Shown: positions 1 through 60,302, counted from the first letter of the whole stretch. The stretch: DNA of 60,302 nucleotides, filler included, from Rhizaria sp. SCN 62-66 (GCA_001724265.1; 5 parts of 5 records of this genome joined end to end with filler, not necessarily neighbours in it), one strand, 5' to 3'. A program made the numbers and translations. Notes: generated by a model from the letters alone, not told the origin.

Positions 1-581
1 GCCACCTTTATATACCCGCCCCGAAACGACCGTGGGTGGTGTTTGCCCCAGTGTGAGCCTGTGAGACTTGGTGTTTTATGCAGAATGTCGGTTGTGACAG
101 CTGTACATGTGCAAATTTGTGCGTCCTCGTATTGTTTAAAGTTGCACCGGGTTGCCAATACAATAGCTTTCTCTTCGCCCCTGGGGCTGGACAGTTGCTG
201 CTACGTCGTCGTGTACGGTCGCCAGCAAGGCAACTTTTTGCGCATTGAAAAAACAGCCCTTGGAGACCAAAGACGATGTCATTATGGATGAAAATAGTTT
301 TTCCATCGTTGAAACTAGTATAATCAACTCAGATCTCTCTGTTTTTCGCGGATCCTTCGTGCTTCCGAGACGAGACGAGTACCACTCAGCTAAACCACTG
401 CCTCCACAGTCCGCGCCCTGCCCAATCCCACGAATTGCCGCGCTATCCTGTCATATATCAGCAATCGCGTATTATTTTCTTTTTTATTGTCGACTTAGAT
501 CAATTATGCTTTTCCGCTCACACCCTCGACCGACATGTCACTTCCTCTTTGACTCACTTTGCTTCACAGACCACACACAAA

Positions 582-2192
582 ATGCGCTTCTCGCATCTCG
601 TGTGCGCCGCGCTCGTCGCGCTGGCGTCGATGGCCGCCTTCACCACTGCCACCATGACTGACTACACCCCCGAGGCTCTTGCCGACGAGGTTCACGACCT
701 CCCCGGCGCGCCCGCGAACGTGCCCTTCCGCCAGTTCGCCGGCTACATCCCCGTCGACGGCGGGAACCGCCAGATCTTCTACTGGTTCTTCGAGGCCTAC
801 CAGAGCCCCGAGTCCTCGCCCGTGATGTGGTGGACTTCCGGAGGTCCCGGTTGCGCCGGCACCGGTGTCGGCGGCCTCGGCGAGAACGGCCCCTTCGACG
901 TCTCGAAGAACGGCACCCTGTTCCTGCGTCCGTGGGCGTGGAACAAGTTCGCCAACACCGTCTACGTCGACCAGCCCGCCGGCGTGGGCTACTCGATCCT
1001 GGACAAGGAGGGCACTCCCTACGGCGACGCGCTCTCGGCCAAGGAGAACTACGAGTTCCTGGTTAACTTCTTCAAGCGCTTCCCCAACTTCGCGCAGAAC
1101 GAGTTCTACCTCTCGTCCGAGTCCTACGGCGGCCACTACGTGCCGACGCTGGCGAAGGAGATCTCTCTTCACGCCGACTCGCCGCTCAACTTCAAGGGCT
1201 TCGTGGTGGGCAACCCGCTGACGTACATGCCGTACCGCGACTTCGCCGAGGTGCACACGTACGCCACGCACCAGCTCGTGCCGGACCGCATCTGGCGCGA
1301 GTACACGGCCAAGTGCTACCCCGACCCCAAGACGCCTGAGACGAACCCCCCGCAGGCGCGCCACGCCGACTGCGACTCGCTTGAGTCGCGCATGCAGAGC
1401 TACGCGCGCGGCCTTGACCCCTACGCCATCGACTTCCCCGTGTGCACCGGCAACGCGCAGTCGCGGCTCTTCAAGACGGGCTCGTCCAAGCCCGTGATGG
1501 ACCAGAAGTCGATGATGCAGTACCGTCTGCGCCAGGCGCACTCGCTGTACAAGACCAGCATCCTGGGTGACTACTTCCCCGAGAACTACGAGCCCTGCGT
1601 CGAGACGCTTGGCACGGCGTACATGAACCAGCCCGGCGTGCGCCGCGCGCTCCACGTGTCCCCCAAGGCCAACGAGTGGGGCTACTGCGCCAACATCAAC
1701 TACAGCTCGTACGACATGATCACGTCGATGGTGCCCGTGTACCACCACTTGCGCAAGCACTACAGCAACAAGCTTAAGATGCTCATCTTCGCCGGCGACA
1801 ACGACGCCGTGTGCGCGCCCGTCGGCGAGCAGGTCTGGATCTGGGAGCAGGGCTGGCCCGTCAAGAAGGAGTGGGGCGCCTGGAAGATCAACGGTCAGGT
1901 ACGTAGCAATCGTCATATTTTGTTCAACTATCTTATTTCTACTGCATTGGCAATTAAATCAATCTTCTCACTAGTCACTATTAAGACACCACTTCTCTTT
2001 TTCTCAACCTAATATTTTATACTCTGTTTTCTCTCTCCCTCTTCTTTTCTTGCTGCGCAGGTCGGCGGCATGCACGTTAAGTTCGAGGGCCTGGACTTCA
2101 TGACCATCCACGGCGCCGGCCACATGTGCCCCGCCACGCGCCCCGAGCACACCCACACCGCAATTAAGAACTTCATCTTCGGCAAGCTCTAA
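582..2192 (+). CDS. Serine carboxypeptidase, peptidase family S10, secreted/vacuolar; exons 582-1898 and 2061-2192, 482 aa
   Basis: Hydrophobic signal peptide MRFSHLVCAALVALASMAAFTTA; S10 motifs WWTSGGPGCAG, YVDQPAGVGYS, SSESYGGHYVP (catalytic Ser) and GDNDAVC (Asp). Spliced exon 2 (VGGMHVKFEGLDFMTIHGAGHMCPATRP...FGKL-TAA) supplies the catalytic His motif HGAGHM, which the unspliced ORF lacks. Confidence 0.95.
1899..2060 (+). other. Spliceosomal intron (162 nt, phase 0) of the carboxypeptidase gene
   Basis: CAG|GTACGT donor, AT-rich body, CCTAAT branch-like site near 2008, long pyrimidine tract, GCAG| acceptor. Splicing restores the conserved GQV-GG...HGAGHM C-terminus. Confidence 0.93.
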
Positions 2193-2639
2193 GGCAGTTT
2201 AGGCTACATCACGCTAAACCTGCGCTCGTAAGGTAACTGTGACGTCAAGTGAGTACTTAGTTTTGCTTTATTTTAGTATAGTGAAGTTATTTATGTGAAG
2301 CTATGAACCAATATGAGTGTACATGTATGATGTAATACTGAATTAATGTAACATCACATGCACTTGTAAATTGGTGTGGTACAAAGTTTGATTACTTTTA
2401 TGTACTATCCTGATAGCTGTAACACCATCTTACATCGCTTGTTCACTCATATCGCACAAGTAGTATCTTAATACAATCAGAAAAATTTTGTATAATATAA
2501 ACAACTAAATATCGTAAATCGCATGGAAACTAGAAAGCACGCGCACCCACACGATGTTATCGCGCAAACGCAATGTGCTCTTTTGCCTTCTAATAAGCTT
2601 ATCTCTTCAAATGATTCAACTCATCAAACTCATCATAAT

Positions 2640-4613
2640 TTAGAACTGCATGAGCGACTCAATGTTATCGACACCGAGATACAGCTCGTCCTTAAGCTCG
2701 CCGTCGGCGATCAGGTGCGCCAAGCGCCTGTGCAGCGGGTCCAGCACGCTGCGCTTGCGCTGGGCCTCCTTGCGCTCAGTTGCGGTCTGCTTGCTCCGCC
2801 CGGTCTTAGCGCCGCCGCTTCGCGCGCCGCGCATGCCGCGGGGCACCCTATCGTCGTCGTCGTCGCCGTCGTCGTCCGCGGAGCCGTCGCCCGCGCTGTC
2901 GTCGCCGTCGGACGAGTCCCCGGCGCGCTCGTTGCGCTTGGCCAGCGCGCGAACCCAGCCGTCGCTGTCGTTGCCGTCGAGCAGCCCGTCCAGCTCGTCC
3001 TCGGCCGTCGCCGCGCGCCCGCTGCTGCCCACAGCCGCGCCCGCGGCCAGCGCGCGGCGGCGCCGGTCGTCGCGCTTGAGGCTGTGGCGGCACTGCGCTG
3101 ACAGCCGGCCCAGGAACAAGTACTCCTCCAGCGTGAGCCGGAACGGACGTCCATCGAGCACGCCCGCGCCGGCGCCGATCACGCTGCTCGCGCCGTACGC
3201 CTCACCAAAGCCGTACATCGACCCCGTCCCAGCGCCAGCGCCAGCGCTCAGGCTGTTGCTGTAGACGCTGTTGGTGGCGCTGGTCGCCGAGGCCGCGGCG
3301 GCGCGCACGCTGGCCGCGGCGCTGGCCCTGGCACCGGCGCCCGCGACCTGCAGCAGCAGCGGCAGGTGCGCGCTGCCGACGCTCTCCTCAATGTCGAGCG
3401 CGGGCAGGTGCGAGTAGCGCGCCTGCAGCGCCGAGTCGTAGAGCTCCTTGCGCTGGCGCGGTGGGACCCCGCGGCGGCGCAGCGTGGCCGCGACCTCGGT
3501 CCACATCGCCAGCCGCTCGCTGGGGTAGGCCCACAGCACCGAGCGTTGGAACGCGCTGATGAGCGCACGCGCCTCGCACAGCGCGCGCGGCAGTTGCGCT
3601 GTGCGCTCGGCGTTGGCGAGCGCGTCGGTGTCCGCGCCGGCCTCAGCCTCGGCGTCGGCCACCGCGTCATCGTCGTCGTCGCCGCCGTAGCGGTAGCCCT
3701 GCGCCGCGAGTGACCCAGGCACCGTGGCGGCCGACGCAGAGTGCGCTGACGAGACGGCCGTGGCGGCGGCGGCGGCGGCGCGCGCGGCGTCGTCCTCCTC
3801 GGCCTCCTCTTCCTCCTCGTCGTCGTAGCCATCGCCGTCGCCGCCGCCACCGTGCAGGTCCTCCCCGCGCGGCGGCGGCGCCAGGGTCGCGGCCACGGTC
3901 GCCGCGGCCAGCGCCTCGGGCCCGAACCACGCCGACGCGGCGCGCGCGACGCCCAGCCCGGCTCCAGACGCAGACGAAGACGCAGACACAGAAGCATTAC
4001 TGGTTGCAGTGGCTGCGGCTGCGGCGGCGGCTGCGGCGGCAGCCGCGTCGGCCTCAGCGGCGGCCGCGGCGGAGGCGGAGGCGAGGAGGGACATAGTCTG
4101 CAGCTCTGCGCGGGATATGCGCTCCGTGGGCATGCCCAGCAGGCGGCGCAGCGCGTTGGTGTTGGCTCGGTCGTCCACCGGCCCGCGGCCCCCCTGCTGC
4201 CGCGACGCCGCACGCCGAGACGACGAAGAAGAGGGCTTGCGGCGAGACATCGCTGTAGCTGCTGTCGGGGTGGCTGTGGCGCTGTGACTGGGACTGTGGT
4301 GGAATGGCGTGGGCAGCGTGGGGCGGTGGAACTCGCCGGAGCCCGCGACGGCCTCGGTGTGCGAGACGACCGCGGTCACGGTGCGGCCGCGCTTGCCGCC
4401 AAGCCTGCTGGCCGTCACGGTCGTGGTGGTCGTGGTGGTGGTTGTAGTGACCGTGGCGGTGAGCGGGCGGCCCCAGCCGAGGCGGCCGAAGACGACGGCC
4501 TCGGCGAGACGTAGCCGCGTGAGGCTAACCGTGAGCACGACGGGCGACAGCGTGACCGACGACAGCGGCGCCGGCAGCAGACTCGGCGTCACGCTGTACC
4601 CCCCCTGCTGCGG
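2640..4613 (-). CDS. Distal part of the spatacsin (SPG11)-like gene, in the same frame as 4614-18836 and separated from it only by one TAG
   Basis: Segments LRRLLGMPTERISRAELQTM, LWAYPSERLAMWTEVAATLRRRGVPP, LTLEEYLFLGRLSAQC and LHRRLAHLIADGEL resemble, in order, the distal helical region of spatacsin as I recall it from animal and plant sequences. Ends in TAA at 2640-2642. An alternative independent start is ATG 4250 (MSRRK). Confidence 0.65.
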   Translation of the reverse strand, partial: PQQGGYSVTPSLLPAPLSSVTLSPVVLTVSLTRLRLAEAVVFGRLGWGRPLTATVTTTTTTTTTTVTASRLGGKRGRTVTAVVSHTEAVAGSGEFHRPTLPTPFHHSPSHSATATPTAATAMSRRKPSSSSSRRAASRQQGGRGPVDDRANTNALRRLLGMPTERISRAELQTMSLLASASAAAAAEADAAAAAAAAAAAATATSNASVSASSSASGAGLGVARAASAWFGPEALAAATVAATLAPPPRGEDLHGGGGDGDGYDDEEEEEAEEDDAARAAAAAATAVSSAHSASAATVPGSLAAQGYRYGGDDDDDAVADAEAEAGADTDALANAERTAQLPRALCEARALISAFQRSVLWAYPSERLAMWTEVAATLRRRGVPPRQRKELYDSALQARYSHLPALDIEESVGSAHLPLLLQVAGAGARASAAASVRAAAASATSATNSVYSNSLSAGAGAGTGSMYGFGEAYGASSVIGAGAGVLDGRPFRLTLEEYLFLGRLSAQCRHSLKRDDRRRRALAAGAAVGSSGRAATAEDELDGLLDGNDSDGWVRALAKRNERAGDSSDGDDSAGDGSADDDGDDDDDRVPRGMRGARSGGAKTGRSKQTATERKEAQRKRSVLDPLHRRLAHLIADGELKDELYLGVDNIESLMQF

Positions 4614-7600
4614 CTACGACTGAGCACGCAGAGAAACGGCGTGGCGGCAGAGCAGCGCGGCGGGCACGGGCACAGAGTCGGGCGTCTCGCACGCGGCCAC
4701 GGCGTGGCTCAGCGCCTTGAGCGCGCTGATGGGCACCCACGACGCCGCCGCGGCCGCCGCGGCGCTGCTACTGGCCGCCGAAGACGGGTTGTGGATCGAT
4801 AGCAGTGCGGAGGCCGTGGATGATGCCACGCTCGCGGTGCCCGTTGCGGACTCGGCTGCGGCGGACGCGGCTTCAGTCGCGTCGGAAGCCGCGAGAGCAT
4901 TGGCAGCGCCGGTGCCGCTGTTGGCTGCGACACGGTGGGTCGTTGCGAGAGCGGTTGACTTAAGCCCCAGCGCGCGGGCCTGGCCGGCGGGCGCGAGCGC
5001 GGGCAGCAGGGCCACGGGCACGCCCGCCGCGGGCGCGGGCAGCGCACGCAGAGCCAGTGGGTGCGCGCCGGTCGCAGTGGCGGCCGCGCCATTGCCGCTA
5101 CATCCCGGCTCTGGCTTGGTCCTAACGCGGAGCGCGGCATCGACGGCGGCAGGCAGTGCTGGCGCGGCGGCGGCGACGCGCACGGCCGCGGCGGCCGCGG
5201 AGGCCGGCGTATCAAAGGTGAGCTGTGCGAGCAGCGACGAGAGCGCGAACGGCACGCCGCACGCGAGTGCGCGGCCCATGCCGATGCCCAGGCCCAGCGA
5301 CGTCGACAGCGCGCGCGTGCTGCTGCTGGGGCCGCTGCGCTTCGCGGCGACACCGCGCGCGCTGGCCGGGATGAGAGCCCCGACGGCCAACGGGGAGCCT
5401 GCAGCAGCGGGGTGCGCCACAGGAGTTGCGGCGGCGGAAGCGGCGGCGATGCGTGCGTACATGCGGCTGGCGGCGAGCAGCGGGCGGTTGGCATCCGCGC
5501 GCGCGTGCGTGGCCATGGCCATGGAGGCGACGTCGATGGCCGCGGCGGCGAGCTGGTCCGCGAAGCGCTCCCACTGGTCGCGCCGCTGCTGCCGCTGCGA
5601 CCGCGCCAGCACCACCGGGAACAGGTCGAAGCCGTTCGCGGCTGCAGCAGCGGTGGCGGCACTCTTGCGGCTGCGGCCGTGGCTAAGGTTCGCGGGCACG
5701 AACGCATCCGCGGCGGAGTGGCTGGCGGCGCCGAGGCGCGGCGCGGGCAGAGTGGTGGAGCCGGCGACTGGCAGCGCGGCGACGGCGAGCCAGCTCTGCT
5801 GCAGTGATGTGTTGTTCGCCGCCGCAGAGGGCTGCAGCGGGGCCGCAGCCGCGGAGTGCGCGAGCGAGAAGGTGCGCGCGCCGTACACGGCCCAGCGGCG
5901 CTCGCACGTGCGCAGCGAGAGGAAGCCCGTCGACAGCAGCAGGCGCACCACGTTGGCGCGCGCGCGGGCCGCCGTCGCCGTCGCTGACAGGTGCAGCTGC
6001 GACAGCGGGACGGCTGCGCTGTCCGCGGCGGCGGCAGCGGCAGCGCTGGCGGCGAGGTTCGCCGTGGGCGTGGCGCTGCTGCTGTTGTTGAGCAGCGAGC
6101 TGAAGAGCGCGAGCGCGGCGTCGATCAGCACGTGCACGTGCAGCGCGCCCGGCGGGTCCGCGGGCGCCGCGCCCACCAACGGGCTCGGCGCGGGTACAGA
6201 CGCAGACGCAGACGCAGTTTCGCTGGTGCTGTGGAGCGAGGTAAGCGTCTTAAAGAGCGTCTCCGCGCGCGCGGCCTTAGCGCGGCGCGAGGACGGCGGC
6301 GACGCCGACTCAGCAATGCCGTGCGTGAACACAGTCTCGACGTCGCCAGTCACGCTCTTATCGTTGCTGCTGCTGTTGTTGCTGGTGCGAGAAGCGAGGG
6401 CGTAGGTGTAGACGTAGCCCATGCCCTCGACGGCGGCGCCCACAGCGTCGGTCAGCGAGCGCTGTAGCCACGGCAGCGACAGCAGCTGGCGCCTAAACAG
6501 CGCGCGCGCGAGCCGGGACTTGGCCAGCGTCGCGCCGGGCACCGCGGTCTTGCTCGAAGCGTCAGCGCTGGAAGCGGCGGCGGCACGCAGGTCGGCGACG
6601 GCAGTGCTCGCGCCAGCGTTAACTTCAGTGAAAAGCGCGCTGCTGCTGCCGCGCGCGCGGTAGCCGGAGCCCAGAGCGCGCGCCAGCGAAAGCTCGACAG
6701 TCATGCTGCCAGTGTCGTCAGTAGTCTCCACCGTGGACGCATTGCCATTGCCGCTGTTGCTATCGTTAGACGGCGCGGCAGTGGGCGCGGGGCCCATCGC
6801 CATGGTGCCGCCGAGCGCGGCGCTGGCGGCGGCCTCGTCGGCTTCGTCTGCGCCAACGCCCGCGCTCGCCGCTGCGGCCGCCGCGACAGACGCGAGCGGC
6901 ACCGCGCCCAGCGCGGGCGCGGCGTCGGTGCCCGCGACGGGCAGCCCCTCCAGCGCGCGCGAACGCAGCAGCAGCGCAATCGCGTGCGCGACGGCGCCGC
7001 GGCGCGCGAACGGCACGCCCGCGGTCGCCGAGACGGCGGCGGCAGTCGCGGCAGCTGCGGCAGCCGCGGTGGGCGACTGGCCGGCCCTGGCGGCGCCCGC
7101 GGCGGCCGCCGCGGCGGCCTCAGGCGCGGCGGCGAGCACGGCGGTGCGCAGCTTGGTGTGGCGCGCGCCATGCAGGCTCGCGGCGACGCGGCGGCGGCTC
7201 TGTTCGACCTCGGGAGCGTCGGCCGCCAGCGCGTGTTGCGCGCGAAGGGCGCGCGCGCACTGCGCAGTGAAGCGCGTCAGGTGATAGAAGGCGGACCGCG
7301 ACGTCGACAGCACGCCGTTGAAGCCACCGTTACGAGCGACTTCGTGACCGTCGTCGTCGCCGTCGTCGTCGTTGTCGCTGTCGTCGGCGGGGGCGGCGCA
7401 ATGAAGCCCGCGCCAGTCGGCGGCCGCGGCGCCACCAACGTCGCCGCCCGCGCGCGCGTCGCCAGTGGCAAGCGCGGCGGCGGTGCGCGCCAGCGAGCGC
7501 AGCGGCGAGCGCGGGAGAAAGACGCGCGCGGCCGTGGCGAGCAGCGCGGGGTGCCGCAGCAGGTAGTAGTTTACCGAGTCCGTCGTCAGCGTCGTCAGCA

Positions 7601-10600
7601 GCGGCAGCAGCACCGAGTCAGAGAACGCGGGCCCGCTGAACGCGCAGCCAGCGCCCGCACTGGCGCTGGCGCTCGTCATGTTAGACTGGGCGGGCGCGGG
7701 CGCGGTGATGGCCTCGTTGAGCGGCGGCGCAAAGGGCAGAGCGGTGACTGTGGGCGCGGCGGCCAGAGCTTCGGCCAGCGCAGCCCAGCCGTCGCTAGCG
7801 CCGTGAGCATTGTTGCTGCTGGCATTAGTACTCGCGGCCATGGAGGCAGAGAGCGCGCGCAGTGAGTGCAGCGCCTGCGCCCGGGTGAGCCCTGCCGTCG
7901 CCAATACCGCGTCCACGGTCGAAACGGCGGGCGTGACGTTGACGCTGGCGCCGGCCTCCGCGGGCAGCGACACTTCGATGCTGTCGTTGTTGCCGGTCGC
8001 AGCGTCAGCTTCGGCGGCAGCGGCGACGTTGCTGCGGGCGTGCGCGCGCGTAACCGTGGCGGTGACGACGCCGGTGCCGCTGGTGATGCGGTGGCTGCGG
8101 ATGAGCTCCACCAGCAGCAGCGCGTTCACGCGCGCAGTCTGCACGCCCACCGCGCCCCCAGTCGCCGCCGCCGCCGCCTCCACGCCCGCGTTCGCGCGCG
8201 CAGTCGCACTCACGCTCAGGTCGCAGTGCGCGTGTGCGGCGGGCAGGGAGGAGAGGATGCCAGAGGAAGCGATCTGGCCGTGCAGCCACAGCAGCATGCC
8301 CGCGGTCGACGCCGACAGCGACGTCGGCAGCGTCATCGCAAACAAAGGGGCCTTCTTCAGCCCACTGTTGTTGTGGTTAGCGCCCTCACCGCCGGCAGTC
8401 GCGGTGGCGCTGGCGGCGGCGAGCGCGAGCGCGGAGGCCTGCGTGACGAGCGCGGGCGCGCGCGGGTGGAGCGCCATCAGCAGCGTCAGACACTGCGGGT
8501 CGCCGCTGGCTACGGTCAGCGAACCACCCAGCCCGCGCTCGGCGTCGGCCGCCACGGTGCGGCTACCGTGCGCGGCGTGCGCCGAGTCCTGCGTGGCGTC
8601 GGCGACCGAGGCGGCGGCGGCGCGCACCAGAGCGGGCGCCACTGGCGGCGGCTGCGACAGCCACAACGGGCCCAGCACCGACGGCGCGGCCGCCGCAAGG
8701 GCCGTGGCCGCGGACAGGGAGGCTTGGGCCGCAGTTGCGGACTTGCCGCCCTTGCCGTGGTGCTTGCCCCTCGGGCCAACAGTGGAGGAGACCTCAGGCA
8801 TAATGCGGTCGCCACCGTTTGTGATCGTACCGGTCGATGCCGCCACAGAGTCGTGGGCGACGTCACCGTCGCTGCTCGCGCTGCTCGCGGTGCCGAGCGT
8901 GGCCGTGACCGCGGGGGCGGTGGCGAGCGCGTAGAGCGCGCGCAGCTCGGCGGCGGCCGCGTGCAGCGTAGGCGCCTCGGCGACGCGCCGCAGCGCCCTC
9001 AGCAGCGTCAGCGCCGCGGCGCCGCCGGTGCCCGCGGTCATCGACTCCGCCACACTGCTCGGCAGCATAGCGCTCACACTCGCGCTGGCGCTAGAGCAAG
9101 CGCTGCCGTTGCCGTTGCCGTTGCCGTTGCTGTCGCGGAGGGCGACGTGCGGGACGGGGATGTGGCACGACGCGGGCGTGGGCGCCGCGGGCGGGACGAA
9201 GGCCAGCGGCGACAGCGTCAGCGCGGCCGACGTGTACGCAGCCGTCGCCTCCATCGCGCTCAGCCGCAGCTGGGCAGCACTCGGCGCGCTCTGCAACGAT
9301 GACAGCGACGACGAGGACGACAGCGAAGCGAGGCGGGCGGCCTCGAGCGCGCGCGCGGCGCAGCGCGGCGGAGCCTGGCGCAGCAGCAGCGCGAGGGCCA
9401 CCACGCTCTGGTGCAGGCGCGCGCGCCAGCGGGCGGCGGAGACGGCAAGCTGGGCGGCGCTCGCAGTGCGCGCGCGGGAGGAAACCGCCGCCGCCGCCGC
9501 GCCACTGCTGCTGCCAGAGCTCTTGCCGCTGATGTTGTTGTTGTTAAGACGCGTGGTAAGCAGACGACCGCCGGCGCGGGGGCGGAACGCGGTCACGGGC
9601 GCCCAAGGCAGCTCGACACCCGTGGCGGCGACCGCGACGCGCCCCGCGGCCTCGGCGGCGGCCTCACTCGCGGCCTCGGCGGCCTCAGCGGCGGCGGTGG
9701 CAGTCGTGGCGGTCGCGGCGGCGATCTCAGAGGGTGTGGGGAGCCCCGCGAGCTTGAGCAGGCGCATCGCGTCCCAGGCGCTCAGCCCGCCCACGCCCTC
9801 AAACGCCGCCGCCTCGCACTGCGGCAGCCCCGCGGCAGACGCAACAGACGCGGCAGAAGCAGCAGAAGCGGCAGCGGGAGCGTTAGCGTGCAAGCGGGAG
9901 TGCGCGCGCGCGGCCGCGGCCGCGGCGGCGGCGGCGGCGACGACGGCGGGATGGTGGCACGAGCGGCAGCGGCCGCAGCGGCGGGCGCCCGCGGAGTTCA
10001 GGGCCGCAGTGAGCGCAGCCAGCCCGTCGGCGGAGCCCGCCTTGGCAAGCAGCTCGAGCGCGCGGCCACGGGCAGTGCTCTCGTCGTCGTTGCTGTGCCT
10101 GACATCGGCGCTGCTCGTCGTGATGCGCGTGATAAACTCGTCGAAGAACGCCGTCGCGGCGGCGTAGACGTCGAGAACGCGCGATACGAGCGCGCGGGGG
10201 GGCACGCGCAACAGCCGCACGCTCCCGCCGGCGGGGCTCGCACTGGCGCTGGCGCTGGCGCTGGCGCTCGTCGCGGCGGCAGCGGCGGCAGCGCTGGAGT
10301 TACCGCCCTTGAGAGAGATGGGCAGTGCGGCTGCGAGAGCGGGGTCTAAGTACCCGACTAAGGGGCTGAACAGGTGCGCCATCGCAGCAGACACGGGCAG
10401 CGTCCCCACAGTGGCAGCATCTGATGTCCCCGTATGCGACGAAGTGACCGTGAGCAGGAGCAGGTACAGGTACACCCTGTGCACAGCGGCCGTGAACGTG
10501 TCCAGTACAGTCAAAGCGCGCGCCGCAGCCGCTTCCTCACGAGCCGTGCTCCTGCGGCGACTGCTGCTGAAGCTCTCGCTCTTGCGTTCGTCGGCAACAC

Positions 10601-13600
10601 CGTCGTCATCGCCGTCGCTTCCCTCATCGTCGTCGGCAGTGGCGAGCGCGGTGACGGCCAGCGCGTCGCGCAGCGACTCCCCTGTGTTGACGCCGCACAC
10701 ACCGGCACCGGCACTCGCGGCGGCGGCGGCGGCGGCGGCGGCGGAGGGCGCCGCCTTGGTGAGGGGCGACGCGATCACGAGGGCGCACAGCAGACGCAGC
10801 AGCGTCGCCGTCCCCGTCTCTGCAGCCGCCACAGTGTTGCTAGTGCAACTGTTGGAATTGCTGTCCCCGGCGCCAGACGCGGCGGCGATGGCGGCGAGCG
10901 GGGGCAGCGGCAGCGGGATCAGGGCCGGGCCCGCGGGCGCGTATGCCACGGCGACGGCGGCGACGGCGGCCGCGACGCCGCGGCCCTTGCGCAGCAGCGA
11001 CACGGGAGTTACGCGCACGCGTGCGACGCCGTAGTGACCGCTGGCGCCGCCACTCGAGCCTGCGGCCGCGGCCGCCGCGGCCGCCGCGGCCGTGAGCGTC
11101 GGCAGCGGCGGCGCCAGCGCCAGCGCCTGCGCTTGCTCCTGCCCGGTCTCACCGACAGAGAGCGTGAGCGTGAGCGGCCGCGCGTTGCGCATCAGCGCGT
11201 AGGCGAATGGCACGCCCGCGCCAGGTGCCACAGCAGTCGCGGCGGCCGCGGCGGGCGTGCCGGGCCGCGCCGACAGCGCCAGCAGCCGCTGCGCGGGCCG
11301 CGAGAGTGTAGCGGCGGCGGCCGCGGCCGCGGCGGCGCTGTGCTCGCGCAGAGCGTATGCGCGCGCGGCGGCCACGGCGGCCGCGAAGTGCTCGTTCGCG
11401 CTCACAGCGGTGCGCCGGGCGCTGCGTCGCGCGCTCTTTGTCGCCGCGAGAACAACGACGGCGGATGACGCAGCAGCAGTAGCAGCAGCGGCGGCAGAGG
11501 CGGCGGCAGAGGCGGGCGCTGGGCCGGTGGTAAAGACGCGCGCGGCGACGTGCTCCAGCTCAGTAAGCAACGACAGCAACGAGGCGTCGCCACGGTAGGT
11601 CGCGATGTCGCCCGTCGACAGCTCCAGCGCGTGCAGCGCGCTACGCCGGTCCAGCAGCGCGCGCGTGCTCACCGTCACCACGCTCGCGGCGCTGGCGGAC
11701 GCGCTAGAGGCGGAGGCGGCGGAGACTGAGACGGGCTCGAGCGCGGTGCCGGCCAGGGGCGTGAAGGCGGCGCGGTGCAGTGCCAGATAGCCGCTGAGCC
11801 CGGGCTCGAGGCGCGCAAGCAGAGGCAGCAGCGGGCCCTCCGGCGGCAGCGAGCCCACAAAGCAGTCTCCGCGCAGCGCAGCGCTCCTACCATGTGCCAA
11901 TGCGGGGAGTGAGACTGCGTCTGCGGCGCGCGGGCAGAGGCGCGGGCGCAGTAGCGGCGTGGGCAGCGCGGCGGCGACGTCGCCGGCGCTACCGGTGGGC
12001 CACGCGGGCGCGGCGAGCGGGAAGGCGGCGAGCGTGCCCAGCGCGGCCAGCGGGGAGCCCACCGCGAGCAGCGCAGAGAGCAGCGGCGCGCCGCACGATA
12101 GCGCCGCGGAGACGTCCACGGGCGAGTCCGCCAGCGGCGCCGCAGGGTGGCCGCTGCTGTTTCCAGCAGTGAGCAGCTTTTGGCGGCGGCGAAATGGCGA
12201 GATGGCGGCCAGCGGGTGCTGCGAGCGCAGGATGTAGCGCAGATACGGCCGCAGCAGCCGGCTGACCTTGCGGCCCAGCACGGACACTGCCACCACGTCG
12301 TTGGTCCCGTAGTCGCCCTCGTCGTCGCTGTCGTCGTCGCCCTCGTTGTCACCGTGACCGGTCGAGCTCTTGCCATCAGCGTCACGACTCTTGTCGCTGT
12401 CGTTGTTCTCAGCGGCGACTGCGGCGGTGAGAGCAGCGAGCAGCGCCTCCGCGGCAGTCTTGCTCTTGCTCCGACCGCTGCCAGCGGCAGCCCGAGCGCT
12501 GTGTGCGTTGCCGGCGTTGTTAAGCAGCGTCATGACGGCGCTGAGCAGGCCCAGCTCGTACCAGCGGCCCTCGCGGCGGTACGCCTCGCCAGCGGCCCAG
12601 CCAGACAGGGTGATCGCCGGCAGCCGCGCCACGCCGCCACGCACGGTCATTGGAGCGGCGCCGGCGCTACCACTAGGAAAGAGCAGCGCGCGCGGCGCGG
12701 GCATGCCGAGACCGGCGGCGGGCGAGGTGAGGTAGCAGTAGCGCTGCGTGAGCGACGAGAAGGACGACAGCCGGTAGTGCGACAGATACGTCTGCAGCAT
12801 CAGGTGCGGCGACGACGGCGCTGACAGCTGCAGCAGCCGCGCCCGCACGCGCGCAGCCGCTCTGTCCGCAGCGGTACTGCTACTTTTGTTGTTCAGTGCA
12901 GCACTGGTATCGCTGCGGCGCGCGGCGGCGAGCACGGCGTCGGTACCGGCGGGCGTGGCGGCGAAGGGCAGCGGCATGGCCTGCGCCAGGTGCGCGATGA
13001 CCCACACGTGGAGCGGCGAGAGGCGGCCGAAAGGCAGCAGCAGCGACAGGTCCGGCGTGGTCACGCCCGCGATGGGCGCGTTCGGCGAGTCGTTCGCGCT
13101 CGAGCTCGCGTTCACTGTGGCCGCGCCCGCCGCCGCAGTGGCCGAGGCGACCGCGGCAGAGAAGGAGTAGCTCTGCACCGACGGCGGCGCCGCGGGCAGC
13201 GCGCGCGCGTACGCAGGGAACTTGAAGTTATGCCGCGCGCCGTCCGTACCGCCCTCGGCGGTGGCGTCTTCGGGGTGGGCGGAAGCAAGGGCGGAGCGGT
13301 GGTGCGTGGTGAGCGGCTTGGACAGACCGAAAAAAGACAGATTGCCGCTCACGAGAGACGACATGAACTTCTTCTCAACGGCCCCAGCTCCAGCGCTTTG
13401 AGCAGCGCCACTAGAGTGAGTCGCGCCCTTCACGGCGGCGCCGGTGCTTTGCGCAGAGACGGAGCTGGAGCTGGCGGGCGCCGCGGGCGGTGGCACGGCG
13501 TTTTGCACGCGCAGCAGCAGTCCGCCGCGGACGAGCTGACGCACGAGCGGCGCGAAGTCGGGCAGCGCACCGCCCGCGGGACCGAAAAAGTCCGCCCCAC

Positions 13601-16600
13601 CCAACTCTTTCTTCGCCGCGTCCACGCCTGCGGCACCAGCGCCCAGGGTGGCGTCGTGGTGCTTGGCGAAAACCATCGCGAAGTACTTCTTCTGCGCAAC
13701 CGCGGGCGTGTCGGGAAGGTTCTCGATGAAGACGCCGCGCGTGGCCAGCGCAGTGACGAGGCACGCGCGCGCGGCGAGCGGGGCGCGGGGCAGCGCGGCG
13801 GCGACCAGGTCGGTCAGGAAGAAGGCCAGCGGGTTCGCGCGCGGGCGCGGGCACAGCAGGTGACCCGTGGGAGCGAGCAGCGTGTGCGCGAGGGACAGCG
13901 AGCCTGCCCAGGCGGCGAGGCCCGCGAAGTCGCAGTGGTCGCACAGGTAGCACAGGCGCGCGGCGGCCGAGAGCAGGGCCAGGCGCTGCGAGGGCGGCAG
14001 CGACAGGAACACCAGGGGCAGCGCTGAGGATGGCGCAGGTGTAAACGGAGCGAATGGGGCCTCGTCGTCACAGGCGGCGGGACTGCTCGCGGCAGATTCG
14101 CCGCCGGTGTGGAGCCAGGCGGCGGGGATCTCGGTGGCGAAGAACTCCTCGTCCACGGGGTTGAAGAGCAGGCGAGACGTAAAGGCGCCGGGCGCAAACG
14201 CGCGCAGCCGCGGCGCCGCAGCGGCGCTCTCACTGTCACGGTCACGGTCGCGGCCACGCTGCTGCTTCTTTGCCGTTTTCTGTTTCTGCCTCTTGAGATC
14301 GTCGTCCCCGTCACTCTCGGCGTCGGTGTCGTCCTCGGTGTCGGTGAGGACGACGACGCGCGGGCGCACGGGCCCCGGCGCGATGGTGAGGCGCTGCAGC
14401 GAGATGAGCGTCTCGGCGGGCGCAGTAGGCACGCGCGCGTCCACGTCAGTCACATCGCGCCGGTGCCGCAGAGCCAGCCACGACAGCCCGGCGTCCGCAG
14501 AACCATTACCGCTGCCGCCAATGCCAGCGGGGGACTGCGCCGACAGGGAGTCCGCGGAGGACGAGACGGGGGGCTGCGAGCGGGAGACAGGGAGACCGAC
14601 AAAAGCACCGTTGCTGCCCCTATTGTTGTCGTTGAGACTAACAGCACTGTCGGGAGCGGGGAGCGCAGGCAGACAGCCCTCATCGTCGTCATCAGCGATG
14701 CGACTGACGTTACCGTTCTGCTGCTGCTGCTGCAGTGCGGCCATGAGGCGCGCGGGCGACACCGAAGTCAGGCCGCCACCCTGGCCATCGGTGGACATGA
14801 AAGCGGCGGCCATCAGCACCGCGCCCGAGGCGGGGCCCGCGGGGCGGCCGCGCTTGGCAAATGCGCCCTCTTGCGGCGCCTCTTCGTCGTCGGCGGCGGC
14901 GTCCTTGCCTTCGGCGCTGTCGCCGTCCCTGCGCACGCGGTGTAGCGAGCACGTGCACTTGGCGTCCGCGCCGTTGTGATCACCCGCACTGTTGCTCAGT
15001 GTGAGGCCGAGAGCGGAGGCGTAGCGCGCGACCGCGGGCGACGGGGAGCCCGGGGCCGCGCCCGCCGCGGCGGCGATCGCGGCCGGATCAAACGGGCGCT
15101 CGTCGCTCGCGCTCGAAACACCGCCTGCGTTCGAGTGCGACGACGCGAGCTTCTTCTTGCCCGCTCTCAACACGGCCTCGCTCTTAGAGTTCGAAACATT
15201 AGCAGCGGCGGCGGCAGCGGCGGCGGCGGCGGCCTCCGTGCCGTGCACTGCGCAGGCCCTGCGGCGCGCGAGGTGGCGCCGCAGCCGCGGGTGGCCGCGC
15301 ATGACAGCGCGGACGCGGGTCAGTGCGAGCGGCACTGCGGCCGCGGCCAGCAGCCCCGCCGCGGCGGCCGTGGCGCCCGCGCCCTCCCCAGCGCCGCCCG
15401 CGGAGGCCGCGGCAGCGGCCGTGAAGGGGAGCGCGGTGAAGCGCGCGTGGCGGGCGGCGCCATCGGTGGGGGGCGCGACGCCCACGTCTGAGGGCGCGGT
15501 GCCGCCGCAGAGCGCGGCGTCCCGGTCCAGTAGTACGCGGAGGCGCGCATCGAGCGGCCACGCCAGCACGTCAGCGGCCGGCGTGGCGAAGTAGCCGTAG
15601 CCGGAGAAGCCAGGCACGCCCGCGGCGGCGCCGAACTCGGATGCGAGCGGGGGAGCGAAGGCGGGCGCCGTGGCGAGGCACGCCGCGCACACGTCCGTGT
15701 AGCCCGTCGACCGGTGCGGCAGAGAGTTCGGGTGGAAGGGCAGCCCCGCCGCGGCCGTAACCGCAGCCAGCCGTTCCGCGTCGCTCACGGGGACACCGTG
15801 CGCGCACACAGCCGCGGCGCCAGTACCGCTAGAGCCAGAGCCGCCAGTGCCGCTTGCGCCGGACGCAGCGGCGGCGTTCTTGGCGGCGACGGCGGCGTTG
15901 TGATGATGCACCGCGGCGGCGGCGGCGGCGTCGTTGTCGTGCGGCAGCAGCTGGCGCAGCATCGGCACCGAGTCGAAGAAGGCGTTCTCGCTGGGGTGCG
16001 GCGGGCGGTGCTGCGCCAGCGGGGACACCACGCCCGCCTCGACGTCGTGCACGTCGCCGACGCGCGCCAACCACGCCAGCCGCGACTGCGCGGGCGCCTC
16101 GGTGAACGACGACCACGACGCCGGCAGCGTCACGGCCACACCCGCCGCGGCGGCGGCCACGGCGGCCGCGGGCGCCGTGATTAGCTCGCCGCCCGTCGCG
16201 CCGCCCGCGCCCGGCAGCGAAAAGGTCACGATGGCCGCGGGCGCAGACGCGGCGGCAGCGGCGGCAGCCGCGGCGGCCGCAGCGGCGGCGGCGGCGGGCG
16301 TGTCCTCGGTCTCCGCGGCCGCGGCGGCCGAAGCGGCGGCGGCGGCGGCCGTGGCGGCACCGCGGGCGTGCGCCCGCCAGCCCGCGCGCAGCATGGCGTA
16401 GTGCAGCGCGAACGAGGCCGGGTCGGAGCCGGGCCGCGCGAAGCGGCCGTAGGCGCGCCGCACCGCCGGTCGCAGCGAGCGCAGCGCGGCGGCGTTCTGG
16501 AACGCCGTCTGCTGAGACTGTGCATGTGACTGTTGCTGATGACGACGGTTAATATTGCCGTTGAGAGTGTCATCGTCGTCGTCGTCAGCAAAGCCGTCGA

Positions 16601-16608
16601 CGTCGTCA

Positions 16609-16653
<45 letters not shown>

Positions 16654-18836
16654 GCAATGGCGAGCAGCTCGTCGAGCGAGTCCTCGCCGACCCCCGGCTC
16701 GGCCTCGGCCGCCACGCACGACGCCGTGTCGGCCACGGCCGCGCCCGCCGCGGCGGCCGCAGCGACCGCGGCCGCAGCGGGCGCGAGCGAGACACCCGCG
16801 CGCTGCGCGACGCTGAGGAAGCGGCTGGGCCCCTGCAGCGGCAGCCGCGGGCGGTCGAGCAGCCGCGCGCACGGCGCCGCGCCCGCCACTGCTGGGGCCA
16901 CGTCCAGGAAGGTCACCTCGGCGTGGCTCTGCGCCTGGCGCAGCGAGGCCTCATCCTCCGACGACGCGGACTCCGCGGCAGCGGCGGCGGCGGCAGCGGC
17001 GGCGGAGGCGGCGAGCGACGCGGCTGTAGAGGCTGAGGCCGAGGATGCCAAAGCGGCCGCAGCAGACGCCGACGACGGGAGCTGCGAGAGCAGGTTGGCG
17101 AGCGCGGGAGTGGCCGACGCGGCGGCGGTCGCAGCGGCGGCGGAAGCGGCGGCCGTGGCGGCGGCTGCGGCGGCCGCGGCCGAGGCGGCGGAGTCGGCGG
17201 CGTCGCCACCCACCGCGCCCGCAGCGGCCGCAGCGCCGGCGCCGGCGGAGGAGGCGGCCGCGGGCGCGAAGGCCGAGGCCGAGGCCAAGGACGCCGGGAC
17301 CGGGGCCGCGGTCGTCGACGACAGCGTCGCCACCGACGCCGAGGAGGACTGCAGTGACGGCAGCGGCGGCATCAGCGAAGCCGGAATGCCTGCGGCCTGT
17401 GCCTGCGAGAGCAGTATGGACTCGAGCTGGCCCGCGGCAGCCGCGGCAACAGCGGCGGCGGCGGTGGCAGCGGCGGTCGCGGTCGCCACCGAAGCGGCCG
17501 CCGAGCCAGCGCCCCCGCCAGCGTTGGGGCCAGAGCCGGCGGTGGCAGCAACGGAGCCGGAACCAGCGCCTGCATTAGCGCCGGCCGAGCCGGGCTTGCC
17601 GTCCGCCCTCTGGCCCTGGCCCTGCTGCTGCGGGCCCTGCTTCCCCTGCCCCTGTCCCTGCCCTTGCTGCTGCGCAGCGGCCTGCGACCCCTGCCCCTGC
17701 TGTGCGTCGCCGCCCTGCCCCGCTGCCGCGCCGTCGGCCGCCGCCGCGCCACGCTGCCTCTGTCGCGCCTGATGCTGCTGCTGCTGTTGCTGCTGTTGCT
17801 GTTGCTGCTGCTGGCGGAGCTCCGCCGCGGTCACCAGCACGGGCGCGTTGGCGGCGTGCGTCAGCCGGCCCGAAAGCAGCGCGTCGGCGGCGGCGCGCGC
17901 GTGGAAGCCCGCGCCGTTTGCACCACTGCCACCGCCGCTGCCGCTGCTGCTGCCGCTGCTGCTGCCGCCGGCATGAGAGCCGCCGCGGCGTTGGGTCGGG
18001 AAAATGGGCCGGGAGCCGTCGCCGGCGCGGCCCGCGGCCGAGGCGGGCTCGGACTCGTCGAAAAGGTATTTGAAGTCGTCTCGAACGCCGCCGCGGGACT
18101 CTGTGTTGGCAGTCGTTGTGCTATGAGCGTCGTCTTCATTAGCGTCGTCATCGTCGTCGTTGTTGCCAGCCTTGCCGCGCGCACTCGCAGTGGCAGCAGC
18201 AGCGGCGGCAGCAGCGGCGGCGGCAGCGCGTTGTTGTTGCTTAGTCGAGGTGAGCACAGCGCCAGCAGCGAGAATAAAGTCGTCATTGTCGTCGTCCTCG
18301 TCGTCGTTCTGGCCGCCGCTCTTGACCTCGGCCTCCGAGGCAGCGCCGCCGCCGCCAGTGCGCCCGCCCGCCGCGGCCGCGAGCGCCGAGGCCGCCGCGC
18401 TGGCGATGGCAACGAGCTCACCGTCGTTCGATCCGGCGGCCGAAGGCAGCAACAGCTCCGCCGCCGAGGCCGCCGCGGCGCCCGCGCCCGCCGCTGCGGC
18501 GCCCGCAGGGGGCACATAGGCGCCGGGCAGCAGCGGCGCGCTCGCAGCAGGTGAGCCGAGGGACCTCTCTGCGGCGGCCGCGGCGGCGACCGAGTGGGCC
18601 GAATGTGCCATCGCCGCGGCGGAAGCCGACAGCGACGATAGCGTGATCGGCCAGCCGAGGCCCGTCAGCACGCCTGCGCCGGCACCGGCGTTGGCCCCCG
18701 AGCCGGCGGCGGCGGCGGCGGCGGCGAGCGCGGGCGCCGGGCGCACCGGCAGCGTTGCAAAGCCGCCGCTGGCGCCGACCGCGCGGGCACCCGAGCCAGG
18801 GCCCAGGCCGGCGGCCGCGGCGGCGGCCACGTCGGC
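4614..18836 (-). CDS. Giant Ala-rich spatacsin (SPG11)-like protein, main ORF, 5' truncated at the contig end
   Basis: About 4,740 uninterrupted codons. Islands of ordered sequence collinear with recalled human spatacsin motifs: YLCDHCDFAGLAAWAG (cf. YLTARHDWLNIILWIG), LVTALATRGVF...DFAPLVRQLVRGG (cf. ILDKLARNGVF...DFECFLLRLSRIGG), HLMLQTYLSHYRL (cf. HLLYVYLDCYKL), ALLAVGSPLAALGTL (cf. SMLLEGHTLLALATT), ALELSTGDIATYRGD (cf. FLELLGLDSLKLRVD). The CDS is well supported; the family call is from memory. Confidence 0.65.
17775..17813 (-). repeat. Coding CAG/CAA trinucleotide repeat (poly-Gln, Q13)
   Basis: 13 consecutive CTG/TTG triplets on the + strand, inside the giant ORF. Confidence 0.9.
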
Positions 18837-18837
18837 G

Positions 18838-18937
18838 NNNNNNNNNNNNNNNNNNNNNNNNNNNNNNNNNNNNNNNNNNNNTTAATTAATTAANNNNNNN
18901 NNNNNNNNNNNNNNNNNNNNNNNNNNNNNNNNNNNNN
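18838..18937. other. Artificial contig linker N44-TTAATTAATTAA-N44
   Basis: Identical 100-nt structure occurs four times; TTAATTAATTAA places stops in all six frames. Confidence 0.99.
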
Positions 18938-18938
18938 C

Positions 18939-21900
18939 GTGGCCGAGGCCGACGCTGCGGCGGTGCGGCGCGACGCGCTCGCGCGCGTGCGCGCCGAGGC
19001 CGCCGCGCGGGCCGATGCCGGCGCAGCGCGCGCTGAGGCTGAGGCCGCAAGCGAACGCGCCGCCGCGGCGGAAGCTGCGTCTGCGGCCGCGCGCGCGGCG
19101 CTGCTGGCGAGCCAGGCAGCGGCGCGGGAGGCGCAGGCCGCGCGCCGCGCCGCGCTCGACGCCGCCGACGCAGCCACTAAGGACGCGGTTGCGGCGCGCA
19201 AGGAAGCTGAGCGGGCCTCTGCAGCTGTTGCGAGCGAGGTCACTGCTGCCGAGGCCGCGCGCGAGGCTGCCGAGGCCGCGGCGGCCACTGCGCGCGCTGA
19301 GTTGGCGCTGGCGCGGGGCGAGATTGCGGCCGTGCGCGAGAGCGAGCGCACGGCCAAGGCTGCTGCGGCTGCTGCGCGCGCGACTGCGGCCGCGGCGACC
19401 GAGGCTGAGGCTGCGTCAGGCGAGGCGGCTGCGGCCGCACAGGCCGGTGAGGCCGCTGCCAAGATCAAGCTCGCCGCCGCGCTCGCCGCCGCCACCGCTG
19501 CGCAGACCCGCGCCGAGGAGGCCGAGGCTGCGCTGGCTGCGGCCGAGAGCGCGGGCGTCGAGAGCCGCCGCGACGGGTCCACCGCCGCGAAGCGCGCTGC
19601 TGCTGCGGCTGCGCAGGCGGAGACTGCGGCTGAGGAGGCTGCTGCGGCGACGGCGGAGGCCACGGCCGCGCACGCTGACGCCGCGCGGGCACGCGCCGCT
19701 GTTGCCGCCGCCGAGGCGCGCGCTGCCGCCGCGGAGACCGCGCTGAAGGCCGCCGAAACTGAGTCCGCGGCCGCTCTGGCGGCGGCCGCGCTGGCGACGA
19801 CTGCCGCGCGAAGCAGCGAGACCGCGCGCAAATCGTCTCAGGCGCAGGCAGCAGCTGCGAGCGAAGAGGCTATGGCCGCGCGCGCCGAGGCCGCTGCTGC
19901 CGTGGCCGCTGCGACTGCTGCTGAGGCCGCCGCAGCACGGTCTACTGCGGAGGCTGAGGGCGCGCGTGCTGAGCTCGCGCAGCTGGCTCAGCGTCTGTCC
20001 GTGGCCGACGTGGCTGTGGAGCGCTTGCAACGTGCTGCGGACGAGGCTGGTGCGGCGGCATCTACTGCGGAATCCAAGTTAGCTGCTGCTGAAGCTAAGG
20101 CTGCCGCTGCAGAGGCGAAGGCCGCTGACACCCATCACAAGGCTGCTGTTGCTGAACAAAAGCTTTCCGCAACTGAAGACATGGTTGCCGCGCTAGAGAA
20201 GAAGGTTGCTGATGCCGAGGATCGGACTGCTGCTGCCGAAGACAGGGCTGTCACTGCTGAGGAAAAGGCCACTGCTGCTGAAAGCAGGGCTGATGCTGCT
20301 GAGACCAAGATTGAGGCGCTATCTGCCGTTCTCGTTGCTATGCGTGCTGAGGCTGTCGCTGCTGTCGAGGCCTCTGCCGCCGCTCTCCGTGATGCCGTCA
20401 CCGCGGCCGCCGAACGTGAAACTGCCGCTGCCGCTGCCGCTGCCGCTGCAGCTGCCGCTGATGCTGCTGGTGCTGATGTCGACGCTGCTGTGCGTGATGC
20501 TGAGAACGCTCGCACCGAAGCAGAGGCTGCCCGCGCTGAGGCTGCCGTTGCGCGCTCTGAGGCCGAGGCTGCCGTTGCTGCTGCCACTGCGGCGCGCGCT
20601 GAGGCTGAGGCTGATGCCGCACAGTCACGGACCGCTCTCGACAACGCCCAGGAGGCGCTGAACTCAGCGACCGCCGCCGCTGCGACCGCTGAAGCTGCGC
20701 TGTTTGCAGTGCAGACTGACCTGTCAGCCGTCCAGTCCGAGCTCGCCGCCACTGCGGCCGCGCGCGACGCCGCTGAGAGCGCGCTGAGCGAGTCTGAGGC
20801 ACAGCGCCGCGCGCTGGCGGCCGCGTTGGATTTTGCGAACGGAGACGGGGAAAGCGCGGCGACCCGTTTTGCAGCCGCTGAGGCACGTTGCACCGAGCTG
20901 GAATCGGCTGTTGCTGAGGCTGAGGCGCGCGCGCGTACTGCAAGCGCTGGGCGCGATTCATTTGAGAGCGCTCATACTGATTCTGAGCGTAAGTTCTCCG
21001 AGTCTGAAAGCAAGTGCGCCGAATTCGAGCGCCAATGCGCGGCGCTCGCGCTTCAGTGCGGCGCACTGGAGGCGTTGAGCGAGGAGCGCCAGGCACTCTG
21101 CGAGCGCGCTGAGGCTGAACGTGCCACTGCTGTTGCCGCAGTTGCTGAGAGCGAGTCGAAGTGGGACGAGCTGCAGACCAAGTACACTGAACTTGAGTCT
21201 AACAACGCCGCGGCGCAACGCGAAAAGCAAGATGCGCTCGCTAAGTGTCAGATGTTTGAGTTGCGTTGCGAGGAGATGACGGTGCAGTGCGCCGAACTCG
21301 AGGCCAAGTGTGGTGATGGCGCGGCCGAGAACAGCACGCTGCTGCTTAAGGTTAGCGCGCTCGAGGCGAAGTGCAGCGAACTTGAAGCGCGCGGTAGCGG
21401 TGAGCGCAGTGCGGGCGACGTTGATCTCGCTGCGAAGTACAGCGAGTTGGAGTTCAAGTACGACAACGTTAACTCCGAGTACACCAAGCTCCTATCTGAG
21501 CACCTTGCGCTTGAAAATGCGAGCAGCGAGCTCGAGCTTAAGTGCGCAGACCTTGCGAAGGCACGTGATGCTGCAGGCGCCTCCTGCGCTGCTGCAGAGG
21601 GTGACTGTGCGACCGCAGCCGCTGCGTGTTCTACCGCAGAGGCTGCGTTTGCAGCGAGTGAAAACGCACGAGACGAAGCTGAGGCCGCTTGCGTGCGTCT
21701 TGAAGAGAAGCTTGCTGAGAGCGAGAATCAGCGCATGGAGCTTGAGAAGACAGTTGCTGAGATGCAAAGCGAAGCTGACGGTTTGTGGGAGAAGCTTGCA
21801 GACACTGAGAGTGAGATCGCTGTGCTGGTTGCGCAGCGCGAGGCCTTCGAGTGCGAATGCGAGGAGCTGCGCCAGCAAACTGCGCGTGGCGACTCTGAGG

Positions 21901-24900
21901 TGACCAACCCTGAGAGCGACAACGTCGCCGAGCCTGCGAATAACAACGTCGATGAAGACACCACTCCTGACTCAGTTGACGAAAGCGTCCCCGAGAAGGA
22001 TGCGAATGAGAAGACTACCACTGAGTCTGAGGCGAAGCTTGTTGAGCTCGAGTCTAAGTACGCCGGCCTGGTGGCTGCGCACGCGGCGGCGGCTTCGGAG
22101 CGCGACTCACACGCTGCCAAGTGCGTTTCGCTCGAGAGTGCGTACGCTGAGATGGGCGCCGCCTGTGCGCGCCTCGAGGCCCGCTGCAACGATCTCGAGA
22201 TGCAGCACGTGCTGCAGACAGCGCAGCTCGCGGCCGCGCAGTCCCAGCGCAACGCGGCCGAGGCGCGTCTGGCTGATCTGGCCGCGCAGCACCGTGCGAT
22301 TGCCGCTGAGCGCGACAGTCTTGCGGCCTCACTCAGGGCTGCCGCAGCGCCCGCGCAGGCTGTTGTGCACGCGGCTGTCTCTCAAGCCGCAATTTCGCAG
22401 GGTGTCACGGCAGCGTTATCCGCGGCAGCTGCGGAGAAGGACGCCGCCGTGGCTGCGCGCGACGCCGCACTTGAAGACGGCGCAGCTGCGCGCGCGGAGA
22501 CTGCGGCAGCGCGTGCCGAAGCGTCTGCTGCACGTGACGCCGCTGCGACTGCAAGTGCTGCCGCTGCAAGTGCGCGCGAGGAGCGCGATTTTGCGGTTGA
22601 GCGGCTTGCCGCAGCTTTGCAGGAGGCCGAGTCTGCGGTTGCTGAGAGTAAATCGAGCGCAGAGAAGCTTGAGACTACGCTTGTTGAGCTTGAGGCGCTT
22701 CGCGACGCTGAGGCTGCTTTAGTCGCCGACGATGTGAGCGTGAAGACTGCTGAGTCACAAGCCGAGGATTCTGACGCAGACGCTCTTTTTGCCGCGGGTG
22801 AGGCTGGCATTGAGAAGTCACTTTCTGCAGTTGACACTCCTTGCGCCAATTGCCATACTCTTCAGATTATGTGCGACACTCTACAAAGCAATTGCGACAG
22901 CCTGCAGAGTGAGTGCGACAGCCTGCGTACTGAGAACGAACAGCTTCCGATGACAAGTGAGCAATTGAGTGCCGATATTAAGCAGTTGAATTCTGACCGC
23001 TCTCAGCTTCGCACTGACTGCGAGCAGCTCTGCACCGAGCGTGACGACGCTCTCGCTGATTGCGCCGCGCTGCGTAGCGACTATGCACAGCTGCAGCAGG
23101 CGCGCGAGGAAGCGGCCGCGTTGCTTGAGGTGGCTGAGCAGGCGTATGCAGAGCTGCAGGCCCGCGTCGCTGCTGAGGCCACTGCCTCTGAAGCTGCTGC
23201 TGATGCGGTCGATGATGTTGTTGCAGCGAAGAATGACGCGAATGACGAATTTCCTCTTGCTGATTCCGACTCTGATAGCGAGGGCGAGGCGTTCTCTTTT
23301 GCAGCGGACGAGGAGGCTCATGCAGATCCCGCGGATGGCACCAATGATATTGCGGATGCTGTTGATACGATGCTTGATGGCGATGACGAGGACGCGACTG
23401 CCCTTGAGGACGCCGCCACTGTCATTGATGCTGCTGAGGGCGATGCAGCTGACAATGATGCTGCCGAAGTTGACGTTGTTGAGGATGATGCCGCTGAGTT
23501 TACTGCACAAGGAGGCGACGATGGCGAAGGTGATGCAGAGGCGGGTCCAAGCGACGCGCCCGATGAGTGCTCTCCGGAGGACGCCTTTGATCCGTGCCGC
23601 GACGCGGGCCCCGGCTTTGTCGATAACGTCGGCTTGGGCGCGGACGAGGGCGCTGTGTCCGCCGCGGCGTACGACGCTCTGGCGGCTGAGTTGCGCTTTA
23701 CGCAGACTGAGCTTGCGGCTGTTCGCACCGAGCGTGACGCTGTGGCCACTGAGCGCGACGCAATCCAGACCGACTGGGAGGTGGTGCTTGCCGACAGGGA
23801 CTCGCTGGCGACTGAGCGCGACGCAATGGCCGCGCAATGCGACGCCGCCACTGCTAGGTGCGACGATCTTACAGAACAGAACGAATCCTTCAACAAGGAG
23901 CGCGACACGCTGAGTTCGAAGTGCAATGCACTTAATCTTGAGTGCGACATGCTGAGCGCCAAGTGCGAGGAGCTCGAGGCAGAGCGCACCGAGCTCGTCG
24001 CAAAGTGCGACACACTTGCTGCAGAGCAGGCGGCAACTGCTGCCTCTGAGGCCGAGATGGCTTCTCAGGTTTCTGCACTGTCGGCTGAGTTAGCTGCCCT
24101 CAAGGACGCGCAGTCCGCTGTTGACAGTGACACTGCTGCAGCTGTGAGTGCCTTAGCCACTGCTATGGCCGACGCGACTGCGCTGCGTGAGCGTGTTTCT
24201 GAGCTGGAGAGTGCGGCGCAACGCGCCGCGACCGTCAATAGCGCAAAGTCATCTGAACAACAGGATACTATTTTTGAACTTGAGCGCACTATTGCCGATC
24301 GTGATCACTCAATCGATGAGCTTAAGGTCACTGTCGGCGAGCTTCAAGTTACTGTCTCTGATATGGACACACTTGCATCTGAGCGCGATTCCTTGGCTGC
24401 GCAATGCAACATCCTCTCGGCCAAGTGTGACGATCTTGTTGCACAGAGAGAAGACGTCGCATCCAAGCTTGATGCAGCTGTTGCTCAATGCAATGTGATC
24501 ACTGCTGAGCGTGACATCGCTGTTAGTGAGCGTAACGTTCTTGCAACTGAGCGCGATGTTTTAGTGATGGAGCGTGACTCTGCTGTTAGCGAGCGCAATG
24601 TTGCTGTGACTGAACGCGATGCCGCTTTTGTTGAGCGAGACTCTCTTGTGACGGAGCGCGGTATTGCTATGGCTGAGCGCGACGCTGTTATGACTGAGCG
24701 CGATGATATCCAAACTAAATGCGCGGACATGATAACCAAGTATGACACTATTAACGAGGAACTTGATACTCTGCGGACGAAATGTGGCAGCCTTGAAGAA
24801 AAGTGTGCTGAACTTGCCGCCAAATCCCACAGCCTCTCCGCGGCGAACACCGAGGCTGCCGCTTCTGAAGCCGCTGCCGCGACTAAGCTTTCTTCTCTTG

Positions 24901-27900
24901 CGGCTGAGTTGGCTTCGTTGAAGGAGGCACAGTCCGCCGTTGACAGTGACAGTGCGACTGCAGTTGGCGCTCTTGCCACAGCCATGGCTGATGCCACCGC
25001 GCTGCGCGAGCGTGTCGCCGAACTCGACGCTGCACTACGGACTGCAGAGCTCGAGGCTGCTGAACAAGAAACATGTGCTGCCGAGCTGCGCACCAAGATC
25101 TCCAAGCTTGAAGGTTTTATTGACGATTGCGAGCAGTCGATCCATGCAAAGGTCGACGATTTGCAACACATTGTGTCTGCGCGCGACGCCTCTGTGACAG
25201 AACTTGAGAGCGCGGTTGCCAAACTTGAGCGCATCATCTCTGAGCGTAATGACGCGGTTACTGTGGCGGAGCAAACTGCTGCTAACGCTGAGGCTGCGCT
25301 TGAGGAGTGCCAAGCCACACTTGCTGATGTTCAGGCTGCTCTTGCTCAAAGCGAGGTTGCTCTTGCTGAGAGTCTTGCTTCTGCTGCTGCTGCTGCTGCT
25401 GCTACTGCCGCTGCTGCTCCTGAGACTGAAGTCAACACAGCTTCTATTGAGGCTGCAGTCACGGAGGCCGTCGAGCTCGCGACCGCAGAGCTTGCTGCGA
25501 CAGTCGCTGAGCTGACTGCGGCTCGTGAGGCGCTTGAGACTTCACACCAAGATCTCGCTGCAGAGTGTGGTGCTGCAAAGGAGGCGTATACGGTTGCTGA
25601 GACTGAGCGTGCTGCTGCAAGTGTTGATTGCGATGCTGCACAGGCTGCGCTTGCAGCTGCGACGGCGGAGCTCGATACGATCAAAGCTGAACGCGATGCT
25701 GCCTTCACTAGTCGCGACAGCGCTATTGCGGAGCGCGACTCTGCAGTTGATGACTGTGACGATGCACGCGCTGAGATTGCGTCGTTGCGCGCGATTCTGG
25801 CATCTCGCAGCCCTGTAGCTACGACGGGAGCGAGTGAAGTGGACGTCACTGACCTCGAGCTTGCTGTGGCTACAGCGCGGTCGGAGACTGCGGCCGCAGT
25901 TGCCGCCGCCGAGGTTGCTACGCTCGCGATGGAGGCTGCCCGCGCTGAGGCTGCCGACGCACGCACTGTCGCCGAAGCTGTTGAGAAATCGGCAGTGGAG
26001 GCTCGCGCGGAGGCAGTTGCGGCACGCGCCGATCTTGACGCTGCCGTTTCTCAGTCAGGCGCAGCTTTCGCCGTGACCGAAACCGCCCTCGCGGATGCTG
26101 AGGCACGCGCTGAGGCAGCCGTCGCCGCTACGGCCGCCGCCACCGCCCGCGCGAACGAGCTTGCGGTGGACGCTGAGGACCGTGCTTCGGACCTGGCGAC
26201 TGCGCGTGCCGATGTGGCTGACGCGCTGTTCGAGCGCGACGCCGCCGTGGCCGCGCGCGACGAGGCTTGGCGCGCGCGCGACGCGGCGATGGCCGAGGTT
26301 TCTGACGCGTTGACGGAACGCGCTGCTGCGTTGGCGACGCTGGCGCAAGTCGAGGCCGCGCGCGCTGCCGCTGTTGCCGAAGCTGAGGCTGCGGCTGTTG
26401 ACGCGCGTTCCGCGATGGAGCAGCGCGAGGATGCGCTGGCCGCGCTGCGCCGGTCATTTTCAGGTGCGCGGGACGCTGACACCGATGCAGGCGCTGAAGC
26501 GAACGCAACAGCGCGCGCTGAGACGGCGACTTTGTTGGCGGACACATTGCAGGCGACTGTCACTGCTCTACGGGCTCGTGTTGCGACCCTTGAGGCTGAG
26601 GCGTCGGCGCGCGCTACTGCGGGAACTGTTGCTGTCCGTTCACATGCGGCAGCGGCTCAGGCCGGCGCGCGTGCGGCCGAGGACGCCATTGTCGGTGTGC
26701 GCTTGGGTGCTGAGGGCGTTGATTCAGTTGTCAGTTCGTTGCGCGCAACTTTGGCTGCAACAACGGCGATGGTGCGCCGCGCTGTCGATCGCGAGAGAGT
26801 CGACGCCGACGCTGTGCAGGAGAGCGATGCCACTGACAACAGCACGACTGCAGACAGCAAGGCGAGAAGCATTGCTGACAAGCAGCAAGGCTCACCGTTT
26901 GTGTTGCGCTCGCTTGCTGGCTCCCCCGTTGCGGGTCCTGCGAGCCCTGCACTCCCAGGCTCACCGTTGCAGTTGCCACTCTCAAGCTCGCTCTCTGGTG
27001 CGAACGCGCTCGGCTTTAACCCATTGGCGAGCAAGCACGCATCACTGCACGCGCTGTCCTCGCTCTCGTCTCCGCGTGCGCGTGTGTCGACCGACGACGT
27101 GACCAGCGAGCTCGAGCGTGACGGTGACGGTAGCTCGAGCGAGAATGAGGATGAACTTGACGCAGAGCTGGCGGCTCTCGACCTGCCGCAGCTGCAGGCC
27201 GCGCACGTTACACTGCTGCACCGCTGCCGTCATGCCGAGCGCGAACTTGCTTCGGCCGCCATTGGCGCGGGCTCACTCGCCGCAGAGCTCTCGGCCGCCC
27301 GCACACGTGCACGCGCGCTGCAGATCGAAGCAGAGGAGGCAACCGCCGCTTTGGATGAGTTGCGTGCCACTGCGTCCGCGGCTGCTGAGGCTGCTACTGC
27401 TGCAGCTGCGAGCGCTTCTTCACGCGAGGCAACTCTGGCTGCGCGCACGGCTGCTGCGGAGGACGCCTGCGCGGACGCTGAGGCTGCTGCTGCCACTGCG
27501 GATACCCGCGCTGCTGCCGCTGAGGCGCGCGCGAACGCGGCGGTTGCTGCGGCTGCTGCCGCCGAAGCGGAGACAGCCACAGAACGCGATGCCGCCGCGG
27601 CTGCCGCTGCTGAGGCTGCACGTGTGACCTTGAGCGAAGCGGAGCTGCTGCAGCAGGTGGCGCAGGGCGAGACTGCTGCACGCGAGGCTGCACAGGCGTG
27701 CGTGGCGTTGTCACGTTGTGAACAAGAGCTGTCGCGCGCCCGTGTCGAGGCTGTGCAGTTTGCGATGCGCACCAAGTGGTACGCGGCATACATCTACGAG
27801 CGGGTGATTAAGCCGCGCCAGGACGCCGCCGCTGCCGCAGCTCTTGCTGCTGCAGCTGCTGAAGCGGGCGCGACATCGCACCCGGGCAGCCTGACGCCAC

Positions 27901-30008
27901 CGCCGCGCGCTGCCAAGCCTCCATCACCTCCTGCAGACACTCTTGCGCTACCTGCGCCTGCCATGTCGACCACCATCGCGACTACAGTGGATGCTGAGCC
28001 TGTGTTTTCGTTACCACCCGATGCGCGCGCCTACGCGGCGACAGTGTGCGGCACGTGCGGGCAGCACGACTCGCTCGTCTCTGTCTTTGCCCGTTCGCGC
28101 CACAGTGCCGGTGCTACCGTGCCCGACGTGCCCCCCGTGGCATGGACATCGGGCTTCACTGTTGCTTTTGCCAATCACGACGCGACCACTGGCTCTGAGT
28201 CGGCCGCGCCTGCCACTGTGAACGATTCGAAGCCCGTGATTTCTGCAGCACCTGTGCTTTCGCTTACTCACTCTTCCTCCCGGTTGTCGTCGCTGTCCCC
28301 TACTCCCGCAGCTTCACCAACCGCTGCTGCTATGGCCGCGGCCGCTGCGACAGGGATTGTGTTTGTGCACTCCGACGGTGGTGGCGCGCTACCTGAGGCG
28401 CTGGTTCAGGCGCAGCAACTCTACGACGCTGCGACTAATGGATCCGCCACAGCGACTGCCGCCGCGCTTTCAATCGCATCGACGGCAGGCACACCTGCGC
28501 CTGTGCGCGTGTCAGATCAACGCGTGCCGGGGACCAGCTTGCGTGCCGCGAGTGGAGCTGCGACAGCAGCGGCGGATAAGCCCGCTGTTGCCGCTGCCGC
28601 TGCTGCAGCTGCTGCCGCCGCTGTGTCGGCCGCTGCTGCACTGCTGGCGACACCCGCCCCCGGCGCGCGTGTGCGGCTCTCTCACGGCACTGAGTCAGCG
28701 AATGCGGACTTCGAGCCCATGGTAATCGATGGAGTGGATTTGAGTGCGACCCCGCGTGCCTCAGCCCAGTCCACCGACGTGAACATGATTAAGGTCGTGC
28801 GTGCAGCCGCTGCTGCGGAACTTGCTGCCGCCACTTCTGCAGGCTCCGACGGCTTCGGCGGTGGCGACGAGCTGGTCGCATCGGCGATGCGCGTCATGGC
28901 CGCTGACCAGGCCGACGCTGACGTGAATGTTGACACTATCCACGCAGCGAACGCTGATGTGCAAGTTGTTGATGTTGATGGTGGCGAGGGCGGGCTTGAC
29001 CTCGATAGATCCGTGCTGATTCAGACTGCAGAGAAGGAGGCTGAGGCTGAGGCGCGCTTTGCGGACGCGGTGGCTGCTGTGACGGCCGCTGCGGAGGCTG
29101 CGGCTGCTGCAGCGGGTGCGGAGGCCGATGGCATTGAAGTCAATGTTGAGGCTGGAGCTGACGAATTTGAGGCTGATGTTGACACAAGCCGCGCCCAAAC
29201 TGGACTGCCACCGTTTGCGCTGACTCCGATTCGGCTTCCGCTTGCGCACTCATACAGTCCCGCACATGCCAACGAGCTCACACCGCGTTCCCATCAGCTT
29301 GCGCAGCAAGAGCAGCAGCGCAAGGAGAAACAAGTAGAGCACAAACAGCAGTCTACGTCGTCGTCTCCATCACCGTCACCGCGTTCGGTTGTCACCAAGC
29401 CCGTCGCCACACTGCACTTCGAGTATTTCACTCATGAGGCGGTATCGGTGGCGATGGGACGCGCACTCGGCCTGACGACCACTGCGGGGCAGAGCGTGCA
29501 CGTGCACGGCATGAGCATTGACGATTGGGTGCTGCAGGACCTGGGTCTTTCTATGGACCGCGTCGCTGCCGCGCGTTTCCCTGCCGCGCGCCGTCCTAAC
29601 GGGCTTGCCCTCGGCCTGGGCGCTGGCGCTGGTGTCGGCGACGCCGCGTTTGCGCCCACGCCAACGAACAGCGGTAGCGGCAGCAGCTGGGGATGGGGCG
29701 CGCTGGCGGGTGCGGTGGCGAGCGCGACCGGTGCTGGCGCGGATATGGGCGGACGCGGTCGCGCGCCGTCGCTGCTGCTCGAGTACTCGCTGTCGGACGT
29801 GCAGGCCCACGCGGCGTCGCTGGACTTTACGCATCCTGGCGAGCTGGAAGTGGCATACATTCGCTGTGTGGTGCTCAACTACATCCTGACTCAGGACCAT
29901 GTTAACTGCTTCCCCGTGCTTGCCGCTGTGCTCAACCTTTCACAGAAGCAGACACAGGCCGTGCAGACGGAGTATGAGCGCCGCAGCAGCTGGCTCAACT
30001 TCTACTAA
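18939..30008 (+). CDS. Giant coiled-coil GRIP-domain golgin (trans-Golgi tether), >=3,689 aa, 5' truncated
   Basis: Long Ala/Glu-rich heptad coiled coil. The C-terminal ~55 aa (from 29841) ELEVAYIRCVVLNYILTQDHVNCFPVLAAVLNLSQKQTQAVQTEYERRSSWLNFY match the GRIP pattern (conserved Tyr, VVL.Y/F, PVLA.L, terminal Trp). TAA stop followed by AT-rich DNA. Confidence 0.88.
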   Translation: MAEADAAAVRRDALARVRAEAAARADAGAARAEAEAASERAAAAEAASAAARAALLASQAAAREAQAARRAALDAADAATKDAVAARKEAERASAAVASEVTAAEAAREAAEAAAATARAELALARGEIAAVRESERTAKAAAAAARATAAAATEAEAASGEAAAAAQAGEAAAKIKLAAALAAATAAQTRAEEAEAALAAAESAGVESRRDGSTAAKRAAAAAAQAETAAEEAAAATAEATAAHADAARARAAVAAAEARAAAAETALKAAETESAAALAAAALATTAARSSETARKSSQAQAAAASEEAMAARAEAAAAVAAATAAEAAAARSTAEAEGARAELAQLAQRLSVADVAVERLQRAADEAGAAASTAESKLAAAEAKAAAAEAKAADTHHKAAVAEQKLSATEDMVAALEKKVADAEDRTAAAEDRAVTAEEKATAAESRADAAETKIEALSAVLVAMRAEAVAAVEASAAALRDAVTAAAERETAAAAAAAAAAAADAAGADVDAAVRDAENARTEAEAARAEAAVARSEAEAAVAAATAARAEAEADAAQSRTALDNAQEALNSATAAAATAEAALFAVQTDLSAVQSELAATAAARDAAESALSESEAQRRALAAALDFANGDGESAATRFAAAEARCTELESAVAEAEARARTASAGRDSFESAHTDSERKFSESESKCAEFERQCAALALQCGALEALSEERQALCERAEAERATAVAAVAESESKWDELQTKYTELESNNAAAQREKQDALAKCQMFELRCEEMTVQCAELEAKCGDGAAENSTLLLKVSALEAKCSELEARGSGERSAGDVDLAAKYSELEFKYDNVNSEYTKLLSEHLALENASSELELKCADLAKARDAAGASCAAAEGDCATAAAACSTAEAAFAASENARDEAEAACVRLEEKLAESENQRMELEKTVAEMQSEADGLWEKLADTESEIAVLVAQREAFECECEELRQQTARGDSEVTNPESDNVAEPANNNVDEDTTPDSVDESVPEKDANEKTTTESEAKLVELESKYAGLVAAHAAAASERDSHAAKCVSLESAYAEMGAACARLEARCNDLEMQHVLQTAQLAAAQSQRNAAEARLADLAAQHRAIAAERDSLAASLRAAAAPAQAVVHAAVSQAAISQGVTAALSAAAAEKDAAVAARDAALEDGAAARAETAAARAEASAARDAAATASAAAASAREERDFAVERLAAALQEAESAVAESKSSAEKLETTLVELEALRDAEAALVADDVSVKTAESQAEDSDADALFAAGEAGIEKSLSAVDTPCANCHTLQIMCDTLQSNCDSLQSECDSLRTENEQLPMTSEQLSADIKQLNSDRSQLRTDCEQLCTERDDALADCAALRSDYAQLQQAREEAAALLEVAEQAYAELQARVAAEATASEAAADAVDDVVAAKNDANDEFPLADSDSDSEGEAFSFAADEEAHADPADGTNDIADAVDTMLDGDDEDATALEDAATVIDAAEGDAADNDAAEVDVVEDDAAEFTAQGGDDGEGDAEAGPSDAPDECSPEDAFDPCRDAGPGFVDNVGLGADEGAVSAAAYDALAAELRFTQTELAAVRTERDAVATERDAIQTDWEVVLADRDSLATERDAMAAQCDAATARCDDLTEQNESFNKERDTLSSKCNALNLECDMLSAKCEELEAERTELVAKCDTLAAEQAATAASEAEMASQVSALSAELAALKDAQSAVDSDTAAAVSALATAMADATALRERVSELESAAQRAATVNSAKSSEQQDTIFELERTIADRDHSIDELKVTVGELQVTVSDMDTLASERDSLAAQCNILSAKCDDLVAQREDVASKLDAAVAQCNVITAERDIAVSERNVLATERDVLVMERDSAVSERNVAVTERDAAFVERDSLVTERGIAMAERDAVMTERDDIQTKCADMITKYDTINEELDTLRTKCGSLEEKCAELAAKSHSLSAANTEAAASEAAAATKLSSLAAELASLKEAQSAVDSDSATAVGALATAMADATALRERVAELDAALRTAELEAAEQETCAAELRTKISKLEGFIDDCEQSIHAKVDDLQHIVSARDASVTELESAVAKLERIISERNDAVTVAEQTAANAEAALEECQATLADVQAALAQSEVALAESLASAAAAAAATAAAAPETEVNTASIEAAVTEAVELATAELAATVAELTAAREALETSHQDLAAECGAAKEAYTVAETERAAASVDCDAAQAALAAATAELDTIKAERDAAFTSRDSAIAERDSAVDDCDDARAEIASLRAILASRSPVATTGASEVDVTDLELAVATARSETAAAVAAAEVATLAMEAARAEAADARTVAEAVEKSAVEARAEAVAARADLDAAVSQSGAAFAVTETALADAEARAEAAVAATAAATARANELAVDAEDRASDLATARADVADALFERDAAVAARDEAWRARDAAMAEVSDALTERAAALATLAQVEAARAAAVAEAEAAAVDARSAMEQREDALAALRRSFSGARDADTDAGAEANATARAETATLLADTLQATVTALRARVATLEAEASARATAGTVAVRSHAAAAQAGARAAEDAIVGVRLGAEGVDSVVSSLRATLAATTAMVRRAVDRERVDADAVQESDATDNSTTADSKARSIADKQQGSPFVLRSLAGSPVAGPASPALPGSPLQLPLSSSLSGANALGFNPLASKHASLHALSSLSSPRARVSTDDVTSELERDGDGSSSENEDELDAELAALDLPQLQAAHVTLLHRCRHAERELASAAIGAGSLAAELSAARTRARALQIEAEEATAALDELRATASAAAEAATAAAASASSREATLAARTAAAEDACADAEAAAATADTRAAAAEARANAAVAAAAAAEAETATERDAAAAAAAEAARVTLSEAELLQQVAQGETAAREAAQACVALSRCEQELSRARVEAVQFAMRTKWYAAYIYERVIKPRQDAAAAAALAAAAAEAGATSHPGSLTPPPRAAKPPSPPADTLALPAPAMSTTIATTVDAEPVFSLPPDARAYAATVCGTCGQHDSLVSVFARSRHSAGATVPDVPPVAWTSGFTVAFANHDATTGSESAAPATVNDSKPVISAAPVLSLTHSSSRLSSLSPTPAASPTAAAMAAAAATGIVFVHSDGGGALPEALVQAQQLYDAATNGSATATAAALSIASTAGTPAPVRVSDQRVPGTSLRAASGAATAAADKPAVAAAAAAAAAAAVSAAAALLATPAPGARVRLSHGTESANADFEPMVIDGVDLSATPRASAQSTDVNMIKVVRAAAAAELAAATSAGSDGFGGGDELVASAMRVMAADQADADVNVDTIHAANADVQVVDVDGGEGGLDLDRSVLIQTAEKEAEAEARFADAVAAVTAAAEAAAAAAGAEADGIEVNVEAGADEFEADVDTSRAQTGLPPFALTPIRLPLAHSYSPAHANELTPRSHQLAQQEQQRKEKQVEHKQQSTSSSPSPSPRSVVTKPVATLHFEYFTHEAVSVAMGRALGLTTTAGQSVHVHGMSIDDWVLQDLGLSMDRVAAARFPAARRPNGLALGLGAGAGVGDAAFAPTPTNSGSGSSWGWGALAGAVASATGAGADMGGRGRAPSLLLEYSLSDVQAHAASLDFTHPGELEVAYIRCVVLNYILTQDHVNCFPVLAAVLNLSQKQTQAVQTEYERRSSWLNFY
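24504..24713 (+). repeat. Ten tandem 21-nt (7-aa) xERD/N heptad repeats in the golgin
   Basis: AERDIAV SERNVLA TERDVLV MERDSAV SERNVAV TERDAAF VERDSLV TERGIAM AERDAVM TERDDIQ. Confidence 0.85.
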
Positions 30009-30106
30009 AGAAGAGTGTGCGCTTTACGGAGTCGACGATATTTCACGTGTGTACATTTGTTGCACAGTGTACAACGTACTCACTACTTTGAACTTGTTTA
30101 AGCTTA

Positions 30107-30144
30107 ACCCCTATGTAGCGTCAACTAAAAAACGCCAAAAACGC
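30107..30144 (+). repeat. Short dispersed repeat near a contig end (copy 1; related copy at 60208-60245)
   Basis: ACCCCT-ATGTAGCGTCAACTAAAAAACGCCAAAAACGC versus ACCCCTGATGTAGAGGTTTATGAAAAACGC-AAAAACGC, about 30 of 39 aligned columns identical. Confidence 0.5.
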
Positions 30145-30202
30145 AGTTTTCGGCAGGTAACTTCCACAATAGAAATCTCTGTGAAATAATCGTCAAAGCT
30201 TA

Positions 30203-30302
30203 NNNNNNNNNNNNNNNNNNNNNNNNNNNNNNNNNNNNNNNNNNNNTTAATTAATTAANNNNNNNNNNNNNNNNNNNNNNNNNNNNNNNNNNNNNNNNNN
30301 NN
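30203..30302. other. Artificial contig linker N44-TTAATTAATTAA-N44
   Basis: Same 100-nt linker. Confidence 0.99.
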
Positions 30303-33300
30303 GCCGCGTTCGCTACGGCGCGCGCCGCGGCCGCGCGCGCCGCCGCCGCGGTCGCGGCCACGGCCTCCGCTGGTACCGCCGCGAACGCGGCTGCCGGGGG
30401 CTCACTGAGCAAGAGCACGGCCGCACTGCTATCGAGCATAAACAGCGCCAGCAACAGCAACAGCAACAGCGGCGGCGGCAGCGGCGGCGGCGACACCGAG
30501 AGCGCCAGCGCCGAGCGCGTGGGCGAGGTGGTCTCGGCGCTGGTATTGTGGTGCCTGCAGCGCGCGGGCGAGGCCGCGGCGGCGCAGCCCGCGCTGGCGG
30601 CCGTAGCGTTCGCGGGCACGTGCGCCGACATGGTGCCCGAGGCCGCTGCGGTCGCGCCTGACTGGCTGCGGGCCGCGTTTGAGCCGCCCAGCAGGCCCGC
30701 CGTGCAAGGGGCGTTCACAGCTCCTGCTGACTCACGCGTTAACGCTGGAGCTGCTGACAGCGATTCAGACGCAGCTCGCGCAGATTTTGTTGACTTTGCG
30801 TCTGCTAAGAGCGATGCCGCCGCCGACGGAGACGTCGACACCGACGGCGAGCATGCGGCGCTGCAGCTGAGACTGGCCCACCGGCTCGCGTCGCTGGGCA
30901 TTGTCGACCTGGGCATGTACGACGGCGTCATGAAGATCCACAAGATGGACTTTACCGCCCCGCACGGGCGCGCCGAGCACGCCGGCGCTCTCGCCGACAC
31001 TGCCACCGTGGCTGATGTCGATGAGGCAAGTCCGGACCCTGTGAACCGGACGACTGAAGCTGGAGACAGCTCAACTGCTGCTGCGTCTGTTTCGTATGGG
31101 CACGACAACCGTGAGGGCAACAGTCGCAGCGTCGCCTCGTCGTCGCGCCGAGAATTCTCCTCAGTTCCGCGCCCACGGTCGTTGTTGCCAACGCACCAGT
31201 CGCTGTCTGCGACTCGTTCCGCCTCTGTTGCTCCCGCACACCCAGTTGTGGCAACAGTGACACGCGCCGCAGCCGAGTTCTCGACTAACAGCGACAACAA
31301 CAAGAACAACAAAAGCGGCAGCGGCACTCCTCCTGCCACTGCGACTGCTGGCGGCAGCAGCAGTGGCGGCGGCATGATGTTCGCGAACCTGCTCTCCGCC
31401 GCCGCCGCCCGCGCGCAGCAGCCCCGCCGCGCGGACCCCTCGGCCACGGCGCTGCTCGACTCGCTCCCGTCACAGCCGCCGTCGCCCGCGCTCTCCGCCG
31501 CTGATGCGTCCACCGCTGCCGCCGCCGCCGCTGCCACGGTTGGTGGCCGTCGCCCCGGCGGCTCTGCGACGAACCGCAAGCTCATCTTCGAGGCGGCCGC
31601 GCTCTCGCTCCCCGACGCTGCTGCCACCGCCGCAGCGACGCCGAGCCAGGTATACGCGTTCGCGACCTCCCGTGCCAGCGCTGCCGACTCGGCGGCGGCG
31701 GCGGCGGACGGCAAGGCGGTCACCACGGTGGTTAGCGGTGGCGTACGCGTGCAGCTGCGGCCGCAGACGTCGCGCGAGGCCGCGCAGGAGCGCCGCGCTT
31801 GGGTACGCGCCGCGCGCACGGGCCGCTGGCCCGAAGCCGCGCTCACCGCCGCCGTCGCCATCGCCAGCCAGACCGAGGCGGGCGCGGGCACCGCGGAGGA
31901 GACCGCCAGGGCGGCGGCCGCGGCGGCGCAGGCGGCGGCGACGGCCACGGTCGACACGATCAACGGTGTCTCTTCGAGCGACGGCACGAGCGAGCAGCAG
32001 AACAACAGCGCCCAGGCGGCGCTCGATCTGCGGCGCCACGCGCAGGCGCGTGCGCTGGCGCAGGCGTTGGAGCGCGCGCAGCAGGAGCAGGCGACCGCCG
32101 GCTGCGGCGAGCAGGCACGCGAGGTGGCGCGCTTGGCGACGCTCTTCGCGGACCCTGCGCTGTGGGGACCTGTTCTGACTGCGCCCGCTTTCCCCGAGCA
32201 TGAAAGCCATATGGAGATGCAGAATGGTGACAACGGCGGTGCGCACAGTACTGTTGCTGTGCCGTCTATCGTTGCGCTGCTGTCGAAGTCATACGCCAGC
32301 TCGTCGGATGTTGCAGCGGCGAGCACGAACAAGGCTTCTTCAACTGATGCCGGCGCGCGCTCAGTGCGCGAACTTGTGCCGCAGTCTCGGTTGGGCGCCC
32401 GCCGCGAGCGCTCAGCGTACGGCAGCAGTGGCGACTGGGGCAGTCTGCTGAGCCGCGACCGGCCCCGCGGCGGCGACGAGAGCGTCGATCGGCTTGACTG
32501 GGCCGTGGTGGGCCTCAGCCGCGTCTCGGGGCTGCCGCTGGCGCTGCGACCGTTGCTGTGCCTGGACGACGTCGACGCGCTCACGATGCACCCCTGCGCG
32601 GTGACGGCGCAGATCGGACACGCTATTGTCGCCGCGGTGTCTGCGGCGGCGGGGGCGCGGCCGGGGGCGACGCCCACAGGCGTGCAGAAGGCACTGGTGC
32701 AGCAGCGCATTGCGGCGAACACTGCCGCCGCCGCAACTGCGTTGCATGCGCCTGTGCTCACGCCAGAGGTTTGCTTGCCCGTTGTGAACGCTACCACGGC
32801 TGCAGCTGTGGCTGCTTTGTCAGTCGCGAAGGGAATGACTGTTGGCGATGATAAGCAGCAACCCTTTTCAGCTGCCGCTAGCATCGCCTATCACTCTGCT
32901 GCTTCAAGCACCACCGGCGCGACAAGTGACCAGATTGCTACCGCGGTGAAGCAGCCCGCTCACAATGCTTCTGCAGGCTCGCTGCTGTTCGGCGTCGTGG
33001 CCACCGCAGCGACACCGGGCGTGTTTCAGTCTTCCGCGCAGTACTACCAAGATGCCGACGCCGCCGCGCGCATTGCCGCGGCCGAGTTCCCCCTGCCCTT
33101 CGCGCGCTCGCGCCCGCGCCGCGCCGCCGCCGCCGCCTCCTCCGCGGTGGCCGCCGCGACGGAGGCCACGCGCGCCGTGTCGGACGTCTTCCGCGACGAC
33201 CGCGCCGCGCACGCCGCCGACACGGCGGACGTGGCGCGCGGGCCGCAGTGGTCAGACCTCTCGTGCGCCGCGGGCGTCTCGCTCGGCGAGCTCACTGCGA

Positions 33301-35309
33301 CGTTTCCGTACGCTGCTGACTTCCACACACATAAGACCAGCGGTGGTGTTGCGACCGGGGCACGCCTGCCGACATTGGCACTGTTTCAGGCCGCTGCTGC
33401 TCGCGAACACCTGTCCCCTACCGAGTTGATGGCTGTGGTTGCGCAGCGCTTTCTCAGCACAGGCTCCGCTGCGCTGCCTTTGTCTGCATCCACGTCCGCC
33501 GCGTTGCACAGCAACGCCAGCGACGAGATCGCTCCATCACGGGCTTCTGCTGATGCGGCTGCTGCTGCGGCGGAGGCGGACGCGACCGCCGTCTTCCCGG
33601 GCGGTCCACTGGCTGCACTGCTGTTGGCCAACGCGCCGCTCACGGAGGTTTCTATGTGGCCCGCGCTCACTGCCACGCTGCCCCCTGTAGTCCCATCTGG
33701 TCCCACGACTGCAGCAACAACGCACACTGAATCCGTTTCTGCAGATGATAGCGATGCGGCATCACTCTCTGCGTACAGCGGCGGCTACCCCGTCAGCCAC
33801 CCGCCGGCGCGGTGGCTCATGACGGCCTCGTGGCGCAGCGCCGCCTCTACCGCCAGCCAGCAGCGCCGCCGCGTCGCCCGCGAGAATGCCGCGCGCGTCC
33901 GGCTCTGGGACGCGGCCAACCGCGCCGAGGGGCTGTCGCCGCAGCAGCTGCTCGCGCAGCCCATCCCCGCGGCCGCGCTGCTGCCGGTGCCCGCGCCGCG
34001 CCCGCTGACTGCGGCGGCGGCCGTCGGCATCGAGGCCGGCACCTCGGCGCTGGCGGCGCTACTGACGTCAAACGGCGCGAGCGCGGCGGGAGCCATGTCG
34101 CAGTACGCGCGCGTGGGCGCCACGCTGCCGCGGCTCGTGTCGATGGGGCTGCTTGCTGTCCAGGCTTCCGCGCAAACATCTGCGGTAGCTTCAACATCAA
34201 GCCCAGTCGATGGCTTTCACAAACGCCGCGTTCCCAGGTCGACTAGTCGCGCTGTCGGAAGCAGGATCGCAGCTATGTTTCCCACGCCAATCACCGCTTC
34301 CATCACTGCCGCTGCTCCCACCGCATCTGCTGCGGCTGCCGCTACTGCCGCACAGGTCCCCGCATACCCGCTGCGCCCCGCCTCGGCCGGCCTGCGCAGT
34401 GACATCTCCCTCGGTCTGCTCGCGCAGCTGTCGTCGTGCTCCAACGCCGAGGCCGCCCACCGCGCGCGCGCCGCCCGCGCCGCCGCGGCCGCGGGCGACG
34501 GCGCCGCGGTCGCGTATCACATCCAGGCGTGGCTACTGCAGGCGCGCGCCGCCACGGAGCGCTCCGACTCGGCCGCCGACAGCGCGTCTGTGGCCTCGGC
34601 CTCGGCCGCGGCGCGGCTGGGGCTCGACGACGACGCGCTCTTCGGTCTGAGCCCCGAGGCCGCGGCGGACGCCGTGGAGGAGGAGAGGGCGCAGTGGATC
34701 CGCGCGGGCGGCGCTGGCCGGCTGCGCGAGGCGACCTACGCGCGCCGCCCCCACGAGCCGCTGCAGCTGGACATGGTGGCGCAAGCCGCGGGCGCGATGT
34801 TGGGACGGCCTGTGGGGCATTTGTGGGAGCTTCCCACCGTTACCGTCCCAGTGGCACCCGCGCGGGACAGCGAGACTGGCGCGGTGGCAGGCGCGTTGGT
34901 GCTCATCTTCACGGACAACACGCGCTTCACAGGGTTTGGCGAACAAGTTGCCGCCGCAGTAGCCTCTGCAACGCAGGTCAATCACACAAACGCAAGCGCT
35001 AGCCCAGAGTCTGCGGTTGCAGACGCGAGTGTGGGAGCTCGCAGCCCGGGCACTACGAACTCAGCGAGCACCGGCGCTGCGGAGTCCACTGCGGAGCTGA
35101 GCAACTTGTTTGCGTCGCTGTCCGTGGTCGGCGTGCCGGACGCGCGCGTCGACTACGTGTGCGTGCACGTGGACCGCGACGCGGCGTGCATCACCAAGTG
35201 CCACGTGCTGCCGGAAGGGGACATTGCGCGTGCACAAATGTGGAAGTTTGGGCCGACGTCGCGCAGTGAATTTGAGAAGACATCAAACAACCACTCGCGC
35301 CTGGAGTAA
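30303..35309 (+). CDS. Large Ala-rich hypothetical protein, 5' truncated; possible degenerate RAP-like C-terminal domain
   Basis: Frame open from the contig start to TAA 35307-35309, followed by an abrupt switch to AT-rich 3' DNA. Codon style matches neighbouring genes. No confidently recognised domain. Confidence 0.8.
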   Translation, partial: AAFATARAAAARAAAAVAATASAGTAANAAAGGSLSKSTAALLSSINSASNSNSNSGGGSGGGDTESASAERVGEVVSALVLWCLQRAGEAAAAQPALAAVAFAGTCADMVPEAAAVAPDWLRAAFEPPSRPAVQGAFTAPADSRVNAGAADSDSDAARADFVDFASAKSDAAADGDVDTDGEHAALQLRLAHRLASLGIVDLGMYDGVMKIHKMDFTAPHGRAEHAGALADTATVADVDEASPDPVNRTTEAGDSSTAAASVSYGHDNREGNSRSVASSSRREFSSVPRPRSLLPTHQSLSATRSASVAPAHPVVATVTRAAAEFSTNSDNNKNNKSGSGTPPATATAGGSSSGGGMMFANLLSAAAARAQQPRRADPSATALLDSLPSQPPSPALSAADASTAAAAAAATVGGRRPGGSATNRKLIFEAAALSLPDAAATAAATPSQVYAFATSRASAADSAAAAADGKAVTTVVSGGVRVQLRPQTSREAAQERRAWVRAARTGRWPEAALTAAVAIASQTEAGAGTAEETARAAAAAAQAAATATVDTINGVSSSDGTSEQQNNSAQAALDLRRHAQARALAQALERAQQEQATAGCGEQAREVARLATLFADPALWGPVLTAPAFPEHESHMEMQNGDNGGAHSTVAVPSIVALLSKSYASSSDVAAASTNKASSTDAGARSVRELVPQSRLGARRERSAYGSSGDWGSLLSRDRPRGGDESVDRLDWAVVGLSRVSGLPLALRPLLCLDDVDALTMHPCAVTAQIGHAIVAAVSAAAGARPGATPTGVQKALVQQRIAANTAAAATALHAPVLTPEVCLPVVNATTAAAVAALSVAKGMTVGDDKQQPFSAAASIAYHSAASSTTGATSDQIATAVKQPAHNASAGSLLFGVVATAATPGVFQSSAQYYQDADAAARIAAAEFPLPFARSRPRRAAAAASSAVAAATEATRAVSDVFRDDRAAHAADTADVARGPQWSDLSCAAGVSLGELTATFPYAADFHTHKTSGGVATGARLPTLALFQAAAAREHLSPTELMAVVAQRFLSTGSAALPLSASTSAALHSNASDEIAPSRASADAAAAAAEADATAVFPGGPLAALLLANAPLTEVSMWPALTATLPPVVPSGPTTAATTHTESVSADDSDAASLSAYSGGYPVSHPPARWLMTASWRSAASTASQQRRRVARENAARVRLWDAANRAEGLSPQQLLAQPIPAAALLPVPAPRPLTAAAAVGIEAGTSALAALLTSNGASAAGAMSQYARVGATLPRLVSMGLLAVQASAQTSAVASTSSPVDGFHKRRVPRSTSRAVGSRIAAMFPTPITASITAAAPTASAAAAATAAQVPAYPLRPASAGLRSDISLGLLAQLSSCSNAEAAHRARAARAAAAAGDGAAVAYHIQAWLLQARAATERSDSAADSASVASASAAARLGLDDDALFGLSPEAAADAVEEERAQWIRAGGAGRLREATYARRPHEPLQLDMVAQAAGAMLGRPVGHLWELPTVTVPVAPARDSETGAVAGALVLIFTDNTRFTGFGEQVAAAVASATQVNHTNASASPESAVADASVGARSPGTTNSASTGAAESTAELSNLFASLSVVGVPDARVDYVCVHVDRDAACITKCHVLPEGDIARAQMWKFGPTSRSEFEKTSNNHSRLE

Positions 35310-35713
35310 TCATGATGTGAGCCGTTCTGCTGTTTCTCCTACCAATCTATTTATATCCTTACAGAATTGAACCTTTGCTGTTCAATAATTATTTACAACT
35401 ATCTATTTCTATTTAGCGCACTTCTATCAGGTTACAAAGTTCATGGCATGATTAACGTAGCGATACACAACTTATTAATCTTTTTATTCCATAGTATCAG
35501 AACTGGTGAGTGAGTATTAAAATGATTGAAGAAAAAAACATCCAAAATGTTTTTAGAAAACAAACTTAAACACAAAAGCAACTGATGCATCACATGGTTC
35601 AAGCGTCTCACGTTCTACCCGTCATGCATGAGAATTAATAAACGAAGTACCCTTGCAGGAACTTACAGCACAGCGCCTTGCACAAACATGACCGTTCATA
35701 TCTACGTTGCAAG

Positions 35714-37658
35714 TCAGAACCCGAACCCCCAGCACTCAACGGCCTGGCACTGGAAGCGCTCAGCGCCCGCGCCTGACTGCGCGTCGGCGAGCAGCGCACC
35801 CAGCGCGGGGTTGCCGAACACTGCCGTGGGCTGCGAGTGCGCCTCGGAGAGCTGCGCGTCGAGCAGCAGCGCCATGCCGTTCGAGTCACCAACGCCAACC
35901 TGCGTCGCGGAGTACAGCATTAGCGCGTTGCGCGGACGCGCGCTGAGCGTCTTCTGCGCACGCAGCGACGCGACCGAGTACCCGCCGTTGCGCCCACTGC
36001 GTCCACCGTTGCGCCCGCCCGCGGCGTTGGTCGCGGCGGCCACCGCGGCGGCCGTGGCGGCCTCTGCGGCGGCAGTCGCCTCCGTGGCCTGCGCCACGGC
36101 GGCGGCAGCCCACCCTCGCGGGGGCCTCAGCGGGCCCGCGGCCGCGAGCGCGGGCAGCAACACGGAGCGCAGCGTGTGCGCCACCCAGCCGGGCGTCACC
36201 AGCGCCACGGGCGTGTTGTTCGCCGCGGGCTGCACGGCCCACACGTGCGGCGCCGCAAGCAGCAGTGGCAGGAACAGACGCAACGGCGCCGTCGCCGGCA
36301 GCGACAGCGGCGCCACGCCCGACGCGCCCGTCAGGTTCAGCCCGTCCGCGGACGCGGTCGCCAAAGCAGTGCTTGCGGCTGCCGCGGCGGCCGCCGTGGA
36401 GGGCAGCGAGCGCCCCGCGGCGTTAGCGAGGAAGCGCTCCGTCTCGGACAGCAGCAGTAGCGGCTTATCGGGCAGCGCGAGCGCCACCATCGACGTCGGC
36501 AGCTCCGCCAGCAGCGGCAGCGGCAGCGACGCCAACGTGTTGCCGCGGCCGGCGTCGGCGGCCACCGCGGCGCTGCCGTCGTTGGCCGTCGCTGTCGCTG
36601 CCGAGGAGGCGGCGACGGAGGCGGCGGCGGCGGCCGCGGCGAGCGCGGGCAGCACGGGCGCAAGCGGGGAGCGGACCTGCACGGCGAGCGTGCCGCGGAG
36701 CCAGCGAGGCAGCTGCGCAGGCGTCGGCAGCGCGCTGCTGTCGTCTGTCGCGTCGTGCGCCTGCTGCTGGCGCTGCTGGCGCAGCTGCGCGCCCAGGTCG
36801 CGCGCCACGGCAGGGGACATCGTGAGCGCGTGGCCCGCAGTGGCCGAGGGCGAGCGACCCGGAAGCTGCGGCAAACCGGCACCGGCAGCGCCAGGCAGGC
36901 CCAAGAGGCTCGGGCCAGCGCCTGCGCCGCCCACGGTCACCGTCGGCGCCCCAGCCACGCTATTGACGCCAGAGTTGGCGCGAGCGTTGGTGCTGGTGTT
37001 GGCGGCAACGGCTGCGATGGCGGCGGCGACGGCGGCGGGCGAGTCGTCGACGACGGCGACGACGGAAGCGCCCGAGAGCAGCGCGGCCTGGAACCCGTGG
37101 TACGCGAGATGGCTGCGGTGCACCACGGCCACCGGCGGCGGCGCCAGCGCGGGCGCAAACCGCTGCGCCCCAGCCGCCTTGTTGCCGCCCGCAGGCGCTG
37201 CGGCCGGGACCGGGGGCGCGATGCCGGCGAGATGCGCAACAGAACAGTCGAGGAAGGCGTTCACCGCGGAGGACGCGGGCATGTCGGGCATGTCCGCCGC
37301 GCGCGCCAGCAGCCAGTGCAGTAGCAGCTGGTCGACTGAGAGGCCGCAGCGGCGCTCCACCACCGCCGCGGGCTGTCCCGGCGCGGCGGCCGCGGCGGCC
37401 ACGGCGGCCGCGGCGCCCGCGCGCGAGAGCAGCGTCGCGTGCCGCGCCGGGAGCGTGGCGCGCGCCACGGGCGACAGCAGCGACGCAGAAAACGCCGTCT
37501 CGGCAAGGGACGAGTTCGACCGCAAGAACCCGGGGGCGGGGGCAGCGGCAGCAGCGGCGGCGGCGGAAGCGGCGGCCGCGGCGGCGACGGCGGCGGACGC
37601 GGCGACGGCGGAGAGCCTGCGGCCGCTTCTGCCGCCGCCATGCTTGTGCGCGTGCCCC

Positions 37659-37690
<32 letters not shown>

Positions 37691-40600
37691 CTGCGCCGAG
37701 GCGCGCGGCGCGGGGGGCGCGACGGCCTCCGCCGCGGCCAGCAGCAGGCGCGGATCAAGCAACGGCATCAGCGCGCGCGGGCGCGCGAGCGCGACGGCGG
37801 CCGATGCGGGGGACGCGCCAAACGCCAGCGACGCGCCGCGCGGCAGCGCCACAATGAGCGCGCCCGCACTGTTAACAGCGGCAACGGGCGACGAGGAGCC
37901 GGCGTCAGTGGCGGCGGTGGAGAGAGCGAGGCCCGCGGCGGCGGCGATGGCGGCGGCCGGGAGCGGGAACGGCGCGCCGCCGATCAGGCTAAGTTCTGGG
38001 GTGGGCTCCTCGAGCGCGGACGCAGTCACTGCGGCGGCCGCGGCGGCCGTGGCGGCTGCGCGGCCGGAGCCCAGGCGCGAGGCCAGCGACGCGGCGCCGC
38101 TGCGCGCGCGCGCCGCGGTCGTCGCCGCGGCGGATTCGGCGGTGCGCGCGGCGGCGTAGGCGGGCAGGGCGGCGGCGGTGCGCGTGTTGGCGGTGCGCAG
38201 GAGCGACGTGAGCAGCGCCTGCTCGGGGCACGGCAGCGCGGCGCGCGGCGGGCGGCGCGCGGCGATGACCGTGAGCAGCGGCGCCGTCGCGATGCGCTGC
38301 GCGGCAAAGTTGACGTGGCTCGCCTCGGCCGCCGTGACGGGCGTCGCGAGCGAGCTGGCAGAGGTCAGGCCGCTTGCCGCCGCGCCCATCGGGCCCAGCT
38401 GCGCCAGCGACGGCGCCGCGGCGGTGAAGATGGTGCCGCCGGCGCCCGCCGTGGAGACGAGCGTGGGCGCGACAGCGTTGACCATCGCCTCGATGTTCGC
38501 GGCTACGGCGGCCGTCGAGTACGCCGCGCCGCCGCCGCCGCCGTTGCGTCCGGCCGCGGCTGCGGCTGCGGCGAGCGCGGCGGCGGAGGGCGCGAGCGCG
38601 AGGAGCGCGCCGCGCGCGGGCTGGAAATCAGTCATGCTGCGCAGCGCGTCCCTGCGCGCGGCCGACTCGCGGCTGCGCGTCTCGGCGATCGAGTACGTGT
38701 AGGCCAGCTTGCCCAGCACAAAGGCCGCGGCGTCGAGCGCGGAGAACACCACCGCGGCCGGCGTAGCCGTCGTCGCGGGCGCAAAGTCCGTGAGCATGGC
38801 CTCCGCGGCGGCCGCGGCCGTGGTCGAGGACAGCGCCGCCACGGTCGCGCGCTGATGCTGCGAGTGCGGCGTGGCCAGGATGATCGTGTTGAACACGGCC
38901 TCCTCCGTGTGTGACTGCGACAGGGAACGGCGGCGCGTCGCCGTGGCCGTAGCCGGCAGCGAGAGCAGCGAACCCGTCTCGCCCGCCGCCGGGGAGGCGT
39001 TGTCGGAAACGGCGGCGGCCGCGTTGAAGTCAGTCGAAGGAGAGCCCGCGGGACTCGCGTCAGCCGCGGTGGCGGCGGCGGCAGCGGCGGCAGCGTCGGT
39101 GACCTCGGCGGGGTCGACCGCAGCCGCGGCGTCGTCCTCATCCGCGCCCGCCACGGCCACGCACGCCGCGAAAGGCGGCAGCAGCGGCAGGTGCGACGGC
39201 AGCTCGGCCGCCGCGGCGGCCACGGCGGCGCCGTGCCTCAGCGACCGCCGCTCTGCCGCGATGTCGCTCAGCGTGCGCGCGCTCTCGGCCCCAACACCTC
39301 CGGCAGCACTGGAGACCGCGGCGGCGGAGGCTTTCCAGACGGCCTGCGCGTAGGCGGCGGCGGCGGGGCGCAGCGCGGCGGCGCGCACGGCGGCGCGGCG
39401 GCCGGCGGGCGCGCCCGCAAGGCGCTGCCAGGCGGCAATGCCGTCCTTGAGCGCGACGACGCCGTGCGCCGAGGCCACGCGCGAGGGCGGCAGCGACAGC
39501 GTCGACAGCGTGTCGGCCAGGTCGTCGGCGCGCGCGTCCGCGGCCGCCGGCGCGGGCTGCGACAGCGAGAGGGGCGCAAAAGAGCCGCCCAGCGCGCAGG
39601 ACGAGCTGCGGCCCGGCGGGGCCAGACAGTCGGCCAGCGCGCGCGCCGCGGCGACGACGCCGTCGTCCGCGGCATCGCTGCCGCTGTCGCTGCCGAGCGG
39701 GACCAGCGCAGTGGTCGCATCCGCTGCGCCGCTGCCACCGTGGCGCCCTGTGGCGCTGACCGAGGCGAGCGCGGTGAGCAGCGGACGCACGTGGGCGGGC
39801 TCGTGGGCGACTGAGAGGTGGTAGAGCCCGCCGGCGAGCGTGGTGTGCGCAAGCTCCTGCAGCATCGCCGCCGCGGGGGACACCGCGGGCGCGGGCACGA
39901 CCTTGGTGGTCACAGCCGCCGCGGGCGCGGGCGCGGCCAGCAGCCCGGCCGAGGGCGGCGTGATCGTGAGCGTGACGGTGACGGTCGCGGGCGAAGCCGC
40001 GATCGGCGTCACGGGCTCCACGCCAGCGCCGTTGCCGTTGCCGCTGTTGTTAGTAAAGTTAGCGGGGGACGAGAGCGGGGACGGGGCCGGCGGCGCGGGC
40101 AGCCACGCGGCGCGCAGATACGGCACCGCGGCGGGCAGCAGCCACTTGCTCGCCGCTCTCGCGCGCGTGACGGCCGCGGCAGAGACGCCGGCGCCGCCAG
40201 GACGAGTGTTGCCAGCGGTAGCAGCGCCGTTGGCGGCTGCGTCCTCGTCCTCCTCGTCGCTGCCGGGGGCGCTGAGGATGCCTGCGACGGCGCCGTCGTA
40301 GGGCACGCCGTCGCCGAACTCGTCGCCCTCGGCCTCGCCCGCCTGCAGCCACGTGTCGCCCTGCAACAGCGCCACGCTGTCGCCGCCCGCGGCCTCCTCG
40401 TCGTCGTCCTCGCCTGCGTTGGCCGCGGCGGCGGCGGCCGCAGCGGCGGCGGCCGTGGCGAGCGCTTCCGCGTCGCCGCCCGCGGCTGAGATGGACGCTG
40501 CCGTGGTCGCCGCGGAGGCGCCCGGGGACTCGCCGTCGCCGTCGACGACGTCGCCGCCATCGGCCGCCAGATCGCCCTCCTCGGCCGCGGCGCCGGCGTA

Positions 40601-40816
40601 GGCCTCGCCGACCTCCTCGCGCCACCCGCCCGCGCCGGTGCCGGCCGCCACGCGCGCGGCGGCGGCGGCCGCGGCCACGGCGGGGCTGGGGATCGACGCC
40701 GCCGTGCCCAGCGCCGCGCGCGAAGACGACGACGAGGACGCCGACAGCTTCGCCGCCGCGTCAGCCGCGGCGGCTGCGGCGGCGGCCACGGCGGCGGTCT
40801 CGGCCGCAGCGGCTGC
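35714..40816 (-). CDS. TLDc (Oxr1/NCOA7-like) domain protein with large low-complexity insertions, 5' truncated
   Basis: C-terminus NALMLYSATQVGVGDSNGMALLLDAQLSEAHSQPTAVFGNPAL...RFQCQAVECWGFGF-TGA matches the TLDc end pattern (L.lD..L....S....F.N..L...F....vE.WGF). Frame open to the contig end. Confidence 0.75.
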
Positions 40817-40916
40817 NNNNNNNNNNNNNNNNNNNNNNNNNNNNNNNNNNNNNNNNNNNNTTAATTAATTAANNNNNNNNNNNNNNNNNNNNNNNNNNNN
40901 NNNNNNNNNNNNNNNN
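40817..40916. other. Artificial contig linker N44-TTAATTAATTAA-N44
   Basis: Same 100-nt linker. Confidence 0.99.
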
Positions 40917-40917
40917 C

Positions 40918-41013
40918 CGTATCCACCGCCTCGCGCGCTACTACCGCTCCCGCAAGTTCCTCCCCCCGAACTGGCGCTACGAGTCCAACAACGCCTCCAC
41001 CCTCGTCGCGTAA
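40918..41013 (+). CDS. RPS13: 40S ribosomal protein S13 (uS15), C-terminal fragment, 5' truncated
   Basis: Translates [34 protein letters not shown], the highly conserved eukaryotic RPS13 C-terminus (cf. [31 protein letters not shown]). Too short for the supplied ORF track. Confidence 0.96.
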
Positions 41014-41542
41014 GTAATCATAGCTTATGTGCTTCTGCATGTGCTTTCTCGCATATGCAGATGTGGCAGTGAAGTGCAGCGCGCGCTGTGCTGAGCTGCA
41101 ATGACGACGGCTGGGAAAGAGAGTGTGCAATTACCTTGGCAGCGGTTTCCGCTTGTCACTGTAAGTTACTGCACGCAAGGCGAACCACTGGTTGTGCACT
41201 GATGTACTTGTCTCTGTGTGCGTGGTTGTGCTGTTAATGATTAAACTAAACTTCACAACAAATGCGTACAGTGCAACAGACGGGCGTGGGCAAACAGTAT
41301 GGATAGGATAGCAAACGGAATGAACTGCGCTGTCGCTCGTGGCGACCGTGCTCACATGATACAAGAAGACCAAACAAATACACTATTATTTTCAATCCAA
41401 CAACGTAGCACTTATCCAAACTGTCACATTCACATTTGTATTGTTAGGATTTACGTAAATCTCTCTATATAAAACAAGCCATGCTTGGTGTCACACTTTA
41501 AACATAACACGTACACGGGCCTCCCCGACAGCAAGTATCCCC

Positions 41543-44500
41543 TTAGATCCTGCGGATGGCGTCCCTCTCGGCGCGCGCCTCGCGCCGCAGGTCCCTGGCC
41601 GCCTTGCGCTCGAGCTGCTCCGCGGTGAGCGTGTGCGCGGGCGCGTCCAGCGCCTCGTCGTAGTCGTCGTCTTGCCTATCATCCTCGTCATCATCGTCGT
41701 CATCATCGTCATCGTCGTCGTCGTCGTCGTTACCGCCGCTCTGCCCCGTGCTCTGCCCCTTGCTCTGCGCCTGCGCGTGCGCGGCCCCGGTGCTCATGGC
41801 GGCGACCGAGGCGGCGAGCCCGGCCCGCTCCGCGCCCGTGAGTGCGGCACTCGCGACGCCGACCGAGGACGCCGTGGCGGCGGCGGTGAGACGGCGCAGG
41901 TCGGCCAGCATCGACGCCAGGTCGCTCAGGCCCGACGCGCTCACGCCGCTGCCGCCAGAACTGCCACTGGAAGCAGCCGCAGCCCCAGCCGTAGCCCCAG
42001 TCACGATCGCAGTCGAAGCAGCGGGCTTCGGAGCGGCGGCAGCAGGAGTCACCGCGGCGGTGTTGGGGCGGGAGTCGGTGAGAGAGCTGACGCTAGCAAC
42101 AGGGGGCGCGGGGCAGCGGCCGGCGCATGCGGCGATGACGGCCGCGAGCGCTGTACTGGCTGAAATTACGAAAAGCGGCCGGCCCGCACTCACGACACCA
42201 GCGTGACCGTGACTGTGAGCTGCGCTGTGCCCGTGGCTATGGCTGTGGGCGGAAGGGGGGGCGCACACCGCGACGGCGGCGTCGCCCGCGACAGCGCAGC
42301 GCGCGAGCCACGCCACCGCGTCGCACAGACTGAGGCCCGCAGGCGGAGGTACCACGGAGCCAGAGGCAGACGCCGAGTCGGAGTCCGAAGTGGAAGTATC
42401 AACGGGCAGGGTGATGGTTGCCATCCAGTTCAGCCCCCACACATCGCTGCTCTCAGAAGAAGCAGTATGCGCCGTCGCAGCCGCCGCGGTGGTCGTGCTC
42501 TGCATGAGCGCGGCGGCGGGCCGCAGCAGGAATCCCGTGATATGCGCCGCGTGCGCCTCGGCCTCAGCCAGCGCAACCGCGTCCACGGCGGCCGCGGCGT
42601 CGACAGCCGCGAACGACGCCGCCGCCGTCGCCGCGGGCGTGCGCGCGCGCGCGGCGGCGGCGGCGGCGGCGGCGACCGCTGCGGCGGCCTTGGCCTTGGC
42701 GCGGGCGAGCGCGGGCGCCGGCGCGGGGGGCGCCAGCGCCGCGAGCGCCTGCAGCGGCCCCACCGTCGCGACAGTGTCCCCGCTCGCGGCATCGACAAGG
42801 CACAGCAGCGGCGCGGCCTCGCTCCCGCTGGCGCTGCCGCCGCCGCTGTTGGGCGTGGAGAGCGCGACAAGCGCCTCGAGGACGGTAAGTAGCGGCAGCG
42901 CGGCGGGCTGCGCAGGCGCGGGCGCAGGGGCCAGTGGGAAGAGCGGCACGGTCGCGGCCGCGGCGGCGGGGGACGCGGCCGCCACCGCGGGGTCGGGCTG
43001 CGCGGTGAGCGCCGCGAGCGCGGGCGCCTGGGCCAAAGGGAACGCGGACAGCGCGGCGGCGGCGGCGGCGAGCGAAGCGGGGGGCAAGGACGCGGCGGCC
43101 ACAGCGCGCGCCACGGACGCGGCCGCGGTCGCGCATTCGTTCCTCACGCTCGCACTGGTAGTGGTATTAGCAGTGAACGAGAGCGAAAGCGCGGTGGCCA
43201 GTCCGGAGAGTAGCGCGGGCGCGTCATACGCCTGCGCGGGCACAGCTGCGCTTGCACTCGCGCCGGCCGTGGCGGGGACCGCGGGCGTGACAACTGCGGG
43301 CGCGCCGGCGAGCAGCGCGCAGGCGGCCTCGAGCAGGTCTTCCGCGGGGGCCCCGGGTAGCAGCGGCAGCCGCGGCGCGCCGGCGGCCGCCCCCACCACC
43401 GCCGCACTCGCGGCCGCAGCCTCCGCAGACTCGGCCCCGGCGCCCGCGCTCGAGCTGGCGCTGGCGCCCGCGCTGGGGGGCAAGAGCAGGGATGGGTCGG
43501 CGCGCGTCTGCAGCTGCGCGGCGAGTCCGGGCCGGATGAGCGGCAGCGCGGCGCGCAGCGGCAGTCGCAGCGCACGCGCGAGCCCCGCGGCCAGCGCGGC
43601 GGCCTGCGCGGCCGGCAGCACGGCGGCGCCCGCGGCGGGCAGCGGCGTCGCAAACGCGCTGGGGATCGCGGACGGCACCGCGCTTGCGCTGGCGTTGTCA
43701 GCGGCGGCGCCAGCGCTCTCGGAAGCACCGCGACCGTGGCCGTGGCTATTGCTGGCGGCGGCGCGCTTGAGAGCGCGCGCGCGGGCCAGATGCTGGGCGT
43801 AGGCAAACAGCTCGTCCGCGGTCGCGTCGGGCCCCGGCGCCGGCACTGACGCTGTCGACCGCAAGTTGGCACCGCCGACATTGCTGCTGTTGCTGATGTT
43901 GTTACTGATATCGTCGTCTTGAGGGCCACCAGTCGCGCTGGCCTCCGCGGCGGCGGCGATGGCGGCGGCGGCGGCGGCGCAGTGGCGCGCGGCAACGCGC
44001 ACGTGCACGGGCACGGCTGCGAGCAGCAGCGCGGCGAGGTCGAGCGCGCCGAGCAGCGCCAGAGGGGTCCCGCGCAGCGTGACGAGCGCCCAGGGCCGCG
44101 CGGCGCGGCGCGCGTGCCGGTGCAGCGCTGCCAGCGCCGATGACACCGTCGGCGCGGCCGCGGTCGCCGCCATGGCCTTCTCTGCCGCGGCAGAGGCGGG
44201 CCGTGAGGCACCGCTGGCGCCGATGCTGTAGGCGGGCTCGAGCTCGATGGCGACAACGTCGCGCAGCGCGGGCACGACCGACGCCGTGGCGAGCGCGCGC
44301 AGCACGGCGACGCCGGGCGCAACCGCGGCGGCGGGAACGGCAGCGGCCGATGGCGCGGGCGCGACGGCGGCGAGCGGCACGGGCGTGAGCAGCTTGTTGC
44401 GCAGCGGGAGCGCGTCCCAGTCACCGCGGCAACGCACGGGGGCCACACCCGTCGCCGACGCGAGCCCGGCAGCCGAGGCAGACGGGGAGCGCGCGCGGGC

Positions 44501-45118
44501 GGCCGGGGCGCGCGCGGAGGCGGCGCTCGCCGCGGCGGGGCGCGGGCCAAGCGCGGGGGCCGTGGAGGTGGCGAGCGCGGCTGAGGAGAGCGACGACAAG
44601 GACGACATCATCGAGTCACCGCCTGCGTCGCCCGCCGCGGGGCCCAGTAAGGCCGCCGAAGGGGGTGCGGACCAAGGACCCTCGGTGCCGCGTTCCAGCT
44701 CGGCCATTTCCGCCGCGGAGAGGCGCGGGGGCGCGGAGGCGAGGGCGGCAGCGGCGCCAGAACTGGGGGGACGCGATTGTTGCGACTGTGGCTGGGACGG
44801 GATATGGGAAGAGGTGGGGCGCGAGGCGGAGTAGGAAGAGCCGCTCTGCAGGCGCTCAAGCGCACTGGCGCTGGCGCCCGAAAGCGCAGGGTTGCCGGAA
44901 GACATTGCGTCGTCAGCTGTGGATCTCGCGAAGAAGCGAGTGGAAGCGAGTGACTTGGACGTGGGTCGAACGAGAGGCTGCTGTTCAAATGGCAAAAGGG
45001 ATATTAAGGGAAAGAACGGCAAATTAGTCAAGTGTTCAAATATGTCAATTGAGACTACTCCGCTTTAATATTAAATCTCAATTCAAACCTTGTCTTGACA
45101 GACGCAGAGCGGAGACAT
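41543..45118 (-). CDS. Ala-rich protein with probable degenerate CBS repeats and an acidic tail; exons 45118-45089 and 44980-41543 (alternative start ATG 44905)
   Basis: Long ORF ending in TAA. A 10-codon upstream exon (MSPLCVCQDK) splices in frame via GT..AG. CBS-like segments: TVSSALAAL...WALVTLRGTPLALLGALDLAALL, LLTVLEALVAL...LLCLVDAASGDTVATVGPLQAL, LSLCDAVAWL...AVAVC...GRPLFVISASTALAAVI. CDS solid; domain call tentative. Confidence 0.6.
44981..45088 (-). other. Probable intron (108 nt) with tandem CAGCAG acceptor
   Basis: AAG|GTTTGA donor, AT-rich body, GACTAAT branch-like site, pyrimidine tract, ACAG|CAG acceptor. Confidence 0.7.
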
Positions 45119-46030
45119 CAATGCTTTTCGACTCGAGGTAGTTTGATCTTCAACGGATCGCTATGCACCGAGAAATTAACTAAATGCAAGTGTGATCTGT
45201 GTCAGAACTATGTTTTCGGTTGATATACTATTTCTTCAAACGTGACTTTATGTGGTTTCTCTATTATATCCAAATTTGGTGCTTTTAATCGAATGTTTAA
45301 GCATGGATATGCGTGTTCTTGATGAAACGGCTCTGTACAACAACGGTCGTCTTCGAGTCAAACCAGCAGTCATACAGCTCAGATGCAATAGATCGCCTGA
45401 CAAGCGTGACGTATCCTTAAGGCTACATTATGCCGTGAATGCGTCATGTGTGAATGACCATAGCTAGCTCAATATCTGCTACTTAGAACCTCGTATGGCA
45501 CTTCAAGTTGCATCTCATGATCTTAGCAAGAAGATATCGACAGGAAGACCTTGGGAAAAGTTAATAATATTGAGCAAAAGCACGGTTTAATAGGCGAGCT
45601 GCTGTTATCTGCTGTGTATTGAGTGACACAAGCTCGTATGAATGAGATATCGTTGATAATGTGCATATTTAGACCGCTTCCAAAAACATCTTACGAGATA
45701 TCTTGGAAAAAAAGGCACGCCTTCGGAATCAAAAATAGTTTTACACTACATAGTAGCGTTCAACTAATATGACAGTTTATGTATCCAAAATGTTAAACAA
45801 TCTCGTGACTATAGCGCACAATCTGTTATTCGTGGAGGGGGGTTGACAAGGACTTTCCACCAAATTTGAAACGCATTATTGCGTCGTGACCGCACAGTGA
45901 AATAGACTAACAGGAAAAGAAACCTTACTAAGCGCTTTTAAAATATATCTTTACAAGGTTATCATTTACTTTTGAGCAGAATTGACTGATAAAAATGCGA
46001 TTTAGAGAACGAGCGGACCATTTGTGGTTG

Positions 46031-46094
46031 TGACGTGGGGGGCTGGACCACAGCCTGACGTAGTAGCGGCGGTCGATTCCGTGCGTGGTGACGT
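46031..46094. promoter_or_regulatory. Cluster of three TGACGT (CRE/ATF-like) elements in the divergent promoter, about 190-250 nt upstream of the LCB1 ATG
   Basis: TGACGT at 46031, 46056 and 46089. Function is inferred only. Confidence 0.4.
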
Positions 46095-46277
46095 ACGACT
46101 GGCGGAACAGTGAGTTTGAACTGTTAGCGAGCTCCGAGTGGCTTTGCGAAGCAGAAAAGTTACCTCGTGGTACTAAGTTAGCTTTAACTTGGTGTGTGCG
46201 TTTTTAGTGACGCTCCTCGACGTGGTTTATTCCTACTAAACGCGTCTCTGCAAATCTCTCAGTCGAACCCAGCAACC

Positions 46278-48082
46278 ATGTCTTCGCTGCTCAACCTCTC
46301 GCCGCGCGCGCTGATCGACTCGGCGTACGAATTCGGCCTGCGTGAGCCCGCACACCTGGCCATCGAGGTCATTTGCCTTGCTCTTATCGTCTATCTCGTC
46401 TTTTCGAAGCAGTACAAGCCCAATGAGGGCAAGCCGCTCTCCCGCAAGGTCCGTTAACCCTCCGCGTCCTGCAACTTCCGCGTTCGAATTCCTGCGTTAC
46501 AACACCATGAAACTCGTGCATATGATATCTATTCCACAACATCTGTCTTGTTTATTTCTTCTCACTTCATTCATTTTTCTCCGACACGCATTTTTCATCA
46601 TGCATTTCACCTTCCCGTCTCACTCCAACACCGACTGTCATTTGATTTGCATTGCAACCACGTGCAACCACGCACCCCACATCCCCATGCATCTATTTGC
46701 TCTTACTTCTGCATTCCACCACACAAACACGCTTCATATACTCGAATCTCGTGTGTGCTTAGGAGGAGGACGCGATCATTGCTGACTGGACCCCCGAGCC
46801 CCTGGTCCCTGCCACTTTCCCCAACAGCGCTGACGAGAAGCCCTTCATCGTCGTCGAATCTGCTTGTGGTGCCGTCGTGACCTCCCAGGGCACCGAGTAC
46901 GCCAACTTTTCCTCCCAGAACTTCCTCGGCCTGGCGGACCGCCGCGAGATCAAGGACGGCTGCCGCGCCACGATCGAGAAGTATGGCGTCGGCTCCTGCG
47001 GCCCCCGCGGCTTCTACGGCACCATCGACGTCCACGTGCAGCTGGAGAAGACGTACGCCAACCTGCTCGGCACCGAGGACTCGATCCTCTACTCCGACGG
47101 GCTCGCCTGCATGTCGTCTGTGATCCCGGCCTTCGCCAAGACGGGCGACATCATCGTCGCCGACGAGCACGTCAACCACGGCATCCAGAACGGCCTCAAG
47201 CTCTCGCGCTCGCGCGTCTGCTTCTACAAGCACAACGACCTGGCCGAGCTGGAGAAGCTGCTGGCTGAGATCGCGGACAAGGCTGCGCGCCACAGCAAGG
47301 GCAAGCCCGAGGTGCACCGCCGCTTCGTCGTCGTCGAGGGCATCTACCAGTACACCGGCACCGTCTGCAACCTCAAGAAGGTCGTCGAGCTCGCCAAGAA
47401 GTACCGCTTCCGTGTCATCCTCGACGACACCGCGTCGCTGGGCGTGCTGGGCGCCACCGGCCGCGGCGCCTGCGAGCACTGGGGCGTCAAGATTGACTCC
47501 GATGTCGCCATCGTTTGCGCTTCGCTCGACTCAGCAGTCGCCTCCGTCGGCGGGATCTGCACCGGCTCCAAGCAGGTTGTCGCGCACCAGCGCCTCTCTG
47601 GCTCGGGCTACTGCTTCTCCGCGGCCTCGCCGCCCTACACGGCCAAGGCCGGGACGATCTCGCTCGGCCTCATCGCCGCCAACCCTGAACTGCCGGCCCT
47701 GCTCCGCGCGCGCGCCGCCTTCTTCCTCTCCACGGTCAAGACCGCGCTCGCCGGGCTCCCGCTCACCGTCACCGGCGCGCCCGAGTCGCCGATCCTGCAC
47801 GTGCGCCTCGCAGGCGCGGGCTGGGCCGCGGCGACCACGGCAGAGGCCACCGCCGTGCTGCGCCGCGCGTCTGCGGCGCTGCGCGACGAGCACCAGCTGC
47901 TGGCGACGACGACGACGTACCTGCCGTCGGAGACGCTGTGCCCGCCGCCCTCGGTGCGCCTCTGCGTGACCGCGCAACACGCCGAGGAGGACTTGCAGAC
48001 GGCCGCCAAGGCGCTGCAGACCGTCTTCGCCAAGCTCTACGCGGAGCTCGCCGACACCGACGCCGCCGTCGCCACTGCGTAA
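46278..48082 (+). CDS. LCB1: Serine palmitoyltransferase subunit 1; exons 46278-46448 and 46763-48082, 496 aa
   Basis: N-terminal TM helix HLAIEVICLALIVYLVFSK; the spliced junction gives PLSRK|EEDAIIADWTPEPLVP. Motifs NFSSQNFLGL, KYGVGSCGPRGFYGTIDVH, FYKHND and HQRLSGSGYCFSAASPP. ASLDSAVASVGG lacks the PLP-binding Lys, as expected for LCB1/SPTLC1 rather than LCB2. Confidence 0.95.
46449..46762 (+). other. Spliceosomal intron (314 nt, phase 0) of LCB1
   Basis: AAG|GTCCGT...CTTAG|GAG, pyrimidine/AT-rich; restores a conserved LCB1 segment. Confidence 0.92.
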
Positions 48083-48802
48083 GGCAGTCGACGCGAGTGT
48101 CTTTTTATTTCTCTCTATCATTCCAATCATACTTAAAACGAAAACTAAAAACCTCAAGAAACAAAGAAACATGAAAACAATGCGTCAAATTTTTTTCAGT
48201 CCAAATCAGTTTGTAATACATAAAAGTAATAAATATCGCGTCAACAGCGATCTTCACGTGTATAACTGCGATTATACCCCTGCACGCCGCGTGACAGTAA
48301 AGCTAGACGTGAGAGCTCTCTCTAACGGTCACAAGCCGAAACCGGTTGAGAGAACAACTTTGAAGTTCAATACTGACGTGAATGCATCGTTTCAAGAATC
48401 GTAATCAAGCCTTTGCATGGTTTCATGTTTGATTCCATATGTAATTTAAATATTATACGTACTCTAACGGACTCTTGCGTCTCCGGAGCTGAATCGCTCC
48501 ACACTCCTACGATGTTCCCACCGCCTCAACGTTTCATGCGCCACATCTGTACCGACAAGGACTACGTCTACTTTCGACTCATTTCTGTATCCTCACTTAC
48601 TTGATAATTTTACTTCCACACTTTGTCTCCGTCCCTCATAGGATTCTTTTGCTGGAACCGCTCTGGCAGTCGCAATCCCTGTCACGCGCTCTCACTTCCC
48701 ACCGCTCCCTCCTCGCCGGCAGCCCCGCAGCCGCCCGCCGCACCCGCGCCCGCCCGCTCCGCGCCCCCGCGCCGCCGCGCCCGCGTTTGCGCAGTGAGCG
48801 CC

Positions 48803-51238
48803 ATGTCTATGTACACGAGGCGCTCAGTTGACGCCGCCCTGAGCGATGTCTACGACCCGCCCTACCCCAAAAATGATCCCGACGACGTACGTCCGTGTTT
48901 TCCTGGGCACATCTCACTCATGTAACTTTAACGACAATCTGAACACTCACAATAACGTGATTATATGTATTTTGTGCTTTTTATTCAGTTTGGAGCCGAT
49001 ACGCAGGATATCCTGACAATCAACTCCCCGGTCTCCTCGTTCCCTTCGTCGCGCTCTGCCGCCGTCCCAGCTGGCGCCGCTGGCGCTGTTGGCGCCGACA
49101 CCGACGCCGACGCCGTCGCCGCGTACGCCGCAGACAGCCGCGCGGTAGGCGCTCGCATGGACTCGGCGACGGCCGCGCTGGCTTTCGAGCTGCCGCTGGA
49201 GACAAGCCTCGCCGACGCCGCCGCTGCAGCCTCGGCCGCGCCCTCCCCGGTCCGCAGCAACGCGAACCAGATCCACACGGGCGCGGGCGACCCGCTGCTG
49301 CAGCTGCCCGCGGCCTCCGCGCTTGGCAACGGCCATGCGCACCTGTTGCCGCCGACGCCGAGCGCCGCCCGCGGCCACGGCGGCAGCGGCCACGGCCACT
49401 TCGGCGCCCACGGTCACTCGAACCAGATCCCCGCGGCGACACCCACGCGCACGCGCGCCCTTGCCGCGGGCCACGGCTCGCGGCCTTCGCTCACCACCGG
49501 CACCACCGCTGGCTCTGGCTCTGGCTCAGGCTCTGGCGTTGGCGTCGCGGGCGCGGCGTCGCCGTCGGCGCGCGGGCCGAAGTCAAGTCGCCTCAGCGCG
49601 GGCTCCAACGCGGGCCCCGGCGCGGGCGGCCAGCTGTCGCCGCCGCACTCGGCCAGGCACAGCGCCGGCGCCGGCAGCAGCAGCGGGTTCTTCGGCTCCT
49701 CGTCAACGTCATCGTCGTCATCGTCGTCGGCGGCAGTGCTCGCGACTCCTCGCCGCGGCAGCGGCGGCGTCAGCAGCAGCAGCGCAACACCGCGCCCCGG
49801 CAGCGCGCTGCTGTCCCCGTCTTCCTCGTCTGCACGCCACAACGCCGCCAACGCCGGTGCGCCCGCCAGCGCGAGCGCGGACCCCTCGGTGACTGCCTGG
49901 CGCACACAGGGCCTGCTGCGCGCCGCCTCGGCCGCGCCCAGTCTGCCCGCGGCGTCCCCGGGCGCTCACTATGGCGGTGGGGCGCCGGATCTCACGTCAC
50001 CCATGAGCGCCCGCCGCAGCAGCGCCGGCCACAGCCACTCCCAGGCTCAGGCCCAGGCCCACAGTCTCGGTCAAGCTCACGGTCTCACGGGGGGGATGAG
50101 TGCGCTGGACGCCGGCATCGCGGCAGCGGGCGCTCTGTCGCTCCCGGGCTCCGCGGCCACCGGCGCCGCCCTGACCGACACGCCCCTGCAGGCGTTGCTG
50201 CCCGGCGAGGCGGGCGGCCTGGTCACGGCCTCCGCGGCCGCCGTGGAGTCGCTGGTCCACGCGAACCGGAAGCTGGAGGCGATGCTGCGTGTGCGCGCGC
50301 GCGAGCTGGCTGAGTCACAGCGCGAGGCGCAGCGCCGCGCAGACCGCGTTGCCGAGCTGGAGCGCGCGCTGGCCGCAGCGGCCCGCGACGCCGCCGCCAA
50401 CAGCGGCTACGGCGGCGCCGCGGGCGGGCGCGGGCGCGGCGGCGCGACGATCAGGTTCAACCTGCCAGACGACGAGGACGCCGCGGCCGCGTCCGCCGCC
50501 GCCGCCGCGCACGAGCTGGCTGCGGCCCGCGATCGTGAGCAGTGGGCGCGCGAGCGCACCGAGCTCTCGGAGGCGCTCGCGCGGGCACAGGACGAGGCGG
50601 CAGCGCTGTCGGCGCAGGCGCAGGCGGCCGAGGCGCGCGCCGCGCACGCCGAGGTCTCGCTGGCGTCGGCGCACGAGGCGCTGCGCGAGAGCCAGGGCGA
50701 ACTAGAGCGGCTCGCCGAGGCCAACCGCGCGCTGCGGGCGACGCTGCCCACGGCGGCCGCGACGGCCGACGCGCTGCAGCGGCTGCAGCGAGCGCAGCAG
50801 GCGCTGGCGCAGGAGGGCCGGCAGCGCCGCCGCGCCGAGCGCGTGCTGAGCGCCATGGAGCGCACCACGGTCGAGCAGCTGGAGCGGCGCGCACGTGAGG
50901 CCCGGGCCGCCGCGGACCGCGCGCGCGCCGCTGCGGACCGCGCGCGCGACGAAGGCGACGCGGACACGCTGCGCGCGGCCGCTGCTGCCGCCGCGAACGA
51001 CTCCGACGCCGCCGCGGGCAGCGTCGGCGCTGCCGAGTCGCCCGCCGCGGCCGCTGCTGCGGCGGCGAGCGAGGAGGCGGCTGCGCTGGATGAAGCCACA
51101 CAGCGGCTGCGCGACATTGCCGCCGTGCTGGCCGAGCAGCGCGCTGCCGCCGAGGCCGCGCGCAGCGCCGAGCTGGCTGACGCCGTGGCTCAGGACCGCG
51201 CCGAGGCCGAGCGGCGCGCCAGCGAGGCCGTCTCCGCC
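48803..51238 (+). CDS. Hypothetical protein: Ser/Gly/Ala-rich N-terminal region followed by a coiled coil; exons 48803-48886 and 48989->51238, 3' truncated
   Basis: ATG 48803 (MSMYTRRS...NDPDD) splices in frame to FGADTQDIL. Heptad-rich segment from LVHANRKLEAMLRVRARELAESQ to the contig end. A further upstream exon (candidate acceptor near 48641) cannot be excluded. Confidence 0.75.
48887..48988 (+). other. Spliceosomal intron (102 nt, phase 0)
   Basis: GAC|GTACGT donor (same hexamer as intron 1899), AT-rich body, TTTTATTCAG| acceptor, frame preserved. Confidence 0.8.
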
Positions 51239-51338
51239 NNNNNNNNNNNNNNNNNNNNNNNNNNNNNNNNNNNNNNNNNNNNTTAATTAATTAANNNNNN
51301 NNNNNNNNNNNNNNNNNNNNNNNNNNNNNNNNNNNNNN
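51239..51338. other. Artificial contig linker N44-TTAATTAATTAA-N44
   Basis: Same 100-nt linker. Confidence 0.99.
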
Positions 51339-54300
51339 GGCGGCGCCGCCACCGCCACGGCCTCCGCCGCCGCCGCGGGCGCCGCCGCCGCCGCGGCCGC
51401 CCCCGCGACGGCGTCCGCGCTTCCGGGCGGCTCCGGCTCCGGCGGTGCCGCGTCGGGCGGTGGCACTCCCAGCGTCCACGGCGACCCGTACGTCGCGTCG
51501 CGCGCGGCCGCGCTGGGCTCGCGCGTGGTCTTCGCGCTGGCCGAGATCGAGCGGCGCGTGGCCACTGCGGTCGGCAAGGCGTCCGAGTTTGCGCTCGCCG
51601 ACGCGGCGCGCGTGAACCGCGAAGTGTTCCGCCGCATGGTCACGGCCATGGCGCGGCTGCGGCACGTCGTGCAGGGCCCCGCGACCGCGCAAGCGCTCGC
51701 CGGGCTGCCCGGGTCGGGCTCCACCGGCGGCAGCTGCGGCGCCGCGTCGTGCCCCACGTGCACGCGCGCGCTGCTCACGCCCAGCTGCACCAGCGCCGGC
51801 ATCAACGTCACCAACAGCAACAGTAGCAGTAGTGGCGGCAACGGCAGCGGCAACAGCGCGGGCTCCGAGCTGACGCCGCCGTCCGCGGCCGCCGCGGCGA
51901 TCGCGGCCGCGACGACGACGGTGGTCGGCAACACGGGGCTCGTCATGTGCAGCAGCGACGACGCCGTGCAGTCGTGCTTCTCGCTGCCGACGGGCTTCAC
52001 CACAGTCGCCCACGCGTGCCCGACGCCGGACACGTGCGCGTGCCCGTCTGCGCTGCTCACGCGCTGCCCACCGCACGCCACGGTCTCGCTGTACGCGCAG
52101 CCGCCGTCGATCGCCACTACCGAGGCGATTTGCGGCGGCGGCCCGCTCGAGCTGCCCACCTACACGCCCGCGCTCGCCGCAGCCGCGGGCTTCGCAGTCG
52201 GCGGGGGGCTCCAGGCAGGCTCCGCGGGCACCGCCGCCGCGGCCGCGACCGCCGCGGCCGCCGGCGCGGGCGCGATCGGGCACTACGGGCCGACGCTCTT
52301 CGCGCCCGCGCCGGTCCCCGCGACGCCCGTGCCCTCGGGCGCTTTGACCGCCGGCTCCGGCTCCGGGTTGCTGCTGCAGCCGACGCTGCCGCCGCCGCAG
52401 ACGTACCCCTGCGCCGCTCTCGCGGCCGCGGCTGCTGCGGCCTCGGCGCTGGCGCTGCGTTGCGGCAGCCATGGCGGCAGCGGCGGCGCGTTCGGCTTCG
52501 GCTTCTCGCACTCGCCGCCGCAGCCGCACACGCACGTGCTGCTTACGCCGCCACCCGCTGCGCCCCTGCTCCTCAGCAGCGGCCCCGCGGCTGCGGCTGC
52601 CGACGACGTCGCCGTGGGGTCCACCGGCTCGAGCTCCCGCAGTCGCCGCGGCTCACTGGCGACCAACGCCGCCGCCGCCGCCGCCACTGCCGCGAAGGAC
52701 GGCAACGCAAACCTCGCCAACACTGGCGGCCCCGGCGCGCTGGCCAGCCAGTCGTTCACCGCGGGCACATCACTGTCCTCCCTGGTTGACCCCACTGCGG
52801 CCGCCGCCGCCGCCGCCGCGGCCGCCGCAGCCGCCGCGAGCGCCGGCCCGCCCCGGTCGGTCTACTGCGGCGCGCCGCTGGCGCACTCGCTCTTCGCGGG
52901 GCTGGGCCTGCCGCCGTCGGCGTTCGCGTACCCGCCCGAGGCTGTGGCGGACCGCGTGTTCGGCACCGTCGCCGAGCCCGTGATCCGCGGCGACGTGCGC
53001 CGTCATGACCCTTACGCGCATCTGTCGGTGCACGTCATCACCGTTGGCAACGTGCTCACCATCTACCTGCCCAAGCACCGGCGCCGCGTGTCGCGCGTGC
53101 TGTCAGGCCGCAACGCCGTCGTCGACTTCACGCGGCGGCCGCCCACGGTCTCCCCGGCTCCAGAGCTGGTGCGCCAGATGCTGCTCGAGGTCATGGCGCC
53201 GCTGCCCACGTCCGCGCACGTGCCCACCGCCTCCGCGGCCTACGTCGACGGCCGCCGTCGCGCCGCCGCCGCCGCCACCGCGGCCGCGGCCGCGGTTAAG
53301 GCCGGCGGGGTCGCCGCGGCCGCCGCGATCGCCGCCGTCTCCGGCCCCGGCGGCGCGGCTGCTGGGTCTGCCGCCATGGGCGCCGGCGGGGCGGGCGGCG
53401 CAAGCAAGAGCACGCTAGCCTCGCTGTTCGACCCCCCGACCACGCCGCTCGCCGCCACCACCGGCGCGGGCTCCAGGCCGGGCAGCGCGAGCAAAGACGG
53501 CGCCGGCGCCAGTGGCGGCAGTAACCGGACGCCGCCCGGCACGCTCCAGCAGTCGGCGCTCGGCGGCGGCGCCGTCGTCAACGGCGGCTCCGCGGGCGCG
53601 GCCGGCGGCGCCAACAGCGGCGGCAGCGTCGGCAGCGGCAGCGGCAGCAACGACGTCGGCGGTGCTCACGCTCTCGGCAACGGAAGCATGCTCACCACCG
53701 CGGCCGGACTGGTCAACTCGAACAACGGCACCGGTGCGTCGCTGTCAGACTCGACCGTCACCAACGCGCCCGGCTCATCTGCGGCCGGCAATGCGAATGG
53801 TAACGCGGGCGCTGGCGCCAACTCAAGCGCGACAATGGGCGACGGTAACTCTGGTACCGGCAACACCGACGTGCAAAAGTTAGGCCGCATCGCGTTCGCG
53901 TCGATCTCAGCGCCGTCGAGCCAGCGGTTCCCGTTCACTGGCGTCGGCCACAGCGTGTTCGACGACATCTACACCTCTGAGCCCATCGTCGCGCGCGAGC
54001 ACTACCGCCCGCCGGTGCCTGTGTCCACGCCTGTCTCGGTTTCGCTCCACAACTCGGCCACCCATGGCAGCGGCAATGCCGCGAGCGCGGGCTGCATCAG
54101 CACGGCGGCCGACGACGCACTCGCTGCCGCGGCGGGCGCCGCCGTTGCGGGCTCCGCGGCCGTGGTGAGCGTGACCAGCGTCAGCATCCCCGTGGGCTTC
54201 CTGCCCGCGCCCAACCTCGCCGCACTGGTCCGCGCGCCCATCGCCGTCGCGCCGCACCTCAGCCCCGCTGCGGGCTTGGGCGGCGCCGGACAGCAGCAGC

Positions 54301-57300
54301 CGCAGCCGCTGACCCCCACTGCCGGGGGCCACCACGGCGCCGCCATGTCCCCGGCCAACATCGCCACGGCCTACGGCACCACCACTGCCAGCGCGGCGTC
54401 CTTCACCTTCGGCTCCACCGTCGCGGCCTCCGCGGGCGGCAGCGGCAGCAGCGGCACGCCGTCCGCCGCCGCGGCTGCTGCGGCTTCGGTGGGCGGCGCC
54501 AACAGCGGGCTCACGCGCCGCCACCGCGCGCCCACCGTCACCGGCAACAACAGTGGCTACGCGGGCGCCAGTGCAGTCGGCGGCGGCTACGGCAGCATCA
54601 CTGCGCCGACGACGACGGCTACGGGCCCGCTGCTGCCGCCGTTCATCACGGCGGCGACGCTGGCACCCGCCACGAGCTGGGACGGCGTCCCGCCTGCGTC
54701 TCTCGCGCCGACTCTGGCGCACGCGGCGACGGTCGACGTCTACCTGCCCAAGCTGCACGAGCTGGCCATGCGCTTTTACCTGACTTCGCGCGGCGTCGCG
54801 GCCACAGGTTCTGAGTCGCTTGCCGCCGCTGCAGTCGCACTGCGCTCGCCCACCACGCCCGGCGCCGCGCCCAACGCCAACAAGACTGTGGGCACGGCTG
54901 CCGCGCTGGCCGCTATCAGCGCCGTCGGCGTCAAGGGACTCGCGCAGAGCACCGCTGCGGCTGCCGCCGCCGCCGCCGCCGCGGCCGCGACCGTAGCCTC
55001 GGCCTCGGGGCTCACCCCCAGCAGCGCCAACTCCGGCTCCGCGGGCTCCGGCAGCAGCGGCGGCAGCAGCGGCGCCGGCACCGCCGGCTCCGGTTCCTCC
55101 GGCTCCGCCGGCTCCGGCAGCGGCGGCGCCGGCGGCGTCAGCCGCGCGTCGGGCGGCGCGAGTTACGGCGCGGCGCCGACCCCGCTGAACCTGTACGGCT
55201 ACTCGGGCGGCTCGCAGGACGTCGGCGTTGCGCGCGCCGCGCTGCCCACGCCGACCAGCGGCACCTGGGCCTGGTCCTCGGCCGCGCCGCGCGCGCTCGC
55301 CGCCGCGGCCACGCTCACCTCGGTCGAGTCCGCCACGATGCCGTCGTCTGCGGCGGCGAACGGCGCCAGCTCGAGCGCCGTCACGGGGGTTCCTCCGGCG
55401 CCCGTGCCCTCGGTCGTCGTTGCGAACACCACCACCACCACTAACAACAACAGCAACAACAACAACAGCAACAGCACGGCCACTGCGGGTGCCAACGTGA
55501 ACACTTCCGCTAACGCCAGTAATAACACTAACAATTCGGCGAACAGCGGCGTCAAGGGCCGCGTGCACGCGTACGTCCGCGCTGTCTCCACGTCTCTGCC
55601 CGTCACAACTCCCAACAACGCCGGTGCAGCGAACTCCGGTCAGCTCAACGTCCCTGCCAGTAGCGGCACGGTGACGCTGGGCGCGCCCGCCCCCGCGCCC
55701 GGCATCGGCGGCCACTCGGCCCCCGCGCCGCTGCTGCTTCCTGTCTCGCCCCGCAGCTCCCCACCTGGCACACTTACCCCGGCGCCCGTGCTGGTGCCCG
55801 CGCCGACCGCGCTGGCGGCCGCTCCGCCGACGCCGTGGTGCTCGCTGTCGCACTCGCCCAGCTACTACAACCGCTTCCCGGCCGTGATGCCCTCCGCGCC
55901 CTGGGCGCCGGTGCCGCCGCTGGTCGCGGGCCACCTCTTCTTGGCGACCTCCGACCCGCTGGCGCCGCACACGAGCGCCATGTCGCCGTCGGTTGTGCTG
56001 GCACTGGCGGCACGGTCTCCGCTGAGCGCGTACGGCATGGCCGCCGCACAGGGCAAGGTGCCCATCTTCGGGCCCGGCGCTGCGGGGCTTGCCGTCGCCG
56101 CAATCGGCCTCTCCGGAAGCACTGCGGAGCAACAACAGCAACAGCAGCAGCAGCAGCAGCAGCCGCGGTACTTCACGAACAACAGCCTCAACGGCACGCT
56201 CAGTGGCGCGGGGTCGAGCTCCACCACGGGCGCACTGGTCAACAGCGCGCTGCCGTGGCTCGTCCGCGGCTTCCCCATCCCGGTTCTGGGCGCGACCATC
56301 ACGCGGTCCTTCCCGGCCGTGCGGCGCATCGCCGTTGCCGACACCGAGGCGCTGCTGCCGCCGGTGCTCGAGGCCGGCGCGCTACGCGACACGCTCGACG
56401 CGATCAACCACGGCGAGCTCACGATCCTGCTGTCGGCGATCCTGTGCGAGTCGCGCATTGCAGTCGTGTCGCACTCGTCCGCGCGCGTGCGCTCCGTCAT
56501 CCGCACGCTGCTGGCGCTCATCTACCCGTTCAAGTGGCAGCACATGGTGGTGATGGACCTGCCGCGGCACGCCGGCGAGTTGCTCTCGCAGCGGCGCCCG
56601 TTCATCATCGGCGTCAACACGCTCGTGCTGGATAACATTGTCGCGCAGCAGCACCTCGCGCACCGCCCCGTGGGCTACCCGCTCGACCCGCTGGCCTACG
56701 TGCCGCCGGACTCAGGGCTGCGCCAGACTATTGTGCCGGGCGCCGGCTGCGTCGGCCGCGTCTTCGCGCCGCCCGGCCGCAGCGCAGGCTCTGCCCCGCT
56801 CGCCAGCGACGGCTCGCTCAAGGCGCCCGGCAACACGGTGTCCTCCGCGGCCGTGGCGGCGGCGGCGGCGACTGCTGCGGCCGCCGCTGCCGCTGCGTCG
56901 GCGTCGGCGGCCTCCGCTGCTGCCGCGGCCGGCGCTGCCGGCAACATCGGCAACAACGGCGCTGGCGGTGCTTCGGCCTCGTCCGTCGCCGCTGCCGCCG
57001 CCGCCGCCGCCTCCGCCGCTGCGGCCGCGACGGCTGCTTCGGTGGTCGGCGTGTCTGGCTTCCAAGTTTCTGTCGTCGGCGATGCCGCCACGGCCGCGGG
57101 TGCCAACGGCTTCGGCGTTCCTGCGACGGCCGCGATCGCCGCCGCCGCGACGGCGACCGCCGCCGCACACGCTGCCGCCTACGCGGCCAACAGCAACCCC
57201 AACCAGCAGCAGCAGCAGTGCGCGGCCTCCGCCTCCGCCGCGGCCGCCGCGCTGGCCGCCGCGGCCAACGCTGGCGTCGACCTCTCGCCGCCCACAGGCC

Positions 57301-59960
57301 CGGCGCCTGCCCCGCCCGCGGCGCTGGTGCCGCGCGTCACGCCCATCACGGCGTGCCCCACCGCGACCGCGGGCTCTGGCGCCTCGTCGCGCGCCGCCGG
57401 GGCCGCGCCGGGTGTCGCGGGCGTCGGCGTCAACGCCGTGGGCGGCGCGAGCGGTCAGTCCTCGTCGCCGCGAGGTGTACGCATCCCGTACCGCAAGGCC
57501 AACGTGGACCACCTGCGCGGGCCCGTGGCCACGACGTACGCCAACAACGGCGACGGATACGGCTATGGCGGCAGCAGCAGTGGTAACAGCAGCGGCAACA
57601 ACTACAACAACGCGTATAACTACTACAACAACCAGGCGTCCACGCCGGCCAACAACAGCAGCAGCGGTAGCAGCAGCCGCAACAAGAACAACGATTCGGC
57701 CGCCGACTCAAAGCCCATCCTTAACTCCGTCTTCGGCGGGTTGTTCAAGCAGTCCCGCGCGGGCGGCCGCCGCGCCACGCGCTCGGGCGCCGCGGGTACC
57801 ACCGAGGCGCAGTACTACGGCTCCGAGGCCGCGCCGCTCTCCGGCCTGCCCGCCGACGTCGTAGTCGTCGACCTGGACACGCACTCGGTGCGCTTCGCGA
57901 CGGGCACGTTCGTGGCAATGCCCGACGCCGTGCGCGCCAAAATCCACCGCGCGTGCAAGGCCTTCGCATCTTCGCTGTTGCAGACGCGCATGCGCCGCAC
58001 CAGCCCCGGCGCCGCCGCGGGTTCTTCCGCCGCCGCCGCCGCCGCTGCCGCCGCAGTGTCGCCGCCGTTCGTGCCACTGACCGCGCAGAGCGCCGCCACC
58101 GGGCTCGGCAACAGCGCCAACACGCTCAACAGCTACAACAGCGCGGCGTCGTCGGCGACGCTGACCTCCGCGGCCGCCGCGATCGCCGGACTCGCCGCTA
58201 ACCCCGGCGCTGCGGGCGGCGCGGCGCCCTTCGCGTCCTCGTCTTCCGCCGCCGCCGCGGTCGCCGCGACCGCCGCCGCTGCCGCTGCCGCTGCTGCCGC
58301 GGCGTCCGCGAGTCCCGTCCCGTCGCCGTCTTACACCGCAAACACAACTGGCAGCGGCAGCAGCGGCTCCGGGGTCACGCTCCTGCGCGGCATTGGCACA
58401 CCCGCCCCGGCCGCCGCGCTCGCGCACACGCCTGCGCCCGCTGGCATCGCCGCGGTGCTGCCGCCCAACTGCCCGCTGAATCCGGCGGTCCAGGCGCTGG
58501 CTCCGCTGGCGACGCCCGCGCTGCTGGCGCCGGTCACCACGCCCGCAGACCCCAGTGCGCCCGCCGCGGTGGCCGTGACGGGCTTCCGCAACTGCGTGTT
58601 GGACGCGATGTTGACGCTCTTTGCGTCGTACGCGCTCTTCTGGGAGAAGTCGCAGTCGGGCAGCGCGATCGCGCCCCCATGCGTGGACCCCACCTCGGTC
58701 TGCGTCTTCACGCCCGTGGCGCGCGCGGCTGGCGACGGCGAGAACGCGTCCATCGCGCGCAACGGCGCCGGCGCGCGCAACGCCGCCAACGGCACTCTGG
58801 GCGGCAACCCGTACTACTACAACACCAACACCAACCACGCGACGATGAGCCCCAACACAGGCAGCGGCGGTAGCGCGGCCTCGGTCTCCGCGGCCGCTGC
58901 GGCGGCCAGCCGCGCCAGCTTCGGCTCGGGCTTCAGCTTCTTCTCTGACCCCACGACGGACAACGCGCCCGTGTCGCTGCACTCGGACTCGGACTGGGCG
59001 CTGCTGGTCGACTACGACGTCACGGGGCTCATCGAGCACACCGTGGCGCCGTCCCGCGCCTTCGTCGGTGCCGTTGCGCGCACGGCGTTGTTCCGCCACT
59101 TCATCTCGGTGCGCCACCGCCTCCGCGGGCTGCCCGTCTGCATGTACTTGTTCGACCAGTGGGCTGCGCTCCGCGTGCACTCGCGCTGGACGCAGCGTAT
59201 CGCGCCGCGCCGCGCGCAACCGCTCGCCGCGCCGCTGCTCTTCGCGCGGCAGGGCGGCCGTTATCACAAGCGATACTGTGAGCTCAAGGACGGGAGCGTG
59301 ATTGTGCACCACAACCCTGCGCCGGTGTCTGCACTGGCGCCAAAGCACGACCGCGTGCTGATCCCGGCCGTGTGCCGCGTGTCGTGCCTCGCGGTGCCCG
59401 GCGTGGCGGCTGCGAGCAGCGGGTTGTTCCCGTTCACGCTGTCGGCCGTGGTGACGCCTGAGCTGCTCATGCTGCTCGCGCGCGCGCAGGCCGGCGTTCT
59501 GCTCCAGCTCCGTATCGGCGTCGCCGCCAGCGGGTTCCGTTCCCTGGCCGGCAACAGCAACGCCGCTAACGGCTATGGCGCCATTTCGATGAGCGCCGCG
59601 GGCGGCGCTGCGGGCGGGCCCGCGGGCACGCACGGCCACCAGTTCGGTGCGGGCAACCAGGAGTCGGACGAGCTGGCCGCCGCGACGGCCGCTGTGGGCG
59701 GCCTGGACGTGCGCATTGTGGCCTCGACGACGCTGGTCAACCGCGCAGCGTGGCCGGCGCCGCTGCTGGCTACCGCGGCCGTGGGCGGCGCGGGTGCGTG
59801 GCCGCTGACGATCCCGCAGCTCGTGGCTGGCGTGCACGCATGGTCGCGCGGTCTCATGTTCAAGGCCGAATCTGCCGCAGTGCGGACCATGTGGGTCGAG
59901 GGGCTCGAGGCGCAACTCATGCACCCCGACCTCATCACGCGCTACAGGCGCTTCATGTAA
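51339..59960 (+). CDS. DENN-domain (Rab GEF family) protein with a C-terminal PH domain, heavily expanded by low-complexity inserts, 5' truncated
   Basis: cDENN core LLSAILCESRIAVVSHS...LLALIYPFKWQHMVVMDLP...PFIIGV (about 56350-56640) and DVVVVDLD (about 57855). dDENN-like FRNCVLDAMLTLFASYALF and AFVGAVARTALFRHFI...LFDQW. PH-like YHKRYCELKDGSVIVH...LMFKAESAAVRTMWVEGLEAQL. TAA stop. Confidence 0.88.
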   Translation, partial: GGAATATASAAAAGAAAAAAAPATASALPGGSGSGGAASGGGTPSVHGDPYVASRAAALGSRVVFALAEIERRVATAVGKASEFALADAARVNREVFRRMVTAMARLRHVVQGPATAQALAGLPGSGSTGGSCGAASCPTCTRALLTPSCTSAGINVTNSNSSSSGGNGSGNSAGSELTPPSAAAAAIAAATTTVVGNTGLVMCSSDDAVQSCFSLPTGFTTVAHACPTPDTCACPSALLTRCPPHATVSLYAQPPSIATTEAICGGGPLELPTYTPALAAAAGFAVGGGLQAGSAGTAAAAATAAAAGAGAIGHYGPTLFAPAPVPATPVPSGALTAGSGSGLLLQPTLPPPQTYPCAALAAAAAAASALALRCGSHGGSGGAFGFGFSHSPPQPHTHVLLTPPPAAPLLLSSGPAAAAADDVAVGSTGSSSRSRRGSLATNAAAAAATAAKDGNANLANTGGPGALASQSFTAGTSLSSLVDPTAAAAAAAAAAAAAASAGPPRSVYCGAPLAHSLFAGLGLPPSAFAYPPEAVADRVFGTVAEPVIRGDVRRHDPYAHLSVHVITVGNVLTIYLPKHRRRVSRVLSGRNAVVDFTRRPPTVSPAPELVRQMLLEVMAPLPTSAHVPTASAAYVDGRRRAAAAATAAAAAVKAGGVAAAAAIAAVSGPGGAAAGSAAMGAGGAGGASKSTLASLFDPPTTPLAATTGAGSRPGSASKDGAGASGGSNRTPPGTLQQSALGGGAVVNGGSAGAAGGANSGGSVGSGSGSNDVGGAHALGNGSMLTTAAGLVNSNNGTGASLSDSTVTNAPGSSAAGNANGNAGAGANSSATMGDGNSGTGNTDVQKLGRIAFASISAPSSQRFPFTGVGHSVFDDIYTSEPIVAREHYRPPVPVSTPVSVSLHNSATHGSGNAASAGCISTAADDALAAAAGAAVAGSAAVVSVTSVSIPVGFLPAPNLAALVRAPIAVAPHLSPAAGLGGAGQQQPQPLTPTAGGHHGAAMSPANIATAYGTTTASAASFTFGSTVAASAGGSGSSGTPSAAAAAAASVGGANSGLTRRHRAPTVTGNNSGYAGASAVGGGYGSITAPTTTATGPLLPPFITAATLAPATSWDGVPPASLAPTLAHAATVDVYLPKLHELAMRFYLTSRGVAATGSESLAAAAVALRSPTTPGAAPNANKTVGTAAALAAISAVGVKGLAQSTAAAAAAAAAAAATVASASGLTPSSANSGSAGSGSSGGSSGAGTAGSGSSGSAGSGSGGAGGVSRASGGASYGAAPTPLNLYGYSGGSQDVGVARAALPTPTSGTWAWSSAAPRALAAAATLTSVESATMPSSAAANGASSSAVTGVPPAPVPSVVVANTTTTTNNNSNNNNSNSTATAGANVNTSANASNNTNNSANSGVKGRVHAYVRAVSTSLPVTTPNNAGAANSGQLNVPASSGTVTLGAPAPAPGIGGHSAPAPLLLPVSPRSSPPGTLTPAPVLVPAPTALAAAPPTPWCSLSHSPSYYNRFPAVMPSAPWAPVPPLVAGHLFLATSDPLAPHTSAMSPSVVLALAARSPLSAYGMAAAQGKVPIFGPGAAGLAVAAIGLSGSTAEQQQQQQQQQQQPRYFTNNSLNGTLSGAGSSSTTGALVNSALPWLVRGFPIPVLGATITRSFPAVRRIAVADTEALLPPVLEAGALRDTLDAINHGELTILLSAILCESRIAVVSHSSARVRSVIRTLLALIYPFKWQHMVVMDLPRHAGELLSQRRPFIIGVNTLVLDNIVAQQHLAHRPVGYPLDPLAYVPPDSGLRQTIVPGAGCVGRVFAPPGRSAGSAPLASDGSLKAPGNTVSSAAVAAAAATAAAAAAAASASAASAAAAAGAAGNIGNNGAGGASASSVAAAAAAAASAAAAATAASVVGVSGFQVSVVGDAATAAGANGFGVPATAAIAAAATATAAAHAAAYAANSNPNQQQQQCAASASAAAAALAAAANAGVDLSPPTGPAPAPPAALVPRVTPITACPTATAGSGASSRAAGAAPGVAGVGVNAVGGASGQSSSPRGVRIPYRKANVDHLRGPVATTYANNGDGYGYGGSSSGNSSGNNYNNAYNYYNNQASTPANNSSSGSSSRNKNNDSAADSKPILNSVFGGLFKQSRAGGRRATRSGAAGTTEAQYYGSEAAPLSGLPADVVVVDLDTHSVRFATGTFVAMPDAVRAKIHRACKAFASSLLQTRMRRTSPGAAAGSSAAAAAAAAAVSPPFVPLTAQSAATGLGNSANTLNSYNSAASSATLTSAAAAIAGLAANPGAAGGAAPFASSSSAAAAVAATAAAAAAAAAAASASPVPSPSYTANTTGSGSSGSGVTLLRGIGTPAPAAALAHTPAPAGIAAVLPPNCPLNPAVQALAPLATPALLAPVTTPADPSAPAAVAVTGFRNCVLDAMLTLFASYALFWEKSQSGSAIAPPCVDPTSVCVFTPVARAAGDGENASIARNGAGARNAANGTLGGNPYYYNTNTNHATMSPNTGSGGSAASVSAAAAAASRASFGSGFSFFSDPTTDNAPVSLHSDSDWALLVDYDVTGLIEHTVAPSRAFVGAVARTALFRHFISVRHRLRGLPVCMYLFDQWAALRVHSRWTQRIAPRRAQPLAAPLLFARQGGRYHKRYCELKDGSVIVHHNPAPVSALAPKHDRVLIPAVCRVSCLAVPGVAAASSGLFPFTLSAVVTPELLMLLARAQAGVLLQLRIGVAASGFRSLAGNSNAANGYGAISMSAAGGAAGGPAGTHGHQFGAGNQESDELAAATAAVGGLDVRIVASTTLVNRAAWPAPLLATAAVGGAGAWPLTIPQLVAGVHAWSRGLMFKAESAAVRTMWVEGLEAQLMHPDLITRYRRFM

Positions 59961-60207
59961 GCGCAAATAAGTGCGAAATGTGCGGTCGATGTGTTTATGT
60001 ATCTTGTTTCGTTTAATAGTTGAGGATTAACAGTGAAGTTGTATATGCACACATGTACGATGTGCTATACTATGTTTGTTTAGAAATGTGTCACCACCAG
60101 TTAAGAACGCAATGATAAGTCAATAGTCTGTGCTGTGTACGATTCTTTAACAAACCAAAGTCAGACTAATAAATAATGTTTCTTTTCTCAAGAAGGTCGA
60201 ATGAAAT

Positions 60208-60245
60208 ACCCCTGATGTAGAGGTTTATGAAAAACGCAAAAACGC
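60208..60245 (+). repeat. Short dispersed repeat near the window end (copy 2; related to 30107-30144)
   Basis: ACCCCTGATGTAG...AAAAACGCAAAAACGC; same orientation and similar distance from the contig end as copy 1. Confidence 0.5.
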
Positions 60246-60302
60246 GCCTGGAAGGGGCGGTTTTAAATATCCATACAACTTTGCCAAACATCCGTTAAAT
60301 GA

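Follow-up and report, generated by a model that had tools for sequence, protein, structure and literature searches.

The window, by which we mean the whole stretch of 60,302 nucleotides that was analysed, comes from Rhizaria sp. SCN 62-66 (GCA_001724265.1) and consists of five contigs joined by artificial N44-TTAATTAATTAA-N44 linkers, found in the window sequence at 18838-18937, 30203-30302, 40817-40916 and 51239-51338. The host is a eukaryote, as DENN, GRIP, TLDc and S10 domains and one spliceosomal intron show, and its DNA recurs in wastewater and bioreactor metagenomes. Along the minus strand of the contig that ends at the linker 18838..18937 runs a giant gene whose frame is interrupted once, by an in-frame TAG at 4616..4614 in the context TCG TAG CCG CAG CAG, with C at the +4 position, all of which can be read directly from the sequence. 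The upstream part of the gene (4617..18837, minus strand), recognised by its composition and by collinear BLASTP blocks, spans 4,740 codons and is open to the contig end; the downstream part (2640..4613, minus strand), in the same frame, spans 657 codons and closes with a TAA stop at 2642..2640, 3' of which the DNA is AT-rich. GC at the three codon positions is 0.73/0.65/0.85 in the upstream and 0.73/0.61/0.88 in the downstream part. The original prediction described an ORF of 4,738 aa and one of 650 aa lying in one common frame and parted by a single TAG, and both the direct reading and the ORF coordinates (18830..4614 and 4592..2640) agree with it. The coordinates of the larger ORF hold, but a complete 5' end does not: the frame runs off the contig end at 18837, so the giant gene is 5'-incomplete.

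The DNA that follows the TAG has the composition of coding sequence. The first in-frame ATG past it lies at 4250, with further ones at 4133 and 4094, and the 363 nt between the TAG and that first ATG (4251..4613, minus strand) have a GC content of 0.725 and a GC3 of 0.88, against a GC of 0.36-0.49 in six true intergenic stretches. Likewise, the 80 nt immediately 3' of the TAG have a GC content of 0.74, compared with 0.31-0.49 past nine other ORF ends examined. The earlier observations that AT-rich DNA is missing behind this TAG and that the stretch up to 4250 looks coding are therefore borne out, and the companion statement, that AT-rich DNA lies past every other gene end, is true for the eight true ends; a seeming TAA end at 51286 is linker sequence and no gene end.

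L002, a distant relative and the only one found, carries the orthologue as one continuous frame of at least 3,539 codons, likewise open at its 5' end, without any in-frame stop. BLASTP of P0001 against P0004, the L002 protein, gave nine collinear HSPs. Four are significant: one lies downstream of the TAG (E 2e-11) and three upstream of it (E 9e-9, 1e-6 and 7e-4), where the five weaker ones (E 0.042-1.7) are also found. Since the relative's frame runs unbroken through regions collinear with both flanks of the TAG, the two ORFs are one collinear gene, which supports the original view of a single coding unit running across the TAG. The downstream HSP, the top one of the whole-protein comparison, belongs to a C-terminal domain of about 326 aa (2643..3620, minus strand; alignment A1), which also matches P0003 (BLASTP E 3e-14) and is the best-conserved block of the protein. 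The interval that bears the TAG behaves otherwise: it measures 660 aa here and 126 aa in the relative, and its local alignment with the relative scores 41, against 43.5 +/- 6.6 for shuffles. The region around the TAG is 26% alanine and under low constraint, and many of its codons are one step from TAG.

The gene itself is, as far as homology searches reach, an alanine-rich orphan of more than 5,397 codons. The original prediction saw spatacsin-like motifs in it, continuing past the TAG, which no Pfam, PDB or billion-scale protein search reproduced. Spatacsin_C is the C-terminal domain of spatacsin, SPG11 (Pfam 14649; bioRxiv 10.1101/2020.03.08.982389, excerpt). Pfam-A searches returned no Spatacsin_C match at E<=5 with the 657 aa past the TAG, at E<=10 with P0003 and with the final 306 aa, or at E<=0.01 with three pieces of the frame and with the protein of the relative, split into two halves. 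Against PDB, in a copy that may lack an SPG11 chain, phmmer at E<=10 found for 4,786 aa only TIC100 and nucleophosmin and for P0004 only cyclin-L2 and ABCF1, all low-complexity noise. A phmmer search with 1,199 aa across the TAG against 1.84 billion representative proteins retrieved only P0002 and P0003; among 1,108 long candidates the sole homologue of the TAG-spanning region was P0002, the gene's own upstream ORF, and profile A1 matched P0003 alone among 8,000 candidates of similar length and nothing among 7,999 longer ones. ESM Atlas gave no usable match for the C-terminal 839 aa of the relative's protein and only generic families for an aminotransferase, with which a contig scan found two loci, both distant prokaryotic enzymes at 26-27% identity, and so no additional contigs of the host. 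For the C-terminal domain, AlphaFold2 run on an alignment of two sequences produced an unusable model (mean pLDDT 42, pTM 0.26). The giant protein resembles spatacsin in being very large and mostly helical, its best-conserved part being a domain of about 300 aa at the C-terminus, and trafficking proteins (DENN, GRIP, TLDc) are encoded on neighbouring contigs of the bin; it differs in matching neither Spatacsin_C nor any other Pfam model, nor any PDB sequence, nor spatacsin among the 1.84 billion representatives. The N-terminal region of spatacsin is beta-propeller-like and binds AP-5, and the N-terminus of the giant protein is absent from the contig. With no Pfam, PDB or protein-set match to spatacsin, that identity is unsupported.

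The TAG is real. Contigs bridge it, with no other letter, in three of the four public runs compared (X1 record 1, 4091-7108; X3 record 8, 4091-6184; X6 record 24, 4318-4856), which stem from three studies dated 2015-2025, and the metagenome contig L001 is identical over 6,184 compared positions, TAG included. X1 and X3 are possibly source samples; X6 carries no such flag. That CAG was misread as TAG in sequencing or assembly, which the original prediction had held equally possible, would suit a lone site in a metagenome bin that is a draft of many contigs, but the same base in the separately assembled X1, X3 and X6 contigs and in L001 effectively rules it out, and we rate it the least probable of all readings. 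Compared as contigs over 8 kb, the runs differ by just a single base and a single insertion and are therefore effectively one clone. A sense allele such as CAG at 4614-4616 appeared in none of the four runs, compared as contigs, from which rare variants are dropped; since TAG is the sole form in every covering run across about ten years, the change must be at least tolerated.

One alternative is that UAG is a sense codon in this organism, through a young or weakly used reassignment that leaves only UAA and UGA as stops and employs a CUA-anticodon tRNA. In frame, TAG is extremely rare: this one is the sole in-frame stop in ten ORF pieces, one among 18,031 codons, which upholds the earlier count of a single TAG in roughly 17,000. 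Even the least used sense codon, ATA, is found 5 times, and the least used one ending in G, AGG, 43 times, so that every sense codon outnumbers in-frame TAG at least fivefold; as a neutral synonym of CAG, which is present 423 times, TAG should appear about 62 times, given a TTG/CTG ratio of 0.146. Gene ends speak for the alternative. The eight true ends in the window, a small sample, comprise seven TAA, one TGA and no TAG, and TAA is thus favoured despite a GC3 of about 0.85; our own rough Dirichlet estimate is that 0/8 favours a two-stop model by about 5 to 1. TGA is a stop by homology, the TLDc profile ending at its position 170/170 on residue 1690 of 1691, and the frame and the conserved domain run on past the TAG. 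UAA also remained the dominant stop in both known UAG-only codes (PMC5304391, excerpt). However, TAG closes two of the four complete genes of L002, this orthologue among them, and is missing in frame from its 3,539 codons, the relative's code being judged on those four ends only. ARAGORN reported one doubtful tRNA-Pro and Rfam no match, hence no tRNA-CUA in the window, which also holds no eRF1 gene, and the unalignable site allows no amino acid to be inferred. The nuclear codes that use UAG as sense, Leu in the rhizarian exLh and Gln in Iotanema spirale, share with our case an in-frame TAG, TAA-dominated gene ends and, for the eight true ends of the window, the lack of TAG ends, but exLh has 384 in-frame UAG in 71 genes (PMC5304391, excerpt), in contrast to one in 18,031 codons here, at an unalignable site and with a relative that stops with TAG. 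Reassignment is therefore unlikely, and we infer that the code is standard. We give equally little credence to an early stage of stop-to-sense change, with TAG purged from gene ends and reappearing in a low-constraint linker, for which the TAG-stop relative would be an outgroup; were it true, the locus would offer a rare snapshot of a nuclear UAG-only change, with a standard-code relative for comparison.

If UAG is a stop, it could still be one that ribosomes pass for a purpose. A functional, selected readthrough, in which a near-cognate tRNA decodes UAG-C in a useful fraction of ribosomes and a short form coexists with a long one that includes the conserved C-terminal domain, is doubtful, although we hold it less improbable than the other alternatives. 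The C at +4, the intact 657-codon extension of coding composition with the best-conserved domain inside it, and the persistence of the TAG across three studies and about ten years speak for it; yet that persistence says little, because all samples are one clone, and the coding conservation past the TAG seen with P0004 is likewise predicted by a recent nonsense mutation. CCGCAG, the hexamer that follows the stop, departs from the CAR-YYA type of stimulatory signal, and the predicted RNA fold of 4625..4480 is not significant (z -1.58; 13/200 shuffles fold at least as well). The influence of +4 on readthrough follows C>U>G>A, and in mammalian cells UAG is passed at a basal 1-2%, but there C at +4 gave no significant rise of UAG readthrough (PMC4615788, a review, excerpt). 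The programmed readthrough originally proposed thus finds no signal in the hexamer or fold tests besides the +4 C. Like cellular readthrough genes of eukaryotes, the locus has a stop followed by C and a long open coding-like extension, but the stop is UAG rather than the leakier UGA, known hexamers and significant structure are lacking, and the relative's stop-free frame of 3,539 codons allows no conservation of the stop to be demonstrated. Alternatively, the TAG might be the true end of a shortened gene, with the downstream ORF now expressed on its own, starting at the ATG at 4250 or at one further on. In-frame ATGs are available, and contigs of the polyA RNA run X4 lie both upstream and downstream of the TAG (3166-3364, 3429-3599, 4298-4451); none among the pieces listed, which are the longest, bridges it, so they are uninformative on transcript continuity, and RNA-library contigs cannot reveal transcript starts and may come from a library containing DNA. 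As those ATGs lack the AT-rich spacer typical of other genes (GC 0.725 against 0.36-0.49) and the 363 nt before the first keep a GC3 of 0.88, such a fission is very improbable. Removal of the TAG from the RNA, by editing or a very short in-frame intron, is less probable again: the +/-150 nt around the TAG offer 35 in-frame GT..AG spans that run across it (for instance 30 nt at 4637..4608) and the host does splice, but so many spans are expected by chance in this sequence, the one clear intron in the window (46449-46762) is 314 nt long and AT-rich with nothing alike around the TAG, and the X6 contig, from a library labelled cDNA but rated 'probably DNA', crosses the site unspliced.

We favour, with a probability of about 0.6, the reading that the stops are standard and that the TAG causes premature termination, its origin being a one-base nonsense substitution, specific to this lineage, in a linker of the giant gene. 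A nonsense allele, which entered the original prediction as a caveat, now ranks first: no stop breaks the orthologue, the frame stays intact past the TAG, and independent data confirm the base. On this account the substitution would have occurred in a poorly conserved, expanded linker and gone to fixation in the near-clonal lineage that the public runs represent; translation would mostly end at the TAG, giving a protein that lacks its last 657 residues and with them the conserved C-terminal domain, and full-length protein would be made only by basal leakage past UAG-C. The substitution is probably recent, because the 657 codons past the TAG remain free of stops and retain the conserved domain. 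The same 657 open codons, with their unchanged codon bias, can be turned against this reading, since they show no sign of decay, and so can the conservation of the region cut off, the best-conserved block of the protein, the persistence of TAG as a tolerated sole form for about ten years, the lack of a sense allele in the compared contigs, and the 0/8 TAG ends, which a UAA-dominant code with UAG as sense would show. Compared with natural nonsense alleles, the locus is typical in its single in-frame stop, the intact coding sequence downstream, the uninterrupted orthologue and the lack, in the genes examined, of any other hint of a code change; it is atypical in that no sense allele was seen in the contigs of four runs, TAG being the sole form in the covering samples, and in that the most conserved domain is among what is lost. 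If a recent nonsense substitution is indeed the cause, it is an ordinary variant, and the gene it affects is an orphan from an uncultured eukaryote. Users of the annotation should be aware that the window is made of joined contigs and that public gene calls split the giant gene at the TAG, where P0002 ends.

The TAG at 4616..4614 on the – strand is a real premature stop within one giant orphan gene, and we consider it probable (roughly 0.6) that it is a recent nonsense substitution, which would have become fixed in a near-clonal environmental lineage. Its context is CTG CGT GCT CAG TCG TAG CCG CAG CAG GGG GGG TAC. The upstream ORF (18830..4614, –; 4,738 aa) and the downstream ORF (4592..2640, –; 650 aa) share one frame, which, with X in place of TAG, is open for 5,396 residues as far as the TAA at 2642..2640. 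The earliest in-frame ATG past the TAG is at 4250, and the 363 nt preceding it have a GC of 0.725 and a GC3 of 0.88, compared with a GC of 0.36–0.49 in six true intergenic stretches. The core observation of the original prediction, a TAG between two same-frame ORFs followed by a coding-like stretch, therefore stands.

At least part of the stretch is present in 14 runs from 8 studies of wastewater, bioreactors, and activated sludge. Four public runs (X1, X3, X4, and X6) were compared with the window, all as contigs, in which a minor sense allele could be hidden. The TAG is spanned, with 0 other letters, by X1 record 1 (4091-7108), X3 record 8 (4091-6184), and X6 record 24 (4318-4856); X1 and X3 are possible source samples, and X6, from a different study dated 2025, carries no possible-source flag. 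In X4, a polyA RNA run, the pieces 4298-4451 and 4830-5532 flank the TAG, and among the longest pieces, those listed, none spans it. A metagenome locus of 6,212 bp (L001) is identical to the window over 6,184 compared positions, TAG included. With the TAG unchanged in these contigs, a sequencing or assembly error, previously allowed for as a CAG>TAG change, is very unlikely. Over 8 kb, the differences among the four runs are one base (8802) and one inserted T (8183), both in X4, near-identity which implies that the samples hold essentially one clone.

A long-candidate search (1,108 candidates) returned as its sole match the gene's own upstream ORF, P0002, publicly called as a protein of 3,734 aa that stops at the TAG; a search of 1.84 billion representative proteins recovered P0002 again and, besides it, just P0003, a fragment of 249 aa (E 4e-4). 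The downstream ORF has its C-terminal domain in common with P0003 (BLASTP E 3e-14), and a scan of metagenome contigs with the alignment of the two found two loci, L001 and L002. The latter, 20.4 kb (1-20399) from a 310-kb contig, comes from a relative with 53% GC; its frame 2..10621 is single and open over at least 3,539 codons, with an open 5' end, and the encoded protein, P0004, ends in the homologous C-terminal domain, the P0003 sequence terminating it. BLASTP of our whole-frame protein P0001, in which the TAG is residue 4739, against P0004 gave significant HSPs upstream of the TAG at 917-1103 (E 1e-6), 1589-1707 (E 9e-9), and 3737-3787 (E 7e-4), and downstream at 5083-5251 (E 2e-11). Among the matches listed, five weaker HSPs (E 0.042-1.7) are likewise collinear, including 4294-4314 and 4409-4423 just 5' of the TAG, and two weak ones (E 3.9 and 5.1) are off-diagonal. 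Because collinear HSPs lie on either side of the TAG, both ORFs are parts of one ancestral gene; the HSPs and the uninterrupted L002 frame confirm the collinear continuation that had been proposed. Judged by sequence, the block downstream of the TAG is the best conserved of the whole protein. The TAG-bearing interval between shared blocks measures 660 aa in the window protein and 126 aa in the relative, and aligns no better (score 41) than shuffles (43.5 ± 6.6), so that the ancestral residue at the TAG is not inferable. Gaps up to 5x longer in the window protein indicate that low-complexity sequence has expanded massively in the lineage rich in GC; alanine makes up 26% of this protein versus 14% in the relative. 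The neighbors of the L002 gene are ATG27-like, RING-finger, and metallophosphatase genes, hence no retained synteny with the S10 carboxypeptidase of the window.

The spatacsin-like identity first assigned to the gene gained no support from Pfam-A, PDB, or the ESM Atlas. The conserved hallmark of SPG11 is its Spatacsin_C domain (Pfam 14649; excerpt of bioRxiv 10.1101/2020.03.08.982389). Pfam-A gave no family for three pieces of the frame (E≤0.01) and nothing for two halves of the relative's protein (E≤0.01), with noise only for the downstream 657 aa (E≤5) and for the last 306 aa and P0003 (E≤10). phmmer against PDB (E≤10) returned low-complexity noise only, the ESM Atlas no usable match, and AlphaFold2 modeled the C-terminal domain too poorly to be of use (pLDDT 42). 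We treat the gene as a giant orphan whose product, predicted to be mostly helical, may still be a very remote relative of spatacsin.

Four N44-TTAATTAATTAA-N44 linkers (18838-18937, 30203-30302, 40817-40916, and 51239-51338) identify the window as five bin contigs joined artificially, and adjacency across a linker is meaningless. ORFs touching linkers are truncated (ends 18830, 40789, 51286; starts 18939, 30519, 51525), and the giant frame reaches the contig end at 18837, leaving the gene 5'-incomplete. Ten ORF ends, minus the TAG in question and a 'TAA' at 51286 rejected as linker sequence, leave eight true gene ends (2010-2012, 2640-2642, 30006-30008, 35307-35309, 35714-35716, 41543-41545, 48080-48082, and 59958-59960): seven TAA, one TGA, and no TAG, which is unusual at a GC3 of ~0.85. 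TGA is a real stop here, since the TLDc profile is complete (position 170/170) at residue 1690 of the 1,691-aa ORF.

This stop usage favors UAG being a rare sense codon, as does the dominance of UAA as a stop in both known UAG-only codes (excerpt of PMC5304391); by our rough Dirichlet estimate, it favors a two-stop model ~5 to 1. However, ten ORF pieces hold one TAG beside 18,030 sense codons, against 5 for the rarest sense codon (ATA), 43 for the rarest G-ending codon (AGG), and ~62 TAG expected of a neutral Gln synonym (423 CAG x the TTG/CTG ratio of 0.146), whereas the known UAG=Leu rhizarian has 384 in-frame UAG across 71 genes (same excerpt). In the relative, TAG ends two of four complete genes, this orthologue among them, and no in-frame stop occurs in the orthologue's 3,539 codons. 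The window also lacks a tRNA with anticodon CUA by ARAGORN, and Rfam reports nothing; an ARAGORN tRNA-Pro(CGG) of 94 nt at 4997-5090 (+), inside GC-rich CDS and with no Rfam tRNA at gathering score, is probably a false positive. Because scarce in-frame TAG and a low prior outweigh stop usage, a code change has only a slim chance. Equally slim is that of a gene fission with a separate downstream gene from ATG 4250, as no AT-rich spacer precedes this ATG.

Selected readthrough, also proposed originally, is unlikely, if less so. The base at +4 is C, first in the order of influence C>U>G>A, but in mammalian cells +4 C did not significantly raise UAG readthrough, basal readthrough being 1–2% (excerpt of PMC4615788), and the fold of the 146 nt running on from the TAG does not stand out from that of shuffles (z –1.58; 13/200 equal or better). 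In the MFE fold of 4480-4625 (–), the sequence around and including the TAG (GUAGCCGC) is paired with GCGGCUAC ~100 nt downstream. On these grounds, basal leakage past the TAG is plausible, while a programmed signal stays hypothetical. Removal of the TAG at the RNA level is highly improbable. The organism is intron-poor, not intron-free: a serine-palmitoyltransferase-like aminotransferase gene (46278-48082, +; Pfam match) has a 314-nt, AT-rich, canonical GT..AG spliceosomal intron (46449-46762) between exon 1 (46278-46448; 57 codons, hydrophobic helix) and the main exon 2 (from 46763). The surroundings of the TAG are unlike this intron, and the 35 in-frame GT..AG spans crossing it are at chance level. 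A nonsense allele, among the alternatives first raised, is thus the most likely, ahead of sense UAG and selected readthrough, although TAG stands at none of the window's eight true gene ends, the cut-off part is intact and includes the best-conserved domain, and the contigs of the runs compared show no sense allele.

Membrane trafficking is represented on further bin contigs (18939-30008, 35714-40789, and 51525-59960) by very large proteins: one is coiled-coil with a GRIP domain at its C terminus, another has a TLDc domain, and a third has a DENN domain.
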